A stretch of DNA of 64,000 bases. It comes from a bacterium (lineage in GTDB: Bacteria > Bacillota_I > Bacilli_A > RF39 > UBA660). The notes under the pieces are model-generated. The model was not told where the DNA came from, ran no database searches, and saw only the letters and a list, made by a program, of their open reading frames with translations. Each line of letters starts with the position of its first letter. Position 1 is the stretch's first letter. The stretch spans positions 8,394 to 72,393 of the forward strand of contig CAVIUA010000024.1 in assembly GCA_963645945.1 (NCBI GenBank), read 5' to 3'. This document shows positions 1 through 64,000 of this stretch, piece after piece. The position numbers were made by a program, and so were the translations under genes.

Positions 1-1449
1 TATTTTACAATGACACCAGATAGTTTCGATTACACTGCATTTATTTTAAAATATTATGTACCATATATTTTTGTGGCAAATACAACAGGTAAAATAGAAA
101 AAGTAGATGTCTATACACAACATAGTTATAGACCAGTAGTTAATCTTGCTAATTATATTTATTATGCATCAGGAACAGGTACAGCTGATGATCCATATAT
201 ACCAAAATTAGAATCAATTCCAGTATATCAATATACTTTAACTCCTGTACCGGATGATGCTTCAGTTACAATAAAAGTAAATGACGAAGTAGTAGCAGAA
301 GGAACAGGAGAAACAACAATATCAGCTAAATATAAAGATGTAATTACTTATACAGTTACAAAAGAAGGATATTTTAGCAAAACTGGAACATATACCATGG
401 GGAAAAAATCTCATCCTGAAACTGTAACATTAATTGAAAAAAGTCAAGTGCTATCTACTTATATTAAAAATATGTATGCCAATGCTGATGACAAAACAAA
501 ATATGGTATGACTAATACTTATGGATTCGAATATTCAGTATCAACAACAATACGAGATGATAAACTTGGTGGTACGGTCTCAACTCAAGGAAATTTAAGA
601 TTCTCCGGAACTAATCCAAATAACTATATTTATTTTAATTGCTCGGACTATTCTAATCAATCATCATCAACATGTGAGACATGGCGTATTATTGGAGTCT
701 TTGGTAACAAAGTGAAATTAGTTAGACAAACTTCTATTGGACAATACTCATGGGCAAGTAACTCAGGAACAACAATAAATAAATGGGAACCTGATTCTGC
801 AAATAATTATACTGGAGCAGCTATAATGAATTTACTAAATCCAGGATATGAGAATCTATCATCAAATAACAGTCTATATTGGAATGCTTCATCTGGTACT
901 TGTTATAATGGTGAAAACCTTTCAACAACAGCCTGTGATTTTACATCAACAGGATTGAAAAATGATACAACAAGAAATTTAATAAGTACAGAAACATATT
1001 ATCTATATAGTCCAGCAACAGGTGAATTATATGCTGACAAACTTTATGAACAAGAAAGAGGAACTGGTAGCCTTTATTCAGGTACTGATGATAGTCCTCC
1101 AATGACTAGATCTGGAACATGGGAAGGTAAAGTAGGACTTATATATCCGTCAGACCATGCTTATGCAACAACACCAAACGCATGTGCATTACCTCTATAC
1201 AACTGGAATTCATTATGTTTAAATCAAGACTGGCTAGCATATTCAGAGGAAGAAAGATTAATGACGCCATCATTCAAACAAGGTAGGGCCTGGTTTGCAA
1301 GAAAAATAGGTACATTAGCAGGACATGTTGGTTCTGGAGATGCAGCCGATGCTAAAAACATAAGACCGGTTTTATATTTGTATGAAAATCAAAAATTTAA
1401 ATCAGGTGATGGTACAGAAAGTAATCCTTACCAATTATTAGTAGAATAA
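1..1449 (+). CDS. Secreted/surface protein, C-terminal part (5' end lies outside the window); PEGA/Ig-like segment plus a Cys-rich beta module
   Basis: The frame is open from nt 1 (tat-ttt-aca precedes the ATG at 10), so ORF 10..1449 is probably a fragment of a larger gene. It has a PEGA-like stretch (YTLTPVPDDASVTIKVNDEVV...YTVTKEGY). The C-terminal module ends IRPVLYLYENQKFKSGDGTESNPYQLLVE. The same end-signature (YRPVVNL..GTGTADDPYIP) already occurs at nt 127-204. The protein is paralogous to the C-terminal half of 2007..5081. Confidence 0.6.
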   Translation, partial: YFTMTPDSFDYTAFILKYYVPYIFVANTTGKIEKVDVYTQHSYRPVVNLANYIYYASGTGTADDPYIPKLESIPVYQYTLTPVPDDASVTIKVNDEVVAEGTGETTISAKYKDVITYTVTKEGYFSKTGTYTMGKKSHPETVTLIEKSQVLSTYIKNMYANADDKTKYGMTNTYGFEYSVSTTIRDDKLGGTVSTQGNLRFSGTNPNNYIYFNCSDYSNQSSSTCETWRIIGVFGNKVKLVRQTSIGQYSWASNSGTTINKWEPDSANNYTGAAIMNLLNPGYENLSSNNSLYWNASSGTCYNGENLSTTACDFTSTGLKNDTTRNLISTETYYLYSPATGELYADKLYEQERGTGSLYSGTDDSPPMTRSGTWEGKVGLIYPSDHAYATTPNACALPLYNWNSLCLNQDWLAYSEEERLMTPSFKQGRAWFARKIGTLAGHVGSGDAADAKNIRPVLYLYENQKFKSGDGTESNPYQLLVE

Positions 1450-1475
1450 TATTAATATGTAAAAAAATAAACACA

Positions 1476-1503
1476 ACACAGACCTAAATGGCTCTGTGTT
1501 TTT
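1476..1503 (+). terminator. Rho-independent terminator after the surface-protein gene
   Basis: The stem aacacagacc / ggctctgtgtt is about 9 bp with one bulge, has loop taaat, and is followed by TTTT. The ORF-track start at 1496 lies inside this hairpin. Confidence 0.6.
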
Positions 1504-1519
1504 GAAAAAATTTAATTTA

Positions 1520-1837
1520 AAACTTACAAAACACGATATTGAACAAGGGACGGTAACTACTTCAAACCTTGATTCAATTTATCGTGAACAAAAAGGTGAG
1601 TGCTTTCTTCTTGAAATTATTCCACCAGAAACCTTTGCCTTTGCTATTAATGCTATTCAAAAGCGACCAGTAGTTATAACCAATGAAACTGGAAAAGACA
1701 AGATTGAAGTAAGACATATATTGCCAATCACAATCGCTATTGATCATCGAGTTCTTGACTATTCTGATGTTGTTCCATTAATGAGATAGTTTGATGAAAT
1801 ATTTGCTAATGCCAAAATTATTCAAAGTTGGAAATAG
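1520..1837 (+). pseudogene. Relic of the C-terminal catalytic domain of a 2-oxoacid dehydrogenase E2 (dihydrolipoamide acyltransferase)
   Basis: The translation GTVTTSNL...IIPPETFAFAINAIQKRPVV...IEVRHILPITIAIDHRVLDYSDV matches the E2 pattern GGTFTISNLG..INPPQ.AILG.G.I..RPVV...V...M.LSLS.DHR.IDGA. There is no lipoyl or E1/E3-binding part and no credible start. An in-frame TAG at 1787-1789 is followed by 15 more codons of E2-like tail (FDEIFANAKII). Confidence 0.5.
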
Positions 1838-2006
1838 AACTATATAGAAAAACATTTTATAAAAATAAGTGCACGTCTTTCAAAAAGATGTGCATTTTTA
1901 AATTCGAAGATATAAATCCTCGTAAAATAATATATTTTTTATACCGATATTGAAATTAAAGTAAATAAATGGTAAAATATAAATGTAAATAATAAGTAAA
2001 GGGTTA

Positions 2007-5000
2007 GTGATGAGAATGTTTAAAAAAAAGATAGCTAATTTAGTCATTAATCAATTACCTTTAGCAAAAAATAAAAAAAAATTACTATTAAGTTCTATTG
2101 TTTTGATAGGACTTTTAATAATGATTATAAATTCTTCATTTGCTAATCTAACACCAGTATCAAGTATAATTATACCTTCAACTACATTGTCATACGAAAG
2201 TAATGAAGAAGGTTCCTGGCAAATAACTAAAACAGCATCCTGGTTAAATAAAAGTAAAGCAAGAATTAATATAGAAGTAGATACAATTCAAAAAAGAAAA
2301 ACAGAATATACAGACATTGTATTAGTGTTAGATATCTCAGGTAGTATGCAAGGGAGTAAATTCATTAAAGTACAGGAATGCATAAATAGTCTAATAAGCG
2401 AAACAACTCAGAAAGGAAATAAAATTGCGTTAATTGCCTTCAATAATAATGCAACAATAGTTAATAATTTTACAACTGATACAAATACATTACAAACTAG
2501 CGTAACTAACTTAAAACCATCAGCTGGAGCAAACTATTATCAAGCACTAGTAAAAACTGGAGAATTATTAAGTTCATATACAAAAGAGGATAATAGAGAC
2601 TGCGTAATAATATTCTTAACAGATGGACTACCTACAATTGATACACCGAATGAAGTAGGTGAATACAATTATCTTAAAAACAAATATAATTATTTAGAAA
2701 TTATTGGTATTCAATATGAACAAGGAGATGAAGTTCTAGGAGCATTAAAAAACATAACTGATACACAATATATTACTGATAAAAATAACTTGAGTGAATA
2801 CCTAACAAAAGCCTCAACAACAACTTTATCTTATGATACTTTTGAATTAACAGATTACATTAATGAAGAATATTTTAATTTAAATAAAGATGCTACAGTA
2901 AATGTAACTTCTGGAGAAATAAGCATAAATAAAAATAAAATAATCTGGAATTTATCAGGACTAAAAACAGGAAATGCTGCATCACTTACAATGGATATAA
3001 ACTTAAATAGTGATTTAGTAGGAGTAGGAGGTACCTATTCAACTCATACACAAACGGATTTATCCTATAAAATAGATTCAACATCACAAACAGAATCGTC
3101 TAAAAAAACTACAGTATTGAAAGACAAATATACAGTAATATATAATGGAAATACTCCATTAGGTTGTACTGTATCAAATGTACCAAGTTCACGTAATTAT
3201 TTTGTATATGATACAGTTAAAATAGACGAAACAAATCCAGTATGTAATGGATACCAGTTTCAAGGATGGGAGATAGTTAATACCAATGTTAAAAAAATAA
3301 ATGAAAATGAATTCACTATGCCAGAAGAAAATGTAACCTTAATCGCAATATGGAAAAAATTAAGTATTATAAAAAATATAGATGGAACTGTATCCTCTGT
3401 TCCATCACTATATGAAAAAATTGCTAAAAAGACAAATGGATTAGATCAAAATATAGACTTTAGTGCTGTACCAAACAGTTCGGAATCTGGAGTCTATACC
3501 AGAAGTTCAACTTCAGAAGATATATATCCAGTATATTATTATCGTGGAAATGTTGATGACAACAATGTTCTATTTGCAGGACTTTGTTGGAAAATAGTAA
3601 GGACAACAAGTACTGGCGGAGTAAAACTCATTTATAATGGTTCATATGATGAGACAAACAAATGTAATAATACAGGAGAAAATAGTCAAATTTCACTTGG
3701 TGAATTTAATGCACAATATACAACAGCATCAGATGTAGGGTACATGTATGGTAAAAGATACGAATATAGTACTTATCAGTCACCAGGTGTTAATGTATTA
3801 ACAAGACATTCTAGTAGAAATACGACATATTATTATGCATCGTCTATTAGCTATTCATATTCATCAGGAACATATACTCTTGAAGAACCTTCTAAACAAT
3901 CTTGGACAGATAATTATAGCAATTTAATAGGATATTATACATGTTTAAACGAATCAACAACATGTACAAAAGTCTATTATGTAGTAGCAACAGATAACAC
4001 ATATCAGTACGATGTGAGTTTATCATCAGGATATACTAATCCAAACGAAGAAACAATTATTTTAGGTGAAAATATAATAGATAATGGTGATGGTACATAT
4101 TCTTTAGAAAATCCTACTTTAGTAAATAAGATAGACTGGTATAGCAATTACAATACTTATAAGAATTACTATATGTGCAAAGGATTAAGTACTACAACAT
4201 GTAATAACAAGTATCTTGTAACAGCAACAAGTAGTTATAGAATAACATATGATGATACAAATAATTATGTATATGGAAATGATGTATATTGGGATGGTTA
4301 TCAATATAAACTTGTAGATACATATAGTTCAACAAACTCCTGGTCAAAAGATAGAACAACTCTCGCTAAAAAATATCATTATACATGTCTTAATACAACA
4401 GGAAAATGTAGCCAAGTATATTATATTCAATACTTTGGTAGTAGTTCAGTTATATATTATTTAACAATGTCATCAGGTGAAAATATAGAAGATGTCAAAG
4501 AAAAAATGTTTACAAATATTTCTGATTCAACAATCAAAGAAGCATTAGATACCTGGTATAAAAACAACATGACTAGTTATACTGACAAACTCGAAGATAC
4601 CATCTGGTGTAATGATAGAACTATATATTCCGGGTCATTAGCTGGAAAAGATGTAAATGCCACAACTTCTTACTCTAGATTTAGTACATATAATAGAGTT
4701 TATATCGAACTTAATCCAACACTCTCTTGTTCTAATTTATCAAGAGACGGTTTCACAGTTTCTACAGATTCTGGAGGAAATGGTAAATTAACTTATCCGG
4801 CCGGACTACTAACAGTTGATGAAGTTATTTTAGCAGGAGCAACAAGTAAAACTAACACAGATTATTATCTATATTCAGATTCACAATATTGGCTTATGTC
4901 ACCGGCTGGATTTAGTACAAGTTTTCATTCTTGTACGTTTAATATCAATTCATATGGAACTTTGGCTAATAATCGTGTAGTAGGAAAATATGGAATAAGA

Positions 5001-5081
5001 CCTTCAATTTCCTTATCATCTGGAGTTAAGACATCAGGCGGTCTTGGAACGGTAGATGACCCATACGTAATTGACAGTTAA
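2007..5081 (+). CDS. Large membrane-anchored or secreted adhesin-like protein: N-terminal TM/signal anchor, VWA domain, Listeria-Bacteroides repeat, C-terminal Cys-rich module
   Basis: The signal anchor is KKKLLLSSIVLIGLLIMIINSSFA. The VWA domain has an intact MIDAS motif DISGSMQGSK (nt ~2313-2817) plus the LTDG motif. The Listeria-Bacteroides (Flg_new-type) repeat is KYTVIYNGN...GYQFQGWE...ENVTLIAIWKKL (nt 3126-3362). The C-terminus reads YWLMSPAG...GIRPSISLSSGVKTSGGLGTVDDPYVIDS. The start could be GTG 2007, ATG 2010 or ATG 2016. Confidence 0.8.
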   Translation: MMRMFKKKIANLVINQLPLAKNKKKLLLSSIVLIGLLIMIINSSFANLTPVSSIIIPSTTLSYESNEEGSWQITKTASWLNKSKARINIEVDTIQKRKTEYTDIVLVLDISGSMQGSKFIKVQECINSLISETTQKGNKIALIAFNNNATIVNNFTTDTNTLQTSVTNLKPSAGANYYQALVKTGELLSSYTKEDNRDCVIIFLTDGLPTIDTPNEVGEYNYLKNKYNYLEIIGIQYEQGDEVLGALKNITDTQYITDKNNLSEYLTKASTTTLSYDTFELTDYINEEYFNLNKDATVNVTSGEISINKNKIIWNLSGLKTGNAASLTMDINLNSDLVGVGGTYSTHTQTDLSYKIDSTSQTESSKKTTVLKDKYTVIYNGNTPLGCTVSNVPSSRNYFVYDTVKIDETNPVCNGYQFQGWEIVNTNVKKINENEFTMPEENVTLIAIWKKLSIIKNIDGTVSSVPSLYEKIAKKTNGLDQNIDFSAVPNSSESGVYTRSSTSEDIYPVYYYRGNVDDNNVLFAGLCWKIVRTTSTGGVKLIYNGSYDETNKCNNTGENSQISLGEFNAQYTTASDVGYMYGKRYEYSTYQSPGVNVLTRHSSRNTTYYYASSISYSYSSGTYTLEEPSKQSWTDNYSNLIGYYTCLNESTTCTKVYYVVATDNTYQYDVSLSSGYTNPNEETIILGENIIDNGDGTYSLENPTLVNKIDWYSNYNTYKNYYMCKGLSTTTCNNKYLVTATSSYRITYDDTNNYVYGNDVYWDGYQYKLVDTYSSTNSWSKDRTTLAKKYHYTCLNTTGKCSQVYYIQYFGSSSVIYYLTMSSGENIEDVKEKMFTNISDSTIKEALDTWYKNNMTSYTDKLEDTIWCNDRTIYSGSLAGKDVNATTSYSRFSTYNRVYIELNPTLSCSNLSRDGFTVSTDSGGNGKLTYPAGLLTVDEVILAGATSKTNTDYYLYSDSQYWLMSPAGFSTSFHSCTFNINSYGTLANNRVVGKYGIRPSISLSSGVKTSGGLGTVDDPYVIDS

Positions 5082-5100
5082 AAAAATATTCAAATACTCA

Positions 5101-5135
5101 AAACGACATGAAACACCATGCCGTTTTTGCTTTTT
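5101..5135 (+). terminator. Rho-independent terminator after the VWA gene
   Basis: aaacgacatg-aaacac-catgccgttt forms a 10-position stem with 1 mismatch, followed by a T-rich tail. It covers the ORF-track ATG at 5118, which argues against that start. Confidence 0.6.
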
Positions 5136-5207
5136 ATCAATTACTTTATATTGACTTTTAGGCAAATTTATAGTATAATATGCAGGCAAGTAAAGGACTG
5201 GTGCGAT

Positions 5208-7238
5208 ATGAAAAGTATTTGGAAAAAAGAAAAAACAATATTAAGTTGTGAACAAGAAAAACAAATTGATAGTTTCTTCGCAAATCTTGAAGAAAGTAAG
5301 ACCTTAGAATATCGTGCAGGTCAACATACCATGGCATTAGATATAGCTGATGCTATAAAAGACCGCAGTATTTTATTAATAGAGTCAGGCGTAGGATCAG
5401 GTAAATCCTGGGCCTATTTAGTGCCTTTGATATATGCAAGTTCTGGTAGTGATAAATTTAAAGGATTCATCATTTCAACATCATCAAAAGCTCTACAAGA
5501 CCAATTGAAAAAAGAAATAGAAACTTTATCTGAAATGCTAGGTTTGCCAAAGAAGATAGATGTTACTATAGCTAAAGGTAGAACTAACTACTTATGTAAA
5601 AGACGTTTTGAATATTTTGAAAAAAATGCTGGTCAAACCGAAAAAGTAAAAAGTATTAAGGATAGAATAAAAGAAGGTAAGGTAGAACGAACAGATTATA
5701 ATGATATTAGTCAAATAGACTGGAAGAAAATGAATGTTGATAAAGTTAGATGTACTAACTGTTTGTATGAATCGGAGTGTACTTATCGAGTAAAAAGAAA
5801 GCGTTGGCCAGAGTCAAAAGCTATTATTTGTAACCATAACTTATTAGTAGAATCATTAAAAAGAAATGGTGTAAATCCTTTATTAAATGAACCATCAATT
5901 CTAATTGTAGATGAGGCTCATACTTTAGAAGAAAAAATAAGAGACTCTTATAAAAAAAGTTTAAATAAGCAGGAATTAGAATCATTAATTTATGGATTAT
6001 ACCGTTATTTGAATAAAAATGTTAAAAACGATATACCCGTTCTTGGTACTATCAATAGTCTATTTAGAAAAATAAGTACTAGCGCCAAAAGAGAATATAA
6101 TAAACACGCTATTGAAAATGTTGATGTTTTTGATTCTGAAAATTCTGGTTTTAAATGTACTGCTGCCATAAAAGAATCAATAGGAACATTAATAAAACAA
6201 TTAGAAGAATTAGAAGAAGAAGCAATATTTAATAATGGTTATAACAGAACTAAAGACTTCATAGAACAAATTAATGCCTTACAAGAGACTAAACGAGCTT
6301 TTCAAGATCTAATTTTATCAAATGAAGATCAAAAGAATGTTTACTGGGCAGTCTTCTTACCTGGGACAAAAGAACATATTGAAATACAATATGTACCAAG
6401 AAACATACCAGAGCTTGCCAGAAATTTATTGAAAAATCCAAATTACGGTAAAGTATTTACATCAGCAACTCTAACAACTGAAGGAGATTATGAGTACTTC
6501 AGTAAAGGATTAGGAATAGATAATAAAATAGGTAGTCGTATTACAACAGAAGACCCACAAAAGTCTCCCTTTGATTATAATAACAACGCTATGCTATATT
6601 GTCCTTTAGACTTAGTATCGCCAAAGGATCCTGATCATGACAGTTACTTATCGTCTATTTCTACAAGAATTAATGAATTATTAGATGTAACTGAAGGAAG
6701 AACACTAGTATTATTTACTTCTAAAAGTGATATGCGTGAAGTATATAATAGAATAAAAGGTGAAAATAAACCTTACAACATCTATCTTCAAGAAGATGGG
6801 CAAGACATAGAAACATTAAAACGAAATTTTAAAGAAGATACAACTTCTTGTCTTTTCGCAACTGGTTCATTCTGGGAAGGCATAGATATTAAAGGTGAAT
6901 CACTAGAAAGTGTTATCATACCAAAACTACCATTTCATGTCGTAGATCCTGTAATGGATGCTAAAGCAAAGTACTATGCCGGTGGCTCAAATGCTGTCTA
7001 CTTACAAGATATGCTTATAAAATTAAAACAAGGAGCAGGACGTCTAATTAGAAGTGAAACAGATAAAGGAATAGTCTCAATTCTAGACTCTAGGATAAAA
7101 GACTATGGCGAAGCAGTTGAAGAAACTCTACCATTTACAAAAATAACGGATGACATTGAAAAAGTAAAAGACTTTGCTGCCGAGGCCTTGAAGAAAGAAA
7201 AAGGTATTCAAAAAGTAAAAACAAATAATCAAAAATAA
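5208..7238 (+). CDS. DinG/XPD-family (Rad3-like) SF2 DNA helicase with a putative 4-Cys Fe-S domain
   Basis: Walker A is ESGVGSGKSWAYLVP and the DEAH box is VDEAHTLEE. Other motifs are FTSATL, GSFWEGIDIKG and QGAGRLIRS. Cysteines lie between the Walker motifs (YLCKRR, VRCTNCLYESEC, IICNHN). I moved the start to ATG 5208, which has TAGTATAAT at 5171-5179 and an AAAGGA RBS upstream. The ORF-track start 5118 lies in the upstream terminator. Confidence 0.8.
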   Translation: MKSIWKKEKTILSCEQEKQIDSFFANLEESKTLEYRAGQHTMALDIADAIKDRSILLIESGVGSGKSWAYLVPLIYASSGSDKFKGFIISTSSKALQDQLKKEIETLSEMLGLPKKIDVTIAKGRTNYLCKRRFEYFEKNAGQTEKVKSIKDRIKEGKVERTDYNDISQIDWKKMNVDKVRCTNCLYESECTYRVKRKRWPESKAIICNHNLLVESLKRNGVNPLLNEPSILIVDEAHTLEEKIRDSYKKSLNKQELESLIYGLYRYLNKNVKNDIPVLGTINSLFRKISTSAKREYNKHAIENVDVFDSENSGFKCTAAIKESIGTLIKQLEELEEEAIFNNGYNRTKDFIEQINALQETKRAFQDLILSNEDQKNVYWAVFLPGTKEHIEIQYVPRNIPELARNLLKNPNYGKVFTSATLTTEGDYEYFSKGLGIDNKIGSRITTEDPQKSPFDYNNNAMLYCPLDLVSPKDPDHDSYLSSISTRINELLDVTEGRTLVLFTSKSDMREVYNRIKGENKPYNIYLQEDGQDIETLKRNFKEDTTSCLFATGSFWEGIDIKGESLESVIIPKLPFHVVDPVMDAKAKYYAGGSNAVYLQDMLIKLKQGAGRLIRSETDKGIVSILDSRIKDYGEAVEETLPFTKITDDIEKVKDFAAEALKKEKGIQKVKTNNQK

Positions 7239-7251
7239 GGAGGTAAAATAT

Positions 7252-8241
7252 ATGGATTTTGTAAAAGTTACTGATGATAAAAACATAAATAGTTTACTAG
7301 CAGCCATAAATCAAAACTTAAGAACAACTAATTATATACAAAAAGAAATGCAAAAACGAAACACTTCACAAAGTGTTTTTGTCAGCAACTTTTCTGATGA
7401 AAATCCTCTTATAGAAGAAATATCTCCTTTCTTATCAGAACAAGAAACTGATCAATTTGAAAATGACATTTTATATTACATGAGTGAACTATCATCACTT
7501 AAGACAGGTTCTAGTAAAGATGAAATAAGGGAAGTTTTACCCGATAAAGATGACTATGATTATGAAAAAGTTTTACTAAGACTAATGGCTGAATTAGTAA
7601 GAGAAAATAATGATATGGCAATTTTTTCTGATGAAGAGGGAGTTTCCTTAGAAGAAAAGAAATTTTTAGCTTCTGAAATAGAAGAAAACTTAAGAAGAAA
7701 AGACATTTTAAAAGAATTAGTTACTGAAAAAGAAAAAAAAGAAGAAAGCGAAGTTCATGAAGAAAATAAATTGATATTCATGCCAACTCAGTCTGGAAAT
7801 CCTTGTGTTATAAGTGAATTAAAACACATTGACTCAGAATACTATGAAAGTTTTGCTTCTTTATTTGAATCTATTATTACTGGAAAATTTAAAAACTTAC
7901 GAAAATTTAGTCCAAACAGCGCTGTTGCTGGACTATTCGAAGTAAAAGATTTTGCTATAAGAGTTATTTTATCAAGACTAGGGCCAAGAGAATATTGCGT
8001 AATATCCGCTTTTACTAAAAAGACTGATAGTAATAAAGATTATCAAGAACAAATAAATCTACGTGCCTCTAATTTTAGAAAATTAGAAGCAAGTCTAAAA
8101 GAAAATATTAAAAATGATGAATTTATGCAACTACAAGCTACTTACCAAGAAGAATTATTTAACATGTTAGGAAGAGAGTCTAAAAAAGGAATACAAAAAG
8201 AAAAAAAGGATGATTTAAATGACACTACAAGAAATAATTAA
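7252..8241 (+). CDS. Hypothetical protein: acidic N-terminal region of about 170 aa plus a C-terminal RelE/HigB (Gp49-like) toxin-fold-like region
   Basis: A GGAGG RBS lies 13 nt after the helicase stop. The C-terminal segment LIFMPTQSGNPCVISELKHIDSEYYESFASLFESIITG...AGLFEVKDFAIRVILSRLGPREYCVISAFTKKTDSNKDYQEQINLRASNF fits the Gp49/HigB pattern (I.F....G..V.EFL..L......I...I..L..G....K.L..GLYELR....IRI.Y......IVLLHGF.KKT.KTP..EI..A..R). Confidence 0.55.
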   Translation: MDFVKVTDDKNINSLLAAINQNLRTTNYIQKEMQKRNTSQSVFVSNFSDENPLIEEISPFLSEQETDQFENDILYYMSELSSLKTGSSKDEIREVLPDKDDYDYEKVLLRLMAELVRENNDMAIFSDEEGVSLEEKKFLASEIEENLRRKDILKELVTEKEKKEESEVHEENKLIFMPTQSGNPCVISELKHIDSEYYESFASLFESIITGKFKNLRKFSPNSAVAGLFEVKDFAIRVILSRLGPREYCVISAFTKKTDSNKDYQEQINLRASNFRKLEASLKENIKNDEFMQLQATYQEELFNMLGRESKKGIQKEKKDDLNDTTRNN

Positions 8242-9955
8242 TGAGGTAAATTATCGTCTTTCACTATTAGAAAAATCTACTATAGAACCAGATCCAGAAT
8301 TACTATTCTTAAGAGAATTTACTAGTACAACTTCAACAGCTGATATTGAAACCATTAGTAGAATAGATGAAAGCGCTATATTTTTAGCTTACTTAACAGC
8401 TAAAACAAACTTCCAATTTGAAGCCTTAAGAGAAAGAATTGAAGATGTTAAGCCTTTAATAAATGATCCTAACATGACCCAAAAAAAATTAACTAACGTC
8501 TTCTGCGGTATGATTTCTAATTGCGATTTTACAGGACCAACTGAAGCAGCATATAGAACTAGTAAAATAGTTGCAAAAGTAAAAGAATCAGCAAAAGAGA
8601 AAAAGATAATTCAAATATTAAAAGGTAACGATTTATCAGAAGAACTTTTACCATCGGCTAAAGCTATCATTGAACTAGTACTTTTTTTTAATTCAGATAT
8701 TATAGCGGGACGCAGTTTTGATGATGAAGTTACAGATGAACTAAACGAAGCCTTAAGTAAAAGATTAGACATCTTTTCAGATGCATTTATACTTATGGGT
8801 ACTATAAAGAGTGCCAGAGAAATATGCAATGGAACAAGTCCTCATATTTCACTTGTTGATGATAATGACAACGTTGTCTCAATTTATGATGAATCAATTA
8901 CTAAAAAAAATAAAAAATACATACATAAACAAGTAAGTAAACTTACAGATTACAAAACTGTGACAGCTAATTATCATACAATTAGTAAATATCATCAAGA
9001 AAAAGAAAGTAGATTAAATAAAATAATTAAAGGCCGAAATAAAAAAGCTCAGCAATATAGAAACTTTATAGCATCACTTGAAAAAATGGATTTACCTGGC
9101 GAGATAACATCTTATCAAGCATCACTTGAATTTTTACCAGATGAAGATTTAAAACTTGAATTTCTAAGATTTGTCTATGAAAATAATTTAAGAGAAGGAG
9201 AGAAACTCCAAGAAGAATACAATAAAACATTCTCTAAAGGAAGGGCGACTTATGCCAGAATTTTATCTAAACATTCCCTACCTAATAGTGAAGAATTTCT
9301 AGACTGTGTTATTTCAAGGTACACTGAAGAAGAACTAAAAACTGTTTTAGAAGATATTGGAAAACTAGGTATAACTGACATTGATAGCGTCTATCAAGTA
9401 TTATCAACAAGTACCAGTAAAACAATTTCTACATTACGTTCTCTTACTGAAAAAGAAGTAATATCAAAAGACTTTTATAAGACACACATGAGTATTTTTT
9501 CTAGCGAAAGTCCTACTTATAAAACTGCTTTAACAAATATTAATTCTTTTACTGCTTCTGGCCTTAATCCAAAATATTTATTTTTAAATCCAAACATACT
9601 ATTAAGTGATAGCACTTCTCTAAAAAGAAGTATTGAACTACTAAAAGATGAAAACTTGCTTGGCAGTATAACGAAAGATTCTGATATCTCATTCCTAACT
9701 TCTTCTGATTTAGAAGAAAGAGTTAATACTATGATATTTGCTAACTGTTATGGATCAGTATCTGATAACATAGATTTATTAAATTATAGTAGTACTAGAT
9801 GGAAAAGAGTAGTTGTTATGCAAACTATTGATATGCTAGTTGCTAAAGAAGACTTATCTGCCTTCTTAGATAGAGATGATTTCTTTATACCTGACAGTAA
9901 AATAGATAGTTATATACCAACTATACCTAAAATTACTAAGCCAAGCACTAAGTAA
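8219..9955 (+). CDS. Hypothetical 578-aa protein, predicted all-helical, no recognised catalytic motif
   Basis: The long ORF overlaps the previous gene by 23 nt and has an AAAGGA RBS. The C-terminal half has repeating segments of about 30-35 aa of the form L..LG(I/L)..(D/S)....L......L. It shares a transcription unit with the DinG-like helicase. Confidence 0.6.
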   Translation: MTLQEIINEVNYRLSLLEKSTIEPDPELLFLREFTSTTSTADIETISRIDESAIFLAYLTAKTNFQFEALRERIEDVKPLINDPNMTQKKLTNVFCGMISNCDFTGPTEAAYRTSKIVAKVKESAKEKKIIQILKGNDLSEELLPSAKAIIELVLFFNSDIIAGRSFDDEVTDELNEALSKRLDIFSDAFILMGTIKSAREICNGTSPHISLVDDNDNVVSIYDESITKKNKKYIHKQVSKLTDYKTVTANYHTISKYHQEKESRLNKIIKGRNKKAQQYRNFIASLEKMDLPGEITSYQASLEFLPDEDLKLEFLRFVYENNLREGEKLQEEYNKTFSKGRATYARILSKHSLPNSEEFLDCVISRYTEEELKTVLEDIGKLGITDIDSVYQVLSTSTSKTISTLRSLTEKEVISKDFYKTHMSIFSSESPTYKTALTNINSFTASGLNPKYLFLNPNILLSDSTSLKRSIELLKDENLLGSITKDSDISFLTSSDLEERVNTMIFANCYGSVSDNIDLLNYSSTRWKRVVVMQTIDMLVAKEDLSAFLDRDDFFIPDSKIDSYIPTIPKITKPSTK

Positions 9956-9956
9956 A

Positions 9957-9985
9957 GTTGACAGGATAAAATAGTTATGCTATAA
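9957..9985 (+). promoter_or_regulatory. Consensus sigma-A promoter of the rplU operon
   Basis: TTGACA (9957-9962), a 17-nt spacer and TATAAT (9980-9985). Confidence 0.8.
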
Positions 9986-10092
9986 TCTAGATGTTTGACG
10001 CCTCATGCTCAAACCGCATTGAAAAGGTTATAAACAATTTATTGTGCCTTAAGAGCGAGTCTTAAGTTATTAATTAAAGGAGGTAATTATTA
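9986..10092 (+). promoter_or_regulatory. Structured 5' leader of rplU-prp-rpmA (candidate L21 ribosomal-protein leader)
   Basis: The UTR is about 100 nt and carries hairpins gtttga(9993-9998)/tcaaac(10009-10014) and cttaag(10048-10053)/cttaag(10061-10066). Bacillota are known to carry an autoregulatory L21 leader at this position. I did not verify a match to the published consensus. Confidence 0.4.
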
Positions 10093-10395
10093 ATGAACGC
10101 TGTAATTAAAGTTGGTGGAAAGCAATATTACGTACAAGAAAATTCTGAAATTTACGTAGAAAAGCTTGATGCTGAAGCTGGAGACACAGTTAAATTTGAT
10201 CAAGTTTTAATGCTTGACAGTAAAATTGGTAGTCCTTATCTTACTAATGTTACCGTTGAAGGCGAAGTAGTTAAAAATGGTAAACAAAAGAAAATTAAAG
10301 TTTTCAAGTATAAGAGTAAAGACAGATCTAATCGTAAGACTCAAGGACATAGACAACCCTTTACTAAAGTTAAAATCACTAAAATTAACGGTTAA
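10093..10395 (+). CDS. rplU: 50S ribosomal protein L21
   Basis: The N-terminus is [16 protein letters not shown] and the C-terminus is [11 protein letters not shown]. The gene sits in the canonical rplU-prp-rpmA order. Confidence 0.95.
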
Positions 10396-10397
10396 TT

Positions 10398-10700
10398 ATG
10401 ATTAAAGTAAAAGTTAAAAAAGATAGTGATATGATAAAATCAGTTTTTATACAAGGTCATGCTATGTATGCTGATTTTGGTAAAGATATTGTTTGTAGTG
10501 CAGTAAGTAGTATTGCAACAACTACAATAAATGGAATTTTATCATTCGATAAGGAAGGTCTAAGTTATGAAGTTAGTGAAGATGGACTAGTAATAAAAGA
10601 TATCAAGATTGATAATATTACTCAAACTTTACTAAATAATATGATTAGTCTTTTAAAAGAGTTGGAAAATGATTATCCAACTAACGTAGAAGTAAAATAA
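10398..10700 (+). CDS. prp: Ribosomal-processing cysteine protease Prp
   Basis: It has the GHA....[10 protein letters not shown] motif and lies between rplU and rpmA. Confidence 0.9.
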
Positions 10701-10711
10701 GGAGGAGAATT

Positions 10712-11002
10712 ATGAAATTATTAAAATTAGATATCCAATTATTTGCTCATCATAAAGGGCAAGGATCAACATCTAATGGTCGTGATTCTGCAGGACGTAG
10801 ATTAGGAGCTAAAGCTGCTGATGGAGAATTTATAACTGGCGGCAGTATTATATATCGTCAACGTGGAACTAAAGTATTCCCAGGAACTAACGTTCGTCGT
10901 GGAAGCGATGATACTTTATATTCTACTATTGATGGAATTGTTAAGTTTGAACGCTTAGGAAGAGATAAGAAACAAGCTTCAGTATATCCTAAAGAAGCAT
11001 AA
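10712..11002 (+). CDS. rpmA: 50S ribosomal protein L27 with a Prp-cleaved N-terminal extension
   Basis: [11 protein letters not shown]|[15 protein letters not shown] carries the typical Bacillota propeptide ending in F-A. Confidence 0.95.
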
Positions 11003-11006
11003 ATAT

Positions 11007-11029
11007 GAGCCATGAAGGCTCTTTTTTTT
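11007..11029 (+). terminator. Rho-independent terminator after rpmA
   Basis: gagcc-atgaa-ggctc followed by T8. Confidence 0.6.
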
Positions 11030-11089
11030 GACCTAGATATTTTTTGATAAATTTGCTATACTAAAAAATGAAAAAAGGGAGGCATCAAT

Positions 11090-12364
11090 ATGTTTGTAGA
11101 TGAAGTAGAAATAAAAGTTGAAGCTGGTAACGGAGGCGATGGTTGTACAGCTTTTCGTCGTGAAAAATATATCGAGCAGGGCGGACCATTTGGTGGAAAT
11201 GGTGGCCATGGTGGAGATATAATCTTTAGAGTTGATCAAGGACTACATACACTTCTTGATTTACGTTATCAAAAAGTACTAAAAGCTAAAAAAGGTGAAA
11301 ATGGTCGCGGTAAAAACCAAAATGGTAAAGGAGCTGAACCTTTAGTTATAAAAGTACCTCAAGGTACAGTAGTTACAGATCTTGAGACCGGTTTAGTTTT
11401 AGCAGACCTTTCTAAAAAAGATCAAGAAGAAATAATCGCTAAAGGAGGTCGCGGTGGTAGAGGTAATACTGCTTTTAAAACACAAACTAATACAGCACCA
11501 GATTATTCAGAAAATGGTGAAGAAGGTGAGAAGAAGACTTTAAAAGTAGAAGTAAAATTACTAGCAGACGTTGGATTAGTAGGTCTACCAAGCGTTGGTA
11601 AAAGTACCATTATTTCTGTAATATCAAAATCAAAACCTAAAATAGCAGCATACCATTTCACAACTCTTTCGCCAAACCTAGGTGTAACAAAGTCAACCGA
11701 TGGTAGAAGTTTTGTTGTTGCTGACCTACCAGGATTAATAGAAGGTGCATCTCACGGAGAAGGACTTGGCGATAAATTTCTTCGCCATATTGAAAGAACA
11801 AAAGTAATTGCTCATGTTATTGATATGTCTGGTAGTGAAATGCGTGATCCATATGAAGACTATCTTTTGATAAATAAAGAACTAGAAGAATTTAATCCTA
11901 AACTATTAAAAAAACCACAAATAATCATTGCTAATAAAATGGATTTAGACAGTGCCAAAGAAAACTTAGAAAAATTTAAGAAAAAAGTTGATGCCGAAAT
12001 ATTTGAAATAAGTGCCGCAACTCATACTGGCCTTCAAAAAGTAGTAGATCATCTTGCTGAATTATTAGATGAAATACCAGATAATCCATTATATGAAGAT
12101 ACCGAAATAGAAAGTCATTTCTTATACAAATTTAAAAAAGAAGAACCATATACTATTACTAGAGATTCTGATGGTACCTGGGTAATATCTGGTAAAGAAG
12201 TAGAAAGAATATTTAAAATGACAAAATTCAATAGTGAAGAAGCAATTTATCGCTTTGCTAAGAAACTACGTCGCCTAGGAATTGATGCTAAATTAGAAAG
12301 CCTAGGAGCAACAAATGGTGACCAAGTACGTATTCTAGATTTCTACTTTGATTATAAAGATTAA
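11090..12364 (+). CDS. obg: GTPase Obg/CgtA
   Basis: The N-terminus is MFVDEVEIKVEAGNGGDGCTAFRREKY. G-motifs are GLPSVGKST and DLPGLIEGA, and there is a C-terminal OCT domain. Confidence 0.95.
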   Translation: MFVDEVEIKVEAGNGGDGCTAFRREKYIEQGGPFGGNGGHGGDIIFRVDQGLHTLLDLRYQKVLKAKKGENGRGKNQNGKGAEPLVIKVPQGTVVTDLETGLVLADLSKKDQEEIIAKGGRGGRGNTAFKTQTNTAPDYSENGEEGEKKTLKVEVKLLADVGLVGLPSVGKSTIISVISKSKPKIAAYHFTTLSPNLGVTKSTDGRSFVVADLPGLIEGASHGEGLGDKFLRHIERTKVIAHVIDMSGSEMRDPYEDYLLINKELEEFNPKLLKKPQIIIANKMDLDSAKENLEKFKKKVDAEIFEISAATHTGLQKVVDHLAELLDEIPDNPLYEDTEIESHFLYKFKKEEPYTITRDSDGTWVISGKEVERIFKMTKFNSEEAIYRFAKKLRRLGIDAKLESLGATNGDQVRILDFYFDYKD

Positions 12365-12377
12365 AGAGGTTGATTAT

Positions 12378-13052
12378 ATGTTAACTATAAGTACATTTAA
12401 TATTCAAAATAAAGAAGATAAAAATAAGCTTAAATTCATTAAAAATTATCTCATCGATAACAGCATAGATATTTTAAATTTACAAGAAGCTTATCCAAAA
12501 TTCATGAGAAAATTTCAAAGTGACTTAAAAGATTATAAAGTAACAGGAAATTATAGATATTTATACTTTCCTAAAATAAATGAATCAAATCCTATCATTA
12601 CAAATAAAAAAGTATTATATAGTAAAACATATCGACTTCCACATCTTCCATCATTATTAAAAAGAATAATTACTAAAACAGTTGTTATTATAGATGATAA
12701 AGAAATATCAATATACAATACTCATCTAGACTATAAATACTTATCTGTAAAAAAACGTCAATTAGATAAAATTTTAGAAATATTAAAAAAAGATAAAAAT
12801 CCCATAATTTTAACTGGTGATTTTAATCTAAAAAATAACAAAGAAATATTTAATGATTTTACTGCAAAATTAGAAAGACTTAATATATATCGTGTCTCAA
12901 TTGATGAAAAAACCTTTAAGCCATCTAAATATAAAAGAGCAATAGATCATATATTCTTATCAAAAGAATTTAAATTGGTCGATAAAAATGTCGTTAAAGA
13001 TATAAAAACAAGTGATCATTATCCAGTATTAATAAAAGTATTAATTGATTAA
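12378..13052 (+). CDS. Endonuclease/exonuclease/phosphatase (EEP) family protein
   Basis: Motifs are STFNIQN...LNLQE...GDFN...SDHYPV. I placed the start at ATG 12378 behind an AAGAGG RBS. The ORF-track start 12348 overlaps obg. Confidence 0.75.
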   Translation: MLTISTFNIQNKEDKNKLKFIKNYLIDNSIDILNLQEAYPKFMRKFQSDLKDYKVTGNYRYLYFPKINESNPIITNKKVLYSKTYRLPHLPSLLKRIITKTVVIIDDKEISIYNTHLDYKYLSVKKRQLDKILEILKKDKNPIILTGDFNLKNNKEIFNDFTAKLERLNIYRVSIDEKTFKPSKYKRAIDHIFLSKEFKLVDKNVVKDIKTSDHYPVLIKVLID

Positions 13053-13126
13053 ATAAAAAAAAGTAATTGCTTACAAATAAATTTATGATATAATTTAAAT
13101 AGATTAAGATTGCGAAGGTGAAAAAT

Positions 13127-14032
13127 ATGTACGATGTTAAATTTTTAATATCAAACGGAGTAGATGTAAATAAAAGTTTGGAATTATTTGGTGATATAGA
13201 TACTTACAATGATACAGTTGGTGAATTTTTGGTAAGTGCTAAGGAAAAAATGGCTAAGCTTCAAAAATATAAAGATGATAAGGATATGCCTAATTATGCG
13301 ATTTATGTTCATTCATTAAAAAGTGATGCTAAATACTTTGGATTTACAAAGTTAGCAGATTTAGCATATGACCAAGAGTTAAAGAGTAAAGAAGGAGATA
13401 TGTTCTATATATATGAACATTATCAAGAATTAATTGATGAAGTAGAAAAAACTATAAATATTGTTAAAAAATATATTTCTCCCGAATCAGAAGTTGCTCA
13501 AAGTGATGAAAAAAATTCAACAGCAACAAGTACAACAGTATCTCCAGAAGAAGTAGCATCTGTTGCATCTGCACAAACTCCAGCACCAGCTTCTGCTACG
13601 ACATTACCAACATCATCTAATATTGAGCCAGCTGAAGTATATTCACAAAAGACAATTCTTGTAGTTGATGATTCTAATATTATTAGAAATTTCGTAAAAA
13701 GAATATTTAGTGAAAACTATAACATTGGTATGGCAAAAGATGGAGAAGAGGCTTTAAATATTATAAAAGCTAATGTTTCAAATGAAAATATAGTAGCAAT
13801 TCTACTAGATTTAAATATGCCAAAAGTAGATGGCTTTGCTGTATTGACATATATGAATGAACATCAATTATTCAGTAGTATGCCAGTTTCAATAATATCT
13901 GGTGACTCATCAAAAGATACAATTAACAAAGCTTTTACATATCCAATTATTGATATGTTAGGCAAACCATTTACAGAAGCAGATGTAAAAAGAGTAATTG
14001 AAAAGACAATGTATTTTAAAGAAAATATGTAA
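13127..14032 (+). CDS. Hpt (histidine phosphotransfer) domain plus receiver (REC) domain protein, no output domain
   Basis: The Hpt motif is YVHSLKSDAKYFG, followed by an S/T/A/P linker. REC motifs are ILVVDDS...LLDLNMPKVDG...GKPF. I preferred ATG 13127 (GAAGGTG RBS) over GTG 13118. Confidence 0.75.
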   Translation: MYDVKFLISNGVDVNKSLELFGDIDTYNDTVGEFLVSAKEKMAKLQKYKDDKDMPNYAIYVHSLKSDAKYFGFTKLADLAYDQELKSKEGDMFYIYEHYQELIDEVEKTINIVKKYISPESEVAQSDEKNSTATSTTVSPEEVASVASAQTPAPASATTLPTSSNIEPAEVYSQKTILVVDDSNIIRNFVKRIFSENYNIGMAKDGEEALNIIKANVSNENIVAILLDLNMPKVDGFAVLTYMNEHQLFSSMPVSIISGDSSKDTINKAFTYPIIDMLGKPFTEADVKRVIEKTMYFKENM

Positions 14033-14037
14033 AAAAT

Positions 14038-14064
14038 AAAGAAGTAGCTTTACTTCTTTTTAAT
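14038..14064. terminator. Bidirectional terminator between convergent genes
   Basis: aaagaagta-gctt-tacttcttt forms a 9-bp stem flanked by an A-run and a T-run. It overlaps the stop of the minus-strand gene. Confidence 0.65.
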
Positions 14065-14376
14065 TTCTAACTTATCACCAAGTTTTATATCTTTAGTACT
14101 ACCAGTAGGAAAAAGATAAATTTTCTTTACTTTTCTCTTTGGAAGAATTATTCTTTCTGAAGGAAATTGTTGATACATCTTTAAAATTACATCATCATCA
14201 TCCGTCATCACAACATCAACTCTTTGACAATACATATAAGTAGATAAAGATTTTTTCTTCATAAGAATAACATAATCTTGCATTGGCTCTAATACAAACT
14301 TAAGGCTTTTAAATTTTTCCCAAAAAGTATTTAACTCATTTATTTCAAATTTTTTCTTTTTAATTTTTACATACAT
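14050..14376 (-). CDS. DUF192-family small protein
   Basis: The pattern F..FKSLKF......D.VILMKK..S..TYMYCQRVDVVMTDDDD.V......P.........KKIYLFPTG......GDKLEI resembles Firmicute DUF192 proteins. I chose ATG 14376 (GGTGA RBS 5 nt upstream, TATAAT further up) over the TTG at 14412 used by the ORF track. Confidence 0.55.
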   Translation of the reverse strand: MYVKIKKKKFEINELNTFWEKFKSLKFVLEPMQDYVILMKKKSLSTYMYCQRVDVVMTDDDDVILKMYQQFPSERIILPKRKVKKIYLFPTGSTKDIKLGDKLEIKKK

Positions 14377-14483
14377 AATATCACCATCTAATAAACTGAT
14401 TATAACATACAAAAATAATTGTTAAAAGCTTTAACTATTAAAAAAAATATGATATTATATAAAAGAAATGAGGAGGTATAAGT

Positions 14484-15206
14484 ATGAGTGGACATTCAAA
14501 ATGGGCAACAATTCATCGAAAAAAAGGTTTGTTAGATGCTGCTAGAGGTAAAGTTTTTCAAAAACTAGCTAAAGAAATTATGGTAGCAGCTAAGGCGGGA
14601 AGTCCTGATCCAAGCCAAAATGCAGCGTTAAGATTGGCTGTAGATAAAGCAAAAGCTCAAAACATGCCAAAAGATAATATTCAAAAAGCAATTGAAAAAG
14701 CAACCGGTGGTGCAGATGGAGCAAACTATGAAAGCATACGTTATGAAGGATATGGACCTGGTGGAGTAGCTTTTATGGTAGACTGCTTAACAGATAATCG
14801 TAATAGAACAGCTTCTCAAGTTAGAAGTGCCTTTACAAAAGCCGCTGGTAATTTAGGAACAGATGGTTCTGTAAGTTACATGTTTGAGCGTCGCGGTTCA
14901 ATTGTTATACCAGCTGATTATGATGAAGATACTATGATGATGACTTCACTTGATGCCGGAGCAATGGATTTCGAAAAAGTAGAAAATACTTACGTTATCA
15001 CAACGGATACAACTAACTTTGTTCCAGTAAAAGAAGCATTAGAAAAAGAAAATGTAAAAGAGTTCTTAGAATGTGAACTAACATATATACCAAATATGGA
15101 AGTAGAACTAGATGAAGAAGGACAAGAAAAAGTAATGAAATTAGTTGACACATTAGAAGATTTAGACGATGTACAAGATGTATATTATAATTTAAAAGAA
15201 GACTAA
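14484..15206 (+). CDS. yebC: YebC/PmpR-family DNA-binding regulator
   Basis: The N-terminus MSGHSKWATIHRKKG is diagnostic. Confidence 0.9.
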   Translation: MSGHSKWATIHRKKGLLDAARGKVFQKLAKEIMVAAKAGSPDPSQNAALRLAVDKAKAQNMPKDNIQKAIEKATGGADGANYESIRYEGYGPGGVAFMVDCLTDNRNRTASQVRSAFTKAAGNLGTDGSVSYMFERRGSIVIPADYDEDTMMMTSLDAGAMDFEKVENTYVITTDTTNFVPVKEALEKENVKEFLECELTYIPNMEVELDEEGQEKVMKLVDTLEDLDDVQDVYYNLKED

Positions 15207-15216
15207 TATGCCAATA

Positions 15217-15240
15217 TAGAGCCTTAATAGCTCTTTTTTC
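15217..15240 (+). terminator. Rho-independent terminator after yebC
   Basis: agagc-cttaata-gctct followed by T6. Confidence 0.55.
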
Positions 15241-15279
15241 TTTTTTAGTTTTAGTATATAATAAGTATGGAGTGATTTT

Positions 15280-15843
15280 ATGTATGACTATATAATAGGA
15301 ACAGTAGCAAGTATTAAAAATAATGCCATTGTTTTAGATAATTCAGGTATTGGATATTTAATTTATGTATCTAATCCATATTCATTTGAAGAAGAAAAAG
15401 AATATAAAGTTTATATTTATCAACAAATTAAAGAAGATGAAAATAGTCTTTTCGGCTTTAAAAATTTAGCTGAAAAAGAATTGTTCCTAAAACTAATTAG
15501 TGTTAAAGGACTAGGTTGTAAAATGACTTTACCAATGTTAGCTTTAGGAAATGTAGAAGGAATAATGGATGCCATTGAAAGAGAAAATATTTTATATTTA
15601 AAGAAGTTCCCTAAAATAGGTGAAAAACTAGCTCGTCAAATTATCCTAGATTTAAAAGGAAAACTAGAGTTCATTGGCGTTGGTATTTCCGATGATGAAG
15701 TAAATAATGCTGAAGAGTTGAAAGAAGTATTAATAGGGTTAGGTTATAAAGATAAAGAAATTAAAGGTGTTATCTCTAAAGTTAATAAAGATGCCTCAAT
15801 TGAAGAACAAGTAAAAGAAGCCTTAAGATTATTGTTGAAATAG
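15280..15843 (+). CDS. ruvA: Holliday junction helicase subunit RuvA
   Basis: The N-terminus is MYDYIIGTV. HhH motifs are [13 protein letters not shown] and [19 protein letters not shown]. It lies immediately upstream of ruvB. Confidence 0.9.
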
Positions 15844-15856
15844 GAGGGAAAGTATT

Positions 15857-16858
15857 ATGGAAAACGAAAGCGTTATAAAAAAATATTCACTTGAAGATGA
15901 CCAAGTAATAGATAATACAATTCGTCCGGAAACAATTGAAGAATACATTGGCCAAAGTGAAGTAAAAGAAAATATTAAAGTCTTTGTTGAAGCTGCTAAA
16001 ATAAGAAATGAAGCCTTAGACCATGTTTTATTATATGGACCTCCAGGGCTTGGTAAAACAACGTTAGCTTTTATTATTGCTCATGAATTAGGTACAAAAA
16101 TAAAAACAGCTTCCGGTCCAAGTATTGAAAAAACAGGTGATTTAGCCGCTATACTTTCATCACTTGAACCAGGTGATGTCTTATTCATTGATGAAATTCA
16201 TAGAATGCCAAGATATATTGAAGAAGTATTATATCCAGCTATGGAAGACTTTTCTCTTGATATTATCGTTGGTAGTGAAGGTAACACTAGAAATATAAAA
16301 ATAGATTTACCACCATTTACTCTTGTCGGAGCAACGACTCGTGCCGGGGATCTATCAGCTCCGTTACGTGACCGTTTTGGTATTATTTCAAAATTACAAT
16401 TCTATACAACAGAAGAGTTAACTGAAATAGTAAAAAGGACATCTCGTGTTTTAAATATGGAAATAGATGATGATGCCGCTTGTGAATTAGCTAAACGCAG
16501 TAGAGGAACACCAAGAATCGCTAATAGATTATTTAAAAGAGTTAGAGATTTTGCACTTGTAAAAGGTACAGGCAAAATAGATTTAGACATAACCAAAGAG
16601 TCTCTTGAAAGACTTCATATCGATAAAATTGGCCTAGATAAAACTGACCATGACTTGTTACTAGCCATTATTAATAAATTTAATGCTGGCCCAGTTGGAA
16701 TAGAAGCTCTTAGTAGTTCTATCGGTGAAGAAGTAACGACAATAGAAGATGTATATGAACCATACTTATTACAAACAGGCTTATTAAAAAGAACTGCTAG
16801 AGGACGTATGGTAACAGATAAAGCCTATGAAATATTAGGCATAGAAATAAAAAAATAA
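15857..16858 (+). CDS. ruvB: Holliday junction helicase RuvB
   Basis: Motifs are [12 protein letters not shown], the Walker [12 protein letters not shown], and LFIDEIHR...[10 protein letters not shown]. Confidence 0.95.
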
Positions 16859-16871
16859 CAGGAGGTATTAT

Positions 16872-19033
<2,162 letters not shown>

Positions 19034-19044
19034 AATTATTCTTT

Positions 19045-19350
19045 TTATATGTAAAAAATAGGCTTATTAGTAGCTTCAGTTTGAATAGTAGTAGTAACAC
19101 TATTAGTATTAGTAGTATCATCAACTATTACTGGTCTTCGTAATTCATCAGCTATTTTAAATATTGTTTTAGCATTATTTAATATTGGCTTAACTTGATT
19201 AACAATTGGAATAGCTTGATTTATTACACCCAAGGTTTTTTGTGTACCATCCAAAAATGTACTAAAATTAAATCCTTTGGCAAGACCAGCCCATCTGCTA
19301 AATAAACTAGCTCTTGGATATGGATAGTTAAACATAGTCCACCTCTTCAT
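19045..19350 (-). CDS. YqfQ-like small protein
   Basis: FSTFLDGTQKTLGVINQAIPIVNQVKPILNNAKTIFKI resembles the conserved core of B. subtilis YqfQ-type proteins (..FL.NTQKVLNTAQQIGPMVQQYGPIVKNLP). Confidence 0.5.
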   Translation of the reverse strand: MKRWTMFNYPYPRASLFSRWAGLAKGFNFSTFLDGTQKTLGVINQAIPIVNQVKPILNNAKTIFKIADELRRPVIVDDTTNTNSVTTTIQTEATNKPIFYI

Positions 19351-19477
19351 TCATAATATATGTCAAAGGAAATAAAAAGTTAAATAATTTATTTTCAAAA
19401 CTAAAAACCTATGTTAAAATATTAATAGTATAGAATAAAAAGATTTTATTCAATAGAAAGGTTTACGGTGATATTAG

Positions 19478-21040
19478 ATGAAATTATTTAATAAAGCAGA
19501 AAAAAAAGAAGTTTCTAATCAAGCACCAGCATCAGCTAATCAAGCCCCAACTTCTTCTGTTTCAAATAATACAGTTCAACAGCCAGCAGTAGCAACAACA
19601 CCAAGTCAGCCAAGTCAAAGTATTAATGCAACAGCAACGCCTAGTGTAATGTCCCAAGATAAAATTATGCCTCTTGTACAGGAAAATCAAAATAGTAAAC
19701 CAGCACCAAGCACTAGCAATAATAAAGCACAATTACCTAAATCAAATGCGAATCAAGCCACTACTACTGGTACTGCCAAACCAGGAGAAAAACAAGATGC
19801 AAATACAACTGATGAAAATCGTCCTAAAAGAAAATTAAAAGGTTACAGCTACGTAGTAATCAATTCAGTAAATAAAAAAGAAAAAGGATTTTTCGATGCC
19901 GAGTCAGAAGATGAAGTAAGGGCATTCTTAGAAGGCCAAGATTATCAAGTCCTAGAAGTAAAACCAAAATCAGCTATGGATATTGATATTACTGGAACAC
20001 CTAAATTAAAACCCGAAGATTTATCATTTACCTTGACACAGTTATCTACATATATAAAGTCTGGTATCCCTTTAGTTGACTCAGTCAGAATTCTAGCAAA
20101 ACAAGCCAAAAAACCAGCTCATAAAAAAATATATGGGCAAGTAGTTTATGAATTATTAAAAGGAGAAAGCTTTTCAATAGCTCTTGCTAATCAAGGAAAA
20201 GTCTTCCCACCATTATTAATAAACATGGTAAAAACATCTGAAATGACTGGTGACTTACCATCAATACTAGATGATATGGCCGAATATTATACATCTATGA
20301 ATCAAACAAGAAAACAAATGAAGAGTGCTATGACATATCCAATTGTTGTATTAACTATTGCCTTGGCCGTATTAGTCTTCATGTTAGTCTATCTTGTTCC
20401 ACAGTTTGCCAGTATGTTTGAGTCAAATGACGCTAAATTGCCAACTATTACACTAGTTGTATTAGGAATAAGTGACTTTATTCAAAATTACTATTTATAC
20501 CTAATTGGTGGATTTGTTGTAGTAATATTTATATTTAAATACTTACTTTCCCATGTACAGTCATTCAAATTAGCAGTGCAAACATTTCTTATGCATATGC
20601 CAGTACTTAGTAAAATAATTATCTATAATGAAATTGCTAACTTCACTAAGACATTTGCCTCATTATTAAATCATGGTGTATTCATAACAGATAGTATGGA
20701 AATATTATCTAAAATAACAGACAATGAAGTGTTCAAAAAAATAATTAATAAAACACTTGAAAATCTATCAAAAGGAGAACCTGTTTCAGCAGCCTTCCGT
20801 GGCGAATGGGCTATCCCTGTAGTTGCCTATGAAATGATAGTAACTGGTGAGAACACTGGACAATTAGGCCTAATGATGGAAAAAGTTTCTAACCATTTCC
20901 AAGCTATGCATAAAACAATAATTGATCAAATGAAAAGTTTAATGGAACCATTAATGATTGTTTTCTTAGCTGGAATTGTTGGTGTTATCTTACTTTCAAT
21001 TGTTACACCAATGTTTAGTATATATTCACAAATCGAGTAA
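19478..21040 (+). CDS. Type IV pilus / competence pseudopilus platform protein (GspF/PilC/ComGB family) with a low-complexity N-terminal extension of about 115 aa
   Basis: There are two T2SSF-type repeats (LSTYIKSGIPLVDSVRIL...MVKTSEMTGDL and FASLLNHGVFITDSMEIL...MIVTGENTGQL) and three TM segments. The usual PilC N-domain is YSYVVINSVNKKEKGFFDAESEDEVRAFLEGQDYQVLEV. It is preceded by a Q/P/S/T/N/A-rich tract. Confidence 0.85.
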   Translation: MKLFNKAEKKEVSNQAPASANQAPTSSVSNNTVQQPAVATTPSQPSQSINATATPSVMSQDKIMPLVQENQNSKPAPSTSNNKAQLPKSNANQATTTGTAKPGEKQDANTTDENRPKRKLKGYSYVVINSVNKKEKGFFDAESEDEVRAFLEGQDYQVLEVKPKSAMDIDITGTPKLKPEDLSFTLTQLSTYIKSGIPLVDSVRILAKQAKKPAHKKIYGQVVYELLKGESFSIALANQGKVFPPLLINMVKTSEMTGDLPSILDDMAEYYTSMNQTRKQMKSAMTYPIVVLTIALAVLVFMLVYLVPQFASMFESNDAKLPTITLVVLGISDFIQNYYLYLIGGFVVVIFIFKYLLSHVQSFKLAVQTFLMHMPVLSKIIIYNEIANFTKTFASLLNHGVFITDSMEILSKITDNEVFKKIINKTLENLSKGEPVSAAFRGEWAIPVVAYEMIVTGENTGQLGLMMEKVSNHFQAMHKTIIDQMKSLMEPLMIVFLAGIVGVILLSIVTPMFSIYSQIE

Positions 21041-21059
21041 TAATAAGGAGGATAATTAT

Positions 21060-21824
21060 ATGGAAATACTATATTTAATTATCTTTTTTATTTTAGGAAG
21101 TATTGTCGGTACAATTTCCACAATTTTAGGATTACGTATACCAAAGAAAGAAAAAATATTAGGAAATAAACTACACTGTGACTCTTGTAGTCATGAACTA
21201 ACTCGAAAAGAAACAGTTCCCTTATTTTCATACATAATTCAACAAGGAAGGTGCCGTCACTGTCATTCTAAAATAGATGTTTTATATCCATATATGGAAT
21301 TTTTCACAGGACTATTATTTTCTGTTTCATATTATAGTTTTGGCTTTAGTTACGAATTATTAATAGCCCTAGGAATTGTGACATTATTAATGATTGTCAC
21401 AGTTAGCGATTTAACATATTTAATAATACCAGATGAAGTCTTAATTTTCTTTAGTATTTATTTTCTAATAATTCAATTTCTAAACTCAGGATTAAAAGAA
21501 ACATTAATTCATTTTGCAACTGGTATACTACTTTTTTCAGTAATGTATTTAATTATGTTTATTGGAAATAAAGCTTTAAAAAAAGAAAGTCTTGGTGGAG
21601 GAGACATTAAAATGATGTTCTTATTTGGCTTAGTACTAGATCCTTTATTAGGAACAATTAGTATTTTTTTAGGCAGTCTTTTTGCTTTACCAATGTCTCT
21701 TCTTTTGATGAAAACGAATAATGAAAAAGTCATACCTTTTGGTCCTTTCTTACTAATAGCTTTTACATTTATATATTTTACTAAGATGACTTCTTTAGAT
21801 GTCTTAAAATTCTTAGGATTTTAG
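21060..21824 (+). CDS. Prepilin peptidase (A24 family, PilD/ComC)
   Basis: The zinc-ribbon-like motif is CDSCSHEL...CRHCHSKI. The protein is polytopic with catalytic-region motifs IPDE and GGGDIKMM. ATG 21060 sits behind an AAGGAGG RBS. The ORF-track start 20976 overlaps pilC. Confidence 0.85.
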   Translation: MEILYLIIFFILGSIVGTISTILGLRIPKKEKILGNKLHCDSCSHELTRKETVPLFSYIIQQGRCRHCHSKIDVLYPYMEFFTGLLFSVSYYSFGFSYELLIALGIVTLLMIVTVSDLTYLIIPDEVLIFFSIYFLIIQFLNSGLKETLIHFATGILLFSVMYLIMFIGNKALKKESLGGGDIKMMFLFGLVLDPLLGTISIFLGSLFALPMSLLLMKTNNEKVIPFGPFLLIAFTFIYFTKMTSLDVLKFLGF

Positions 21825-21846
21825 AAAGTTAAACTTTCTTTTTTTA
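21823..21846 (+). terminator. Rho-independent terminator after the prepilin peptidase gene
   Basis: agaaagt-taa-actttct followed by T7. Confidence 0.65.
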
Positions 21847-21880
21847 TTTATTTATTGTACTATATATCTAGGTGATAACT

Positions 21881-23200
21881 ATGCATAGTACTATAACAAT
21901 TTTACCTGCTGATACTTATACAGTAGTTAATAAAACTGTTTTATCAGAAAATGATCATAAACTAATAACGATGTTGTATCAACCAGTAATTGGTCATACC
22001 GCAACATCACTATATTTTACTTTAATAGACGACCTAGATAAATTAGAAGTAATGAGTGATGACTTAACTCATCATCATCTTATGGCAACAATGCAATTAA
22101 AACTAGAAGATATAGTTATCGCAAGAGAAAAACTTGAAGCTATCGGTCTTTTAAAAAGTTACTTGAAAAAGGGAAGCATTAATCATTATGTTTATTTAAT
22201 ATATTCGCCAGTATCAGCACATGACTTTTTTACACATCCTATTTTAAATGTTGTCTTATATAATAATTTAGGAAAAAAAGAATATGAAAAGTTACTAAAT
22301 TATTATAAAACTCCAAAAGTAAGTCTTAAAGATTATGAAGATATAACAAGTAATTTTGATGATGTATTTACATCGGTAAAAGGTAATATATTAGATATGT
22401 CAGAAGAAGTAGATATTACTAAAAAAGATTCAAATAATATTTTAATAAATAAAGGAATAGATTTTAACTTACTTATATCAAGTATTCCAGATAATATAGT
22501 TACTGATAAAACATTTACTAAAGATATTAAAGAATTAATAAATGCCTTAAGTTTTACATATAACTTAAATACTCTAGATATAAAAGGTTTAGTATGTGAT
22601 TCAATCAATGAAAAAGGTCTAATTGATAAAACACGTCTTCGTAAAGCTTGTAGAGATTATTATCAATTTGAATCAGCAGGTTCTCTTCCAACCTTAATAT
22701 ATAATAAACAGCCAGATTACTTAAAAAAGCCTAAAGGTGATAATTCCAAAAGAGCTAAAATGATTTATACCTTTGAAAATATAAATCCATATCAGTTGTT
22801 AAAGGCTAAATATAAAGGCGCAGAGCCAACAGATAGAGATAAAAGATTAATAGAAAGTCTTTTAGTAGATCAAAAACTAAATCCAGGAGTTGTAAATGTA
22901 TTAATATCTTATGTATTAAAAACAAATAATCAGCAACTAAAGAAAAGCTATGTTGAAACAATAGCTGGTCAATGGAAAAGATTAAATATTGAAACAGTAG
23001 AAGATGCCATGGATATTACAGAAAAGGAACATAAGAAATTAAAGAAGTTATTTAATAAAAACTTAGAAAAACCAAAAACAAAAACTGAAAAGTCAGTTAA
23101 AGAAGAATTACCAGCTTGGTTTAATAAAAAACTAGATAAAGAAGAAGCAAGTGAAGAAGATATTAAAGAAATGGATGATATTCTATCAGGACTTGTCTAA
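21881..23200 (+). CDS. dnaB: Replication initiation and membrane attachment protein, B. subtilis DnaB type (DnaD-domain helicase co-loader, not the replicative helicase)
   Basis: The N-terminus ADTYTVVNKTVLSENDHKLITMLYQPVIGHTATSLYFTL parallels B. subtilis DnaB (..DPYVV.S...L...D.Q.ITQLYQPLIG..A.SLY.TL). The C-terminal DnaD-like segment is YVETIAGQWKRLNIETVEDAM. ATG 21881 sits behind an AGGTGA RBS. Confidence 0.8.
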   Translation: MHSTITILPADTYTVVNKTVLSENDHKLITMLYQPVIGHTATSLYFTLIDDLDKLEVMSDDLTHHHLMATMQLKLEDIVIAREKLEAIGLLKSYLKKGSINHYVYLIYSPVSAHDFFTHPILNVVLYNNLGKKEYEKLLNYYKTPKVSLKDYEDITSNFDDVFTSVKGNILDMSEEVDITKKDSNNILINKGIDFNLLISSIPDNIVTDKTFTKDIKELINALSFTYNLNTLDIKGLVCDSINEKGLIDKTRLRKACRDYYQFESAGSLPTLIYNKQPDYLKKPKGDNSKRAKMIYTFENINPYQLLKAKYKGAEPTDRDKRLIESLLVDQKLNPGVVNVLISYVLKTNNQQLKKSYVETIAGQWKRLNIETVEDAMDITEKEHKKLKKLFNKNLEKPKTKTEKSVKEELPAWFNKKLDKEEASEEDIKEMDDILSGLV

Positions 23201-23352
23201 AAAAAATAATAATGGTATAATACCTAAAGCAGTTCTGATATGTAAAAAAATGTCAAAATATTAAACCTAAATATCTAAACATTTTATAGAAGAAGTGACT
23301 TGTGTTATTATAAAGAAGTAAACATAAGAATAGAATAATAAGAGGTTATAAA

Positions 23353-23841
23353 ATGAATAGGTATCAAAATAAAGAATTTAGAGACATTATAAATCATATC
23401 AATAATAATGAAGAGTTCCTCAAATTAAAAAATATAAAACATCATGGTATAACTAGATATGAACATTCAATGAGAGTAGCCTATTATTCATATAAAGTCA
23501 CAAAATTATTACACCTAGATTACAAAGAAACAACAGAAGCTGCATTACTACATGATTTTTTTCAAGAAGAAGTTTCTGATAAGAACTTTGTAGCCAGACT
23601 AAGAAAGCATCCTAAATGTGCTTTAAAAAACGCTACTGATAACTTTGAATTAAGTGAAAAACAAATGGATATTATAAAAAGCCATATGTTTCCAATTACA
23701 TTTACACCACCAAAGTATTTAGAAAGTTGGATAGTTGATGCAGTCGATGATATATCCGCTATACAAGAACGTGGAATAGTAATAAAACAGCATGCAAAAG
23801 TAGTAGGAACATTTTTGTTAATATTATTAATTAATCATTAA
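23353..23841 (+). CDS. HD-domain phosphohydrolase with a C-terminal hydrophobic tail
   Basis: Motifs are HHGITRYEHSMRVA and ALLHDFF. Confidence 0.7.
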   Translation: MNRYQNKEFRDIINHINNNEEFLKLKNIKHHGITRYEHSMRVAYYSYKVTKLLHLDYKETTEAALLHDFFQEEVSDKNFVARLRKHPKCALKNATDNFELSEKQMDIIKSHMFPITFTPPKYLESWIVDAVDDISAIQERGIVIKQHAKVVGTFLLILLINH

Positions 23842-23848
23842 GTTAATG

Positions 23849-23868
23849 AAGGGAACAATCCCTTTTTT
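23849..23868 (+). terminator. Rho-independent terminator after the HD gene
   Basis: aaggga-acaa-tccctt followed by T6. Confidence 0.65.
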
Positions 23869-23894
23869 AAATAAAAAGGAAAGAAGGAATAAAT

Positions 23895-25514
23895 ATGCAA
23901 AAAACATATATCTTTGGTCATAAGAAACCAGACTCAGATTCTGTAATGTCTGCTATAGGTTTATCATATTTAAAAAATAGCTTAGGAGAAAACACAGAAC
24001 CTAGAATTTTAGGGGACATAAATAAAGAAACAAAATATGCTTTAAAATACTTTAATATTAAAACACCAGAATACTTAAATGATGTAAAATTACAATTAAA
24101 AGATATTGATTATCATAAGAATTTCTTTATTAAGGAAACAGACTCTATTTATACTGGATATCAAAAAATGCTAGAAAAGAGCTTAACTGGTATTCCAATA
24201 GTAGATGACAAAAATTATTTTACAGGACTAATTACTATTAAAGATTTATCTCATGTAATTATTAATGAAAATACTGATGATTTATATACATCATATACAA
24301 ACTTATTAAACGTTTTAAAAGCAAGTGAAGTCTTAAAGTTTGATGATGAAATTATAGCAAAACTACTAGTAGCGGCATATCGTAGTACCACATTTATGGA
24401 AACAGTAAAACTTGATTCGGATATGGCTCTAATTGTAGGTGATAGACATAGTATTATTGAATACGCTGTTAGATCTAAAGTAAAATTACTTATATTGTCA
24501 GGTGACGCTAGAATTAAAGATGAACATTTAGAAATAGCTCGTCAAAATAAAGTAAATATAATTAGGACACCATATACTACATATCATATAACTAAATTAG
24601 TGACATTAGCTAATTACATTAAAACAATGCTTAGATGTACATCACCAATGAAATTCGAAGTAACTGAATTTGTAGATAATGTTAATGATATAAATAATAA
24701 GTTAAAGCATACAAATTACCCAATAGTTGATCGTCGTAATAAATGCTTAGGTTTATTAAAAATAACTGATTTATCAGAAAAACATCCTAAGAAAGTAATA
24801 TTAGTTGATCATAATGAAAAATTGCAAAGTGTTGAAGGTCTTGAAGAAGCTGAAATACAAGAAATAATTGATCATCATAACTTAGGTAGTATCACAACAA
24901 ATAGTCCAATTAATTTTAGAAATATGGCCGTTGGTTCAACTTGTACAATCGTATATTTATTATATAAAGAAAAAAAGGTTGAAATACCTGTACATATTGC
25001 TGGAGCATTACTATCAGGAATCCTATCTGACACACTAATTTTAAAGAGTCCAACCGCAACAGATAAAGATGTAGAAGCAGTTGAATATTTATCAAAAGTT
25101 GCTGGTGTAAACTATAAAGAATATGGAATGGACTTATTAAAAGCTGGCACTTCATTAGAAGGTATGAGTAAAGAAGATGTTTTATATAATGACTTTAAAC
25201 TTTATACCGTTGGCGAAAAGAAGTTTGCCATCGGCCAATTCTTTACTATGAATTTTGATGAAATAGAAAAAGATATGGAAGAATATTTACATGTATTAGA
25301 TGAAGTAAGTGAAGCAAATAATTATGATTTAGTTGCTTTATATGTAACTGATATTATAAAAAATGGTAGTTATGTATTATTTAATAATAGAGGTGCAGAT
25401 GTAATCGCACTTGCTTATACAAAAGATAAAATTCCAGAAGGATACTTCGTACCAGGATGTGTTTCACGTAAAAAACACGTTGTACCAATAATCATGCCAA
25501 TATTTGAAAATTAG
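23895..25514 (+). CDS. ppaC: CBS-domain-containing family II (DHH/DHHA2) manganese-dependent inorganic pyrophosphatase
   Basis: The DHH N-terminus is YIFGHKKPDSDSVMSA. A CBS/DRTGG-type segment of about 250 aa is inserted. Other motifs are VDHNE, DHHNLG and the DHHA2 tail. Confidence 0.85.
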   Translation: MQKTYIFGHKKPDSDSVMSAIGLSYLKNSLGENTEPRILGDINKETKYALKYFNIKTPEYLNDVKLQLKDIDYHKNFFIKETDSIYTGYQKMLEKSLTGIPIVDDKNYFTGLITIKDLSHVIINENTDDLYTSYTNLLNVLKASEVLKFDDEIIAKLLVAAYRSTTFMETVKLDSDMALIVGDRHSIIEYAVRSKVKLLILSGDARIKDEHLEIARQNKVNIIRTPYTTYHITKLVTLANYIKTMLRCTSPMKFEVTEFVDNVNDINNKLKHTNYPIVDRRNKCLGLLKITDLSEKHPKKVILVDHNEKLQSVEGLEEAEIQEIIDHHNLGSITTNSPINFRNMAVGSTCTIVYLLYKEKKVEIPVHIAGALLSGILSDTLILKSPTATDKDVEAVEYLSKVAGVNYKEYGMDLLKAGTSLEGMSKEDVLYNDFKLYTVGEKKFAIGQFFTMNFDEIEKDMEEYLHVLDEVSEANNYDLVALYVTDIIKNGSYVLFNNRGADVIALAYTKDKIPEGYFVPGCVSRKKHVVPIIMPIFEN

Positions 25515-25525
25515 GAGAGAAACAT

Positions 25526-26341
25526 ATGGATTTTATATCAATAATTATTTTAGGATTTGTTCAGGGAATTGCGGAGTTTTTACCAATATCTTCATCAGCA
25601 CATTTAATAATCTTTAGGGATTTATTTGGAATAGGTGCTGGAATGGATGCCCATCTTGCTTTAACATTTGACTTAGCACTTCATTTTGGTACACTTCTAG
25701 CTATAGGAATATACTTTTTTAAAGACTTTATTAATATGATTAGTAAAGGTTTTACTAAAGGTGTAAAAGATGATGAAGGAAAAATCTTATGGTATCTAGT
25801 AGCCGCAACAGTACCAGCTGCCATTGCTGGAGTGTTGTTTGAAGATGTCATTGAAAGCGCTATTAGAAATAACTATATCATCATAGCCTTAGCACTTGCT
25901 ATCATGGGTATCATAATCTATTGTGCTGATAAATATTCAAACAATAAAAAGACTATAAAAAAAATGACTATTAAAGATGCTATAATTATTGGCTGTAGTC
26001 AAGTTCTAGCTTTAATTCCAGGCTTTTCAAGATCTGGAACAACAATCGCAACAGGTAGAGTCCTAGGTCTAAATAGAGAAGATGCTGCAAAGTTCTCTTT
26101 CTATTTAAGTGCTCCTGTCGTAGCTGGTGCCTTAGTTTTACAATTATTTAAAAAGGCAACTTGGACAGTTATAGCAGGAAATATTGGAACATTTATTTTA
26201 GGAATCTTAATATCATTTATAGTAGGATTATTATGTATTAAATACTTATTAAAATACTTACATAATCATAACTTTAAAATATTTATGATATATCGACTAA
26301 TCTTAGCTCTAATAGTATTAATAATGATAGGAGTTGCATAA
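25526..26341 (+). CDS. uppP: Undecaprenyl-diphosphate phosphatase
   Basis: Motifs are GFVQGIAEFLPISSSAHLII and PGFSRSGTTIA. Confidence 0.9.
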   Translation: MDFISIIILGFVQGIAEFLPISSSAHLIIFRDLFGIGAGMDAHLALTFDLALHFGTLLAIGIYFFKDFINMISKGFTKGVKDDEGKILWYLVAATVPAAIAGVLFEDVIESAIRNNYIIIALALAIMGIIIYCADKYSNNKKTIKKMTIKDAIIIGCSQVLALIPGFSRSGTTIATGRVLGLNREDAAKFSFYLSAPVVAGALVLQLFKKATWTVIAGNIGTFILGILISFIVGLLCIKYLLKYLHNHNFKIFMIYRLILALIVLIMIGVA

Positions 26342-26342
26342 T

Positions 26343-27095
26343 ATGGATAAAGTTAAATTAGGATTACTAACAACACTATTATTAGGAATATTTATTTTAA
26401 TAGGAGCAATTCTTGCTTTTCTAGTAAAGAAAAAAGAAAAAGTAGTAGACTTTTCTCTAGGTTTAGCTCTAGGTGTAATTGCTATGTTAATAGTAACAGA
26501 CCTTTTACCAGAAATAATTGAAAATTTAGGTGTAAAATATATCTTTATATTTATAATTTGTACGGCTTTAGGTTATGGAATGTTAAAATTACTTGATAAA
26601 TTTATTCCAGACCATGAAGATAGTTCTATGACTAAAAAAGAAAGAAAAGATAATTTAATTCATATAGGTGTTATAACTTCTCTTGCTTTAGTATTACACA
26701 ATGTAATAGAAGGAATGGCAGTATATTCAACTTTTCTTACTGAAACTAATATTGGTTTAGCTCTAACATTAGGAATAGGTTTTCATAACATTCCATTAGG
26801 AATGGTTATAGCAGCTACATTCTATCAAAGTAATGATAATATTTGGAAAACTTTAAGTATTATAGGACTTGTATCACTATCAACATTCTTAGGTGGCTTA
26901 ATTATGTTCTTCCTAAACTTAACAACGATTTCACCAGTGATATTAGGTATCTTATTATCAATTACTTTAGGTATGCTTCTATTTATTGTCCTTGGTGAAT
27001 TAATTCCTAGACTAAAAGAAGCAACTGATAAAAAAACTAGTTACGTAGGTTTAGCAATAGGTGTAATTATTTTATTAGTATCACAATTAATATAA
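26343..27095 (+). CDS. ZIP-family divalent metal transporter (ZupT-like)
   Basis: The protein is polytopic with HNVIEGMAV and GFHNIPLGM motifs. ATG 26343 follows AGGAG. The ORF-track start 26334 is a TTG overlapping uppP. Confidence 0.7.
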   Translation: MDKVKLGLLTTLLLGIFILIGAILAFLVKKKEKVVDFSLGLALGVIAMLIVTDLLPEIIENLGVKYIFIFIICTALGYGMLKLLDKFIPDHEDSSMTKKERKDNLIHIGVITSLALVLHNVIEGMAVYSTFLTETNIGLALTLGIGFHNIPLGMVIAATFYQSNDNIWKTLSIIGLVSLSTFLGGLIMFFLNLTTISPVILGILLSITLGMLLFIVLGELIPRLKEATDKKTSYVGLAIGVIILLVSQLI

Positions 27096-27105
27096 GAGGT
27101 GTAAT

Positions 27106-27831
27106 ATGGAGTATAATTATTATAATTTATTTTTACTATTCTTTATCTATTCCTTTATAGGATACATTGTAGAGTCAACATCGGTAAGTTTAGCAGAAAA
27201 AAAGATTGTTTTAAATAGAGGTTTTCTAGTAGGACCATATATACCAATTTTTGGCTACGGTGCAATGTCAATGATTTCAACTCTTCAAAAATATAAAGGT
27301 GATATCATAGCTTTATTCATAATGAGTATGACTGTTTGCCTAACAATTGAATATTTATGTAGTTTAATTGCTGAAAAGATATTCCATTTACGCTGGTGGG
27401 ACTACTCTGACAAAAAGTTTAATATTAACGGAAGAATATGTCTTCAAAATGGAGTACTATTCGGTCTAGCTGGTGTCCTAGTTGTAGAATATCTAAATCC
27501 TTGGCTAGAAAATTTAATATTATTATTACCTAATAATCTTATGGTAACAATAAGTATCATTTTATCAATAATCTTCTATGCCGACACTATAGTATCAGGA
27601 ACTACAGTTATAAAATTTAATAAAAGTTTCAAAAGATATGGTGAAGACAATACAAATGAAGTAAAAAGTAAAATAATAGAAGAGTTACATAACAACTTCC
27701 TAACAAAACGTTTGATAAATGCCTTCCCATATGCTAAAGATAGAAGAGCAAAATTTGAAGAATTAAGAAAAGAATTTATTACGAAAGCTAAAGAGATTAG
27801 AAGAATGAGACAAGAACAAAGACAAAAGTAG
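27106..27831 (+). CDS. Membrane protein of the putative ABC-transporter type IV / CmpB-like family
   Basis: Motifs are FFIYSFIGYIVES...NRGFLVGPYIPIFGYGA...WWDYS. Confidence 0.55.
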   Translation: MEYNYYNLFLLFFIYSFIGYIVESTSVSLAEKKIVLNRGFLVGPYIPIFGYGAMSMISTLQKYKGDIIALFIMSMTVCLTIEYLCSLIAEKIFHLRWWDYSDKKFNINGRICLQNGVLFGLAGVLVVEYLNPWLENLILLLPNNLMVTISIILSIIFYADTIVSGTTVIKFNKSFKRYGEDNTNEVKSKIIEELHNNFLTKRLINAFPYAKDRRAKFEELRKEFITKAKEIRRMRQEQRQK

Positions 27832-27853
27832 TTATTTTTAGTAACTACTTTTT
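27827..27853 (+). terminator. Rho-independent terminator
   Basis: agtagtta-tttttag-taactact forms an 8-bp stem followed by T5. It overlaps the stop codon. Confidence 0.65.
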
Positions 27854-27917
27854 CTATTGACAAAAACTAAAATCTAAATGAAAATATATTCAGGAAAAAA
27901 ATTAAGGAGAAGATTTA

Positions 27918-28595
27918 ATGAAAGATGAATACTATAAAGCCTATGAAGAAAGGTATAAAAAAGTCCATGAATCTAATAATCTATGGGAAATACCTAAACC
28001 AACACCCGAAGTTCTTAATACCATAAATAAATATAAAATTTCTAAAAGTAGTAAAATATTAGAACTAGGTTCTGGAGAAGGAAGAGACACTATATTTTTA
28101 CTTGATAAAGGTTATAATGTCCTAGCTTTAGAATATTCAATAAGTGCTGTAAATAAATGTAAGGAATTAACTAATAATAAATATCCAGATAATTTTAAAC
28201 AATTTGACTTAATGCAAGATACCCTATCAGGAGAGTATGATTTTATCTATTCAGTAGCTGTAATTCATATGTTTGTAGAAGAAAAACATCGTAAAAATTT
28301 TTATGACTTCATCCATGAACATCTAAGTAACGCTGGAAAAGCTTTGATTATCGCTATGGGTAATGGTAAAGATGAGTATAAATCAGATATCAATATGGCC
28401 TTCAATGAAGTTGAAAGAACAAACATGAATATTAATGAAAGAGTAACCGTTGCTTCAACTTCATGTAGAATAAAGTCCATTCCAAATATGCTTAAAGAAA
28501 TAGAAAATAGTAATCTAAAAGTTATTGAAAACAAAATAATTGAAGATGTTCCTGGCTTTGATAAATGTTGTTGCTTCATAGTAGAAAAAAATTAA
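27918..28595 (+). CDS. Class I SAM-dependent methyltransferase
   Basis: Motif I is ILELGSGEGRD. Acidic residues follow the beta-2 and beta-4 strands (LALEYS, FDFIYSV). Confidence 0.7.
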   Translation: MKDEYYKAYEERYKKVHESNNLWEIPKPTPEVLNTINKYKISKSSKILELGSGEGRDTIFLLDKGYNVLALEYSISAVNKCKELTNNKYPDNFKQFDLMQDTLSGEYDFIYSVAVIHMFVEEKHRKNFYDFIHEHLSNAGKALIIAMGNGKDEYKSDINMAFNEVERTNMNINERVTVASTSCRIKSIPNMLKEIENSNLKVIENKIIEDVPGFDKCCCFIVEKN

Positions 28596-28630
28596 AATAT
28601 TAAGTATAATTAGATTTAGGAGTGGAGAGT

Positions 28631-28867
28631 ATGAATTTAGAAGAAGAAATCAAAAAGATCAAAGAAAGAAATAAAAGAGTAGAACTAGATAAATCTTTGG
28701 AAACAAGTTGGACTAGAAAAATATGTATTATGATATTAACTTATATTGTTGTTGTATTATATTCTCTAGCTATTAACACCGTAAATAATATATTTTTATC
28801 CTCACTAGTTCCCGTAATTGGTTTTACTTTATCTACTTTATCATTAAAAGAAGTAAGAAAAGTATGA
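28631..28867 (+). CDS. Small two-TM membrane protein
   Basis: An AGGAGTGG RBS precedes ATG 28631. Hydrophobic segments are ICIMILTYIVVVLYSLAI and IFLSSLVPVIGFTLSTL. Confidence 0.45.
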   Translation: MNLEEEIKKIKERNKRVELDKSLETSWTRKICIMILTYIVVVLYSLAINTVNNIFLSSLVPVIGFTLSTLSLKEVRKV

Positions 28868-28921
28868 GAAAAGGCCAATAAGTAGTATCAAAACATTAAA
28901 CAATAAATAAGGAGTTATGAT

Positions 28922-29522
28922 ATGAAACAAATAGAAGTAACCGTAAAAGTCAAAAATTCCTTAGAAGAAATTGATGAATTACTAACATAAAAAGGCTTTA
29001 AGTTAATTAGAAAAAGTAGAGTTGAAGATGACTATGTTTGTCCAAAAGAACTTAAAGTTGATAAGAATAATATATTAGAAGTATTAAGTTCTTGTGTCTT
29101 AATAAGATATTTAAAAACTGCCGAAGCTGAATATAAAAAATTAACATATAAAAATAAAGAATATTCTAAAGATGGAGTTGTTATATCAGAAGAAAAGATA
29201 AATGTCTCAATTGATGATACTAAAAAAGCTAAAGAATTATTTGAAAAAATAAATTTTAAAAAAAATTGTGAGTGTTCATTATGATGTTATTGTTTATAGT
29301 AATGATGATTATGAATTTGCCTTTCAAGATGTAGAAGGCTTAGGTCTACTTCTAGAGTTTGAAAATGAGAATGACTTTGAAGGAGTATCAGATGAAACTA
29401 TTGTGAGTGAAAAACAAAAAATGTATGAAATTATTAAAACTTATGGAATAAAAGTTGAAAATAATTATGATATAAAGAAAGCATATGAATTAGTAATGAA
29501 AAAAATTGAATTAGCAGAATAG
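28922..29522 (+). pseudogene. CYTH-domain (CyaB-like class IV adenylyl cyclase / triphosphatase) gene disrupted by a nonsense codon and a homopolymer frameshift
   Basis: An AAGGAG RBS precedes ATG 28922. Translation MKQIEVTVKVKNSLEEIDELLT hits TAA at 28988-28990, then continues KGFKLIRKSRVEDDY...LIRYLK...KLTYKNKE...INVSIDD. The frame changes in the A8 run at 29258-29265; with A7 it would read INFKKIVSVHYDVIVYSNDDYEFAFQDVEGLGLLLEFE, which is the classical CYTH C-terminal motif. Confidence 0.7.
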
Positions 29523-29532
29523 GAGGATAAAA

Positions 29533-30117
29533 ATGTTAATAGTTATAACCGGATTGGATGGAAGTGGAACTAGTACAGTTGGAAAAGAACTTCACAAAAT
29601 GGATGATGGATCATATTTATTCAAAACGCCAAGCAAAGAGTATAATACTGGTAGAGAAATAATTGATACTGAAGTTAGACGTGAATCTTGCGTAGCTAAT
29701 ATGTTATATTATTTATCATCAGATGTGTATATGTCAGATTATATTAGAAATAATTGTGATTACAAAAATAAGAATGTCTATCTAGTGAGATATTTAATAG
29801 ATACTGTTGTATCAAATAGAGCTGCTGGAATAGATATGAAAATGGATTATACAATATATGGAAACGAATTATTGGTTCCAGATTTAACTTTGTTTGTGTA
29901 TACTGATGAGCAAACAAGACAAAGTAGAATAACGAGTCGAGGTAAAACAGAGTTAGATGCTGTGTTGGATGATGATGAGAAAAGACAAATGTTTTTAACA
30001 GAATTTAAACAATGTCTTCCAGAAAAAACCATTTATGTTAATAATAGTTCATCGGATTTGAAAGAAACAATAAATAAAATATATCAAAATATAAAGAATA
30101 TCCAAAATAATGACTAG
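29533..30117 (+). CDS. Thymidylate-kinase-like (dNMP kinase fold) protein with a lysine-less P-loop
   Basis: GLDGSGTSTV replaces the canonical G.DG.GKST. Tmk-like landmarks are FKTPS....GREI, LYYLSSDVY, VRYLIDTVVSNRAAG and VPDLTLFVYTD...R. A GGAGG RBS lies 11 nt after the CYTH pseudogene. Confidence 0.55.
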   Translation: MLIVITGLDGSGTSTVGKELHKMDDGSYLFKTPSKEYNTGREIIDTEVRRESCVANMLYYLSSDVYMSDYIRNNCDYKNKNVYLVRYLIDTVVSNRAAGIDMKMDYTIYGNELLVPDLTLFVYTDEQTRQSRITSRGKTELDAVLDDDEKRQMFLTEFKQCLPEKTIYVNNSSSDLKETINKIYQNIKNIQNND

Positions 30118-30226
30118 TAACCAACACTATGAGAACAATATTTTAACAGCGACACTTCATTAAATGCCGAATTTAAAAAAGCTAGTATTTAATTTTTATA
30201 ACTAGCTATGCATAGCTTAATCTAAA

Positions 30227-30255
30227 TTGACTAATAAGGCAAAATATGTTATAAT
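30227..30255 (+). promoter_or_regulatory. Sigma-A promoter of the acyltransferase gene
   Basis: TTGACT (30227-30232), a 17-nt spacer and TATAAT (30250-30255). Confidence 0.7.
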
Positions 30256-30281
30256 AAGCAACAAAAAAAAGGAACGATGGT

Positions 30282-31226
30282 ATGTCAAATTTTGGTTTAA
30301 AAAACGTACAACTAGTAAATCATGAAACATTTACATCTTCTACTGGAATAAAACTAAGAAGGGCTATAAACAAACCATTAAAAAGTATACTAAAAATAGC
30401 AACTGGTAAAAAAATAATAGTAGATAGATATCCAAATTTAGAAGAGGATGAGCAATACATATTTGCATCAACACACTATTTCAATGAGGACATAATTGCG
30501 GGAATGGCTGCTATTGATAGAGCTGCATATGTATTAATTGGAACAACGGATCAAGTTGAACATAATCCATTAATGCACGCCGCCTGGCTTTATGGTCTAA
30601 TTTATGTTGACCGACAAGATAACGAAAGTAGAAAAGATTCATTGCTTAAGATGGAAAGAATATTAAATAATGGGTCTAGTGTTTTAATGTTTCCAGAAGG
30701 TGGATGGAATAATACAGAAAATCTTTTGTGCCAGCAATTATTTGCCGGACCATATAAATTATCGCAAAAAACAGGTAAAAAGGTAGTTGCACTTTCCACT
30801 TTCTCAGACCCAGAGTCAAATGAAATTCATATTCAAGCATCTGATCCAATGGACTTATCTTCAATGACTAAAAGCGAAGCACTTGAAACACTAAGAGATA
30901 GCATGGCAAGTATGATGTATGAACTAATAGAAACTCATTCGATACCGCTAAAAAGAGAAGAGTTAGTTGGAGATATACACGAAAAGCACATGGAACAAAG
31001 AAAAAATGAATACATGAAAGTAAACTGGACAAGAGATGTCTGGGATGAAGAATTAACAGTTTATCAAAGTAAAGATATAACAACACCAACTCAAGTCCGT
31101 GAATGTTTGAAAAACGTAAAATTAACAGCTGCCAACGCAAACATCATGGCTCCGGTTTTAGCTGCATGCGCCGAGGATGAAAAATATAATTTCAAAACTT
31201 ATATGAAAAAAAATTGGAACAAATAA
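30282..31226 (+). CDS. Lysophospholipid / glycerol-3-phosphate-type acyltransferase (PlsC family)
   Basis: The HX4D motif is STHYFNED and block III is LMFPEGGWN. Confidence 0.65.
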   Translation: MSNFGLKNVQLVNHETFTSSTGIKLRRAINKPLKSILKIATGKKIIVDRYPNLEEDEQYIFASTHYFNEDIIAGMAAIDRAAYVLIGTTDQVEHNPLMHAAWLYGLIYVDRQDNESRKDSLLKMERILNNGSSVLMFPEGGWNNTENLLCQQLFAGPYKLSQKTGKKVVALSTFSDPESNEIHIQASDPMDLSSMTKSEALETLRDSMASMMYELIETHSIPLKREELVGDIHEKHMEQRKNEYMKVNWTRDVWDEELTVYQSKDITTPTQVRECLKNVKLTAANANIMAPVLAACAEDEKYNFKTYMKKNWNK

Positions 31227-31238
31227 TTGTTCCTTTTT
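31216..31238 (+). terminator. Rho-independent terminator
   Basis: ggaacaa-ataa-ttgttcc followed by T5. It overlaps the stop codon. Confidence 0.65.
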
Positions 31239-31305
31239 ATTTGTCTTTTGTCTTGTAAAAAAAAATCGAATAATGTAAAATATATTTAAGGTAGGTGTAT
31301 GGTAA

Positions 31306-33249
31306 ATGACATATGAATTTGAATTACCGTTAGTATCATTTGTATTTGTATTAATACTTGCAATTGTATATTTTTCAAAGAAAAAAATAAATTTACTTGA
31401 AAACAGAATGTATGAAAAAATAATTGCATGTTCTTTACTTGAAATATCGATAAATACTGGGATACATTTCATTTGTGCATTTAATTCATTTGCTGATATA
31501 CAAAGAAACTATTATATTCTTTTTGACATGTTGAATAAAATATTGTCAACAGCATTTGTTATGGTTTTTATGTCTTTGTTGTGCTACATATTAATTATAA
31601 CTTATGAAAAAATACGTAATAATCCAAAAAAATTAATAATAATTTCGTCAACTATTGAAATACTTTTCTTTATTAGTACATTCTTTACACATATCACTTT
31701 GGTAAATGCCAACAGTGCTATAAACGTCACTGGATCAACAATTATTGTAGGATACATTATGGTTGCAATTTTGCTTTTATCCTCTTTGATTGTTACATTA
31801 ATAAACATTAGGAAGGTAGATAAGCGACACATTGCAATTTTTGGAATAATAGTTGTATTAGGAATTATTTTTGTTTTAACTTTACTATTCCCTGGAATGA
31901 TCATTTACGATTTGGCTCCTGCACTATTATGCTATATAATGTACTTTACCATTGAAAATCCAGATGTAAAAATGATCACTGAGTTAAACATAGCTAAAGA
32001 ACAAGCCGAAAGAGCTAATGATGCTAAAAGTGAATTCTTGTCTAGCATGTCACATGAAATTAGAACACCATTAAACGCTATTGTAGGTCTATCAGAAGAC
32101 ATGGCTGAAAGAAATAATGTACCAGCTGAAATGAAAGAAGACTTAGAAGATGTAATTGCGGCCTCTCGTACCTTACTAGAAATAGTTGGTAATATCATGG
32201 ACATCAATAAAATAGAAAGTGACAAATTAGAAATAATTGAAACATCATACAACTATCGTAAAGAAGCTAATATGTTAGCTAAAGTAAATGCAACTCGTAT
32301 AGGGGACAAACAAATAGAACTAAAAACTAATATAGCAGAAGATATTCCATACCAGTTACTCGGTGATAGAGTTCATATTAAACAAGTTATCAATAATTTA
32401 TTATCAAACGCTATTAAATATACAGAAGCAGGTACGATAGAATTTACCACAAAATGTATTAATAAAGATAAAAATTGTCTCTTAATAATAAGTGTAAAAG
32501 ATACCGGTCGTGGAATAAAGGCTGAAGACATCAATAAATTATTTACTAAGTTTGAACGACTAGACATTGAAAAAAGTTCTACCGCAGAAGGTACTGGACT
32601 AGGTCTAGCAATTACCAAAAAATTAGTAGAAATGATGAATGGTAAAATAAACGTTCAAAGTAGTTATGGTAAAGGTTCACTATTTATAGTCCAAATACCT
32701 CAAAAGATAGATTTAGAAACCAAACCATTAACAGATACTCAAATAATTAATAGTGCTGAAATCATGCAAAGAATAAACATTTCTGATTACAGTAATAGAA
32801 GAATTCTAATCGTTGATGACAACAAATTAAATATAAAAGTAGCTAAACGTGCTCTAGAATCTTTTAATTTTCAAATTGATGAATGTGAAAATGGTCAAGA
32901 ATGTTTAAATAAAATTGTTTTAGGACAAGAATATGATGTAATATTAATGGATATTATGATGCCAATAATGTCTGGAGAAAGAGCACTACGTGAACTAAAG
33001 AAAAATCCTAATTTTAATACCCCAGTCATTGCTTTAACTGCTGATGCTATTTCTGGTAGTGAGAAAAAATATCTTGAAGAAGGATTTGTTGACTACATAG
33101 CTAAACCATTTAGTAAAGATCAGATTAAAGTAAAGTTAGATCGTATTCTAGCAAATACTCCAAAGAAAGAAGAAAAAGTACCAGAATATAATCCAGATGT
33201 AGATCGTTTTGCTAATGCAGAAGCTATCGTTATAGGTGAAGAAAAATAA
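31306..33249 (+). CDS. Hybrid sensor histidine kinase / response regulator with a polytopic N-terminal sensor region
   Basis: There are about 6 TM helices. HisKA is [13 protein letters not shown]. HATPase_c boxes are N (LLSNAIKYT), G1 (DTGRGI) and G2 (GTGLGLAI). The C-terminal REC is ILIVDDN...LMDIMMP...ALTA...KPF. Confidence 0.85.
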
Positions 33250-33255
33250 TTACAG

Positions 33256-33279
33256 GAATGATTTTATATCATTCTTTTT
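33256..33279 (+). terminator. Rho-independent terminator after the kinase gene
   Basis: gaatgat-tttat-atcattc followed by T5. Confidence 0.65.
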
Positions 33280-33327
33280 CTATACATAAATATTTTATAT
33301 GGTATAATTAGATTATAGGAGGAAAAT

Positions 33328-34701
33328 ATGAATATAAAAGAAAATATAAATGAAAATATATTTAGAGGATATGATATTAGAGGAATTTATCCTGCTGAAT
33401 TAGATGAAGATACAGTATATACTATCGGATTAGGTTTTGGTAGTTATATTCAAACAATAGGTAAAACTACTTGTGTCATTGGTCATGATAATCGTTTATC
33501 AGGAGAAAGTTTATATAATGCTTTAATTAAAGGTATAACAGAAACTGGTGTTAATATAATTTCTCTAGGTTTATGTACAACACCAATGTATTACTATGCT
33601 TGTATAAAATTAGGAATACCATCAGGTGTTATGGTAACAGCTTCACATAATCCTAAAGATGATAATGGCTTAAAGTTTGCTTTTGATGAGTCTGGAAACT
33701 GTAAAGGACAAGAAATTCAAGACTTCTTAGCTTATATAAAAGCGGGAAATTTTAAAAAAGGAACAGGTACTGTAACTGATTATAGTATCCGTGATGAATA
33801 TTTAGAACTATTCAAAAATAATCTAAAGTTTGGCAATAGAAAATTAAAAGTTGTAATTGATCCAGGTAATGGAACAACAAGTATTATCGCAAAAGAATTA
33901 TATGAAATGTTCCCAATCGAATTACATGTAATCAATGGTGAAAGTGATGGCAGATTCCCAAATCATCATCCAGATCCTTGTGTTGAAGATAATCTTACTC
34001 AACTAAAAGAAAAAGTAAAAGAACTTGGAGCTGATGTTGGATTAGGTTTTGATGGTGATGGTGATAGACTAGGTGTAGTATCAGAAAAGTCAACCTTTAT
34101 ACCAACTGATCAATACATGATAATAATAGTTAGAGATATTATAAATAAAGTAGCTAAAAAAGAATTCTTATATGATGTAAAATGTTCTAAGTCACTTAGT
34201 GATGAAATAGAACGACTAGGCGGAAAAGGGTTATGTTATCGTACTGGAAACTCATATACAAAAGCTAAGGTAAGAGATGAAGATTTACCATTTGGTGGAG
34301 AGTTATCTGGACATGTTTACTTTAGAGACCGTTGGCCAGGATTTGATTCAGGACTATATGCTGGACTTCGTCTATTAGAAATATTGTCTCATACCGATAA
34401 AACAGTAACAGAATTACTTTCTGGAATTAATAACTACTATTCAACAGAAGAATTAAAGTTCAAAAGTTCTGATGACAAAAAATTTGCCATTATTGATAAA
34501 GTAGCAGAATATGCCAAAAGTAAAGATTATAAGTTTTTAGATATTGATGGTGTAAAAGTTTTATTTGATGATGGTTGGGCACTAGTTAGAGCTTCTAACA
34601 CTGGTCCTAATATAACTGCTAGATTTGAAGCTAAAACTGAAGAAAGACTAGAAGAACTACAAAAAGAATTCATTGGTCTAATAGAAGAATATAATAAATA
34701 A
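33328..34701 (+). CDS. Alpha-D-phosphohexomutase (phosphoglucomutase/phosphomannomutase family)
   Basis: The active-site serine loop is TASHNPKDDNG, the Mg loop is GFDGDGDRLG and the sugar loop is GGELSGH. Confidence 0.85.
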   Translation: MNIKENINENIFRGYDIRGIYPAELDEDTVYTIGLGFGSYIQTIGKTTCVIGHDNRLSGESLYNALIKGITETGVNIISLGLCTTPMYYYACIKLGIPSGVMVTASHNPKDDNGLKFAFDESGNCKGQEIQDFLAYIKAGNFKKGTGTVTDYSIRDEYLELFKNNLKFGNRKLKVVIDPGNGTTSIIAKELYEMFPIELHVINGESDGRFPNHHPDPCVEDNLTQLKEKVKELGADVGLGFDGDGDRLGVVSEKSTFIPTDQYMIIIVRDIINKVAKKEFLYDVKCSKSLSDEIERLGGKGLCYRTGNSYTKAKVRDEDLPFGGELSGHVYFRDRWPGFDSGLYAGLRLLEILSHTDKTVTELLSGINNYYSTEELKFKSSDDKKFAIIDKVAEYAKSKDYKFLDIDGVKVLFDDGWALVRASNTGPNITARFEAKTEERLEELQKEFIGLIEEYNK

Positions 34702-34717
34702 AAAAGGAAAAGTCATT

Positions 34718-35218
34718 ATGAGAAGAGATGAAATTCTAACTGTCTACTACCATTGTAATGAAGAGTATCCTCAAATAATATCTTCATTTAACCAAGTATC
34801 TTCAGAAAAAGATTATGAGTATCCAGCGCCAACACCAGTTGTTGTGACTTTTTGTCAAAAAGTATCTTACTTAGATGCTGAATTAAAAGAGCATATCGCA
34901 ACAAAAACTATCAGATACTTTTTAGGAAAAGAAGAAGATGCGGAACGTGTTATTACTCATCCTGATATTTATAAAGTCCTTAATCCAATTGATTTTTATG
35001 AAAGTTGTTACGATGGTACAATGGTTACATATAAAACACCATCAGGTAAAGTATATACAACACCTAAAAGTAATTTGGTTAAAGCCTTTGAAACAAAAGA
35101 AGAATTACAAGCTGGAGTAGATGAATTTATTACTAGATTCTTAAATTTAAAAGATACAAAAGAAAATGCCAGTACATCAAAAAGTTCAATAGACGCTCCA
35201 AAGGTATATACAAAATAA
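34718..35218 (+). CDS. Uncharacterised 166-aa protein, paralogue of 35985..36497
   Basis: It aligns by eye along its length with the downstream paralogue (L/TVYYHC...CPQ..., DY.YPA...PV.V...Q...YLDA.L.E....KTIRY..GK, Y.(T/S)P.GK.Y..PK......AF.T.E.L..GV..F..RFL.LK). I recognise no known motif. Confidence 0.6.
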   Translation: MRRDEILTVYYHCNEEYPQIISSFNQVSSEKDYEYPAPTPVVVTFCQKVSYLDAELKEHIATKTIRYFLGKEEDAERVITHPDIYKVLNPIDFYESCYDGTMVTYKTPSGKVYTTPKSNLVKAFETKEELQAGVDEFITRFLNLKDTKENASTSKSSIDAPKVYTK

Positions 35219-35241
35219 TATAACAACAAAACGAGGTAAAA

Positions 35242-35882
35242 ATGAAAATAGAGATTAGATATTATTTTTCTAAAAATAGTAAAGACAAAATTCTAAACAA
35301 ACTAAATACTTTTACTGAATTAAATTATCAAGGCACGTTTTATGAAAAAACAGATCAATATAATCATCCAATGAAAGAATACAATTTCTATAGTAAGGAA
35401 ATAGATGGTAGATTTAGAGTGAGAAAAACATCTTCCTCTGAAATTTCTAAATGTATGATTACCTGGAAAAGAAGATTACCAAGTACAACAAAAGAACTAA
35501 TTCATACTGAAGAAGAAGTAGAGGTAAGTATAGATCCAAGTGAATATGATAATCTAATACATTTACTACAAAATGTAATTCATCTAGATTTAGTAGAAAG
35601 TTATGAAAGATATCGAAGTGTATATTCAAATAAAGAAATAGAAATTGTAGTAGATGAATATCCATTTGGAATAGCTCTAGAAATAGAAGATAAAACTCAT
35701 ACAGACAAAGCCAAAGAAATTATTAATTACTGGCTGGAAAAACTGAATTTAAATATAAACGATGCTTATCAATTATCCTTTGGACTGATAAATATAGTGA
35801 AATATGTAAAGAACAGGGAAAAGAAGTTTATAACATCGTTACTTTTGATAAAGACATGCCTAGTATTAAAACTGAATTTTAA
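35242..35882 (+). CDS. CYTH-domain protein with an apparent 1-nt deletion near the 3' end
   Basis: CYTH landmarks are MKIEIRYY, TDQYN, GRFRVRK, ITWKRR, TEEEVEVSID and YRSVYSNKEIEIVVDEYPFGIALEIE. After ...DAYQLS the called frame reads through a terminator to 35949. Shifting at the T-run 35779-35781 gives ...WTDKYSEICKEQGKEVYNIVTFDKDMPSIKTEF* with a stop at 35880-35882, directly in front of the terminator. Confidence 0.65.
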
Positions 35883-35903
35883 AGGGAAACATCTCCCTTT
35901 TTT
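35882..35903 (+). terminator. Rho-independent terminator after the CYTH gene
   Basis: aaggga-aacatc-tccctt followed by a T-run. Confidence 0.65.
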
Positions 35904-35984
35904 CTTGCTAAAAACAAAAACTTATGGTATAAGAAATTTATCGCCTTAACAAATGATATAATTATTAATAGGAGGAAAATTAAT

Positions 35985-36497
35985 ATGAAAGAAAAACCGA
36001 AGACACTAACAATTTATTATCACTGCCATGCTAGTTGCCCACAACTAGTAACTTATTGTGATATAGTAGATTCATTAGAAGATTATAAATATCCTGCAAA
36101 AGAGACACCAGTTATAGTAAGTTTAAATCAAGAAATACCATATTTGGATGCTGATTTAGAAGAAAAGACAACAATTAAAACAATTAGATATATAGTAGGT
36201 AAAGTTGAACCTGCTGATATGACACTTAACTTTAATTTTGATTATGAAGCAGAGGAATTTTTAGAAACGTATCCAGAAAGTAAAGTAATAAATTATACTT
36301 CACCTAATGGAAAGATTTATATTATACCAAAAACTGACTGTACTAGAGCCTTTGATACAGAAGAAGACTTAAAAAAGGGTGTAGATACATTTGTTGCTAG
36401 ATTCTTAGGCTTAAAAGAAAAAGAAAAAACAACTACGCATAAAGAATCACCAAAAACTTATGTAAAAAGAACCAATTCCGTATGTCAAACCAAATAA
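35985..36497 (+). CDS. Uncharacterised 170-aa protein, paralogue of 34718..35218
   Basis: See 34718..35218. It has its own AGGAGG RBS. Confidence 0.6.
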   Translation: MKEKPKTLTIYYHCHASCPQLVTYCDIVDSLEDYKYPAKETPVIVSLNQEIPYLDADLEEKTTIKTIRYIVGKVEPADMTLNFNFDYEAEEFLETYPESKVINYTSPNGKIYIIPKTDCTRAFDTEEDLKKGVDTFVARFLGLKEKEKTTTHKESPKTYVKRTNSVCQTK

Positions 36498-36571
36498 TTT
36501 TTAAGAGAAATATCTCTCTTTTTTTCTTGTCTTAAAAATTAACTTATGATATATTGATAGAGACGTTTAGC

Positions 36572-36640
36572 AAGATACCATATTTATAACTAAAACTACA
36601 TGTAATAAATGTAGTGTTTTGCATATGGTATTTTAGTTTT
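36572..36640 (+). promoter_or_regulatory. Nested stem-loop followed by a U-tract in the 5' leader of the first helD-like gene (candidate attenuator)
   Basis: The outer stem aagataccatat (36572-36583) pairs with atatggtatttt (36623-36634), giving 12 bp including one G-U. The inner hairpin is ctacat (36596-36601) / atgtag (36609-36614). An alternative pairing is aactaaaa (36589-36596) with ttttagtt (36631-36638). A T-run follows, and the RBS is 20 nt downstream. Confidence 0.4.
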
Positions 36641-36669
36641 TAAAGAATAAATTAAGAAGGAGGTACTAA

Positions 36670-38700
36670 ATGGCAATTAGCGAGCAAGAGTTTAAAACGG
36701 AACAAAAAATTTTAAAAAAGGTCCAAAAATTACTAGGTGATAGACTATCTTCATTAGGACAAGATGTATATGATGATGAGGAAAATCTAAAAGAATTCAA
36801 AAAGATGATGTGGGAAGATTCGACCAGTTTCGATGATGCCGAAATACAACAAGTAATGGCCGCAACCGCACACGAAGCTGAAAAAGCCCTACAAAAACAA
36901 GCGTATTTTAAAAAACTTTGTCAAATAAAAAATAAGCCATACTTTGCATCAATAGTATTTAAAGATGATGAAAATAAAATCCATAATATTTACATTTCTC
37001 TAACATACTTAAAAGATGATGACTTAAACAATATTTTATACGACTGGCGTAGTCCAGTATGTAGCTTATTCTATGACTACGAAATAGGACCATGTAGTTA
37101 CAAAGCACCAGGTGGCATATATGAAGGAGAACTAAAAAGAAAAAGACAATATAAAATAGAAAAAAATAAATTAGTAGGAGTGTTTGATAATTCTTTAAAT
37201 ATTGATGACGAAGTCTTACAAGAAGTACTCGCAACAGAGTCAAGTGATAAAATGAAAAACGTTGTTAATACTATCCAACAAGAACAAAATAGGGTAATCA
37301 GAAACTTAGAAGACAATAACCTAATAGTTCAAGGAATAGCTGGCTCAGGTAAAACAACCGTTGCTCTACATAGAATTGCCTTCTTACTATACCGCCTAAA
37401 AAACCTTAGCAGCAACAACATCTTAATCTTTTCACCAAACAACGTTTTTACAGAATACATTTCAGATGTCTTACCATCCTTAGGAGAAGACAATACTCTT
37501 CAAACAACATTTAATGATTATTTATCATACTTTATAACCGAATATAAAAACGTTGAAACATTCTCTGACTTTGTATCAAGATATTATACTTACAGTGAAA
37601 CAAATAAAGACCTAGTAAAATATAAACAAAGTGATGAAATAATATCTGACTTAGATGCCTACTTAAAAGACTACATTTCCAAATGCAAATTTACCGGAGA
37701 CATAATTGAAAATGAATTTAATGTTGTATTAAAAGAAGAACTAAATGAAATGTTAACTTATAAATATAATCGTCTTCCATTGTTTGAAAGATTAGATGAA
37801 ATGGCCAAAAAGTTATCTGCCAACTTTTACAAAGGTAGTAATAAAAAAGCTAAAACTTTTGGTAGACTATTAAAAGAAAATTCTAACTTTGAAAAAGATT
37901 ACAAGAAAATTTATGCAGACTTTTGGACTAGCCCTTTCTGCAAAGTATCCTTAACAGAACGAGAAATAAATGAATTCATAAAAAGAAACATCATTAACTA
38001 CGAAGATGCCTTATTATTCTCCTATATAAAAGGTACTTTACAAGGCTTCCCATATGAATGTAATATCAAACAAGTAGTTATAGATGAAGCCCAAGATTAT
38101 AACCGTCTTCAATACATAATTATCAGTAAAATATTTAAAAAAGCTGACTTTACAATTCTTGGAGACATAAATCAAAATATTAATCCATATTATAGCTATA
38201 ACTCATTAGAAGACCTAAGTCCAATTTTCTCTGGCGATACAAAATACTTAGAATTATTAAAAACATATCGTTCTTCACCAGAGATAATTGAGTACACTAA
38301 CAAAATTCTTAATTTAAATCATGTCAATGCTATTCGTAAAGACAATAATAAACCAGTAATCTTTAGAAAGAATATTACTAATCTAAAAGAAAGCTTACTA
38401 GCTGACATAAACACTTTGCAAAACGAATATAAAAGTACCGCTATAATTACCAAAGATTATAAAGAAGCAGAAGAACTATATGATAAATTAAAAGATAGTA
38501 TTAGTATTTCCTTAGTAGATGCCAATACTAAAAAGTTCAAAAAAGACCTAATCGTTATACCAGCATATATTGCGAAAGGATTAGAGTTTGACAGTGTCAT
38601 AATTTATAATGATCGTAATAATTCATATCGTAAAAACGAAAGAAATCTACTATATGTTGCTTGTACTAGATGTCAGCATGAATTATATATTTATAACTAA
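36670..38700 (+). CDS. helD: HelD-type (helicase IV-like, UvrD/Rep superfamily 1) RNA-polymerase-associated ATPase, copy 1
   Basis: The HelD N-terminal signature is NKPYFASIVF...YDWRSPVCSLFYDYEIGPCSYKAPGG..GEL..KRQY. Walker A is GIAGSGKTTVALHRIAFLLY and Walker B is VIDEAQDY. The C-terminal motifs are YRSSPEI and AKGLEFDSVI...LYVACTR. Confidence 0.8.
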   Translation: MAISEQEFKTEQKILKKVQKLLGDRLSSLGQDVYDDEENLKEFKKMMWEDSTSFDDAEIQQVMAATAHEAEKALQKQAYFKKLCQIKNKPYFASIVFKDDENKIHNIYISLTYLKDDDLNNILYDWRSPVCSLFYDYEIGPCSYKAPGGIYEGELKRKRQYKIEKNKLVGVFDNSLNIDDEVLQEVLATESSDKMKNVVNTIQQEQNRVIRNLEDNNLIVQGIAGSGKTTVALHRIAFLLYRLKNLSSNNILIFSPNNVFTEYISDVLPSLGEDNTLQTTFNDYLSYFITEYKNVETFSDFVSRYYTYSETNKDLVKYKQSDEIISDLDAYLKDYISKCKFTGDIIENEFNVVLKEELNEMLTYKYNRLPLFERLDEMAKKLSANFYKGSNKKAKTFGRLLKENSNFEKDYKKIYADFWTSPFCKVSLTEREINEFIKRNIINYEDALLFSYIKGTLQGFPYECNIKQVVIDEAQDYNRLQYIIISKIFKKADFTILGDINQNINPYYSYNSLEDLSPIFSGDTKYLELLKTYRSSPEIIEYTNKILNLNHVNAIRKDNNKPVIFRKNITNLKESLLADINTLQNEYKSTAIITKDYKEAEELYDKLKDSISISLVDANTKKFKKDLIVIPAYIAKGLEFDSVIIYNDRNNSYRKNERNLLYVACTRCQHELYIYN

Positions 38701-38719
38701 AGGCTCCTAAGCCTTTTTT
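38699..38719 (+). terminator. Terminator shared by convergent genes
   Basis: aaggc-tcctaa-gcctt followed by T6. It overlaps the 3' end of the minus-strand flippase gene. Confidence 0.5.
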
Positions 38720-40002
38720 AAATGGAACCTTACTCGGCACAAATCATATATTGTCACAACAATTACATTAATACTTATCGCCAATATAAGACCATAAATA
38801 CCAATTTTTAAATATGAAAGAATAAACAATAAACTAGTCCTAACTATCATCCCAAGAGTAGTACCTATCATTGCGTCACGACTTTTACCCATTGCGTCTA
38901 ATGCCGATGATAAAGGAGCTTGAATATATTGTAAAAGACAAACTGGTGCGATTATTCTCATATAACTAATTCCCTCACTAGTATGATAAATTAATCTTAA
39001 AAAGAAACCTGGTTTAATAACAAATAAAATAGTAGCGGGAATGCCGATAACTAATGAAAAGAAAATAGCTAATCTTATTTTTTTTTGTACACTTTTAATC
39101 ATTCCATTAGAATACTCCCTAGAAACAACTGGTAAAAGAGCTTGCGATATAGCCAGTGTAAAGAAAGATGGAAGCAGTACTATAGGCATTACATATCCTG
39201 ATAGAATACCATATTCTCTTGTAATAAAACTATTATCATATCCAACACTTAATAATACTAAAGTAAGAATAATCGGCTCTAAAAAATATCCAAAACTACC
39301 AATTAATCTTCCCGTAGTATTAGGTATTCCAATAGATAAACATTCCAAAATATAACTTTTATCAGGCTTCAAATCATTCCTTTTAATAACAAGTTTCTTT
39401 GGTAAAAACAAAAACAATATAATAATAGATGCTGCCTCACTAATAATATTAGAAAGAATGATATAACAAATAGCGTACTTTAATCCTTTATCTATAACAA
39501 AAGGAATACCAATAATCATTAACAAAAGTCTAACAACATCTTCAACTAAGTTCGAAATAACATGTGGACCCATGCGTTCTTTTCCAAAAAAATAACTTCT
39601 ACAAATACTAGATATACTTGTAAAAGGTATAACTAAACTAATAGCCATAATACCATAATAGGTATCCTTATTATGTAATAAATTATTAGAAAGAACTGGT
39701 GCTAGTAAAATAATTAATATTATTAAAAAGACATTTACCAGAAAAATTACTGGCACAACCGAAAAAAAGAGTCTCATATTATTACGTTTTTCCTCAGCTA
39801 TAAGTTTCGCAACCGCAACAGGCATTCCTAATTGACTTATTCCAATGAAAAGAGAGAAGGTTGGTAGTATTAACATATAAAGACCTAATCCTTCAGTACC
39901 AATGAGTCTACTCATAATAATTTTAATAATCATACCTAGTATTTTTGTTAAGAATCCACCAAGTAAAAGAATGATAGTTGATTTAATAAATTTTTCTTTC
40001 AT
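38707..40002 (-). CDS. MOP-superfamily polysaccharide/lipid-linked oligosaccharide flippase (SpoVB / Wzx / MurJ-like)
   Basis: It has about 12 TM segments. The N-terminus KSTIILLLGGFLTKILGMIIKIIMSRLIGTEGLGLYMLILP is typical of SpoVB/polysaccharide-biosynthesis proteins. At 431 aa it is shorter than the usual length of about 500 aa or more. Confidence 0.7.
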   Translation of the reverse strand: MKEKFIKSTIILLLGGFLTKILGMIIKIIMSRLIGTEGLGLYMLILPTFSLFIGISQLGMPVAVAKLIAEEKRNNMRLFFSVVPVIFLVNVFLIILIILLAPVLSNNLLHNKDTYYGIMAISLVIPFTSISSICRSYFFGKERMGPHVISNLVEDVVRLLLMIIGIPFVIDKGLKYAICYIILSNIISEAASIIILFLFLPKKLVIKRNDLKPDKSYILECLSIGIPNTTGRLIGSFGYFLEPIILTLVLLSVGYDNSFITREYGILSGYVMPIVLLPSFFTLAISQALLPVVSREYSNGMIKSVQKKIRLAIFFSLVIGIPATILFVIKPGFFLRLIYHTSEGISYMRIIAPVCLLQYIQAPLSSALDAMGKSRDAMIGTTLGMIVRTSLLFILSYLKIGIYGLILAISINVIVVTIYDLCRVRFHLKKA

Positions 40003-40088
40003 AGTAAGTTATATGAAAAAAATAAATTTATAATGCTTTCATCACTAAAAATATGTTAAAATAAATATAGAAGAATAAATATGGAAAA

Positions 40089-40153
40089 CGTAAAAAAGAT
40101 GTAAATCGAACAAATGTAAAAAGTTGTAAAAGGCTTTGTAAAATTTTTTACAA
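40089..40153. repeat. Array of (T/C)GTAAA hexamers ending in the perfect palindrome TTGTAAAA-TT-TTTTACAA, in a divergent intergenic region
   Basis: GTAAA occurs at 40090, 40101, 40116, 40126 and 40138, giving spacings of 11, 15, 10 and 12 nt. The inverted copy TTTAC is at 40147. The palindrome spans 40136-40153. Confidence 0.6.
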
Positions 40154-40217
40154 ATAATTAAAGATATCTTTTCATTGAATATGACATGTGATATTCTTAT
40201 TTTAAGAGGTGGACGTA

Positions 40218-41324
40218 ATGAATGATTTAATTAATTTATTAACTTCAAAAGAGATAATAATTGTTTATATTGTTGCTGGCGTTGCCTGTTTTTTATACTT
40301 CATTATATACTTAATCGACAAGAGCTATTATAAAAGAAAACAAAAACAAAATACTAAAGAATTAAATAAACTAGTTGAAGATATAAATATAGAATTACAA
40401 AAGGAAGAACCAAGTAATCTTGAAGCTGTAGAAACTATAGAACCTGTAACTTATGTTGAACCTGTTCTTGTAGAAGAACCAGTTACTATAGAGCCTATTG
40501 TTCCAGAAAAGGTTGAACCTGTAGCAGTTGAAATTGAACAAGAACCAGAAAAAGTAGTAGCAGTTGACGAAGTAAAAGAAGTAGAAAAAATAGAAGATGT
40601 AAGCCAAAAAACAAATGAAATAAATAATATTGTAGAAAATAATGATGTAGAAATCATTGAAGCTACAAAAGAAGAACCAGTAGTAGTATTAGAAGCATTA
40701 GAAGAAAAAGAACAAAAAGAAGAAATAACTTATACTGCTATTGAGCCAAACAAGGAAGAAGCTCAAGAAGAGTTAAGACGTTTAACAGAAGAACTAGAAA
40801 AAGCTGAAGAAGAAACTAAAAACATTGACTTAACAAGCTATGAAGAAGCTCAAGAGCGTGACGCAATTATTAGTTTAGATGAATTAATTAAAAAGAGTAA
40901 AGAAATGTATGAGTCTAATGAATTAACTCAATATGAGGATGAGGGAAATGAACCTATTAGTTTAGCTGATCTTGAAAAGAAATTTAAAGAAGCTAACGAA
41001 TTAGTTAATATAGTAGAAAAAGAAGAAACATACGAAGAACCAGTATTAATTGAAAACATTGAAGAACCAGTTAAAGAAGAACAATTAGTTATAGATGACT
41101 TTATTAATGTAAAAGTTGAAGAACCTAAACGACCAGTTTATCAAGAAAATGTTAAATATAAGCCATCACCAATTATTTCACCAATATATGGTATAGAAAA
41201 AACACCTAGTCAAACTGATATAGAATTAGAAAATACAGCTAATTATGAAAAACTTGACGAAGAGATTAAGAAGACAAATGAATTCTTAATGACATTAAGA
41301 GAATTACAAAAACATTTAGATTAA
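40218..41324 (+). CDS. N-terminally membrane-anchored, highly acidic E/P/V/K-rich protein
   Basis: The TM segment is IIIVYIVAGVACFLYFIIYLI. EPV-type degenerate repeats follow (VETIEPVTYVEPVLVEEPVTIEPIVPEKVEPVAVE), then a coiled-coil-like E/K region. The conserved-looking C-terminus is KPSPIISPIYGIEK. ATG 40218 follows an AGAGGTGG RBS. Confidence 0.6.
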   Translation: MNDLINLLTSKEIIIVYIVAGVACFLYFIIYLIDKSYYKRKQKQNTKELNKLVEDINIELQKEEPSNLEAVETIEPVTYVEPVLVEEPVTIEPIVPEKVEPVAVEIEQEPEKVVAVDEVKEVEKIEDVSQKTNEINNIVENNDVEIIEATKEEPVVVLEALEEKEQKEEITYTAIEPNKEEAQEELRRLTEELEKAEEETKNIDLTSYEEAQERDAIISLDELIKKSKEMYESNELTQYEDEGNEPISLADLEKKFKEANELVNIVEKEETYEEPVLIENIEEPVKEEQLVIDDFINVKVEEPKRPVYQENVKYKPSPIISPIYGIEKTPSQTDIELENTANYEKLDEEIKKTNEFLMTLRELQKHLD

Positions 41325-41406
41325 CTCGAATTTTTTCGAGTTTTTTTTATGATTTTCAATTTTACTCAGTATCATATATATAGAGATTGAAAAAATGTTG
41401 AAATAT
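41322..41406. repeat. Left copy of an 85-bp direct repeat bounding the island
   Basis: taactcgaattttttcgag(T8)atgattttcaattttactcagtatcatatatatagagattg(A6)tgttgaaatat. It is identical to 50222-50306 except T8 vs T7 and A6 vs A7. Confidence 0.9.
41325..41348 (+). terminator. Rho-independent terminator inside the left repeat
   Basis: ctcgaa-tttt-ttcgag followed by T8. It directly follows the stop of 40218..41324. Confidence 0.75.
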
Positions 41407-41496
41407 TTAACGCTATGTTTAATTCAGTTTCAAATTAAAAAATTCAATTTGAAATATTAATTTTTTTACTATGCTGTTAAAACTTATTTATTTAAC

Positions 41497-41524
41497 TTGA
41501 CTATTTATAAAAAGTTGATATAAT
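41497..41524 (+). promoter_or_regulatory. Sigma-A promoter for the first island operon
   Basis: TTGACT (41497-41502), a 16-nt spacer and TATAAT (41519-41524). Confidence 0.6.
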
Positions 41525-41640
41525 AAAATACAATTTTTCGGAGATAATGTCCAGAACAACCAAAAGTTATTATCAAAATAGATAAATCTAAATATGTGGA
41601 ATTTAACTTGAGAATAAGAAAATTAACGGGGGAAAAACAA

Positions 41641-42906
41641 ATGGATTTTTTACCAGAACTAGAGGAACTAAGACCAATTAACAATAATAGCAGTAGTGTC
41701 TTTAGTGAATGCTATTTCAATAGAACATTTAATAATCTTTCGTTTGAAAAAAAGCTGCAGGTTCTTTGTGATATTGTAAGACAAAGTATATATCCAAGCG
41801 GTTTTCCTAATCCTGATACTGATATACTAAAAATGAATGGTAATTGCTATACAGCCGCTCATTGTTTTGTACGATACGCTAAACATCTTAATATAGGACT
41901 AAATTCAAGATGCGCATTAGTGAGAAAACGTACATTTGATCCTGATAATGTAACTACAATTCATGTTGTTGCATTGATAGATTCTTCTACCGGTGAAACT
42001 TACCAAGTGGATCCAACACCATTTGTTGGATATAAATATGGAAGTGTTGAAAATATAACATTTAAAAGGATTTATGAGGAATGCGTTATTATTGATAATG
42101 ATATTGAACAATATTTATATCAATTTAGAAAGATAATATATGACGATTCAGTAAATAGATTATTAGATTTAGCTAAAATAGAAGAAATAGTTGAATTATG
42201 CCATATAGTAGAAGAAATACCTATTTTAAAAGGTTATGCGGCTCTAGTTTTAAAAATAGCTTACAAACATCTAGAGAATAAGTACGACAAGGATAAGATG
42301 CAAAGCCTAATAAATAGTATAAAACCTTGCAATAGTGCGAATGAACGAAGTTTAAATGAAGTAAGAAATAAACTACAAATTCAAACAGCCATATGGATGG
42401 AAGAGTTAAGGGACCTAAAGCAAAATAACAGCAATCCAAAAAGACAGCAGGAACTTGCCTCAGCAATTATTCACGAGAATAAATGGTTAGATGATTCGTA
42501 TGAGAAATATGCTTATATTGGTGGAAAAAAGATTAGATTATCAAGTATCAATCCAAGATTTTTTCTTGAAAATAGATATGAAACTTTAGTTACAGAGCAA
42601 TCAGCCCATCATTTAGGGAAATCTGATTTTGTTTTTTTTGAATATGATATAGATCTGGAACAACCAACAGAGCAACTAGGTTTAAACCCGAGAATGTTTT
42701 ATAGCGCTAATGAAGAACAGCTCGGTAGAAATATCAGGGTCTCACTCATAAAAAATGATTCGATAAACAAATTGGTTCTGCCATATGTTCTCAAAACAAG
42801 AAGTTATAGTGAAGATTCAATAAAATTATTAATTGGGTATCCAGAACACCAAGTAATGACTAGATTTATGTACCCAAATCCAAGATTAGTAAAGGTAAAA
42901 AAATAG
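41641..42906 (+). CDS. Hypothetical protein with an N-terminal transglutaminase-like (papain-fold) Cys-His-Asp core
   Basis: GNCYTAAHCFVRYAKHLNIGLNSRCALV....TIHVVALIDSSTGETYQVDPTP fits the transglutaminase-core pattern G.C..FA..F..L.R..GIPAR.V.G.....HAW.EV.....W...DPT. I recognise nothing in the remaining ~280 aa. ATG 41641 follows a GGGGG RBS, and the GTG at 41596 is less likely. Confidence 0.45.
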   Translation: MDFLPELEELRPINNNSSSVFSECYFNRTFNNLSFEKKLQVLCDIVRQSIYPSGFPNPDTDILKMNGNCYTAAHCFVRYAKHLNIGLNSRCALVRKRTFDPDNVTTIHVVALIDSSTGETYQVDPTPFVGYKYGSVENITFKRIYEECVIIDNDIEQYLYQFRKIIYDDSVNRLLDLAKIEEIVELCHIVEEIPILKGYAALVLKIAYKHLENKYDKDKMQSLINSIKPCNSANERSLNEVRNKLQIQTAIWMEELRDLKQNNSNPKRQQELASAIIHENKWLDDSYEKYAYIGGKKIRLSSINPRFFLENRYETLVTEQSAHHLGKSDFVFFEYDIDLEQPTEQLGLNPRMFYSANEEQLGRNIRVSLIKNDSINKLVLPYVLKTRSYSEDSIKLLIGYPEHQVMTRFMYPNPRLVKVKK

Positions 42907-42958
42907 TTATCATGTTAATGAAAAGCTATAGTAAAAAGATTAAGTGAGGTAGATTATA

Positions 42959-45142
42959 ATGAATGAAATATTAAAAAATGAGGCAAAACAATTAGAATAC
43001 ATAGAGAAAGTTATTGAAACAGAAATAGAAAAGAGTTTAGACAGTGAAAGTCTTATAAAGAAGGAAGCTACCAGTCTATCATTTGAGGATAGATTGAGAG
43101 GAACACATCTTAATTTAAACTCGCAACTAGCCAACATAGGAGAAAAAGTAGTCAGATTGGAAAAAGCTAAAAAAAGTCCGTATTTTGGTAGAATAGATTA
43201 TCAGGATGCTAAGACCCAGGATGCTATTCCAATATATATTGGAAGAACTGCTATATCACACGACAATTCGCTAGTTGTTTATGATTGGAGGAGTCCGATT
43301 TGTGGATTATACTATGACAGTGAAATAGGTCCAGTTTCATACAAGTCACCAACTGGTGTTCAAACTGGTAACTTACTTTTAAAAAGACAAATATTAATAA
43401 AAAATGCAAAGCTGTTAAATGCTGTTGATACAAATTTAGTAACTAATGATGAATTACTATTACCATATTTAAATGTAAATGCCGATAGTAGAATGAAAAC
43501 CATTATTGCTTCCATTCAAAAAGAACAAAATGCCATTATTAGATCTGAAAACAACAATGTTATTGTTCAAGGGGTGGCCGGAAGCGGAAAGACATCTGTA
43601 GCTTTACATAGAATAGCATATTTGATATATACGATGGGAGAAAAAGCAAAGTCAAATCAATTTTTGGTTATAGGTCCAAATGATTATTTTCTAAATTATG
43701 TTTCCTCAGTACTTCCTGAACTTGAAACAACACCAGTAGCTCAAAAGACTTTAATAGAATTAATGAATGAATATATTGGCATAGATTTAACATTAGAAAA
43801 TGATTCATTATCTCAAAAGGGTGAAAAAAAAGAAATTGAACAACGTATAAGTGCCTTTAAAGGAAGCCTTAAATATCGTGATTTAATAGATGAATTTGTG
43901 TTAAGATGTTTAGAAGGAAACGCTCTAGTAGAAGACGATTTTAAAATAGATGGCAAAGTCGTTTTTCCTAAAGAAATGATAAGGAAAAGATTACTTGGCG
44001 AGGATGGAAGACACTTAGATTTTAATTCCACATACAAATATTATAAAGCCTTATTCCGCGAAAAAAAGGAAGAAATATATGAATCACTAAACGATGAATA
44101 TAGAAAGGTTTATATGTCGTTGCCAAAAGGTGACCCAAAAAGAAAGGAATATATAGATAAGAGTGAAACATTAAGAAAGTTCATAAATGAGCAAGGTGAA
44201 AAATCCTTAGATAAATATTTTAAAGGTATTAATAGAACATGTTTATCTTTATACGTTTCGTTTATTTCCAATTTAAACGAATACAAAACAGGTTTAACTT
44301 CATCTGAAGTTAATACACTACAAAAAGATACATTAAAAGCCTTAAAAAAGAAACGTATATTTTTTGAAGATATTCCAGCATTATTGTACTTAAATTACAG
44401 ACTTACAAATAAACGCTTGAATTATAGTAATATAGTGATAGATGAGGCCCAAGATTATAGTATGTTCGCTTTCCATGTGTTAAGAAAAATTTTTGAACAA
44501 GGAAAATTTAATATTTATGGAGATCTAGCTCAGTCAATCCATTCGTATAGAGGCATCAAATCTTGGCGTGAACTTAATGAAAGTGTGTTTGATGGCGAAT
44601 GCGAATTATTAGAACTAAGTAAAAGTTATCGTACAACCATGGAAATAACCGAAACAGCTAACAATGTTTTAGCTGTCCTAGATCTAAATCAAGCAGAGCC
44701 AGTTATAAGACATGGAACCGACGTTGGGTATGAAGATATTTCTAACAAAAGTAATGCAAAAATTGATAAGATAAATGAATGGCTTGATGTTGGCTATCAG
44801 ACAATAGCGGTTATTTGTAAAGATGAGAATGAAGCCCAACAGGTACAAGCAGAATTACAAAATGCTCAAGTAGAATCAAAGTACATCTCTGATAAAGATA
44901 CTCAATATACAACGGGTGTATTTGTCTTATCGGTAGCCTCATCAAAAGGATTAGAATTTGATTGTGTAATTGTTAATGATGCTTCAAAAAATGTATATAA
45001 TGCCAATAATGACGTAGATATGCATTTGTTGTATGTGGCCTCAACAAGAGCATTACATGAACAATTGGTATTATATAACAAAGAAATAACTAAGCCATTT
45101 AAAGAAGCAATACAGCGTCCAAAGACATTAAAAAAGATTTAG
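42959..45142 (+). CDS. HelD-type (helicase IV-like) SF1 ATPase, copy 2, island-encoded
   Basis: Motifs are SPYFGRIDYQD...YDWRSPICGLYYDSEIGPVSYKSPTG, GVAGSGKTSVALHRIAYLIY, VIDEAQDYS, YRTTMEI and SKGLEFDCVI...LYVASTR. It is clearly paralogous to 36670..38700. Confidence 0.8.
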   Translation: MNEILKNEAKQLEYIEKVIETEIEKSLDSESLIKKEATSLSFEDRLRGTHLNLNSQLANIGEKVVRLEKAKKSPYFGRIDYQDAKTQDAIPIYIGRTAISHDNSLVVYDWRSPICGLYYDSEIGPVSYKSPTGVQTGNLLLKRQILIKNAKLLNAVDTNLVTNDELLLPYLNVNADSRMKTIIASIQKEQNAIIRSENNNVIVQGVAGSGKTSVALHRIAYLIYTMGEKAKSNQFLVIGPNDYFLNYVSSVLPELETTPVAQKTLIELMNEYIGIDLTLENDSLSQKGEKKEIEQRISAFKGSLKYRDLIDEFVLRCLEGNALVEDDFKIDGKVVFPKEMIRKRLLGEDGRHLDFNSTYKYYKALFREKKEEIYESLNDEYRKVYMSLPKGDPKRKEYIDKSETLRKFINEQGEKSLDKYFKGINRTCLSLYVSFISNLNEYKTGLTSSEVNTLQKDTLKALKKKRIFFEDIPALLYLNYRLTNKRLNYSNIVIDEAQDYSMFAFHVLRKIFEQGKFNIYGDLAQSIHSYRGIKSWRELNESVFDGECELLELSKSYRTTMEITETANNVLAVLDLNQAEPVIRHGTDVGYEDISNKSNAKIDKINEWLDVGYQTIAVICKDENEAQQVQAELQNAQVESKYISDKDTQYTTGVFVLSVASSKGLEFDCVIVNDASKNVYNANNDVDMHLLYVASTRALHEQLVLYNKEITKPFKEAIQRPKTLKKI

Positions 45143-45187
45143 TTAATTCAAAACAGAAAAATTTTATACTGTTTGTAAATTATAAAA

Positions 45188-45216
45188 TTGACAACTAAAA
45201 ATACAATTGTTATCAT
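45188..45216 (+). promoter_or_regulatory. Sigma-A promoter for the phosphatase/glycosyltransferase operon
   Basis: TTGACA (45188-45193), a 17-nt spacer and TATCAT (45211-45216). Confidence 0.6.
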
Positions 45217-45315
45217 AATAAGTAGATTAGAACAAAACATATATGCTTAATTAATAAAATATATAAGACAGGGAAATACATTACTATTTATATAGCTGTA
45301 TTTTAAAGGTTAAAT

Positions 45316-46035
45316 ATGGAAAAAAATAGTTTTTTGGTCGTTAGACACAGTTATGATGATCATAGTTATATTGATGGTAAAAATGATACCGGACTTACAT
45401 TAAAAGGAATCGAAATTGCCAAAAATGCTTGTAAAGAAATCTTGCCTCAAATTGGCGACGGTAAGGTAATAATAAGACATTCAACAAAAAAAAGAGCAAA
45501 GGAAACTGCTGAGATATTAGCAGAATACCTTTCAAAAAATAATATTCCCAGTGAGTGCGTTATGGACGTTGGGTTGACGGAACTATTTCAAGGAACTTTT
45601 GATTTTTTTGATATGGAACATCAAGAAAGAGTTGACTTTCTCCAAAGTTGTTGGGATGATTTTGAAACCTGTAGAATGCAAGGAGATTTGACACATTGTT
45701 TTGGTCAAAATAAAAATAGGAGAATAATCTTAAGACCTGGAGAAAATCATGCACAATGGTCAGTACGCATTGCCACTGGGATGTTACACATCATAGGAGA
45801 TTTAGAACAATCGGCCCAGTCAATAAACATAACACACAGAGGAGCTATCTTTGAAATTGAAAAAATAGTTGAAATGATAAACAACAATATACCCTTTGAT
45901 GATGTAGAAAGGTACCAAACCATTTGGATGCCATATTGTCAAAACAAACAACTACATATAAATGATTTAGAACAAGCCAAAGTTTTAACAAAAAAATATA
46001 TTAGTCAAAGGAGAAAATATGAAAATAATAATTAA
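45316..46035 (+). CDS. Histidine phosphatase superfamily (phosphoglycerate-mutase-like) protein with a variant RHS motif
   Basis: Landmarks are VVRHSYDD (where RHG is expected), GLTLKG, RHSTKKRAKETAEIL, PGENHAQWSVR and ITHRGAI. Confidence 0.6.
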   Translation: MEKNSFLVVRHSYDDHSYIDGKNDTGLTLKGIEIAKNACKEILPQIGDGKVIIRHSTKKRAKETAEILAEYLSKNNIPSECVMDVGLTELFQGTFDFFDMEHQERVDFLQSCWDDFETCRMQGDLTHCFGQNKNRRIILRPGENHAQWSVRIATGMLHIIGDLEQSAQSINITHRGAIFEIEKIVEMINNNIPFDDVERYQTIWMPYCQNKQLHINDLEQAKVLTKKYISQRRKYENNN

Positions 46036-47113
46036 CCAACCTAGGGCATCTTATTTTGTTGGTGGTGCTGAAATGATTTCTTTTGATCACGCCATTAATC
46101 TATATAATTTAGGACATGACATTTATTTTTTTACAATTTTGCCATCAAGTGTAAATTTAAAACACTCCCCACAATTTGAAAAGTTTTATCAAAAGTATTT
46201 TGATAAAATTCACATCATAGAAATTAGTCAGGACAAGAAAGTTGAATACATATATGAAATAGAGCCAGGTCAAGACAGATGCCGTTGGAATATAGAATCT
46301 ATTTATTATAACCAAAAATTATATGAATATATTTTTGAGCATCAAGAAAAATATGATGCTATTTTCTCTTATTATAATTTAGATGCCGTATTCATACCGA
46401 GAAAATATATTTCTAAAAATGTGCTATATTTATGTGGGATTCCAAGGGAACAAAACGATTTTCAAGGAAGTTTTTTATCGGCATATGATACTGTTATTGC
46501 TATTTCTGAAGAAGTAAAAGAATCATGGAAAAGATATTGTAAAAATGAAGTTAAAGTCATATCTACTGGTGTTGATTGTAATAGATTTTCTCCGCAAAAC
46601 AAGTATTCAAGTCCAAAGACGATAAACCTTTTATATGTTGGACGTCTTATTGAACGTAAAAATATTGATAAAATAATACAATCCTATGAGAAATTGCAAA
46701 GCATCTACAATGTAAAACTCATAATCGTTGGTGATGGTCCGGACAGAAAACGTCTAAAAACCATGTCTAATAAATGTGTATTTACAGGAAACGTTCAAAA
46801 TACAGAACATTACTATCAACAAGCAGATATATTTATATCGCCATCAGGTTATGGTGAAGGCCTTCAAGGAACAATATTAGAAGCAATGAGTTGTGGGCTA
46901 ACCATAGTAGCAACCAATACTCAAATCAATAGTGAATTATTAGCTGACGGTAGAGGCTTCGTAGTAGAATCAAACGTTGACTCAATTGTTGAAGGTATAA
47001 AAAGGGCAATAGATAGTGATAGAACCAAAATTTCACAAAAAAATAGAGAATATGTTATTAAACATTATAATTGGAAGAATAAAGTTAATGAAATCTTGGA
47101 GGAATTAAAATGA
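46019..47113 (+). CDS. GT4-family (GT-B, retaining) glycosyltransferase
   Basis: The C-terminal half reads LLYVGRL...KN......A.......L.IVGDGP......, and the EX7E region is SGYGEGLQGTILEAMSCGLTIVAT. It overlaps the previous gene by 17 nt. Confidence 0.75.
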   Translation: MKIIINQPRASYFVGGAEMISFDHAINLYNLGHDIYFFTILPSSVNLKHSPQFEKFYQKYFDKIHIIEISQDKKVEYIYEIEPGQDRCRWNIESIYYNQKLYEYIFEHQEKYDAIFSYYNLDAVFIPRKYISKNVLYLCGIPREQNDFQGSFLSAYDTVIAISEEVKESWKRYCKNEVKVISTGVDCNRFSPQNKYSSPKTINLLYVGRLIERKNIDKIIQSYEKLQSIYNVKLIIVGDGPDRKRLKTMSNKCVFTGNVQNTEHYYQQADIFISPSGYGEGLQGTILEAMSCGLTIVATNTQINSELLADGRGFVVESNVDSIVEGIKRAIDSDRTKISQKNREYVIKHYNWKNKVNEILEELK

Positions 47114-48693
47114 ATATAATTTTTATGAGGCATGGAGAAGCGACTGATAATGTAAAGGAACTGATTTCGGATAGAGAAATTTATTGGTCAACTCTAACAG
47201 AAAATGGAAAAGAGACAGTGATAGAATCGTTAAAATCATTACCAAAAGAAATTACCAAAATTTATGTTTCCCCTTTTCCTAGAACAATACAGACGGCTCA
47301 TTTTGTTCACGAAAAGCATTCCAAAGCAGAGGTCATTATTGAAAAAAGATTACACGAAATAAATCACGGAAAGTATTCAGGAAAAAAGAATAATAATGAA
47401 TTAGATCAAACAAGAATAAAACAAATAGCTGGAGATTATTTTGTTAGGTTTGGTGAATATGGAGAAAATAAGTTTGACATAGAGTTTAGATTATGTGAAT
47501 TTTTGAATGATGTTTATACAAATAATTTTATAGATAATACAGTAATGATAGTTTCTCATGGTTCAATCACTTCCTACATGAAAAGAATTTTAAATGTCAA
47601 GACTCCTCATATAAAAACTGGTAAGATTGAGGAATTTGTCAATGTTGACTTTACACCTCTTTTTAAACACATGAAAAAGCTAAATAAGATAAAGCGTGAA
47701 AAAGAAAAAGAGAGAATACAACAAATCAAAAAGTTAGATGTAAGTGAAGAGTTAAAAGAAAAATTAATAAAAATCTCAAAGAGAGAATTCAACAATATAG
47801 AGTACTCCGATGATTATTTTTTTAATTTTATTGATGGGTTAAATACCAAAAATCTTATCCAAATAAATAATATTGATTTTCCAGAAGGAATAATATTAGT
47901 TTGTTTTTATAATGATTTTTCAAATTTTGCGGAAAAGTGGATTAATCACTATATTAATATTGGAATAAAAAACTTTGTTTTGATTGATAACAATTCTGCA
48001 GATGCTTCAACCTCGATTTTAAAAAAATATGAGAACAAAGTAAATATTTCCTTTTGGAAAATTTCAGATAATTACAACTGTTATAAAATGTGTGGGTGGA
48101 AGCAGCGGATTTTTGAGTTCTATGGTTCTGGGAAACACTACTTAACTGTGGATTCTGATGAACTATTTATATATGAAAATTACAAAAATATATCACTTGA
48201 AGAATATCTAAAATTAAATAAAATACCATTCATAAAAAGTTTAATGCTTGATGTCTACTCTTCAAAGAACATATTTGAGGGAAACATAGATGATTTCAAA
48301 TATGTTGATAAAGGAACCTACAAAATGACAAGTAATGTTCCATACGGACAACGCTTTTTTGGAGGGCCGAGATCTAGGGTTTTTGGAATAAATCCAAGTT
48401 TACAAAAAATACCACTTATTTTCTATAGTGGCAAAGAAATATTTGTAAATGACCATTATTATTATCCGTGGGATATAAATAAAAAAGCAAAGTTCTGTTC
48501 TTATCTATTACATTATAAGTTTTTACCAAGTGATGCAGAAAAGTATGAAACGTTTGTAAAGGATGGAAGACATTGGAATGGTTCCCGTGAATATAAAGTC
48601 TATAATAGAGTTTTTAAAAAAAATAATAATAAACTTTCATTTTATGATGAGAAGTATTCAATTCCCATAGAAAATATAAGCTTTAAATTTTAA
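47110..48693 (+). CDS. Fusion protein: N-terminal histidine phosphatase plus C-terminal GT-A glycosyltransferase (Glyco_tranf_2_4 / GT92-like)
   Basis: The N-terminal part has IFMRHGEATDN, YVSPFPRTIQTA and VSHGS. A K/E-rich linker follows. The C-terminal part reads ILVCFYNDFSNFAEKWINHYINIGIKNFVLIDNNSADAS...LTVDSDELF. An ATGA overlap links it to the GT4 gene. Confidence 0.65.
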   Translation: MNIIFMRHGEATDNVKELISDREIYWSTLTENGKETVIESLKSLPKEITKIYVSPFPRTIQTAHFVHEKHSKAEVIIEKRLHEINHGKYSGKKNNNELDQTRIKQIAGDYFVRFGEYGENKFDIEFRLCEFLNDVYTNNFIDNTVMIVSHGSITSYMKRILNVKTPHIKTGKIEEFVNVDFTPLFKHMKKLNKIKREKEKERIQQIKKLDVSEELKEKLIKISKREFNNIEYSDDYFFNFIDGLNTKNLIQINNIDFPEGIILVCFYNDFSNFAEKWINHYINIGIKNFVLIDNNSADASTSILKKYENKVNISFWKISDNYNCYKMCGWKQRIFEFYGSGKHYLTVDSDELFIYENYKNISLEEYLKLNKIPFIKSLMLDVYSSKNIFEGNIDDFKYVDKGTYKMTSNVPYGQRFFGGPRSRVFGINPSLQKIPLIFYSGKEIFVNDHYYYPWDINKKAKFCSYLLHYKFLPSDAEKYETFVKDGRHWNGSREYKVYNRVFKKNNNKLSFYDEKYSIPIENISFKF

Positions 48694-48707
48694 TAGAGGA
48701 CAAGAAT

Positions 48708-50201
48708 ATGAAATATCTAATATTAAATAATAAGAAAAAAACAACAAAAATTATTAATTATTTAATTGAAAAGGAGTCTCTTCCTAAAATACATAGGAGA
48801 TTAAATATATATACAGAAGATGATACTTTTCAAGTGGAAATTTTAGACAATAAAGTTAGCTATAGAAAAAGTAATAGGCAAAAAACAATTTATATAAAAA
48901 ACAAAAATATAAAATATTTTTTCAAGGTTTTAAACAATGAGAAAAAATATTTTATAAATGATATATTAATATTGAAATTTAAAAACTGTTCTATATTGTT
49001 TGACACTTATCATGGAACAATAATATCAATGGAAAATGAAGAATTATGCTTGGAGTTGGAAAATAAATTTGAACTTATTCATTACTCAAATATTAATGAT
49101 CACAAATTCCATACCATTCCAAAGCCAGAATACATATTTGATGAAATTGGTAATTTAAATGCCAAAATAAAAAACTATGGAGTAAAAACAGGTTTAGATA
49201 TTCGCTCTACAAGCGCTTCTTTAAAGATGCGCGTTTCCAACATTTCTAATAACTATTCATATTTAGAATATTATTACAAATATATAACATCCAATGATTT
49301 ACTGTCTACAAAGTCAGTAAGTAAAAAGAAATATAAAATATCTAATATGAGTATAATAATGCCTGTATACAATCAGGATGTAAGTTATTCATTATTATCT
49401 ATACAAGGACAAAATCTAAGCAAGGATGAGAAGCAAAAGCTTCAGGTTATTGTTATAGATGATGGTTCAAAAAATAATGTTATAGAAGATATTAATAAAG
49501 TAAGAGAAAAATTGGATTTTGAATTACAAATAATTTCTTTTGAAAAAAACCAAGGCCTGTCTAATGCTAGAAACGTTGGGTATGCAATTTCCAAATATGA
49601 ACATATACTTTTCATGGACTCTGATATTATTTTAAGTAAGAATTATATTTATGACATGAGCATCAGACTGCAACTGATACCTAATGCAATATTTATTTGT
49701 ATGAGAAAAAATATAGAAAAAAACTCTGATATTCTAAAGATAAAAAACTTAATAAAAGGCATTGATACTTGTACAGATTTTGATGATAGTAGAGTTGTTA
49801 CCAAAGGCAAGGAATATCACATTGGTTGTGATAAATCGTATGTTAATGAAGAACTTTCAATTTTAGATGACACAGACTATTTCAAGGAGTTGGGCTTTGG
49901 CTCGCAAATAGGCATTTATAATATTGCAACAGTTGTTACAGGACACAACATGGCATTAAATAAATCTTTGATAAGAACAAGTCAACCATTTAGCTCAAAG
50001 TTTAAAGGCTGGGGAATGGAAGATGCTTATTTTTCTTCTAAACTTATATCTGAGGGTTGCTATGTAATACCGGTTTTATCATCATGTGTATATCACACTA
50101 ATCACCCTCCAAGAAGTGGAAGTGAGGAACAAAAAAACAAAGAAGCCCTGATTAATTATAATATCTACAACGATTTATTAAATCAACCGTGGGAGCAATG
50201 A
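48708..50201 (+). CDS. GT2-family glycosyltransferase with an uncharacterised N-terminal domain of about 210 aa
   Basis: The GT-A core is MSIIMPVYNQ...VIVIDDGSKNN...NQGLSNARNVGY...LFMDSDIIL. The C-terminal motif is GWGMEDAYFSSKL. Confidence 0.75.
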   Translation: MKYLILNNKKKTTKIINYLIEKESLPKIHRRLNIYTEDDTFQVEILDNKVSYRKSNRQKTIYIKNKNIKYFFKVLNNEKKYFINDILILKFKNCSILFDTYHGTIISMENEELCLELENKFELIHYSNINDHKFHTIPKPEYIFDEIGNLNAKIKNYGVKTGLDIRSTSASLKMRVSNISNNYSYLEYYYKYITSNDLLSTKSVSKKKYKISNMSIIMPVYNQDVSYSLLSIQGQNLSKDEKQKLQVIVIDDGSKNNVIEDINKVREKLDFELQIISFEKNQGLSNARNVGYAISKYEHILFMDSDIILSKNYIYDMSIRLQLIPNAIFICMRKNIEKNSDILKIKNLIKGIDTCTDFDDSRVVTKGKEYHIGCDKSYVNEELSILDDTDYFKELGFGSQIGIYNIATVVTGHNMALNKSLIRTSQPFSSKFKGWGMEDAYFSSKLISEGCYVIPVLSSCVYHTNHPPRSGSEEQKNKEALINYNIYNDLLNQPWEQ

Positions 50202-50221
50202 TTTTTTTAATGCTGTATAAG

Positions 50222-50306
50222 TAACTCGAATTTTTTCGAGTTTTTTTATGATTTTCAATTTTACTCAGTATCATATATATAGAGATTGAAAAAAATGTTG
50301 AAATAT
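50222..50306. repeat. Right copy of the 85-bp direct repeat
   Basis: See 41322-41406. It contains a second copy of the terminator (ctcgaa-tttt-ttcgag followed by T7, 50225-50247), which here serves the GT2 gene. Confidence 0.9.
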
Positions 50307-50314
50307 GCTATAAT
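50286..50314 (+). promoter_or_regulatory. Sigma-A promoter (extended -10) of the lipoprotein-mtaB-recD2 unit
   Basis: TTGAAA (50286-50291, inside the repeat), a 17-nt spacer and TGcTATAAT (50306-50314, of which TATAAT lies just outside the repeat). Confidence 0.65.
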
Positions 50315-50340
50315 TTGGTAGCAAGAAAGGGCGGTTTCGG

Positions 50341-51018
50341 ATGAAAAAATATTTTGTGTTACTATTGTGTATATTAGTATTGTTAACAGGTTGTGAAGCT
50401 ACTAAAAAGGAAAAGGCAAAGACAGTTAAAGAAAATAAACCAGAAGAAGTTAATTTAATTGAAGTAAATAACGATACTTCTGAAGAAGTAGCAGATGAGG
50501 ATGTCGTAAATTATGTTTCTGATATTGAAAATGAAATAGAAAATATAAATTATACAGAGTCTAACAAAGAAACTATAAAAGAAAAATTAAAAGAAAACTT
50601 TATTATTTTAACAGACTTTATCTTTTATGATGGAACAATAAAAGGAAAAACTTTTAATGAATTAACTACATCAGCTAAAGAAGAAATATTAGAACTTTAT
50701 GAAAAAATAGATAATAAAATAGAAAGTGTTTATCCAAATTATAAAGAAGAAATAAAAGATACTTCAACAAAAGTTTATAGTAAAGCAAAGGAAATGGCTA
50801 TATCTTTAAAAGATTATTTAAAGAAAAGTTATATTGATAGTGTAGGAGAAGATACTTATCAAAAAGAAATGGAAATAATAAAAGATACAAAAGATAAAGT
50901 AAAAGAAAAGGCAGAACCTGTAATAGATACTGCTAAAGAAAAAACAAAAGAAACTTATGAGAAGGCCAAGGATAAATTAAATACTTGGTATCAAGGAATA
51001 AAAGAAAGTAGTGAGTAA
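50341..51018 (+). CDS. Lipoprotein, E/K-rich
   Basis: The signal peptide has the lipobox VLLTGC (MKKYFVLLLCILVLLTG|C). Confidence 0.75.
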   Translation: MKKYFVLLLCILVLLTGCEATKKEKAKTVKENKPEEVNLIEVNNDTSEEVADEDVVNYVSDIENEIENINYTESNKETIKEKLKENFIILTDFIFYDGTIKGKTFNELTTSAKEEILELYEKIDNKIESVYPNYKEEIKDTSTKVYSKAKEMAISLKDYLKKSYIDSVGEDTYQKEMEIIKDTKDKVKEKAEPVIDTAKEKTKETYEKAKDKLNTWYQGIKESSE

Positions 51019-51019
51019 A

Positions 51020-52291
51020 ATGCGTAGTGTTGGAATATTAACTTTAGGATGTAAGGTAAATACTTATGAAAGTGAATATATAATGAACATTCTAAAAGAA
51101 AATAATTATGAGATAAAAAGTTTTGATGATGTATGTGATGTTTACATAATCAATACCTGTACTGTAACAAATACAAGTGATATTAAGTCCAGAAAAATGA
51201 TTAGAAATGCCATTAGAAAAAATAAAGACGCTTGTGTCGTTGCCATGGGTTGTTTCATAGAAGCTAATAAAGATTACGATATTGAAGGCTTAGATATAAT
51301 TATAGGTAATAAAGATAAATCAAAAATTGTTGAGTTATTAGACGAATACTTTACTAAAAAAGAAACTATCATAAAACTTTACAATGATCCTAAAAGTCAA
51401 TTTGAAGATATGTATATCACAAACTTTCCAGGTCGTACTAGAGCTTTTGTTAAGATCCAAGACGGTTGTGAAAACTTTTGTAGTTATTGCATAATTCCAT
51501 TTGTGCGTGGAAAATGTCGTAGTAAAAACGAAGACAAAGTAATTTCTGAAATAAAAGCCTTAGTTAATAACGGCTATCAAGAAGTAGTTTTAACTGGTAT
51601 TCATACCGGTAATTATGGAGTGGATTTAGATACTAACTTTGCTCATCTTTTAAAAGAACTTATCAAAATCGAAGGTCTAAAAAGACTACGTATTTCCTCA
51701 ATTGAAGCAACAGAATTAACTGATGAAGTACTAGAGGTTATCAAAGAAAGTAACATAATAGTTGATCATTTACATATTCCATTGCAAGCCGGCTCTGATG
51801 AAATATTAAAAGCTATGAATCGTAAATATGATTTAGCTTACTTCTTTAAAAAAATTGAAGAGATAAGAAAGATTCGTCCTAATATTTCTATTACTACAGA
51901 TGTAATTGTTGGTTTCCCAGGCGAAACTAAAGAACTATTTGAAAAAACTATTGAAACTTGTCGCAAATTAGAATTTGCTAAAATTCATGTCTTTCCGTAT
52001 AGTGAAAGAAAAGGTACCAAAGCCATTGAATTACCTAATCATGTTGATCCGAGTGAAAAAAAGAGTCGCGCTAGAGAATTATTACTCGTTTCAAAAGAAT
52101 TAGAAGTAGCTTATGCCGAAAAATTCATTGGCAAAACTGAAGAAGTCTTAATAGAAGAAAACAAAGATGATTATAGTCTTGGTCATACAAGTAATTATTT
52201 ACACGTAAAAATACCTAGAACAATAAAACCAAATAATTTTGTATCAGTAACAATAAAAGAAATAGAATATCCATATTGTCTAGGAGAATAG
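51020..52291 (+). CDS. mtaB: tRNA (N6-threonylcarbamoyladenosine) methylthiotransferase MtaB (radical SAM, MiaB-like)
   Basis: The UPF0004 N-domain is VGILTLGCKVNTYESE...INTCTVT, the radical-SAM motif is CENFCSYCIIP, and there is a TRAM-like end. The start is ATG 51020 or GTG 51011. Confidence 0.8.
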   Translation: MRSVGILTLGCKVNTYESEYIMNILKENNYEIKSFDDVCDVYIINTCTVTNTSDIKSRKMIRNAIRKNKDACVVAMGCFIEANKDYDIEGLDIIIGNKDKSKIVELLDEYFTKKETIIKLYNDPKSQFEDMYITNFPGRTRAFVKIQDGCENFCSYCIIPFVRGKCRSKNEDKVISEIKALVNNGYQEVVLTGIHTGNYGVDLDTNFAHLLKELIKIEGLKRLRISSIEATELTDEVLEVIKESNIIVDHLHIPLQAGSDEILKAMNRKYDLAYFFKKIEEIRKIRPNISITTDVIVGFPGETKELFEKTIETCRKLEFAKIHVFPYSERKGTKAIELPNHVDPSEKKSRARELLLVSKELEVAYAEKFIGKTEEVLIEENKDDYSLGHTSNYLHVKIPRTIKPNNFVSVTIKEIEYPYCLGE

Positions 52292-52303
52292 AAGGAGAAA
52301 GAT

Positions 52304-54493
52304 ATGTCATACATTAAGGGAAATTATCGTAAAAGTATTTATACATCAGCACAAGGTTATCACATTGGATTATTTAAAGTAACAGATACCGATGATAAAG
52401 CCATACAACATTATATAAATAAGACAATTACTTTCACCGGTTATTTTCATGAACTTAATGAAACAGATACATATCTTTTTTATGGTAAATTAGTTTTTCA
52501 TCAAAAGTATGGAGAACAGTTTCAAGTAGATAGTTATGAAAGATGTAAACCAGAAGAAAAAGACTCTATAATAGAGTTTTTGACATCCGGACTATTTAAA
52601 GGTATTGGCGAAAAAAAAGCCAAGTCAATTGTAGATGTCTTAGGCAAAGATACATTAAAAATAATTTTAGAAAATCCTGATAACTTAATTCTAATTCCTG
52701 GAATAACAAAAAAAAATATTGAAATTCTTCATAATAAACTTTTGGAATATGAAGCAAGTTATGAAACAATTCTTTATCTTGGTGAACTAGGTTTTTCTAC
52801 AAAAGATGCCATGCTAGTATATAATTTTTATAAGAAAAAAACTAAAGACATAATAGAAGAAAATATTTATAAAATAATTCAGGATATTTATAATTTAACT
52901 TTTAAAAAAATAGATTACATCGCTATAAAATCAGGAGTTAAACAAGATGACAGTATTAGAATAGAAGCCAGTATTATCTACATTATGAATGAAGTAAGTA
53001 ATGCTTATGGACATAGTTATTATTATAAAGAAGAACTATCAGCACTATTACCTAGAGTATTAGGTATACAAGTGTCTGATGAAAAAATAGAAGAAGCTCT
53101 AAAAAATCTCGAGAAGAATCTTTTAATAATTGTAAAAGAAGAAAAGTACTATTTAAAAGAAATGTATGAATCAGAATGCTTAATTGTTAGAAGATTTAAA
53201 ATGTTATCTCATGAAAAAAATATATCAGATAAAAATTTAGATGAAAAAATAAAAGATATAGAAAGTCTTTTAAATATTACTTATAATGAAGAACAATTAA
53301 AAGCCATAAGGGAAAGCTATTTAAAAAAATTTTTAATAATAACTGGAGGACCGGGTACTGGAAAAACCACTATTATGAAAGCAATAACTGAATTGTATCG
53401 TCAAATGAATAAATTAACTTACTCTGAACTTCAAGAAAAAATGGCTCTTCTAGCACCAACCGGTAGGGCAGCTAAAAGAATGACAGAAACAACTCTTCTT
53501 AGAGCCTCAACTATTCATCGCTTTTTAAAATGGCAAAAAGAAACAAATAAATTTCAAGTAAATGAATATAATAAAAGTAAAGTGGAATTTGTAATAATTG
53601 ATGAAGCTAGCATGATAGATACTTATCTAATGGCTAGTCTTTTAAAAGGAATTTCGGCAAATTGTAAAATAATATTAGTAGGAGATGATCACCAGTTACC
53701 ATCTGTTGGTCCAGGCCAAGTATTACATGATTTAATTCATAGTGAAAAATTACCAGTTATCAAATTAACAGAATTATATCGCCAAGGAAAAGATTCTAAT
53801 ATTTTGACACTTGCTTATGATATTAGAAAAGCTTATGTAGATGATAATGTTTTTAACATAGGTGATGACTTAACATTTATTGAAACTAAAAAAACGCTAG
53901 TCGTAAATAATATTATAGAAATAGCTGATGCCTATAAAGATTTATCATACAAGGATTTTCAAATACTTTGTCCAATGTATAAAACACTGGTTGGAATAGA
54001 TGAGATAAATAATCAAATGCAAAAATTTTTTAATCCAAAATCCAAAACAAAAAAAGAAATCACTTCAGCAGATGCAATATTTAGAGAAGGAGACAAAGTA
54101 ATTCAACTTACTAATATGCCTGATGAAAACGTCTATAATGGTGATATCGGCATTATTAAAGAAATAAAAACAAATCCTAAAAAAGAAATAATTATAGATT
54201 TTGACGGGAATATTGTTAAATACACGCCATCTAATTTTAATAATATTCGACTTGCTTACGCTATTTCAATTCATAAGGCTCAAGGTAGTGAATTTGAAGT
54301 AGTAATTATTCCAATAGTTTCAAATTTTAATAAAATGTTATATCAAAAATTAATATATACTGGAGTAACTAGAAGTAAAAAAAGATTATATTTGCTTGGT
54401 GAAATGTCAGCATTAAAACAAGCAGTCAGTAATAATAATGCTGATATTCGTCGTACAACAATTAAAGATTTATTAGAAAACGGTATAAAATAA
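52304..54493 (+). CDS. recD2: RecD2-type (RecD/TraA family) SF1B 5'-3' DNA helicase
   Basis: The N-terminal OB/HhH part includes LTSGLFKGIGEKKAKSIV. Other motifs are ITGGPGTGKTT, LAPTGRAAKRM, IIDEASMID, VGDDHQLPSVGPG and AISIHKAQGSEF. Confidence 0.85.
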   Translation: MSYIKGNYRKSIYTSAQGYHIGLFKVTDTDDKAIQHYINKTITFTGYFHELNETDTYLFYGKLVFHQKYGEQFQVDSYERCKPEEKDSIIEFLTSGLFKGIGEKKAKSIVDVLGKDTLKIILENPDNLILIPGITKKNIEILHNKLLEYEASYETILYLGELGFSTKDAMLVYNFYKKKTKDIIEENIYKIIQDIYNLTFKKIDYIAIKSGVKQDDSIRIEASIIYIMNEVSNAYGHSYYYKEELSALLPRVLGIQVSDEKIEEALKNLEKNLLIIVKEEKYYLKEMYESECLIVRRFKMLSHEKNISDKNLDEKIKDIESLLNITYNEEQLKAIRESYLKKFLIITGGPGTGKTTIMKAITELYRQMNKLTYSELQEKMALLAPTGRAAKRMTETTLLRASTIHRFLKWQKETNKFQVNEYNKSKVEFVIIDEASMIDTYLMASLLKGISANCKIILVGDDHQLPSVGPGQVLHDLIHSEKLPVIKLTELYRQGKDSNILTLAYDIRKAYVDDNVFNIGDDLTFIETKKTLVVNNIIEIADAYKDLSYKDFQILCPMYKTLVGIDEINNQMQKFFNPKSKTKKEITSADAIFREGDKVIQLTNMPDENVYNGDIGIIKEIKTNPKKEIIIDFDGNIVKYTPSNFNNIRLAYAISIHKAQGSEFEVVIIPIVSNFNKMLYQKLIYTGVTRSKKRLYLLGEMSALKQAVSNNNADIRRTTIKDLLENGIK

Positions 54494-54528
54494 TTTTATA
54501 TTTTCCATACTAAAATTGAGGTGAAAAA

Positions 54529-54684
54529 ATGGAAAATTGTTTAAAAAAATGTACTGTTGCGACCATACTACTTGGCACAATGACTGCAATTGCTTATATG
54601 TATTTAAAAAATAATCCAGATATCGTATGCGATATGAAACATCTGGCTAAAAAAACATATGACAAATTAGATGACTTAGATTAA
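54529..54684 (+). CDS. Small (51 aa) single-TM protein, not in the ORF track
   Basis: A GAGGTGA RBS lies 6 nt upstream of the ATG. The translation is MENCLKKCTVATILLGTMTAIAYMYLKNNPDIVCDMKHLAKKTYDKLDDLD and is followed at once by a terminator. Confidence 0.45.
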   Translation: MENCLKKCTVATILLGTMTAIAYMYLKNNPDIVCDMKHLAKKTYDKLDDLD

Positions 54685-54712
54685 TTGACTGACTTAGTCA
54701 ATTTTTCTTTTT
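54684..54712 (+). terminator. Rho-independent terminator
   Basis: attgact-gactt-agtcaat forms a 7-bp stem followed by TTTTTCTTTTT. Confidence 0.7.
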
Positions 54713-54775
54713 GAAAAAATAAAGATATACTGTCCTTGAGATAACTTTTCCCTTGTAAAATAAAGTAAAAGAGCG

Positions 54776-54804
54776 TTGAAAAAAACGGTTTATTTAGATA
54801 TAAT
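54776..54804 (+). promoter_or_regulatory. Sigma-A promoter of parE-parC
   Basis: TTGAAA (54776-54781), a 17-nt spacer and TATAAT (54799-54804). Confidence 0.65.
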
Positions 54805-54835
54805 AGTAAATAGTTGAAATTATAGGAGTGATAAA

Positions 54836-56740
54836 ATGGCATTAAAATACAACGAGTCATCAATAAAAATACTAGAAGGATTAGAAGCAGTAAGAAAAAG
54901 ACCTGGTATGTACATTGGTTCAACCGATAAACGAGGATTACATCACTTGGTATGGGAAATTGTTGATAACGCAATAGATGAGGCCATTAATGGATTTGGT
55001 GATTACATAAAAGTAACTATTCATAAAGATAAATCTGTAAGTGTTGAGGACCATGGACGTGGAGTTCCAACAGGAATGCATGAATCGGGTAAATCAACAC
55101 CAGAAGTAATATATACAGTACTACATGCTGGTGGTAAATTTGAAAGTGATGGCTACAAAGTTTCAGGCGGATTACATGGCGTTGGTAGTAGTGTCGTTAA
55201 TGCTTTATCAAAATGGATGGAAGTAACTATTAAAAGGGATAAGAAAGAACACTATATCCGTTTTGAAAACGGGGGTAAAGTTGCTGTACCTTTAAAAGAA
55301 ATAGGCACATCTAATAAAACTGGAACAACAGTTAGATTTTTACCAGATGATGAAATCTTTACAGCAACAAATTTTTCATATACAACCATCTGCGAAAGAA
55401 TGCAAGAAAGTGCTTATCTTTTAAAAGGAATAACTATCGAAGTCGTTGATGAAGAAGATGAAAGAAATGCTAAATTCCATTACGAAAGAGGAATTGAAGA
55501 ATTTGTAGAAGAAATAAACAAAGGAAAAAATATTCTTCACAAAGTATTGTTTCTTTCAGGTGTAAAAGAAAAAATAGAAGTAGAAATTGCTATGCAATAT
55601 ACTGATTCATATAATGAAAATATTGTTAGCTTTGTAAATAATGTTAAAACTATCGATGGTGGATCACACGAAGTAGGTTTTAAAACAGCTTTAACTAAAG
55701 TATTTAATGATTATGCAAAAAATAATAACTTTGTAAAAGGTAAAGAAAAAGCTTTTGAAGGTAGTGATGTTAGAGAAGGTTTAACCGCTGTCATTAGTTT
55801 AAAAATACCAGAAGCTATTCTTCAATTTGAAGGACAAACCAAAGGAAAACTTGGAACACCTCAAGCTAGAGTTGCTGTAGAAAATATTGTAACCGATCAA
55901 ATAAGAACATTTTTAGAAGAAAATAAATCTATCGCAACTGAAATAATTAATAAAAGTTTACGTAGTAAAATTGCTCGTGAGGCAGCTAGAAAAGCTCGTG
56001 AGGAAGCTCGTAAAGGTACTAAGAAAAATAATAAAGAACGTTCTCTTTCCGGAAAACTTGCTCCAGCTCAAAGTAAAGATAAAGATAAAAAAGAATTATT
56101 CTTAGTCGAAGGAGATTCAGCAGGTGGCTCAGCAAAACAAGGAAGAGATAGACGTTACCAAGCAATTCTTCCTTTGAGAGGTAAAGTTTTAAATACTGAA
56201 AAAACTAAAGAAGAAGATATCCTTAAAAATGAAGAAATTAATACTATGATATATACCATTGGTGCAGGCTATGGTTCTAATTTTGATATTAAAGACTGTG
56301 AATATAGTAAAGTAATAATCATGTCCGATGCTGATGAAGATGGAGGACATATTCAATGCCTTTTATTAACATTCTTCTATCGTTATATGAAACCATTAAT
56401 AGAAGATGGAAGACTTTTCGTAGCTTTGCCACCATTATTTAAGATTCAATCTGGAAAAAATATTGAATATGCTTATACAATTGAAGAAATGCAAGCTAAA
56501 AGTAAAGGCAAAAAATGTGAAATACAAAGATATAAAGGTCTTGGTGAAATGAATGCTGATCAATTATGTGAAACAACTATGAAACCTGGAAGTAGAACAC
56601 TAATTAGAGTAAATATTGAAGATGCTCAACTTGCTGAAAAACGTGTTTCAATTCTTATGGGCGATGATGTACCACCAAGAAAAGAATGGATAGAGGAAAA
56701 CGTTGAATTCTCATTAGAAGATGACTATGCAATTAATTAA
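54836..56740 (+). CDS. parE: DNA topoisomerase IV subunit B
   Basis: Type IIA B-subunit motifs are LEGLEAVRKRPGMYIGS, GGLHGVG, EGDSAGGS and PLRGK.LN. I assign it as ParE because the adjacent A-subunit is ParC-like. Confidence 0.75.
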   Translation: MALKYNESSIKILEGLEAVRKRPGMYIGSTDKRGLHHLVWEIVDNAIDEAINGFGDYIKVTIHKDKSVSVEDHGRGVPTGMHESGKSTPEVIYTVLHAGGKFESDGYKVSGGLHGVGSSVVNALSKWMEVTIKRDKKEHYIRFENGGKVAVPLKEIGTSNKTGTTVRFLPDDEIFTATNFSYTTICERMQESAYLLKGITIEVVDEEDERNAKFHYERGIEEFVEEINKGKNILHKVLFLSGVKEKIEVEIAMQYTDSYNENIVSFVNNVKTIDGGSHEVGFKTALTKVFNDYAKNNNFVKGKEKAFEGSDVREGLTAVISLKIPEAILQFEGQTKGKLGTPQARVAVENIVTDQIRTFLEENKSIATEIINKSLRSKIAREAARKAREEARKGTKKNNKERSLSGKLAPAQSKDKDKKELFLVEGDSAGGSAKQGRDRRYQAILPLRGKVLNTEKTKEEDILKNEEINTMIYTIGAGYGSNFDIKDCEYSKVIIMSDADEDGGHIQCLLLTFFYRYMKPLIEDGRLFVALPPLFKIQSGKNIEYAYTIEEMQAKSKGKKCEIQRYKGLGEMNADQLCETTMKPGSRTLIRVNIEDAQLAEKRVSILMGDDVPPRKEWIEENVEFSLEDDYAIN

Positions 56741-56755
56741 AAGGAGTAGGTTAAA

Positions 56756-59326
56756 ATGGCAAAAACAAAAACAGAAGAAATAATAGAAAAAATCTTTGAC
56801 TATACATTAGAAGACATCATGGGTGAACGCTTTGGTAGTTATTCAAAATACATAATTCAAGACCGTGCTATACCAGATGCCAGAGACGGATTAAAGCCAG
56901 TTCAACGCCGTATCCTTTATTCAATGTATAAAGAAAAAAATACTTATGATCATGGTTATCGAAAAAGTGCCAAAACCGTTGGTGACGTAATTGGTAATTA
57001 TCATCCACATGGTGATAGTTCCATATATGATGCCATGGTACGTATGTCTCAACCTTGGAAAACAAGATTACCATATATAGATATGCATGGAAATAATGGT
57101 TCGATTGATGGCGACTCTCCAGCTGCTTATCGTTATACTGAAGCAAGACTTTCAAAAATCAGCAATGAAATGCTTAGAGATATCGATAAAAATACTGTTG
57201 AATTTGCCCCAAATTTTGACGATACAACAGTAGAACCAACCGTATTACCAGCAAGATTTCCGGCTCTTTTAGTTTATGGTGCTCAAGGAATATCAGCAGG
57301 TTATGCTACTAATATTCCACCACATAACTTAGGAGAAATAATTGACGCTACCATTTATAGAGTAGATCATCCAGACTGTACCCTAGAAGAATTAATGCAA
57401 TATGTAAAAGGCCCAGATTTTCCAACAGGAGCTATAGTAGAAGGAATTGATGGTATAAAAGATGCTTATACAACAGGCCGTGGTAAAATAAATATTAAAA
57501 GTAAATACACAATCGAAGAAGACAAGAATAAAACTTCTATTGTCATTACCGAAATACCATTTGAAACAAACAAAGCCTTATTAGTTAAAAAGATAGATGA
57601 CATTAGAATTGATAAAAAAATAGAAGGAATAATTGAAGTACGTGATGAGTCAGCTGCTGATGTCAGAGTTGTTATAGACTTAAAGAAAACAGCTAATAAA
57701 GAACTTATCATAAATTATTTATTAAAAAATACTGACATGCAAATAAGTTATAACTTTAACATGGTTTCAATTGTTAATAGACGTCCAAAACTACTTGGCC
57801 TAGCTCAAGCACTTGATGCTTTCATAATACATCAAAAAGATGTCGTAAAAAGAAGAACTGAATTTGACTTAGCTCATGCTAAAGCTAGATATCATATTGT
57901 AGAAGGTTTAATTAAATGTATTTCTATCCTAGATGAAGTTATAAAAGTAATTAGAGCTTCTAAAAATAAACAAGACGCTAAAATGAACTTAGTAAAAGAA
58001 TTTGAATTTACCGAAGAACAAGCAGAAGCTATTGTTATTTTACAACTATACCGTTTAACTAATACAGACGTAGTAGCACTAGAAAATGAAAAAGCATCTT
58101 TAGAAAAAATAATTAAAGGATTAAGTGCCATCCTTGGCAGTGAAGAAGTATTAAAATCTGTAATGAAAAAAGATTTAAATGACGTTAAAGAAAATTATAA
58201 AACGCCAAGAATTACAGAAATAAAAGATCAAATAACAGAAATTAAAATAGATACAACCGCTATGATACCTAAAGAAGATGTCGTTGTATTAGTAACAAAA
58301 GATGGCTATATTAAAAGAACATCATTCCGTAGCTACACTGCTTCTAATCCAGAAGATATAACCATAAAAGAAAATGACTATATCATCGGAATATATGAAA
58401 TGAATACAACCGATACATTATTATTATTCACAACATCTGGAAATTACTTACATATACCAGTTCATATAATTCCGGATTTAAAATGGAAAGACATGCCAAA
58501 ACATGTAAGTAATATAATTGAAATGTCTTCAGATGAAAGCATTGTTTCATCAATTCCAGCATACAGCTTTGAAAGTGATAAAAATGTCGTTATCGCAACA
58601 CATGATGGAATGATTAAACGTTCAAAACTAAAAGAATTTAAATTACAACGTTATTCTAAAGCCACAAGTTGTATGAAATTAAAAGACAACGACTATGTAA
58701 TTGCTAGTTTCCTAGAAACAAGTTCATACTTATTCCTAACAACAGACTCTGGTTATGGACTAAGCTTTAAAACTGAAGAAGTACCAGTTGTCGGTGTAAA
58801 AGCATCCGGTGTAAAAGGAATAAAACTTAAAGATGATAACTTAGTATCAGTAAATCAATATGATCCAGAAAAAGACGAATTTATTTCTATCATTACTGAA
58901 AAAGGTACCGGAAAAAGAGTAAGATTAAGTGACTTTGACGTATCATCAAGAACAAGAAGAGGCTTACAAGTAATAAGAGAAGTTAAAACTAATCCATACA
59001 AAATACTTAAAACTTTTATTACAGACTCTAGAAACTACATTGGTCTAAAAAATTCAGATATTAATAAGTATAAATTAACTGAATTACCAATAAGTGATCG
59101 CCATTCTACAGGAAGCCAAATAACTAAACATAATATAACAGATGCCTATTTGGATGCTGTCTTAGTAAGAAACAATAAAGAACAAATCAATTTGATTTCT
59201 GAAGAAGAAGTAAGTGTTAAAGAAGAAGTAGAAGAGATAAAGGAAGAGATAAAGCCTAAAAAAGAAAGACTATCTCTAAAGGAGATAGATGATCGTCTAA
59301 TGACTATAGATGATTTTCTAAAATAA
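56756..59326 (+). CDS. parC: DNA topoisomerase IV subunit A with an E/K-rich C-terminal tail
   Basis: The N-terminus LEDIMGERFGSYSKYIIQDRAIPDARDGLKPVQRRILYSM is the ParC-type motif (GyrA has ..F.DYAMSVI..RALPD.RDGLKPV.RR.LY.M). The active-site region is AAYRYTEARL. I see no GyrA-box (QRRGGKG) in the C-terminal domain. Confidence 0.75.
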   Translation: MAKTKTEEIIEKIFDYTLEDIMGERFGSYSKYIIQDRAIPDARDGLKPVQRRILYSMYKEKNTYDHGYRKSAKTVGDVIGNYHPHGDSSIYDAMVRMSQPWKTRLPYIDMHGNNGSIDGDSPAAYRYTEARLSKISNEMLRDIDKNTVEFAPNFDDTTVEPTVLPARFPALLVYGAQGISAGYATNIPPHNLGEIIDATIYRVDHPDCTLEELMQYVKGPDFPTGAIVEGIDGIKDAYTTGRGKINIKSKYTIEEDKNKTSIVITEIPFETNKALLVKKIDDIRIDKKIEGIIEVRDESAADVRVVIDLKKTANKELIINYLLKNTDMQISYNFNMVSIVNRRPKLLGLAQALDAFIIHQKDVVKRRTEFDLAHAKARYHIVEGLIKCISILDEVIKVIRASKNKQDAKMNLVKEFEFTEEQAEAIVILQLYRLTNTDVVALENEKASLEKIIKGLSAILGSEEVLKSVMKKDLNDVKENYKTPRITEIKDQITEIKIDTTAMIPKEDVVVLVTKDGYIKRTSFRSYTASNPEDITIKENDYIIGIYEMNTTDTLLLFTTSGNYLHIPVHIIPDLKWKDMPKHVSNIIEMSSDESIVSSIPAYSFESDKNVVIATHDGMIKRSKLKEFKLQRYSKATSCMKLKDNDYVIASFLETSSYLFLTTDSGYGLSFKTEEVPVVGVKASGVKGIKLKDDNLVSVNQYDPEKDEFISIITEKGTGKRVRLSDFDVSSRTRRGLQVIREVKTNPYKILKTFITDSRNYIGLKNSDINKYKLTELPISDRHSTGSQITKHNITDAYLDAVLVRNNKEQINLISEEEVSVKEEVEEIKEEIKPKKERLSLKEIDDRLMTIDDFLK

Positions 59327-59327
59327 T

Positions 59328-60359
59328 ATGACTAAAATAGATTACGAAAAGATAAATAAATATTTGAATAGCTACTGTTTAGAAATGGATGAGAGTTACT
59401 TTCTAGAAAATATAAGTGCTTTGTATAATCTTACTTTATCCTTGAATTTAAAATTAAATACTTCAGTTGTAACTGATGAAAAGGTAAGAGAATCGTTAAA
59501 AGAACCAACAGAATATTTTACTTTGCTAGAAAGCTTAGACTTAGTTGATAAATATTTAACTGAAAAACTTCCGATGTATAAGAAAGATTTTAACAAAGCT
59601 ATGTCCTCTGGAACATTAAATATAGTAGACCCAGATGACAATGAAGCAACCGACTTAGAAAGCTATACTACTATTGATGAAAAAAAACATCATGTTATAA
59701 ATGTAGTATTAACTCATAATGCTAATGATCCAAATACAATCATTCATGAATTCTTACATGACATAAATGCTGAAGATGAAGAGAAAAAATCAAGAAGATA
59801 TATTTCAGAAGCTATATCAATATATTTTGAGTTAGATATGAACAATTTCATGCTTGAACAAGGTGTAAGCCAAGAAGATATAGCCTCACTTTTAATGTAT
59901 AGGTTAAATGATTGTTATCACTGCTGTGAGGATATTCTTGTTGCATTTCCTTTCCTATATTACTTTTATACTTTAGGCTCAATAGATGAAAAATCATATC
60001 AAGATATGTCAAATTATAAACTTTTACCAAGACCAAAGGATGAAAAAAGTTTTAATACAATGTTAAGTGACTTTCAAAAAATTATTGAAAGAAGACCTGA
60101 GTATAATCCTTTACTTACCTTTAGCTATGTAATTGGCACAATGGTAGCTTTCTATGGAATAAATCATGGAGAAGACTTCCGTCAAAAAATGGCTGAATTA
60201 AATGACTTAGCTAATTCTGGCAATGTTAAAAAAATATTTAGTCATATTGGTATTGATATTTATAATAAAAATTGCATTAAACAAATAGATGAAGGTCTAG
60301 ACAAAGGCATAAATATAATAAGTACAACTATTAATAAAAGAAGTTCAAAAGAAAAGTAA
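59328..60359 (+). CDS. Hypothetical protein with a gluzincin-like HEFLH...E motif (possible M3B/PepF-like metallopeptidase remnant)
   Basis: IIHEFLHDINAEDEEKKSRRYISEAISIYFE resembles the PepF pattern HE.GH....(about 20 residues)....E.AS...E. The ATG lies 1 nt after the parC stop and has no obvious SD. Confidence 0.4.
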   Translation: MTKIDYEKINKYLNSYCLEMDESYFLENISALYNLTLSLNLKLNTSVVTDEKVRESLKEPTEYFTLLESLDLVDKYLTEKLPMYKKDFNKAMSSGTLNIVDPDDNEATDLESYTTIDEKKHHVINVVLTHNANDPNTIIHEFLHDINAEDEEKKSRRYISEAISIYFELDMNNFMLEQGVSQEDIASLLMYRLNDCYHCCEDILVAFPFLYYFYTLGSIDEKSYQDMSNYKLLPRPKDEKSFNTMLSDFQKIIERRPEYNPLLTFSYVIGTMVAFYGINHGEDFRQKMAELNDLANSGNVKKIFSHIGIDIYNKNCIKQIDEGLDKGINIISTTINKRSSKEK

Positions 60360-60407
60360 AGGACTTCTTTTTTTTGATTTTAATCATAAAATTATATAGG
60401 TGATATC

Positions 60408-60779
60408 ATGTCCAAAGAAACATTTAAAGCTTTTGCAAGAAACCATCCTGAGTTAGCAACATCAGTTCTAAAAAATAATACTACTTGGCAAAAACTCTAT
60501 GAAATATATGAAATCTATGGTGAAAGTAGTAATATCTGGAATTCTTATATAACACCAAGTAATGTCACTAGTACTTTAAGAACAACTTCAAAATCTACTA
60601 CAACTTCATTGAAAGACCTATTCAACACTTTCAAAAATATAGACCTAGATTCAGTCCAAAAAGGTGTTGAAAATCTTCAAAAAACAATAGGACTTTTACA
60701 GGATATTGGTTTTACCAATACTAAAGATGTCCAAAATATATATGAACCAAGACCAATGTATAAACATTTTGAGGATTAA
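60408..60779 (+). CDS. ylbD: YlbD-like protein
   Basis: FKAFARNHPELATSVLKNNTTWQKLYEIYEIYGE parallels B. subtilis YlbD (FKTFVKSHPKLIQEVRKGNKTWQELYEDWYLLGE). The C-terminal segment is LQKTIGLLQ. Confidence 0.65.
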   Translation: MSKETFKAFARNHPELATSVLKNNTTWQKLYEIYEIYGESSNIWNSYITPSNVTSTLRTTSKSTTTSLKDLFNTFKNIDLDSVQKGVENLQKTIGLLQDIGFTNTKDVQNIYEPRPMYKHFED

Positions 60780-60784
60780 TATTT

Positions 60785-61006
60785 ATGGACTTATATACAA
60801 TTAATTATATAAAGACTAATCCTATGATTTATACATATCTAAGAGAAAACTCCTACTGGTATAAATATCTAAATAGGAGTCCAATCTATTTAAAAAAAGT
60901 AGAAGAAGAAGCCAAGAAAAAATATAAACTAACTACTACTGATAGAATAGAAAAAATATCAAATAGTATAAATTTAGTTTCTAATATTTTAGATGTACTT
61001 AAATAA
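60785..61006 (+). CDS. ylbE: YlbE-like protein
   Basis: YIKTNPMIYTYLRENSYWYKYLNRSP parallels B. subtilis YlbE (YIQSDPELKQFLREQPYWYRKLSRNP). Confidence 0.65.
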   Translation: MDLYTINYIKTNPMIYTYLRENSYWYKYLNRSPIYLKKVEEEAKKKYKLTTTDRIEKISNSINLVSNILDVLK

Positions 61007-61027
61007 AAATTATGATAAAATAAAATT

Positions 61028-61312
61028 ATGGAAGAGTTAATAGAAAAAATAGAAAAATTAAAAAAAGAACTTGATAATACTGAACAAGTTCAAAAAATAA
61101 AAGAATTAAATAAAAAAATCAAAGAATGTGAAGAACTTCATAAAAAAATACAAAAATATCATGATACGCATAGTGAAAAAATAAAAGAGGAGATTTATAA
61201 AAATAACTTATATCAAGAATATAAAAGATCTGAAACAGAACTTAATATATTAATTTTACAAATAAATAATGAATTAAAGAAAATAAATAACAAGGGTAAG
61301 TGTGGCTTATGA
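61028..61312 (+). CDS. Small coiled-coil protein, YlbF/YmcA-like by position
   Basis: The call rests on its position between ylbE and rsmD as in B. subtilis, its helical K/E-rich sequence and its Cys-containing end (GKCGL). Sequence similarity is weak. Confidence 0.4.
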   Translation: MEELIEKIEKLKKELDNTEQVQKIKELNKKIKECEELHKKIQKYHDTHSEKIKEEIYKNNLYQEYKRSETELNILILQINNELKKINNKGKCGL

Positions 61313-61854
61313 AAGTAATTTCAGGTATTTATAAAGGAAGAACTATAAAAGGATATGACATGGATGGAACTAGACCAACAATGGATAGAGTAAAAGAAAG
61401 TCTTTTTGCAACAATTCAAGATGAAATAAAAGATAGCGTTATTTTAGATTTATTTTCAGGTACTGGTTCGCTAGCTATAGAGTCACTTAGTCAAGGAGCA
61501 AAAACCGCTTACGCTATCGATAAAAGTAAAGAAGCTATAAAAACAATTAACGAAAATATTAAAACAATAGGAGTAAATAACTGTAAAGCTATCATGTCCG
61601 ATTATAAAAGTGCCATAATAAGTTTTAAAAATCAACAACTTAAATTTGATATAGTATTTTTAGATCCACCATATAAAACAGATTATATTGAAAAAAGCCT
61701 AAATTTAATAATTGAAAATGATATTTTAAAAGATACTGGTCTAATAGTTTGTGAGACTGATGATTTAGATAAAATAATTTATCCAGAATCTTTAAAAGAA
61801 GTAAAGTCAAAAAAATATGGTGATATTAGGGTAGTTATATTAGAAAAAATATGA
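61309..61854 (+). CDS. rsmD: 16S rRNA (guanine966-N2)-methyltransferase RsmD
   Basis: Motifs are VISGIYKGR.I, TRPTMDRVKESLF, LDLFSGTGSLAIES and FLDPPY. An ATGA overlap links it to the previous gene. The ORF-track GTG 61300 is less likely. Confidence 0.85.
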   Translation: MKVISGIYKGRTIKGYDMDGTRPTMDRVKESLFATIQDEIKDSVILDLFSGTGSLAIESLSQGAKTAYAIDKSKEAIKTINENIKTIGVNNCKAIMSDYKSAIISFKNQQLKFDIVFLDPPYKTDYIEKSLNLIIENDILKDTGLIVCETDDLDKIIYPESLKEVKSKKYGDIRVVILEKI

Positions 61855-61891
61855 TAAAATATCAATAGAATAGAGAGTTTAGGTGATTCTA

Positions 61892-63958
61892 ATGAAATTG
61901 AATAATAAGGGTTTCGCAATATCTACAGTTTTATATTCACTACTAATCATGGTTTTTTTAATTGTTACATTAATGATGAGTATAATGGCTTCTAATCGTA
62001 AGTCCAATCGTAATTTAGTCACAACTATAGAAGATGAATTAAATAGGTATAGTGAAAGTGCAACTACCATAGCTTTTAATGATGCTTCGCCAAACGATTA
62101 TCAGACATATACAGTACCCTTTGGTCAATCTGGCTGGTATAAAATAGAACTCTGGGGTGCATCAGGTGGAAGCACAGATACAAAATCAGGTGGAAAAGGT
62201 GCATATACATCTGGTCTGATTTATTTAACCGATAATCAAAAGCTTTATTTTTATATAGGTGGAACTACAAATAGTACTGCTGGTGGTGCAAACGGTGGTG
62301 GTACCGGTGCTGGAACAGGAAAAGGTGGCGGTGGAGCAACTGATGTTAGAACATTATCAGGTGAATGGAACAATACTGATTCTTTAAAAACCAGAATAAT
62401 GGTTGCTGCAGGTGGCGGTGGAGCTGATGGCTTTAATGGTGGAGCCGACGGTGGTGATGCTGGTGCTTTAATAGGAATGCCCGGTAAAAGTAACATTACA
62501 TCGAGTAATTACACCAATGCCGGATATGGAAGTCAAAAAGGACCAATTATTATAAGTAAATTAGGTAACGCAGGCATTGTAAAACATTGCAATTCTGGCT
62601 ATATAACTGATGATGTACAAGGAAACATAAAAAAGGCCTGTGGTAAATTAGGAATAGGTGGCTACGCAACAAACGGTGAAGGCGGAGGCGGCGGTTCTGG
62701 TTATTTTGGAGGCGGTGCCGGCTCTTCAGATAATAGTACTGTTGCAGGTTCAGGCGCAGGTGGCTCATCATTTATAGCTGGATATTCAGGCGTTTTATAT
62801 AGCTATAAATGGTCTGATGTATCTGATAGTGATATTACAGGCTATGTAGGTGAAACATATTATACTGAAACTTCTAGGTACTTTATAAATGGCCAAATGA
62901 TAGAAGGCATAAATGAAGGAAATGGTAAGGCTAGAATAGAACTAGTGTCTACTGCATCACAAGAAACCAAACCAGCTGTTAAAAATAACAAATTAAATAA
63001 TGTCCGATATATTAAAAGCTGTACATCTGGAACAGTTGATGATCAAAATAACATTACCTGGTCAGAATTGGTAGCAATGCAAAATGGAGTTAATATAGCG
63101 TCTAACAAAAGTGTAAAAAATGTATCTGGTGCTACAATGTCATCAGAAAAGAAAAATGCAATTGATGGTGATGCAGAAACATTATATACTGGTACAAGAA
63201 ATACATCATCAAGTACTAGTGCTTGTATTACAATAGATTTAGGTTCAGTACAAAATTTAGATGAAATATCCGTACATCATAATCCAACAGTTGCTTCCAA
63301 GAAAAGTTACAAAGAAAGTTTACAAGTATCATCAGATAATAGTACCTGGGTAACTTTAATATCTTCAGAAGGTGAAGGATTACCAGAAAGTTCTTCTGGA
63401 ATTAGATACACAGCATGGGATTTAGATTATCAAGCTTCTTTGCCAAATGGAATATACCAAATTCAGTCAGCTTTATCTCAAGTTAGTAGAGGTTTATCAG
63501 CCGTTAACAACAATACTGGACAACAAGAAAGTGAAAATGCTGATACTCTATATTCCGAACGACATGTTAAACTTGCTTTACTTGGTACACAAAATCTATC
63601 ACAAGAATGGGCACTTACTTATTTGGGAACAAGTACCAATAATGATATATATAGATTAGTTGAAACAGCATCAAACCATGCACTCCAAATAAAAGATAGT
63701 AAAGGAACAGCTGGTACTGCTGTAAATACTTCATCTGGATATGGAAGTTATGATGAGGTTGTGGAACAAGCAGGATATAACTGGACACAATGGCACATAA
63801 CTTCACTTGGCGACGGAACATATACAATTAAAGCTGATATCGGAGGAAATTGTCTTTCCACTACAGTCAATAACTACAACACAGATTCTGATATTAATAT
63901 AAACACCTGTAATAATTCCATACAACAACGTTGGATTTTTAAAGTAGCAAGTTTTTAA
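61892..63958 (+). CDS. Modular pilin-like protein: prepilin-type N-terminus, ALK/LTK-type glycine-rich domain, F5/8 type C (discoidin) domain and ricin-B (beta-trefoil) lectin
   Basis: The N-terminus is MKLNNKG|FAISTVLYSLLIMVFLIVTLMM (a class III signal-like sequence with no Glu at +5). The glycine-rich domain reads GWYKIELWGASGG...GGKGAYTSG.IYL...KLYFYIGG...GGGGATDVR...RIMVAAGGGGADG...GGGGGSGYFGGGAG...GKARIELVS (nt ~62090-62950). The discoidin domain has AIDGDAETLY...CITIDLGSVQNLDEISVHH...LQVSSDNSTWVTL. Three QxW repeats follow (QEW, TQW, QQRW). ATG 61892 sits behind an AGGTGA RBS. Confidence 0.7.
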   Translation: MKLNNKGFAISTVLYSLLIMVFLIVTLMMSIMASNRKSNRNLVTTIEDELNRYSESATTIAFNDASPNDYQTYTVPFGQSGWYKIELWGASGGSTDTKSGGKGAYTSGLIYLTDNQKLYFYIGGTTNSTAGGANGGGTGAGTGKGGGGATDVRTLSGEWNNTDSLKTRIMVAAGGGGADGFNGGADGGDAGALIGMPGKSNITSSNYTNAGYGSQKGPIIISKLGNAGIVKHCNSGYITDDVQGNIKKACGKLGIGGYATNGEGGGGGSGYFGGGAGSSDNSTVAGSGAGGSSFIAGYSGVLYSYKWSDVSDSDITGYVGETYYTETSRYFINGQMIEGINEGNGKARIELVSTASQETKPAVKNNKLNNVRYIKSCTSGTVDDQNNITWSELVAMQNGVNIASNKSVKNVSGATMSSEKKNAIDGDAETLYTGTRNTSSSTSACITIDLGSVQNLDEISVHHNPTVASKKSYKESLQVSSDNSTWVTLISSEGEGLPESSSGIRYTAWDLDYQASLPNGIYQIQSALSQVSRGLSAVNNNTGQQESENADTLYSERHVKLALLGTQNLSQEWALTYLGTSTNNDIYRLVETASNHALQIKDSKGTAGTAVNTSSGYGSYDEVVEQAGYNWTQWHITSLGDGTYTIKADIGGNCLSTTVNNYNTDSDININTCNNSIQQRWIFKVASF

Positions 63959-63959
63959 T

Positions 63960-63988
63960 AAGAGTATTTTACATAGTACTCTTTTTTC
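63960..63988 (+). terminator. Rho-independent terminator
   Basis: aagagta-(10-nt loop)-tactctt followed by T6. Confidence 0.65.
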
Positions 63989-64000
63989 TTTTAAAAATAT

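Follow-up and report, generated by a model that had tools for sequence, protein, structure and literature searches.

Three consecutive genes occupy positions 5208-9955 of the window, which is the whole 64,000-nucleotide stretch of DNA that was analysed, with a surface-protein gene on one side and ribosomal protein genes on the other. They encode a helicase and two partner proteins, named here p2 and p3. The features of the unit, all on the forward strand, are the following.

5100..5135, forward strand: intrinsic terminator (hairpin 5100-5127, then a U-tract) that closes the preceding surface-protein gene and bounds the unit upstream
5151..5179, forward strand: sigma-70-type promoter-like site TTGACT-17-TATAAT (11/12 matches), ahead of the helicase start
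5208..7238, forward strand: DinG/YoaA-family SF2 Fe-S helicase of 676 aa, as assigned from Pfam and motifs
7252-8241, forward strand: p2, open reading frame of 329 aa
7252..7761, forward strand: p2 N-terminal region (aa 1-170), acidic and helical, including a disordered stretch; p2 varies most here
7762..8031, forward strand: predicted HigB/gp49-type RelE (BECR) domain of p2 (aa ~171-260), from Foldseek and hhalign
8032..8241, forward strand: p2 C-terminal helices and basic tail (aa 261-329), the last 23 nt overlapping the start of p3
8219-9955, forward strand: p3, open reading frame of 578 aa
8219..9058, forward strand: p3 N-terminal half (aa 1-280), helical and hypervariable, exchangeable separately from both p2 and the p3 C-terminal half
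9059..9955, forward strand: p3 C-terminal half (aa 281-578), the second arm of a long helical hairpin and then a region of helical repeats; within the family, this half is conserved better
9958..9986, forward strand: rplU promoter-like site TTGACA-17-TG-TATAAT (12/12 matches, extended -10), the downstream boundary of the unit

An earlier note, made from the sequence alone, had described a tightly coupled operon with a terminator and its own promoter upstream and the rplU promoter downstream, and this anatomy was borne out. The open reading frames leave a gap of 13 nt between helicase and p2 (7239-7251), AAGGAGG lies ahead of the p2 ATG, and p2 and p3 overlap by 23 nt (8219-8241). The terminator was absent from the list of a simple consensus scan, and RNA folding of its hairpin (5100-5127) gave a dG of -8.3 kcal/mol and z = -4.0, with 0 of 200 shuffles as stable. 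The site at 5151-5179 is to be read as a consensus match only, the count of such sites in the region being no higher than expected from shuffles. The helicase frame allows a longer or a shorter start (5118/5208-7238), and the ATG at 5208 is the likely one because TTGACT-17-TATAAT would fall inside the longer frame and homologues begin there. The downstream promoter-like site begins 3 nt past the p3 stop codon, with rplU starting at 10093, and no Rfam family, including the L21 leader, reached threshold anywhere in the window. This tight operon, with one promoter and no internal terminator, speaks for an obligate three-component nucleic-acid surveillance system, in which the DinG helicase would sense or unwind foreign DNA and activate a RelE-type effector, a reading that we regard as quite unlikely in view of the distribution and reassortment of its parts described below.

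The helicase presents Walker A (GSGKS63) and DEAH235 motifs with four cysteines between them (Cys130/182/185/191), and both its DEAD_2 (33.7 bits) and Helicase_C_2 (128 bits, 4e-37) matches exceed the Pfam cutoff. These features, which are common to DinG/YoaA/XPD helicases including CasDinG (Csf4, type IV-A CRISPR-Cas), place it by sequence among the DinG/XPD-type SF2 Fe-S helicases, as the earlier note had proposed. Its scores stay below the NCBIfam equivalog cutoffs of NF053712, NF005981 and NF008729 (372 versus 680 bits for YoaA, 310 versus 789, and 278 versus 598), and it is best described from its sequence as a YoaA/DinG family member with no assignable orthologue. Unlike typical Firmicutes DinG proteins, it has no N-terminal DnaQ-type exonuclease domain. 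It aligns over its full length to the YoaA model and to the PADLOC typeIV_DinG model, with ~370 bits each, and the latter match would reflect generic DinG similarity. A link to type IV CRISPR, previously suggested by analogy, was rejected, with 124 bits against a cutoff of 400 for the Csf4 model TIGR03117 and neither cas genes nor a CRISPR array in the 64 kb.

The second gene product, suspected from the sequence to be an acidic RelE-fold-like protein, is indeed acidic, with a pI of 4.85 overall and 4.46 in the N-terminal 170 aa, and structure prediction supported the fold. AF2 modelled helices in aa 1-170, with low pLDDT at residues 38-64, reached a pLDDT of 79-93 over residues 170-310 except for 69 at residues 221-230, and placed C-terminal helices at 262-285 and 289-305. 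Foldseek against the PDB retrieved the HigB structures 6af4_A (E 2.5e-4), 7awk and 7nbu_Y, with E values of 2.5e-4 to 4e-3, probability 1.00 and target-normalised TM scores of 0.58-0.61. By its predicted fold, the domain belongs to the HigB/gp49 branch of the RelE/ParE (BECR) superfamily. Moreover, hhalign, with weak statistics (P 0.0095), aligned p2 K214/E230/K232/R237/R242/F254/K256 with K58/E66/R68/R77/R82/F93/K95 of Mycobacterium tuberculosis HigB1. Across 22 members of the p2 family, K214, E230, R237 and K256 were invariant, K232 and F254 were conserved in at least 90% and R242 was variable; HigB1 N73 has no clear equivalent in p2, where the loop is shorter. The HigB1 pocket K58/E66/R68/R77/F93/K95 has been validated by mutation (PMC9098466). 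At the sequence level, p2 had no Pfam match at E <= 1, PF05973 or related families included, and its family profile retrieved nothing among PDB sequences.

The third protein, which had been called helical and devoid of recognisable motifs, kept that description, as it is all-helical (AF2 mean pLDDT 84) and matched no family or known fold. Foldseek against the PDB and BFVD gave nothing significant, the top matches being a TALE repeat (probability 0.8) and MTERF3 (0.28), both with TM < 0.25, so that an mTERF-like nature is unsupported. Self-comparison revealed a weak internal repeat signal of ~95 aa (P 0.012). The p3 family profile found nothing among PDB sequences, 75 diverse p3 relatives produced only scattered chance matches in Pfam and PADLOC, and a further search with a broadened p3 alignment added no homologues. 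A RecN-, SMC- or EzrA-like identity was rejected, given that p3 has no P-loop, transmembrane segment or Pfam match. Among 136 sequences, L316, N323, Y478, D503, E507, G509, N522 and R530 are near-invariant.

The closest known relatives of p2 by fold belong to HigB/gp49-type modules (PF05973-like), such as S. pneumoniae HigBA (6AF4) and M. tuberculosis HigB1 of the TAC system (7AWK, 7NBU), with which p2 has in common the BECR/RelE fold, the aligned Lys/Glu/Arg/Arg/Phe/Lys pocket residues and, as in HigB1, a long helix after the beta-sheet. In these modules the toxin gene lies upstream of its partner and is coupled to it, the same order as p2 and p3, and toxin-then-antitoxin order is that of the gp49 family (PMC11980606). 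However, p2 differs from HigB in its length of 329 aa, which includes an acidic N-terminal region of 170 aa and additional helices at the C-terminus, and in escaping the Pfam model, while its partner is a 578-aa helical protein instead of a HigA of ~100 aa with an HTH domain. Type II antitoxins are usually small and carry a DNA-binding domain; gene order and coupling of p2-p3 fit this class, whereas no HTH or RHH domain was detected in the 578 aa of p3 by Pfam or structure comparison, and p3 is, to our knowledge, far larger than any known HigA. The p2-p3 locus also contrasts with HigB-type modules in being chromosomally fixed and vertically kept rather than mobile.

A second likeness is that to NsnC of the Menshen (NsnABC) anti-phage system, which is also multidomain and combines a highly polymorphic N-terminal region with a BECR domain of RNase type at its C-terminus. 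In fact, 6 of 22 p2 relatives weakly matched the PADLOC NsnC model (best E 4.6e-5), at model positions 222-291 of 294, the C-terminal end where the Menshen study locates the NsnC BECR domain (PMC12065111). Nevertheless, neither NsnA (ParB-DUF262) nor NsnB (ABC ATPase with DUF3696) lies in or adjoins the operon, the p2 N-terminal region is helical rather than inPIN-like, and the window's own p2 did not match the model. A check with PADLOC, as had been advised, recognised neither partner of the window, and Pfam, NCBIfam and PHROGs likewise gave no matches for p2 or p3.

The earlier note had treated the three genes as one unit, which did not hold across lineages, since the conserved unit is the p2-p3 pair. 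In 26 species of uncultured gut Bacilli, which probably belong to the order RF39, p2 and p3 are adjacent without exception and translationally coupled with few exceptions; 22 pairs from 20 species retain either an overlap or a gap of no more than 3 nt. The helicase adjoins them only in the clade closest to the window, and most lineages (L008, L010-L019, L021-L026) have the pair without an adjacent helicase. In L059/L008 the helicase position is taken by a 680-aa protein, which was rejected as an alternative motor, being a coiled-coil protein with a Pro/Ala-rich tail. These observations weigh against an obligate three-component system, and so do the position of the helicase beside addAB and its equally good score as a repair helicase of the YoaA type.

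The pair usually lies directly upstream of rplU-prp-rpmA-obg, and it was present in 10 of 10 contexts retrieved independently via the L27 protein, in the same block addB-addA...rplU-prp-rpmA-obg...ruvAB-queA-tgt; elsewhere it adjoins repair genes (addAB, dinG, nfo, mutS-xseAB). This position has been kept over deep divergence, with Obg down to 77% identity. No copy of p2-p3 was found in phage, plasmid and viral-contig collections. The patchy, variable-island placement about which the earlier note had asked was contradicted, the pair showing neither the patchy presence nor the mobile-element context of defence islands and mobile accessory genes. Patchy occurrence on mobile elements is the rule for defence systems and toxin-antitoxin modules. 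Presence in every context examined, a housekeeping position and the lack of phage, plasmid or viral copies run counter to a toxin-antitoxin or defence module; so do the absence of PADLOC, Pfam and NCBIfam matches for the window's p2 and p3 and of a recognisable DNA-binding or antitoxin domain in p3. The same constancy beside rplU-prp-rpmA-obg or repair genes, with no mobile-element hallmarks, favours a lineage-specific housekeeping factor, whether a domesticated RelE-type domain for routine ribosome-associated mRNA surveillance or rescue or a repair/replication accessory, whose fast evolution would stem only from a weakly constrained, non-enzymatic helix-rich scaffold. We consider this rather unlikely, mainly on account of how the locus varies.

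Core-like conservation, which the earlier note had set against its own proposal, was found for the position of the locus and not for its sequence. Among related contigs with flanks of 95-100% nucleotide identity (RuvB 100% at the amino acid level), divergence rises to a sharp peak over the helicase, p2 and p3, the single-species background being inferred from the flank identity of metagenome contigs rather than from isolates. The peak begins ~300 nt inside the helicase gene and collapses at 9958-9986, nucleotide identity returning to 93-100% from the end of p3 onward; directly upstream there are a NUDIX gene polymorphic for presence and absence and, in addition, a gene remnant, which also fit a toxin-antitoxin-like or defence module. 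There are at least five p2-p3 allele classes, with p2/p3 amino acid identities to the reference allele of 94/78, 89/84, 69/59 and 58/44%. Allele B of the pair (60-68% nucleotide and 57/44% amino acid identity) has 95/91% identity to the allele of another species, although the EEP and response-regulator proteins of that species show no more than 69-79% identity.

Variation is unevenly distributed along the proteins. Where flanks are 96-100% identical, the helicase retains 78-91% amino acid identity, and its nucleotide identity is 82-88% against flanks of 95-100%, an unusual polymorphism within a species compared with known DinG-type helicases; its arch region (residues ~251-375), the most variable part, and its C-terminal tail are hypervariable between strains, while the catalytic motifs are conserved and the motor motifs 95-99% identical. 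Between species, it falls to 59% identity where RuvB has 96%. Its place within the peak and this fast evolution are the further points in favour of three interdependent components. Mean pairwise identity is 45-58% in the p2 N-terminal region against 72-93% in the toxin-like domain, and 34-55% in the p3 N-terminal half; for example, L067 p3 is 38-78% identical to the L057 allele over residues 1-280 and 88-100% over residues 281-578. Recombination breakpoints were located between helicase and p2 and within p3. The alleles are mosaic, and helicase alleles reassort freely against p2-p3 alleles, which again disagrees with an obligate trio. Metagenome chimeras were rejected as the source of the mosaic, because every allele class was seen again, between the same flanks, in independent samples, and because allele B resembles its counterpart in the other species without matching it exactly.

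Synonymous divergence (dS) was 0.45-1.3 in the trio against 0.1-0.25 in the flanks, and trio dN/dS was 0.15-0.5, below 1 even in variable segments, with 0.33-0.42 in the p3 N-terminal segment (against 0.13-0.23). Such values indicate that the alleles are old and functional and not decaying, and values below 1 even in variable segments mean that positive selection is not demonstrated. Evident purifying selection on the pair (dN/dS 0.1-0.5) agrees with a housekeeping role; weak constraint, however, lifts dN and not dS, and a trio dS of 3-10 times that of the flanks, together with alleles common to different species, points to old or imported alleles. Tandem divergent p2-p3 copies in two species (L014, 45/40% identity; L018, 35/29%) and modular exchange of the p3 N-terminal half are likewise unexpected of a housekeeping scaffold, and searches of curated families and of characterised proteins with known structures turned up no homologue. 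A decaying, functionless remnant of an ancient toxin-antitoxin insertion under neutral drift could be read from the unrecognisable families and very fast sequence change, but it is already disfavoured and highly improbable, given intact open reading frames of constant length and architecture across ~400 clusters at 50% identity, invariant catalytic-pocket residues, dN/dS well below 1 and maintained translational coupling.

Many very different versions within one species are typical of genes in conflict with viruses or selfish elements. A sharp peak of this kind, spanning three genes and made up of several old alleles, is better explained by a conflict-type function than by a plain repair module. 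The earlier proposal was partly supported. The reading that we put forward, with an even chance of being correct, is that p2-p3, fixed in the chromosome and highly polymorphic, is a module of toxin-antitoxin-like or defence type whose effector is an RNase. Judging from fold and aligned catalytic residues, p2 would be the effector, its HigB/gp49-type BECR domain binding the ribosomal A site and cutting mRNA, and p3 would be a non-enzymatic helical partner that restrains p2, detects a trigger, or does both, with the hypervariable, exchangeable N-terminal half as putative specificity or sensor module and the conserved C-terminal half as constant part. Release of p2 would arrest translation and lead to abortive infection or dormancy, or to post-segregational "addiction", and the latter role would explain why the locus is present in every context examined. 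In CapRel-type fused or sensor-bearing toxin systems, a conserved toxin domain stays inactive under the control of a variable domain or partner, which recognises a phage trigger; the concept is alike in concentrating variation in the sensor, although toxin fold and architecture differ.

In the window's clade, the helicase may be a third, clade-specific component or input of this module, for example a nucleic-acid sensor, because it shares operon and hypervariability with the pair; elsewhere the pair does not need it. A more specific proposal, which is possible and advanced only tentatively, is that p2-p3, with the helicase as clade-specific third part, constitutes an immune or addiction system that has not been described before and that a whole lineage of uncultured gut Bacilli with small genomes carries at one fixed site of the core genome. 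In it, a ribosome-dependent BECR RNase would be controlled by a new-fold sensor of ~600 aa, and strains and species would exchange the N-terminal module of this sensor, a balanced polymorphism like the shuffling of specificity subunits or sensors in defence systems.

If the module reading is true, a toxin-type RNase module is maintained at a core locus throughout a reduced-genome lineage of uncultured bacteria from human and animal guts, and is diversified there through allele exchange, not gain and loss; loci of this kind are missed by design in island-based and pangenome-based defence discovery. In that case, p3 would represent a new partner or sensor protein family, with ~400 clusters at 50% identity and no Pfam or fold match, and p2 a new multidomain architecture in the RelE/ParE superfamily. 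The polymorphic DinG-type helicase raises the question of whether a "repair" helicase is itself in genetic conflict in the window's clade. Even if the pair has a housekeeping role, its conserved RelE-type domain, encoded next to ribosomal genes, would offer a candidate for a new mRNA-surveillance factor that can be tested.

The operon under study lies on the + strand of the window (G+C about 30%) and comprises a helicase gene, p2, coding for an acidic protein of 329 aa, and p3, coding for an all-helical protein of 578 aa. The earlier note had described this arrangement accurately, since the coordinates of the open reading frames (ORFs), a 13-nt gap between the helicase gene and p2, a 23-nt overlap between p2 and p3, the terminator and the promoter sites were all recovered, as follows:

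5100-5135, + strand: terminator of the upstream surface-protein gene, a hairpin with a U-tract (dG -8.3 kcal/mol, z -4.0)
5118/5208-7238, + strand: helicase ORF (ORF call)
7252-8241, + strand: p2 ORF (ORF call), preceded by AAGGAGG
8219-9955, + strand: p3 ORF (ORF call)
9958-9986, + strand: perfect promoter-like site with an extended -10, beginning 3 nt past the p3 stop and upstream of rplU-prp-rpmA-obg

The ATG at 5208 is the credible helicase start because homologues start there and a TTGACT-17-TATAAT site is found at 5151-5179. The leader of about 105 nt that separates the rplU promoter-like site from rplU (9987-10092) gave no Rfam match at the gathering threshold, the L21 leader included.

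The upstream side of the operon is rearranged in the window, where the helicase gene is separated by a VWA surface-protein gene from a 97-aa ORF (1496-1789, + strand) that matches the acyltransferase catalytic domain at positions 139-212 only, and is therefore a remnant of a 2-oxoacid dehydrogenase gene; the homologous locus L069 has an intact 306-aa copy of this acyltransferase gene immediately before the helicase gene. Two large predicted surface proteins with a similar C-terminal region are encoded at 10-1449 and 2007-5081 (+ strand), the 1024-aa one carrying the VWA domain and Listeria-Bacteroides repeats, and only some loci (L004, L005 and L020) have relatives of them ahead of the helicase, which indicates that this side is structurally variable. 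Moreover, within one population some contigs have and others lack a NUDIX gene of 134 aa immediately before the helicase (4000-4404 in L057, compared with L061, L064 and L066). Two genes downstream of obg, a 304-aa protein with Hpt phosphotransfer and receiver domains (13118-14032, + strand), only 55-92% identical across the compared loci, recalls the spo0B-obg linkage in Bacillus.

The first gene of the operon encodes a predicted Fe-S helicase of the DinG/YoaA family without a DnaQ-type exonuclease domain, whose closest known counterparts are the DinG, YoaA and CasDinG helicases. It carries the Pfam DEAD_2 and Helicase_C_2 domains, with a Walker A motif (GSGKS63), DEAH235 and Cys130/182/185/191, and its end-to-end alignments to the YoaA model of NCBIfam and the typeIV_DinG model of PADLOC scored 372 and 371 bits, respectively. 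It fell under all curated equivalog cutoffs, including that of Csf4 (124 vs 400 bits), and was not assigned to the YoaA equivalog.

Among the GTDB species, each represented by one genome, 26 had a p2 relative; they presumably belong to the order RF39, and most are MAGs with the title 'Bacilli bacterium' or carry the name 'Mycoplasma sp. CAG:877', while the few bearing other labels are possibly binning errors. A further 30 such loci came from metagenomes, of the human gut wherever the record name gives a source. In every locus with sufficient sequence a p3 relative directly followed p2, overlapping it or at most 3 nt apart, and in most loci this pair lay directly upstream of rplU-prp-rpmA-obg. 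The helicase adjoined the pair in the closest clade only (L001-L007, L009, L020 and related metagenome loci), other genes preceding p2 elsewhere. In L008 and L059 its position was occupied by a coiled-coil protein with a Pro/Ala-rich tail (680 aa; 4344-6386 in L059), and in the same two loci a 406-aa ORF without Pfam match was inserted between rpmA and obg (10342-11562 in L059). The self-contained three-gene cassette proposed in the earlier note is thus reduced to a conserved pair. The hypervariability of the helicase, described below, suggests that it is involved in the module, but given its restricted adjacency an obligate three-gene DinG system seems improbable, and the helicase would rather be a clade-specific associate outside the conserved core.

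The position of the pair was assessed independently of p2 and p3 by using an identical L27 protein as anchor, which yielded 10 contexts from 26 contigs. All ten presented the order addB-addA-HisPhos-(NUDIX)-[helicase]-p2-p3-rplU-prp-rpmA-obg-EEP-RR-yebC-ruvAB-queA-tgt. A scan of IMG/VR viral contigs detected no p2 relatives, and GenBank phages and PLSDB plasmids gave no match to either protein of the pair. These uniform contexts and the lack of viral, phage and plasmid copies indicate that the locus is not a mobile or patchy island. The contexts away from rplU are also housekeeping: nfo - pair - telA; mutS-nusB-xseAB - pair - SpoIVB-type peptidase; and a SEC-C protein with an ORF of about 175 aa (putative signal peptidase) - pair - a PBP with a membrane ORF of about 335 aa (putative mraY). 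In several unrelated contexts (among L013, L015 and L001-L019) a DNA-repair gene was placed just upstream of the pair, namely addA, dinG, nfo or xseB, the last with mutS nearby; this may be a coincidence or a hint of a link to DNA damage.

Searches of Pfam, NCBIfam, PADLOC and PHROGs with p2 and p3 of the window revealed no family match. The top Foldseek matches of p2 in the PDB were exclusively HigB toxins (probability 1.00 each), the best being 6AF4 of S. pneumoniae (E 2.5e-4), together with M. tuberculosis HigB1 (7AWK and the ribosome-bound 7NBU). A profile alignment, of weak statistics but in a register that agrees with the fold match, placed p2 K214/E230/K232/R237/R242/F254/K256 on HigB1 K58/E66/R68/R77/R82/F93/K95; of these, K58, E66, R68, R77, F93 and K95 form the catalytic pocket with mutational support, R82 instead contacting 23S rRNA (PMC9098466). 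Across 22 members of the family, the most distant at 22% identity, K214, E230, R237 and K256 were invariant, K232 and F254 were at least 90% conserved and R242 was variable. Residues ~171-260 of p2 therefore show the fold and pocket of the BECR (RelE/ParE toxin) superfamily, while failing the Pfam gp49 model. Six of the 22 relatives matched the C-terminal end of the PADLOC model of the Menshen effector NsnC, where the BECR domain of that protein is placed (PMC12065111), and the module did not qualify as Menshen.

The p3 model (mean pLDDT 84) was all-helical: a helical region at the N-terminus is followed by a long hairpin of basic character (pI 9.2), formed by helices 243-288 and 309-351, and then by helical repeats at the C-terminus. 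It had no significant structural match in the PDB or a viral structure library. Judged by an exhaustive profile search, p3 belongs to a real and uniform family of 401 clusters at 50% identity, 225 of them with E <= 1e-30, almost all of 600-640 aa; 75 sampled relatives presented no consistent Pfam domain, and no catalytic-looking motif was conserved in the alignments. In most relatives the C-terminus is extended by a conserved stretch (consensus RTYxIxG...SxNKVxRNL), which is absent from the window p3 and its closest alleles.

In the contigs L057, L058, L060-L066, L002, L003, L067 and L069 the flanking genes are 94-100% identical in nucleotide sequence, the RuvB, YebC and RuvA proteins are identical and Obg is 98-100% identical; these contigs appear to represent one species-level population. 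Over about 17 kb around the locus, divergence rose about 300 nt into the helicase gene and ended exactly at the p3 stop, rplU being 99-100% identical. The helicase showed merely 82-88% nucleotide identity and occurred as four or more alleles, 78-91% identical in amino acids to that of the window, and the pair fell into at least five allele classes:

Amino acid identity of p2/p3 to the L057 allele
Window: 95/96%
L067: 94/78%
L064: 89/84%
L069: 69/59%
L061: 58/44%

Synonymous divergence reached 0.45-1.3 in the trio vs 0.1-0.25 in the flanks, and dN/dS was 0.15-0.36 vs 0-0.1 in most flanking genes (HisPhos up to about 0.3), rising to 0.3-0.5 in the N-terminal parts of p2 and p3. High synonymous divergence with low dN/dS indicates that these alleles are old and functional, the product of neither recent drift nor decay, so that a functionless remnant is a highly improbable explanation. 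Variation was concentrated in the arch region (aa 251-375) and tail of the helicase, in the N-terminal region of p2 and in the N-terminal half of p3, the conserved parts being the helicase motor motifs, the BECR domain of p2 and the C-terminal half of p3. Helicase alleles reassorted relative to p2-p3 alleles, and in L067 the replacement was confined to p3 residues 1-280. The divergent allele B (about 57/44% aa) was 95/91% identical to its counterpart in L001, a different species with just 69-79% identity in the EEP and response-regulator proteins, which points to trans-species sharing or introgression. In L002, rplU-prp-rpmA (4900-5806) match a different species, Prp being 98% identical to L001 and 84% to its own population, which suggests an imported recombination tract that extends from p2-p3 into the ribosomal genes. 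Two species harbored tandem, divergent pairs, with 45/40% and 35/29% identity between copies (L014 6994-12888; L018 9980-15697).

Five features, taken together, fit genes engaged in genetic conflict and not an ordinary repair or ribosomal accessory function: a predicted RNase domain of toxin type whose pocket is preserved, coupled genes of which the toxin comes first (the order seen in the gp49 family, PMC11980606), deep allelic lineages at a single site, a putative specificity region exchanged as a module, and divergent copies stacked in tandem. A core position with constant presence is unusual among defence genes, and a housekeeping surveillance factor would fit the surroundings of the pair; set against these five features, we consider it rather unlikely. 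Constant presence at a core site is also expected of an addictive toxin-antitoxin-like module replaced by allelic exchange alone. The reading favoured on both grounds, at about even confidence, is therefore that of a polymorphic module, toxin-antitoxin-like or defensive, that is fixed in the chromosome and in which p2 would be an RNase effector and p3 would bind it as both neutraliser and sensor, responding to some trigger with a resulting phenotype.

Its closest known counterparts are the HigB/gp49 toxin-antitoxin modules and NsnC. It would be a BECR-toxin module, of a previously known kind, whose p2 architecture, p3 family and fixed but hypervariable population structure appear to be without known counterpart, as they had no match in the family libraries searched and full-text literature searches found no description of them. 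Such a toxin-antitoxin or defence module would be of greater significance if the sensor or defence role proved to be true.

Follow-up and report, generated by a model that had tools for sequence, protein, structure and literature searches.

An 8.8-kb block of six genes in an uncultured human-gut lineage of Bacilli lies between two direct copies of an 85-bp cassette made of a terminator and part of a promoter. We think it likely that this block is a true accessory island inside a terminator-promoter spacer, an integrase-free islet whose gain and loss proceed through homologous recombination at the cassette. One 85-bp cassette is the ancestral condition of the site and also the commonest, and island-bearing genomes have the cassette on both sides. 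The block appears, from comparison of related contigs, to spread between lineages via the host's own recombination machinery alone. The analysis was done on a 64-kb stretch of DNA, hereafter named the window, and all comparisons were made with metagenome assemblies. The locus contains the following features:

40209..41324, + strand: left flank, gene of an acidic protein that is membrane-anchored at its N terminus; the TAA stop codon forms the opening 3 nt of copy 1
41322..41406, + strand: left cassette copy (copy 1), with stop codon, terminator, spacer and orphan -35
41323..41342, + strand: intrinsic terminator hairpin of the acidic-protein gene, followed by a T8 run
41407..41595, + strand: island leader, between copy 1 and ORF4
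41428-41454: palindrome in the island leader
41497-41524: promoter P1 in the island leader, TTGACT-16-TATAAT, conserved in L007 and L022
41527-41535: motif AATACAATT in the island leader
41547-41585: small ORF of 12 codons in the island leader
41596..42906, + strand: ORF4, cytoplasmic, from a small uncharacterised family, with a putative Cys84-His123-Asp139 triad on a possible transglutaminase/arylamine-N-acetyltransferase-like fold
42959..45142, + strand: HelD-2, the second HelD of class I, a putative ATPase for RNA-polymerase recycling/protection
45188..45216, + strand: internal promoter P2, TTGACA-17-TATCAT, TG-extended, conserved in L012 and L022
45316..46035, + strand: HP1, histidine phosphatase (branch 1), cytoplasmic
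46019..47113, + strand: GT4-family (GT-B) glycosyltransferase
47110..48693, + strand: histidine phosphatase-GT2 fusion (phosphatase, residues 1-165; GT2-type, residues about 260-527)
48708..50201, + strand: GT2 glycosyltransferase with a 200-aa N-terminal domain without assignment
50222..50306, + strand: right cassette copy (copy 2), with the terminator for the island's last gene and the working -35 of the lipoprotein operon
50223..50242, + strand: intrinsic terminator hairpin of copy 2, followed by a T7 run
50286..50314, + strand: promoter of lipoprotein-mtaB-recD2, with -35 within copy 2 and -10 TATAAT just beyond the repeat
50341..51018, + strand: right flank, lipoprotein gene, followed by mtaB (51011-52291) and recD2 (52304-54493)

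The initial annotation had described 85-bp repeats differing only in two homopolymer lengths, each joining the terminator of the upstream gene to the -35 box of the downstream promoter. Comparison of 41322-41406 with 50222-50306, hairpin folding and promoter matches bore out both statements. The copies are in direct orientation, with starts 8900 nt apart, and the mismatches are confined to a T8 (copy 1) versus T7 (copy 2) run 3' of the hairpin and to A6 versus A7 after TTG. Both hairpins have an 8-bp stem and a 4-nt loop with a T-run on the 3' side (folding z about -3.7). The TTGAAA box of copy 2 is followed after 17 nt by TATAAT (11/12 promoter matches), and this promoter layout of lipoprotein-mtaB-recD2 is identical in single-cassette genomes. 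The identical -35 of copy 1 has no -10 partner. The signals of both neighbours stay intact despite the duplication of the cassette: the left copy terminates the acidic-protein gene, and the right copy both terminates the island and provides the -35 of the lipoprotein promoter.

In the sequences compared, the cassette core was seen at this locus only. A 41-nt cassette core occurs exactly twice in the window and in none of 100 shuffles, and a metagenome scan with the cassette gave matches on two contigs, both orthologous empty sites. A dispersed intergenic repeat (REP/BOX-like), a possibility that had been raised for the 85-bp sequence, was rejected on these two results. The cassette was not found on known plasmids or phages. 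No known RNA family was detected in the region, one sub-threshold PreQ1 match inside the GT2 gene being taken as chance.

Comparison with relatives revealed both states of the site, although look-ups for exact copies of the two flank proteins gave no match. In empty sites, the acidic-protein gene directly adjoins the lipoprotein gene with exactly one cassette between them. This arrangement was found in L003, L004, L030 and L031 and in 47 further contigs; by label, the empty-site genomes are L003, L004, L030, L031-33, L038-47, L006, L029 and L008-10. Alignment of the window with L003 and L004 runs to position 41406 and resumes at position 50222, and the two aligned parts have the one 85-bp cassette in common. 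The site is also empty in two outgroup clades, and a single cassette is present in the intermediate clade B. The site is filled with the same six genes in three clade-A lineages (window, L002 and L034) and in one distant species (L007, with L016-18). The ancestral order first proposed (acidic-protein gene, one cassette, lipoprotein-mtaB-recD2) is thus the one seen in single-cassette relatives, and empty sites, the predicted counterpart of an insertion, exist in close relatives, not all of which carry the six genes. The island is polymorphic between genomes with closely similar flanks: every island-bearer is closer to some empty genome than to another island-bearer, and the flanks of L002 (filled) and L030 (empty) are 98.2-98.8% identical. 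The repeat that flanks the island in L007 has an identity of about 70% only and spans just the spacer, and the right terminator is different; the duplication in this species may be old, or separate in origin. In L001, a different gene end and terminator lie upstream of a half-cassette, and the contig stops 146 nt upstream. The source of this alternative upstream sequence was not found among the sequences compared.

The divergence of the island differs from that of its surroundings. Between the window and L002, dS is 0.03-0.08 for island genes and 0.16-0.64 for flanking genes, i.e., 3-8 times lower in the island. Among the window, L002 and L034, the island is 97-99% identical and the flanks 93-97%, with the island higher in all three pairs; these clade-A comparisons comprise three island lineages only, and two of the three pairs share the window. 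Between the window and L007, dS reaches 0.5-1.0. The low-divergence block ends at the cassettes. Between the window and L034, divergence is 3-6% in the flanks but about 1% in the island, and it changes stepwise near 41.3 kb and at 50247. Between the window and L002, 4 differences per 300 nt are counted before copy 2 and 29 after it, and the left boundary is gradual, not sharp. The GC3 of island genes (0.20-0.24) exceeds the host median (0.156). The initial annotation had held that the 8.8 kb arrived later; the lower dS of the island and its raised GC3 support this claim, and the island, as judged from these figures, is younger than its surroundings. The foreign composition that had been suggested as a sign of such an arrival was found in part: GC3 and codon usage deviate, the pooled codon distance of the island being greater than that of every six-gene host block, but the bulk GC is host-like.

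Among the six ORFs of the island (436, 727, 239, 364, 527 and 497 aa), Pfam and NCBIfam scans found no integrase, transposase or other mobility gene, as first annotated. With no recombinase of its own, the island would be moved by host homologous recombination, with the cassette as crossover substrate. Gain could occur by a Campbell-type or “ends-in” crossover between cassette-bearing island DNA and a resident single cassette, and loss by recombination or slippage between the direct copies, which would restore one cassette. From the precision of the empty sites we infer RecA-dependent loop-out. Two 8.9-kb Logan contigs, L035 and L036, had been suspected to be circles; both have their two ends within the repeat, overlapping by 20 nt, and are therefore not evidence for a circle. 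The same repeat pair brackets the island in the independent assemblies L002 and L034. Cassette SNPs track the host lineage, and derived SNPs are common to both copies within one genome (TTTTCAATTTT in the window, GACTTTTAAATTT in L002), which indicates concerted evolution. Gene conversion from one copy to the other would prevent the two from drifting apart. These SNPs argue against a simple single crossover, from which one hybrid donor-type copy would be expected: host-lineage SNPs are present in copy 1 and copy 2 alike, and gene conversion or mismatch repair at a later time must therefore be assumed.

Campbell-type integration (insertion-duplication) produces a homology copy, an insert and a second homology copy, and is reversible via the direct repeats. 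The island has this copy-insert-copy structure, but neither a replicon nor a circular form was seen, its homology is only 85 bp and its copies are of host type instead of hybrid. Neisseria provides a second precedent with its minimal mobile elements (Saunders & Snyder 2002; Snyder et al. 2007; described in PMC3787668). In these, a variable block without mobility genes lies between specific conserved genes, differs in closest relatives, matches distant ones and moves by homologous recombination, as is inferred here. The present site likewise has variable content between the same flanks, no mobility gene, and a block more similar than its flanks. Unlike the Neisseria elements, the island has a copy of an 85-bp regulatory cassette on either side, exchange stops at the cassette and not in the conserved flanking genes, where crossovers would be expected, the flanks are host-type, and L001 gives no more than a hint of alternative cargoes. 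A classical integrase-type genomic island, prophage or ICE was rejected: no recombinase is present, no tRNA was found in the window, and viral contigs contain no relatives (none of ORF4 in viral contigs and plasmids; for the phosphatase-GT2 fusion, plasmids gave only distant GT2 matches). A transposon or IS composite was also rejected: no transposase is encoded, and the 85-bp direct repeats are the same as the intergenic sequence resident at the site.

The Neisseria comparison leads to the main competitor of cassette-mediated movement, to which we give a minor but appreciable chance. Ordinary exchange through the flanks would occur by double crossovers in conserved flanking genes after DNA uptake, and the 85-bp duplication would be a by-product without a role in movement. 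The position of the site between conserved genes, the mosaic flanks (the recD2 of the window is only 87% identical to others) and the presence of the module at the L012 and L022 loci without a flanking repeat are all consistent with it, as is the polymorphism of neighbouring slots that lack long repeats, e.g., the GH25 gene between recD2 and gyrB. The low-divergence block, however, stops at the cassettes and does not reach into the flanks, and the cassettes and adjoining flanks are host-type. It is improbable, in our estimate, that the island is ancestral, vertically inherited and lost many times by repeat-mediated deletion, with neither later arrival nor horizontal transfer. Precise loss would be easy between direct repeats, the same site is filled in two distant clades, and the window and L007 are strongly divergent (dS 0.5-1.0). 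Within clade A, by contrast, the low dS of the island relative to its flanks and its higher identity in all three pairs point the other way, as do its unusual GC3 and codon usage and the large majority of single-cassette sites, including those of clade B.

IMEX elements, such as the CTX phage and the gonococcal genetic island, exploit XerCD at dif. The island resembles them in being integrated between direct repeats without a recombinase of its own, and the 85 bp could in principle be an att site for a trans-acting recombinase, whether Xer, with a dif-like site as target, or an integrase whose gene lies elsewhere. We regard this as very improbable. No dif-like site was found in the cassette, the best match to B. 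subtilis dif having 13 mismatches in 28 positions. The island also does not lie at the terminus: gyrB/gyrA are next door and no GC-skew switch occurs in the window, both observations pointing to a place near the origin. Relatives conserve the repeat in single copy as an ordinary terminator-promoter spacer, and the L007 repeats are degenerate. The chance that the structure is an assembly artefact, i.e., a chimeric MAG join over a common intergenic repeat, seems negligible, even though the data are all metagenome assemblies and Logan contigs break at the repeat. The same filled junctions recur in assemblies that different projects made independently (window, L002, L034 and, for P0213, 12 contigs), the 85-bp repeat is shorter than a read, and the cassette core was found at this locus only. 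Movement by homologous recombination at the cassette remains the preferred reading. If it is correct, the locus is a clean natural example of the spread of a gene block in uncultured small-genome gut bacteria without visible mobile-element machinery, and 85 bp of regulatory DNA may suffice as a reusable docking and excision site that keeps both neighbouring transcription units intact.

The cargo is organized in two operons, ORF4 with HelD-2 and, starting at P2, two histidine phosphatases with a GT4 and two GT2 domains. A cytoplasmic location is predicted for every product. The first annotation of the cargo (a TGase-like protein, a second HelD, and two histidine-phosphatase and three glycosyltransferase modules) held in our analyses, with a transglutaminase/NAT-like fold as the candidate assignment for ORF4. 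HelD-2 is 32% identical to the core HelD-1 (36670-38700), matches the HelD_BACSU model NF041464 over its full length (score 424.7, cut-off 419) and the B. subtilis HelD structure 6wvk_H over residues 60-718 (E=3e-82); these matches assign it to class I HelD. HelD/HelR are RNA-polymerase protection factors with rifamycin-responsive gene sets, multiple helD paralogues and horizontal transfer are known in gut bacteria, and rifampicin-responsive promoters have been reported upstream of helD and of glycosyltransferases (PMC8655204, PMC10719064, PMC12802891). The class I assignment places HelD-2 with these systems. In contrast, the geometry of the rifampicin-responsive dual promoter, with sense and antisense promoters 45-100 bp apart in the 5' UTR and 16-20 bp spacers (PMC12802891), is not convincingly present upstream of ORF4-helD2 in convergent form: the sole antisense candidate (41553->41525, 9/12 matches) overlaps P1, and such matches are at chance level (69 found, 71 expected).

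Across 42 homologues of ORF4, H123 and D139 never vary and C84 hardly does. No Pfam match was obtained, and Foldseek with the AF2 model (pLDDT 90.5) gave weak matches only, to arylamine N-acetyltransferases and a CPR-C4 protease (E 0.04-0.2, TM about 0.2-0.3). The model of the fusion protein gave Foldseek matches for the phosphatase domain only, and its glycosyltransferase domain is therefore assigned no further than GT2. The phosphatase domain resembles several superfamily members in structure, one being mycobacterial GpgP Rv2419c. PADLOC detected no anti-phage system: the two HelDs gave only generic UvrD/GajB-like matches, and the remaining five proteins gave none. Searches for literature on HelD together with glycosyltransferase and histidine phosphatase returned nothing relevant, and no published link of HelD to the ORF4/phosphatase/glycosyltransferase set was found; the function of the six-gene set is undescribed.

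Two-step glycoside pathways employ a glycosyltransferase on a phosphorylated acceptor and then a phosphatase, as in GpgS/GpgP for glucosylglycerate and MshA/MshA2 for mycothiol. Soluble glycosyltransferases are similarly paired or fused with histidine phosphatases in the island; unlike these pathways, it encodes three glycosyltransferase domains, two phosphatases and a Cys-His-Asp enzyme, and its proteins show no sequence-level equivalence to GpgS, MshA or BshA at curated cut-offs. Very tentatively, the cargo might form a cytoplasmic pathway of the same logic, with a dedicated phosphatase acting after glycosyl transfer to a phosphorylated acceptor and with an additional enzyme resembling thiol-dependent acyl/amide transferases, the whole being coupled in this lineage to an extra RNA-polymerase-protecting HelD. 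With the same caution, we suggest that the cargo probably confers tolerance of stress or antibiotics, a trait of use under certain conditions; a role in tolerance is worth considering because HelD proteins protect RNA polymerase from rifamycins. The most far-reaching reading combines two propositions: that the island is a self-sufficient recombinase-free mobile unit, with the cassette as attachment site, looping out and re-entering single-cassette sites of other lineages or species by RecA alone, and that its cargo is a tolerance module against RNA-polymerase inhibitors (e.g., gut rifamycin-class drugs), with target protection by HelD-2 and drug- or metabolite-modifying transferases. Taken together, they seem rather unlikely to us.

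The six-gene module also occurs at other loci, in L022/L023, in L012 with the operon order swapped and in L025 without HelD, and no flanking repeat surrounds it at the L012 and L022 loci. By its distribution, the module behaves as a unit recurring in other lineages, which flags a conserved, uncharacterised gene set that is horizontally mobile among human-gut Bacilli. At the GH25 slot, where the gene is present in some genomes and absent from others, a cassette-like duplication is absent and the junctions have only about 14 nt of microhomology.

The two copies of the 85-bp terminator-promoter spacer, hereafter named the cassette, are direct repeats 8900 nt apart and enclose six ORFs, all on one strand (in order ORF4, HelD-2, HP1, GT4, a phosphatase-GT2 fusion and GT2; hereafter the island). 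Comparison of the copies confirmed that they differ only in two homopolymer lengths, T8 versus T7 after the hairpin and A6 versus A7 after TTG. The window contains exactly two occurrences of a 41-nt cassette core, which is absent from shuffled sequence.

Cassette features (window positions)
41322-41406: cassette copy 1, direct repeat, 85 bp
41323-41342: terminator hairpin in copy 1, 8-bp stem, 4-nt loop, then T-run; folding z ~ -3.7
50222-50306: cassette copy 2, direct repeat, 85 bp
50223-50242: terminator hairpin in copy 2, same stem, loop, T-run and folding z
50286-50314: lipoprotein-mtaB-recD2 promoter, TTGAAA (in copy 2) 17 nt upstream of TATAAT; 11/12 matches

Each copy begins with TAA, in copy 1 the triplet that terminates translation of the acidic-protein gene on the left flank, and each has a TTGAAA box close to its 3' end. 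The TATAAT partner of the box in copy 2 lies just beyond the repeat edge, while the box in copy 1 is a -35 without a -10 partner. The terminator and downstream -35 box initially annotated in each copy were both found, with a -10 partner for copy 2 only. The terminator in copy 2 marks the end of the second island operon, so that the island borrows its right-hand terminator, and the duplication leaves the terminator and promoter of both neighbours intact. None of the six ORFs, all of which were checked, encodes a recombinase or transposase; the island is without any dedicated recombinase, in agreement with the initial annotation. No tRNA gene was found in the window, nor any Rfam family above threshold.

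To assess the distribution of the island, species-representative genomes were scanned with the lipoprotein, which matched only MAGs of uncultured human-gut Bacilli, with labels such as “Mycoplasma sp. CAG:877” and “uncultured Bacilli bacterium” (Hadza and Nepal samples). These organisms are probably small-genome Bacilli of the RF39 type; the window is part of an 87.5-kb NCBI MAG contig. Relatives were grouped into three clades by flanking-protein identity, and site occupancy was read from tblastn of all genes onto the loci and from junction sequences.

Occupancy of the site in relatives (L numbers are relatives' loci or contigs; filled, site occupied by these six genes; empty, one cassette between the acidic-protein and lipoprotein genes)
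Clade A (window, L001-L005, L030-L047), lipoprotein at least 89% identical: filled in L002 and L034; empty in L003, L004, L030, L031-33 and L038-47
Clade B (L006, L029), lipoprotein 70% identical: empty in L006 and L029
Clade C (L007-L010, L016-L021), lipoprotein 57-59% identical: filled in L007/L016-L018 (one species); empty in L008-L010

The island is thus polymorphic, inserted in some genomes at a site that otherwise holds one cassette, and the empty sites predicted from the window exist in all three clades. The alignment of the window to L003 and L004 runs to 41406 and resumes at 50222, the overlap on the relative being exactly the 85-bp cassette. The two commonest lipoprotein variants of clade A had an empty site in every long contig read (24/24 and 23/23), and the island proteins form clusters of 10-19 members, where the neighbouring core HelD-1 has 160; as an accessory element, the island is therefore in the minority. 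Flanks of L002 (filled) and L030 (empty) are 98.2-98.8% identical, and all three clade-A island-bearers have flanks nearer to an empty genome than to another bearer. Within clade A, at least three gains or losses are required.

Several other readings of the repeats and of the island were considered. An assembly artefact is unlikely, given that the junctions are identical in independent assemblies. A dispersed intergenic repeat, which would undermine the insertion reading, was rejected: the window holds two copies, no copy was present at the other loci examined, and a metagenome-wide scan with a 27-nt cassette core matched two contigs, both of them orthologous empty sites. The locus adjoins gyrB/gyrA and shows no skew switch, and no dif-like site was recognized in the cassette, the best match having 13/28 mismatches to B. 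subtilis dif. No relatives of ORF4 were found in the viral contigs or plasmids searched. An integrase island, a transposon, an IMEX element and a known defence system were each rejected. Two Logan contigs, L035 (8919 bp) and L036 (8874 bp), have exactly the length of the island; in both, the first bases come from the right part of the left cassette and the last from the right cassette, and the termini of L035 overlap by 20 nt. With both ends inside the repeat, they were read as assembly breaks and rejected as proof of circles; their layout fits a graph break at the repeat, and a circular form would look alike.

Divergence measurements agree with the later arrival proposed initially. Between the window and L002, dS (Nei-Gojobori) was 0.03-0.08 for the six island genes and 0.16, 0.20, 0.25, 0.28 and 0.64 for the flanking acidic-protein, lipoprotein, mtaB, gyrB and recD2 genes, respectively. 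Nucleotide identity among the window, L002 and L034 was 96.8-99.1% in the island versus 87-97% in the flanks. Compared with L007 of clade C, island dS (0.53-0.96) was under most flank values (0.82-1.76), a comparison limited by saturation. By these estimates, the island is younger than its flanks. Its composition deviates at the codon level, with a GC3 of 0.20-0.24 versus a host median of 0.156 (5th-95th percentile 0.115-0.210) and a pooled codon-usage distance of 0.271 versus a maximum of 0.231 among contiguous six-gene host blocks, whereas bulk GC is not distinguishable from that of the host.

Boundaries were mapped by sliding-window divergence, pairwise among the same three sequences. Between the window and L034, divergence is 3-6% in the flanks and ~1% in the island, with steps at ~41.3 kb and 50247. 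Against L002, the right boundary is abrupt (differences per 300 nt rise from 4 ahead of copy 2 to 29 beyond it) and the left one gradual, the island's left third being 2-4% divergent; the right-hand step is again present, less sharp, between L002 and L034. Because low divergence ends at the cassettes, the recently moved unit is the inter-cassette segment and not a longer piece including flanks. This segment has spread horizontally among lineages ~3-7% divergent. In the right flank, the window recD2 (52304-54493) stands apart from all clade-A relatives: its nucleotide identity to them is only 86.5-89.7%, against 94-97% among the relatives themselves, and mtaB next to it is 92-95% identical. Recombinational import of the segment, or diversification of the gene, is the probable explanation for this recD2.

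Each lineage has its own cassette SNPs, common to both copies of a genome. Variant ATGATTTTCAATTTTACTCAG is carried by both window copies and by the single cassette of L031, variant ATGACTTTTAAATTTACTCAG by both copies of L002 and the single cassette of L030, and variant ATGATTTTTAAATTTACTCAG by the single cassette of L003; the two copies of L034 differ at 2 sites. Paralogous cassettes are therefore more alike than orthologous ones, a pattern indicating that the repeats evolve in concert, by putative gene conversion or by a duplication re-created from the resident cassette. The SNPs do not match the hybrid copies expected after a simple single crossover with a foreign cassette. L031 combines L002-type flanks with a window-type cassette, a mosaic which suggests that cassettes are themselves exchanged. 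In L007, the two copies are only ~70% alike, the similarity covers the spacer alone and the right terminator is different; this duplication is older, or unhomogenised, or of separate origin. In L001 (1-146), a different gene end and terminator GGAATGAAATTTATTTCATTCC precede the lipoprotein promoter, joined to the cassette at the T-run. This upstream sequence was not found elsewhere and the contig ends there; L001 may represent a third allele carrying other cargo.

Gain of the island probably occurs by host homologous recombination between a cassette on incoming island DNA, either circular (the Campbell-type crossover favoured initially) or linear (an “ends-in” event), and the resident cassette. 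Loss would follow from recombination or slippage between the two copies, which gene conversion would homogenise. The closest concept is the “minimal mobile element” of Neisseria, in which homologous recombination exchanges a variable block that lacks mobility genes and sits between conserved flanking genes (PMC3787668). The island shares all of these properties but one: its exchange endpoints lie in the duplicated 85-bp cassette and not in the flanking genes. Through these endpoints, it has the same product structure as a Campbell-type integration.

The six genes form a unit also in other lineages. Gene order is unchanged between different chromosomal neighbours in L022/L023 (ORF4 56% identical). 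In L012 (5025-13613, ORF4 50%), the two operons are swapped, giving a circularly permuted order (HP1, GT4, phosphatase-GT2, GT2, ORF4, HelD-2) between UPF0154 and rplU. L025/L026 (ORF4 44%) carry ORF4 and the four-gene operon without HelD, beside defence-like genes, and more distant ORF4 homologues neighbour other glycosyltransferases. No flanking repeats were found at the other module loci, including L012; the cassette duplication therefore belongs to the insertion site and not to the module. Distant ORF4-glycosyltransferase modules in L025 (1-9939), L013 (6803-7672) and L027 (6617-9434) adjoin defence-island-type genes (NOV_C, DUF6339, HATPase_c_3, DUF3644/EC042_2821, MazG-like, SLFN-like helicase).

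The island is a well-supported, mechanistically tidy islet with a conserved, uncharacterised cargo; in line with the initial impression, our literature search found no description of this gene set. Predicted promoters divide it into two putative transcription units.

Predicted signals in the island (window positions)
41428-41454: palindrome, 27 nt, TTTCAAATT...AATTTGAAA, upstream of P1
41497-41524: P1, TTGACT-16-TATAAT, predicted promoter of ORF4 and helD-2
41527-41535: 9-mer AATACAATT, just past the P1 -10
41547-41585: 12-codon ORF MSRTTKSYYQNR with a GGAG box, in the P1 leader just ahead of the ORF4 GTG start
45188-45216: P2, TTGACA-17-TATCAT, predicted promoter of HP1, GT4, the phosphatase-GT2 fusion and GT2
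45200-45208: 9-mer AATACAATT, within the P2 spacer

P1 and P2 are kept across lineages with the module at other loci, with the 9-mer on both promoters; both L007 and L022 keep its P1 copy. A shared operator is one possible role for the 9-mer, whose minus strand resembles an extended -10. No obvious ribosome-binding site precedes the GTG start of ORF4, and the 12-codon ORF is not conserved in L007.

No membrane segments were predicted in the six proteins. The ORF4 family comprises only 49 clusters, none named and none with a Pfam domain. His123 and Asp139 are invariant and Cys84 nearly so; in Foldseek, the confident AF2 model (pLDDT 90.5) matched arylamine N-acetyltransferases and a CPR cysteine protease, but only weakly. 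The initial label “TGase-like” is reasonable for the predicted fold and triad only. The phosphatase-GT2 fusion belongs to a widespread, highly conserved family (>146 clusters at 46-76% identity); in Clostridia it is found as a stand-alone gene too. Among the small-molecule phosphatases that its phosphatase domain resembles is mycobacterial glucosyl-3-phosphoglycerate phosphatase. In L048 (8001-9488), a contig of spore-forming Clostridia, a homologue 62% identical stands alone beside a GNAT acetyltransferase and a TetR/ABC pair, which argues that the fusion enzyme functions independently of ORF4/HelD. GpgS/GpgP and MshA/MshA2 carry out two-step glycoside syntheses on phosphorylated acceptors; by domain logic, the soluble glycosyltransferases of the island, paired or fused with histidine phosphatases, recall such pathways.

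HelD-2 is a class I HelD (NF041464 score 424.7, cut-off 419; E=3e-82 to the B. subtilis HelD structure 6wvk), 32% identical to HelD-1 (36670-38700). All relatives have HelD-1, a 676-aa protein scoring above the HelD_BACSU cut-off and encoded 2.6 kb upstream of the island, so that island-bearing genomes hold two class I HelDs. HelD paralogues are known to spread horizontally in gut bacteria and to shield RNA polymerase against rifampicin (PMC8655204; PMC12802891), and rifampicin-responsive dual promoters have been reported upstream of glycosyltransferases (PMC12802891). Because this dual-promoter geometry was not found at P1, where the sole antisense candidate overlaps P1 with a chance-level score, a role in RNA-polymerase-inhibitor tolerance is a lead and not a finding.

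The chromosomal neighbourhood of the island seems rich in swap sites. A second presence/absence site lies between recD2 and gyrB (window 54494-54835, L031 14357-16762, L039 14357-14640), where a 644-aa GH25 (lysozyme-like) gene is present in some strains and a 261-aa gene in L034, with the site vacant in the window and L039. At the GH25 junction, microhomology is limited to ~14 nt and long repeats are absent; the 85-bp duplication is specific to the island. The block upstream of HelD-1 is also strain-variable (window 34718-36497, L031 1-5071, L042 254-5080), with small ORFs of unknown type in some strains, a queuosine-salvage/GCHY-1/GTP-cyclohydrolase II set in others, and a carbamoyltransferase-GT2/dNK/Ham1/GreA set as a further variant.

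What the first reader, a model, noticed from the sequence alone, without database searches (positions are those of the whole stretch)
61892..63958. Pilin-like N-terminus grafted onto an ALK/LTK-type glycine-rich domain, a discoidin domain and a ricin-B lectin
The first 35 residues have a short basic leader ending in Gly, then Phe and about 22 hydrophobic residues. That looks like a class III (prepilin) signal lacking Glu+5, as seen in some minor pilins. Next comes a domain of about 290 aa whose blocks match the glycine-rich (polyglycine-II helix) domain best known from the animal ALK/LTK receptor ectodomains: Y.IELWGASGG, GGKGAY.SG.IYL....LYFYIGG, GGGGATDVR, RIMVAAGGGGADG and GGGGGSGYFGGGAG. 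A galactose-binding-like discoidin domain and a three-repeat QxW beta-trefoil follow. 'Modular pilins' that display lectin or vWA modules at the pilus surface are established in Streptococcus sanguinis. This would be a much larger module set, with two carbohydrate-binding domains and a rare glycine-rich fold. The window also contains a prepilin peptidase at 21060.
Basis: partly seen in the sequence, partly recalled or inferred. Interest (0 to 1): 0.65.

Follow-up and report, generated by a model that had tools for sequence, protein, structure and literature searches.

The report
Stripped-down pilin carrying glycine-rich lectin adhesin
An uncultured, small-genome gut bacterium encodes a 688-residue surface protein whose front end looks like a minimal type IV pilus subunit lacking the usual glutamate, and whose body joins an ALK-receptor-type glycine-rich domain to two sugar-binding domains; it is most likely a sticky cap for a pilus, an unusual variant of the known 'modular pilin' design.

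Summary
Window 61892-63958 (+) is one intact ORF of 688 aa with a good ribosome-binding site. Pfam finds ALK_LTK_GRD (E 5.6e-35), F5/8 type C and a ricin-type beta-trefoil. An AlphaFold2 model (pTM 0.82) matches LTK/ALK glycine-rich domains and beta-trefoil lectins.

The N-terminus (MKLNNKG|FAIST..., Thr at +5) is missed by N_methyl/TIGR02532, but several results point to a degenerate class III (prepilin) signal:
- It is the best-conserved part of the protein (82% mean identity, against 41-55% for the other domains).
- The G|F junction is invariant in about 240 relatives while the leader length varies.
- The NNKG leader is the one used by this genome's own canonical pilins.
- It aligns in register with those pilins (hhalign 92%).
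- Related Bacilli carry the same glycine-rich domain on canonical GFTLIE pilins, one of them inside a pilB/pilC/pilD locus.

The gene sits at a conserved rsmD-X-hrcA locus. In about a quarter of the related genomes that have it, it encodes only a 55-67 aa product: leader, helix and a short tail. PilD is present in 149 of 151 genomes of the order.

Cleavage and pilus incorporation are untested, and a plain membrane anchor remains a live rival. Verdict: a new variant of the modular pilin design. Pilin-GRD fusions are already listed in a published dataset.

The parts
61881..61886 (+). Ribosome-binding site AGGTGA, 5 nt upstream of the ATG
   Evidence: Read directly from the sequence. It sets ATG 61892, not GTG 61883, as the start.
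61892..61912 (+). Leader peptide MKLNNKG (7 aa), ending in the invariant Gly at -1. Proposed to be removed by the prepilin peptidase.
   Evidence: the G|F junction is invariant in about 240 homologues while leader length varies from 6 to 19 aa. The same NNKG motif is found in this genome's canonical pilins.
61913..62050 (+). Pilin-like alpha-1 helix, FAISTVLYSLLIMVFLIVTLMMSIMASNRKSNRNLVTTIEDELNRY. It has Thr at +5 in place of Glu. A hydrophobic tract is followed by an amphipathic part.
   Evidence: AF2 predicts a helix over residues 6-50. This is the most conserved region of the protein, at 82% mean identity. hhalign against canonical pilin N-termini gives 91.8%, in register. 449 clusters in 1.84 billion representative proteins share it.
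62126..62944 (+). ALK/LTK-type glycine-rich (polyglycine-II) domain, residues 79-351
   Evidence: Pfam PF12810, E 5.6e-35. The top Foldseek hits are the LTK TG domain 7nx1 and the ALK GRD 7lrz, E about 1e-8, probability 1.0.
63137..63370 (+). Discoidin / F5-F8 type C (galactose-binding-like) domain core, residues 416-493. AF2 strands suggest the whole domain spans about 365-510.
   Evidence: PF22633 at 35.3 bits and PF00754 at 30.9 bits, both above their cut-offs. The AF2 beta-sandwich has pLDDT of about 85-95.
63569..63955 (+). Ricin-B-type beta-trefoil lectin, about residues 560-688, with QEW (571), WTQW (631-634) and QRW (679)
   Evidence: PF14200 at 25.6 bits, exactly at its cut-off. Foldseek beta-trefoil hits include ThreeFoil 3pg0, SSA 2x2s and CNL 3nbe, with target-normalised TM of about 0.75.
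19478..21040 (+). pilC (T2SSF platform protein, 520 aa, with a low-complexity N-terminal extension)
   Evidence: PF00482, E 3.4e-54. NCBIfam GspF/PilC hits.
21057..21824 (+). pilD prepilin peptidase, the only A24 peptidase found in the genome and the proposed processing enzyme
   Evidence: A24_N_bact E 4.1e-24 and Peptidase_A24 E 5.2e-11. There is a single PF01478 match in the genome.
61300..61854 (+). rsmD (16S rRNA methyltransferase), the conserved upstream neighbour. hrcA-grpE-dnaK-dnaJ follow just beyond the window end.
   Evidence: PF03602, E 3.7e-52. rsmD-X-hrcA synteny is seen in about 25 related loci.

Best explanation
The gene encodes a non-canonical modular minor pilin of a minimal type IV / Com-like filament.

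**Proposed mechanism (inferred).**
1. The precursor inserts into the membrane through its hydrophobic N-terminus.
2. The genome's single prepilin peptidase (PilD, window ~21057-21824) cuts after Gly7 of MKLNNKG|FAIST.
3. The ~45-residue alpha-1 helix enters the filament core, which is assembled by PilB (on another contig) and PilC (window 19478-21040).
4. The subunit lacks Glu5, which normally neutralises the N-terminus of the next subunit above it. It also carries about 640 residues of bulky passenger. Both features predict that it is the first subunit assembled and so sits at the pilus tip.
5. At the tip it displays an ALK-type glycine-rich domain, a discoidin domain and a ricin-B beta-trefoil, acting as a glycan or surface adhesin.

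**Shown:** the ORF, the domains, the fold, the conservation pattern, the machinery genes, and canonical pilin-GRD fusions in relatives.

**Inferred:** PilD cleavage, incorporation into the filament, tip position, and sugar binding.
For: **N-terminal junction and leader**
- G-1/F+1 are invariant and +5 is T/S/A in 145 of 145 representative clusters. The leader varies from 6 to 19 aa while the junction stays fixed.
- The leader NNKG equals that of this genome's canonical pilins: NNKG|FTLIE (three pilins), NDKG|FTLIE, NNKG|ISTIE and NCKG|FVLVE.

**Conservation and similarity to pilins**
- The N-terminal 53 residues are the most conserved part: 82% mean identity, against 55%, 41% and 46% for the three passenger domains. 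This conserved alpha-1 with a variable body is the pattern seen in pilins.
- hhalign against the lineage's canonical pilin N-termini gives 91.8% probability, in register at KG|F, with a shared S/N-R-K motif after the hydrophobic tract.
- AF2 predicts a single long helix over residues 6-50, followed by well-folded domains.

**The same passenger on canonical pilins**
- Eight proteins from related uncultured Bacilli combine PF07963 N_methyl with PF12810 GRD. L090 also carries a discoidin domain. L068 lies beside pilB, pilC and pilD.
- Raynaud et al. 2021 list IPR012902-PF12810 architectures.

**The module as a carrier**
- It also carries other passengers (RicinB, GBS_Bsp, dockerin, discoidin) and exists alone as a 55-67 aa product at the same rsmD-hrcA locus. 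This fits a self-sufficient carrier.

**Machinery**
- PilB, PilC and PilD are present in this genome. PilD is present in 149 of 151 genomes of the order and in 93 of the 95 that have the module.
- This protein is the only pilin-like protein in the genome that lacks Glu5.

**Precedent**
- S. sanguinis PilA and GspK have degenerate, Glu5-less class 3 signals that PilFind cannot see, and they cap the filament (PMC9934059).
Against: - PF07963, TIGR02532 and all NCBIfam pilin models miss the protein. ComGE reaches only E 0.22.
- There is no Glu5, no Pro22, and no alpha-beta pilin head between the helix and the GRD.
- The gene is isolated between rsmD and hrcA, not in a pilus operon.
- The module is absent from 56 of 151 genomes of the order even though nearly all of them have PilD, so it is not an obligatory pilus component.
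- Profile similarity between hydrophobic helices is easily inflated.
- A second GRD protein in this genome (contig C8, 622 aa) uses an unrelated N-terminal anchor or signal, so GRDs are not pilus-specific.
- No expression, cleavage or localisation data could be obtained.
Confidence: 0.6

Rival explanations
1. It is an ordinary membrane-anchored surface lectin. The N-terminal hydrophobic helix would be an uncleaved signal-anchor (N-in, C-out) that tethers the GRD, discoidin and ricin ectodomain to the cytoplasmic membrane. It would be independent of PilD and of any filament. The conserved NNKGF and SNR...ELNRY residues would then serve membrane insertion, oligomerisation, or contact with some other partner.
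For: - No pilin model detects the N-terminus.
- There is no pilin head domain.
- The gene lies in a housekeeping locus away from pilus genes.
- The module is missing from about 37% of genomes that keep PilD.
- The hydrophobic stretch is about 26 residues, long enough to span a membrane.
- Another GRD protein in this genome uses a different anchor.
- An earlier first-stage note on a homologue (e1-1456615) read it as signal-anchored.
Against: - A plain anchor does not explain an invariant Gly-Phe junction at a fixed distance from a short basic leader of variable length.
- It does not explain identity of the leader motif with the genome's real prepilins.
- It does not explain why the cytoplasmic and transmembrane part is far more conserved than the ectodomain.
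- It does not explain stand-alone 55-67 aa versions, which would anchor nothing.
- It does not explain why the same passenger domain is repeatedly found on canonical pilins in relatives.
Confidence: 0.3
2. It is a PilD-processed surface or secreted protein that is not a filament subunit. The class III signal would serve only as an export and processing tag, as it does for archaeal sugar-binding proteins cleaved by PibD. The mature protein would stay membrane- or wall-associated, or form small bundles, rather than capping a pilus.
For: The evidence for PilD recognition is the same as for the best explanation. Pilin head contacts are lacking. The gene is not in the pilus operon. The module is dispensable in many PilD-positive genomes.
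Against: The amphipathic alpha-1C segment (LVxxIEEELNRY) is also strongly conserved, beyond what a cleavage tag needs. Canonical GRD-bearing minor pilins sit inside pilus loci in relatives. Non-filament use of class III signals is established knowledge for Archaea, not for Bacilli.
Confidence: 0.07
3. It is a Sec-dependent secreted lectin. The N-terminus would be a classical signal peptide cut by signal peptidase I near IMA|S (residues 31-34), releasing a soluble GRD-lectin protein.
For: The sequence I-M-A|S could pass as an AxA-like site.
Against: - The hydrophobic region is about 26 residues, far longer than Sec signal H-regions.
- The putative -1/-3 positions are not conserved in homologues: SAMQT, STMSS, SIMSF.
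- Signal peptides are normally the least conserved part of a protein, whereas here this region is the most conserved.
Confidence: 0.03

Closest known systems
Modular type IV pilins of Streptococcus sanguinis: PilB (vWA module) and PilC (lectin module). Raynaud et al. 2021, PMC8179133; Shahin et al. 2023, PMC9934059.
   Same: An N-terminal class III-type signal and alpha-1 helix carries large adhesive or lectin modules, and tip display on a monoderm type IV pilus is proposed. Dataset S1 of the 2021 paper already lists IPR012902-PF12810, IPR012902-IPR000421 and IPR012902-IPR000772 architectures.
   Different: PilB and PilC have canonical signals with Glu5, a small pilin module, and are encoded in the pil operon. 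This protein has Thr5, is invisible to IPR012902-type models, has no pilin head, combines three passenger domains, and is encoded between rsmD and hrcA.
Glu5-less capping or priming minor pilins: GspK and the K subunits of HIJK complexes, S. sanguinis PilA, and ComGG of Com pili
   Same: All have a degenerate class III signal without Glu5 that bioinformatic tools miss (PilA), and all are predicted to be the first or top subunit of the filament. This protein is the only Glu5-less pilin-like protein in its genome.
   Different: Those proteins have a folded pilin head (a GspI-like or GspK-like fold) and lie in minor-pilin operons. No sequence or profile match to ComGG, PilX_N or GspK was obtained here. 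The resemblance of FAISTVLY to GspK-type N-termini rests on my recollection only.
Canonical N_methyl + ALK_LTK_GRD pilins of related uncultured Bacilli (loci L040, L051, L066, L067, L068, L071, L085, L090)
   Same: They carry the same glycine-rich passenger, and L090 also carries a discoidin domain. They come from the same broad group of gut Bacilli. L068 lies in a pilC-pilD ... pilB locus.
   Different: They have GFTLIE-type signals with Glu5 and about 150-880 residues of pilin or Ig-like spacer before the GRD. This protein joins the GRD directly to a Glu5-less helix.
ALK/LTK receptor glycine-rich (TG/GRD) domains, e.g. PDB 7nx1, 7lrz, 7n00
   Same: There is a Pfam PF12810 match (E 5.6e-35), and these are the top Foldseek hits (E about 1e-8).
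   Different: These are animal cytokine-receptor ectodomains that bind ALKAL ligands. Sequence identity is only 14-19%, and nothing here suggests a related ligand. The bacterial function is unknown, and an adhesive scaffold is my presumption.
Alpha-1-only pilins (Geobacter PilA-N of about 61 aa; Flp pilins of Tad systems)
   Same: The 55-67 aa homologues at the same locus consist only of a leader, the alpha-1 helix and a short tail, like these headless pilins.
   Different: There is no Glu5 and no Flp 'G/xxxxEY' motif. This genome's Tad-like locus (contig C15) has its own 53-aa Flp-like gene.

Membership tests
Type IV pilin / class III (prepilin) signal peptide | Short hydrophilic, basic leader ending in Gly or Ala | tested here: met
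   The leader is MKLNNKG. Gly7 is invariant in the homologues.
Type IV pilin / class III (prepilin) signal peptide | About 21 hydrophobic residues after the cleavage site, forming the N-terminal half of an alpha-1 helix of about 50 residues | tested here: met
   About 26 hydrophobic residues follow Phe8. AF2 predicts one helix over residues 6-50.
Type IV pilin / class III (prepilin) signal peptide | Glu at position 5 of the mature protein | tested here: not met
   Position 5 is Thr. It is T/S/A in all 145 representative clusters and never E. The known exceptions (GspK, PilA, ComGG) are capping subunits.
Type IV pilin / class III (prepilin) signal peptide | Recognition by the N_methyl motif models (PF07963 / TIGR02532 / IPR012902) | tested here: not met
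   There is no hit at E <= 1 in Pfam or NCBIfam, and the protein is not among the six PF07963 matches in the genome.
Type IV pilin / class III (prepilin) signal peptide | Globular alpha-beta pilin head packed on alpha-1C | tested here: not met
   In the AF2 model the helix ends at residue 50 and the strands of the GRD begin at residue 57, with no intervening pilin sheet. Some homologues are only 55-67 aa long.
Type IV pilin / class III (prepilin) signal peptide | Prepilin peptidase and assembly machinery (ATPase, platform) present in the genome | tested here: met
   PilD and PilC are in the window. PilB is on contig C16. No PilT, PilM or PilN was found, in a genome estimated to be 92.5% complete.
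Type IV pilin / class III (prepilin) signal peptide | Cleavage and N-methylation by the prepilin peptidase, and polymerisation into a filament | not testable with these tools
   This needs biochemistry and imaging.
ALK_LTK_GRD (PF12810) glycine-rich domain | Profile match above the gathering score, and a polyglycine-II / TNF-like fold | tested here: met
   The Pfam score is 121.9 bits against a 24.5 cut-off. The top 14 Foldseek hits are LTK/ALK GRD structures with probability 1.0, and the model pLDDT is about 90 over the domain.
F5/8 type C (discoidin) domain | Profile match above the gathering score | tested here: met
   PF22633 scores 35.3 (cut-off 27.8) and PF00754 scores 30.9 (cut-off 28.2). 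Both matches cover only part of the model.
Ricin-B-type beta-trefoil lectin | Three-fold beta-trefoil with (QxW)3 repeats | tested here: met
   PF14200 scores exactly at its cut-off (25.6) and PF00652 falls below its own. The fold match to trefoil lectins has a target-normalised TM of about 0.75. Two QxW motifs and one WTQW are present. Sugar binding itself was not tested.

The most novel reading that the evidence does not exclude
The NNKG|FA(I/V)(S/T)(T/S)xLYGL...SNR...IEEELNRY module would define an unrecognised subclass of type IV pilin. It would be a headless, Glu5-less, alpha-1-only 'stalk' that current pilin models miss. It is found in 449 protein clusters (50% identity), and in 95 of the 151 sampled genomes of one order of reduced-genome gut Bacilli.

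On this reading the module is the priming or capping subunit of a minimal PilB-PilC-PilD filament that has no PilM, PilN or PilT. It would also act as a general carrier. The same conserved locus (rsmD-X-hrcA) encodes either the bare 55-67 aa stalk or the stalk fused to interchangeable adhesive passengers (GRD, discoidin, ricin-B, Bsp repeats, dockerin). The tip adhesin could then be swapped without touching the assembly machinery.
Probability: 0.35. Interest if true: 0.7.

Novelty: new variant of a known kind. Interest (0 to 1): 0.5.

Why it matters
- **Hidden pilins.** Censuses of modular pilins start from the IPR012902 motif, so they cannot see this family. If the N-terminus really is a PilD substrate, hundreds of adhesin-like proteins in uncultured, small-genome gut Bacilli are hidden pilins.
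- **A minimal carrier.** The family would show how little of a pilin is needed to carry a passenger: a bare alpha-1 helix without Glu5.
- **An assayable role for the bacterial GRD.** It would give the bacterial ALK-type glycine-rich domain a concrete, testable role as a pilus-displayed binding module. This domain is otherwise studied only in animal receptors.
- **Attachment in an uncultured lineage.** The organisms have 0.6-1.6 Mb genomes and are presumably dependent on their surroundings, yet almost all keep PilD. A tip-displayed lectin would be a plausible way for them to attach to host glycans, food particles or partner cells.

Tried and rejected
1. **Pilin profile scans** (PF07963, TIGR02532, ComG families, PilX_N) on the protein and the genome gave no significant hit for this ORF. 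This is reported as a failed membership feature, not as proof against the reading, because PilA of S. sanguinis is equally invisible to such tools.
2. **Is ORF1 at the window start the same kind of protein?** No. Its N-terminus lies upstream of the window and is a different 'GYSALSTTLNVSG' type.
3. **Could the module be the pilin of the Tad-like locus on contig C15?** Rejected. That locus has its own 53-aa Flp-like gene, and the module lacks the Flp motif.
4. **Could the conserved N-terminus be a PilN-like PilM-binding anchor?** No PilM or PilN was detected, and the motif matches prepilin leaders instead.
5. **Could the 55-67 aa homologues be artefacts of TGA recoding or truncated contigs?** Five of the six examined end in TAA or TAG. 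All six lie inside contigs, between rsmD and the next gene. Most carry a conserved Cys-x(4-7)-Cys tail.
6. **Is the module universal in the order, as an essential pilus part would be?** No. It is in 95 of 151 genomes, and in the four genomes without it that were examined the rsmD locus continues with other genes.
7. **Promoter and terminator scan around the gene:** nothing above shuffled background.
9. **Literature search for a described bacterial GRD function or for pili in this lineage:** nothing specific found.
Full report
**1. What is there**

Window 61892-63958 (+) is one uninterrupted ORF of 688 codons. An AGGTGA Shine-Dalgarno sequence at 61881-61886 sits 5 nt before ATG 61892, so the leader is MKLNNKG and the alternative GTG at 61883 is not the start. 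The window is part of a 1.32-Mb, 48-contig, about 29% G+C assembly, estimated 92.5% complete. The gene lies between rsmD (61300-61854; PF03602) and hrcA-grpE-dnaK-dnaJ, which begin just past the window end.

**2. Domains**

- Pfam finds ALK_LTK_GRD at residues 79-351 (E 5.6e-35).
- It finds F5_F8_type_C_2 and F5_F8_type_C at 416-493, both above their gathering scores.
- It finds RicinB_lectin_2 exactly at its cut-off.
- An AlphaFold2 model built on 35 homologues has mean pLDDT 83.8 and pTM 0.82. It shows one long helix (residues 6-50) followed directly by beta-rich domains.
- In a Foldseek search of the PDB, the top 14 hits are LTK/ALK TG/GRD structures (7nx1, 7lrz, 7n00 and others; E about 1e-8, probability 1.0). 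Beta-trefoil lectins follow, with target-normalised TM of about 0.75.
- The trefoil carries QEW (571), WTQW (631-634) and QRW (679).

**3. The N-terminus**

No pilin model detects it. There is no PF07963 or TIGR02532 hit at E <= 1, ComGE reaches only E 0.22, and the protein is not among the six N_methyl matches in the genome. The comparative picture nevertheless fits a pilin.

- *Invariant junction.* In 120 close homologues and 145 representative clusters, found with the 62-residue N-terminus alone among 1.84 billion representative proteins (449 clusters at E <= 1e-3), the Gly-Phe junction is invariant. Position +5 is T, S or A and never E. The leader upstream varies from 6 to 19 residues.
- *Most conserved region.* The first 53 residues average 82% identity, against 55% (GRD), 41% (discoidin) and 46% (trefoil).
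- *Shared leader.* The same genome encodes six canonical pilins (two tandem 192/193-aa pilins; 197, 204 and 385 aa; and a 1196-aa modular pilin). Their leaders are NNKG|FTLIE, NDKG|FTLIE, NNKG|ISTIE and NCKG|FVLVE, which is the same leader motif.
- *Profile comparison.* A profile-profile comparison with canonical pilin N-termini of the lineage gives 91.8% probability. The alignment is in register at KG|F, with a 3-residue gap before a shared S/N-R-K motif. I treat this as supportive only, because hydrophobic helices score easily.

**4. The passenger domain on true pilins**

Among loci fetched from species-representative genomes, eight proteins from related uncultured Bacilli combine an N_methyl motif with one to three ALK_LTK_GRD domains.
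- L090 adds a discoidin domain, which is nearly the architecture of the protein studied here.
- In L068 the GRD-bearing minor pilin follows a second minor pilin, and the pair is transcribed divergently from pilB, with pilC-pilD a few kb away.
- In the present genome the equivalent position next to pilB holds a 204-aa minor pilin without a GRD.
- Raynaud et al. 2021 list IPR012902-PF12810 (three proteins), IPR012902-IPR000421 and IPR012902-IPR000772 in their Dataset S1. They also list a PF12810-containing PilY1 architecture in Dataset S2.

Display of GRDs and lectins on pilins therefore already appears in a published dataset of architectures, although I found no specific discussion of it.

**5. 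The module as a carrier**

- Of 145 representative clusters with this N-terminus, 99 carry a GRD. Others carry ricin-B, GBS Bsp-like repeats, dockerin or discoidin domains, or nothing recognisable.
- In 151 genomes of the same order (0.6-1.6 Mb each), 95 have the module and 149 have a prepilin peptidase.
- The rsmD-X-hrcA arrangement is conserved in about 25 loci, down to about 44% RsmD identity.
- In roughly 22 of the 95 genomes the gene at this locus encodes only 55-90 residues: the leader, the helix, and a short tail that often holds two cysteines. Five of the six examined end in TAA or TAG and all six lie inside contigs, so they are not recoding or assembly artefacts.
- In the four genomes without the module that were examined, the rsmD locus continues with other genes. 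One of them has a canonical 858-aa modular pilin 0.7 kb from rsmD.

**6. The machinery**

- PilC and PilD are in the window, and PilB is on contig C16.
- No PilT, PilM or PilN was found, and ComEC is present.
- The filament machine thus looks minimal and Com-like, within the limits of an incomplete assembly.
- A separate Tad-like locus on contig C15 has its own Flp-like gene.

**7. Interpretation**

The most economical reading is a Glu5-less, headless modular minor pilin. The leader would be removed by PilD, the conserved alpha-1 helix would be buried in the filament core, and the three binding domains would be exposed.

In studied systems, subunits that lack Glu5 (GspK, S. sanguinis PilA) are invisible to prediction tools, are assembled first, and cap the filament (PMC9934059). 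This protein is the only Glu5-less pilin-like protein in its genome, and its bulky passenger also argues for a tip position.

Cleavage, incorporation into a filament and glycan binding are all inferred. The main rival is a plain signal-anchor. That reading is favoured by the failed profile tests, the missing head domain, the housekeeping locus and the patchy distribution. It does not explain the invariant junction, the leader shared with true prepilins, the extreme conservation of the cytoplasmic and membrane part, or the stand-alone 60-residue forms. I put the pilin reading at about 0.6, the anchor at about 0.3, and PilD-processed non-filament display or Sec secretion at about 0.1 together.

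**8. Novelty**

Modular pilins are established, and GRD, discoidin and ricin passengers on canonical pilins are already listed in a published dataset. What is new is the carrier:
- It is a large family (449 clusters at 50% identity) that IPR012902-based censuses cannot see.
- It has no Glu5 and no pilin head.
- It sits at a fixed housekeeping locus.
- It exists both bare and fused to passengers.

An earlier follow-up in this scan, on a homologue in another genome (e1-1254177), reached the same general reading. That is not independent evidence, but I re-derived its main claims here. This report adds the headless forms, the canonical GRD pilins including one beside pilB, pilC and pilD, and the order-wide counts. 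I classify the finding as a new variant of a known kind, of moderate interest.

Noticed in passing
window 19478-21824; PilB on genome contig C16:7736-9511: The type IV filament genes are scattered. The pilC-pilD pair sits among housekeeping genes. pilB, with two divergently transcribed minor pilins, is on another contig. The major pilins (C41), a 385-aa pilin (C42) and a 1196-aa pilin (C30) lie elsewhere. PilC has a Q/P/S/T-rich N-terminal extension of about 115 aa, and PilB has a P/T/V-rich C-terminal tail of about 160 aa.
   Followed up: partly
genome contig C30:10150-13740 (-), outside the window: This is a 1196-aa canonical modular pilin (NNKG|FTLIEILAAV). It contains at least six repeats of an Ig-like unit marked by 'KVKID.TAP.VTM'. 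It is much larger than the protein studied here and is a clear modular pilin in the same genome.
   Followed up: no
window 1-1449 (ORF1; full length C24:7149-9842, 897 aa); genome contig C8:11210-13078 (622 aa) and C8:8323-8910 (195 aa): A second recurrent N-terminal type was seen: a basic stretch, a hydrophobic helix, then 'GYSA(L/S)S(T/S)(T/S)L(N/A)(V/I)(S/N)G'. It occurs on ORF1, on a second glycine-rich-domain protein and on a 195-aa protein. It resembles TasA/SipW-type signal peptides from memory. Pfam finds nothing in ORF1.
   Followed up: no
window 1-1449, window 2007-5081, and genome contig C5:19-243: Three proteins end with a similar C-terminal module, '...G(I/T)RP(S/V).(S/Y)L...G(D/L)GT...(N/D)PY.(I/L)...'. 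The 1024-aa protein also has a vWA domain and Listeria-Bacteroides repeats. They are probably a family of surface adhesins with a shared, unannotated C-terminal domain.
   Followed up: no
L091-L096 (G067, G043, G106, G029, G007, G024), between rsmD and hrcA: These loci hold stand-alone 55-67 aa genes that encode only the NNKG|FAIST leader, the helix and a short tail, usually with two cysteines (for example ...NKCVNPDSTDCTATLP, ...NTCVLDGSC). They are possible alpha-1-only mini-pilins.
   Followed up: partly
genome contig C15:11700-22200 (-): This is a Tad-like or conjugation-like cluster. It holds a 583-aa T2SSE-family ATPase with a long P/T/V/Q-rich tail, two TadB/C-like membrane proteins, a CpaB-like protein, a 53-aa Flp-like ORF (MKAATG|ELNLTVITLIAIAAV) and a 968-aa Cys-rich secreted protein.
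   Followed up: no
L100 (G033:C29:4750-8800), 1218-3794 (+): G033 lacks the NNKG|FAIST module. In it, a canonical 858-aa modular pilin (KRA|FTLIELLAIIII) lies 0.7 kb downstream of rsmD. The locus may have been re-used, or this may be coincidence.
   Followed up: no
window 62001-64000: G+C rises to 36%, against about 25-32% in the rest of the window. Runs of GGN glycine codons inside the GRD are the likely cause. The antisense strand of this stretch gives an 81-aa proline-rich ORF (62251-62496, -), which is a compositional artefact.
   Followed up: partly
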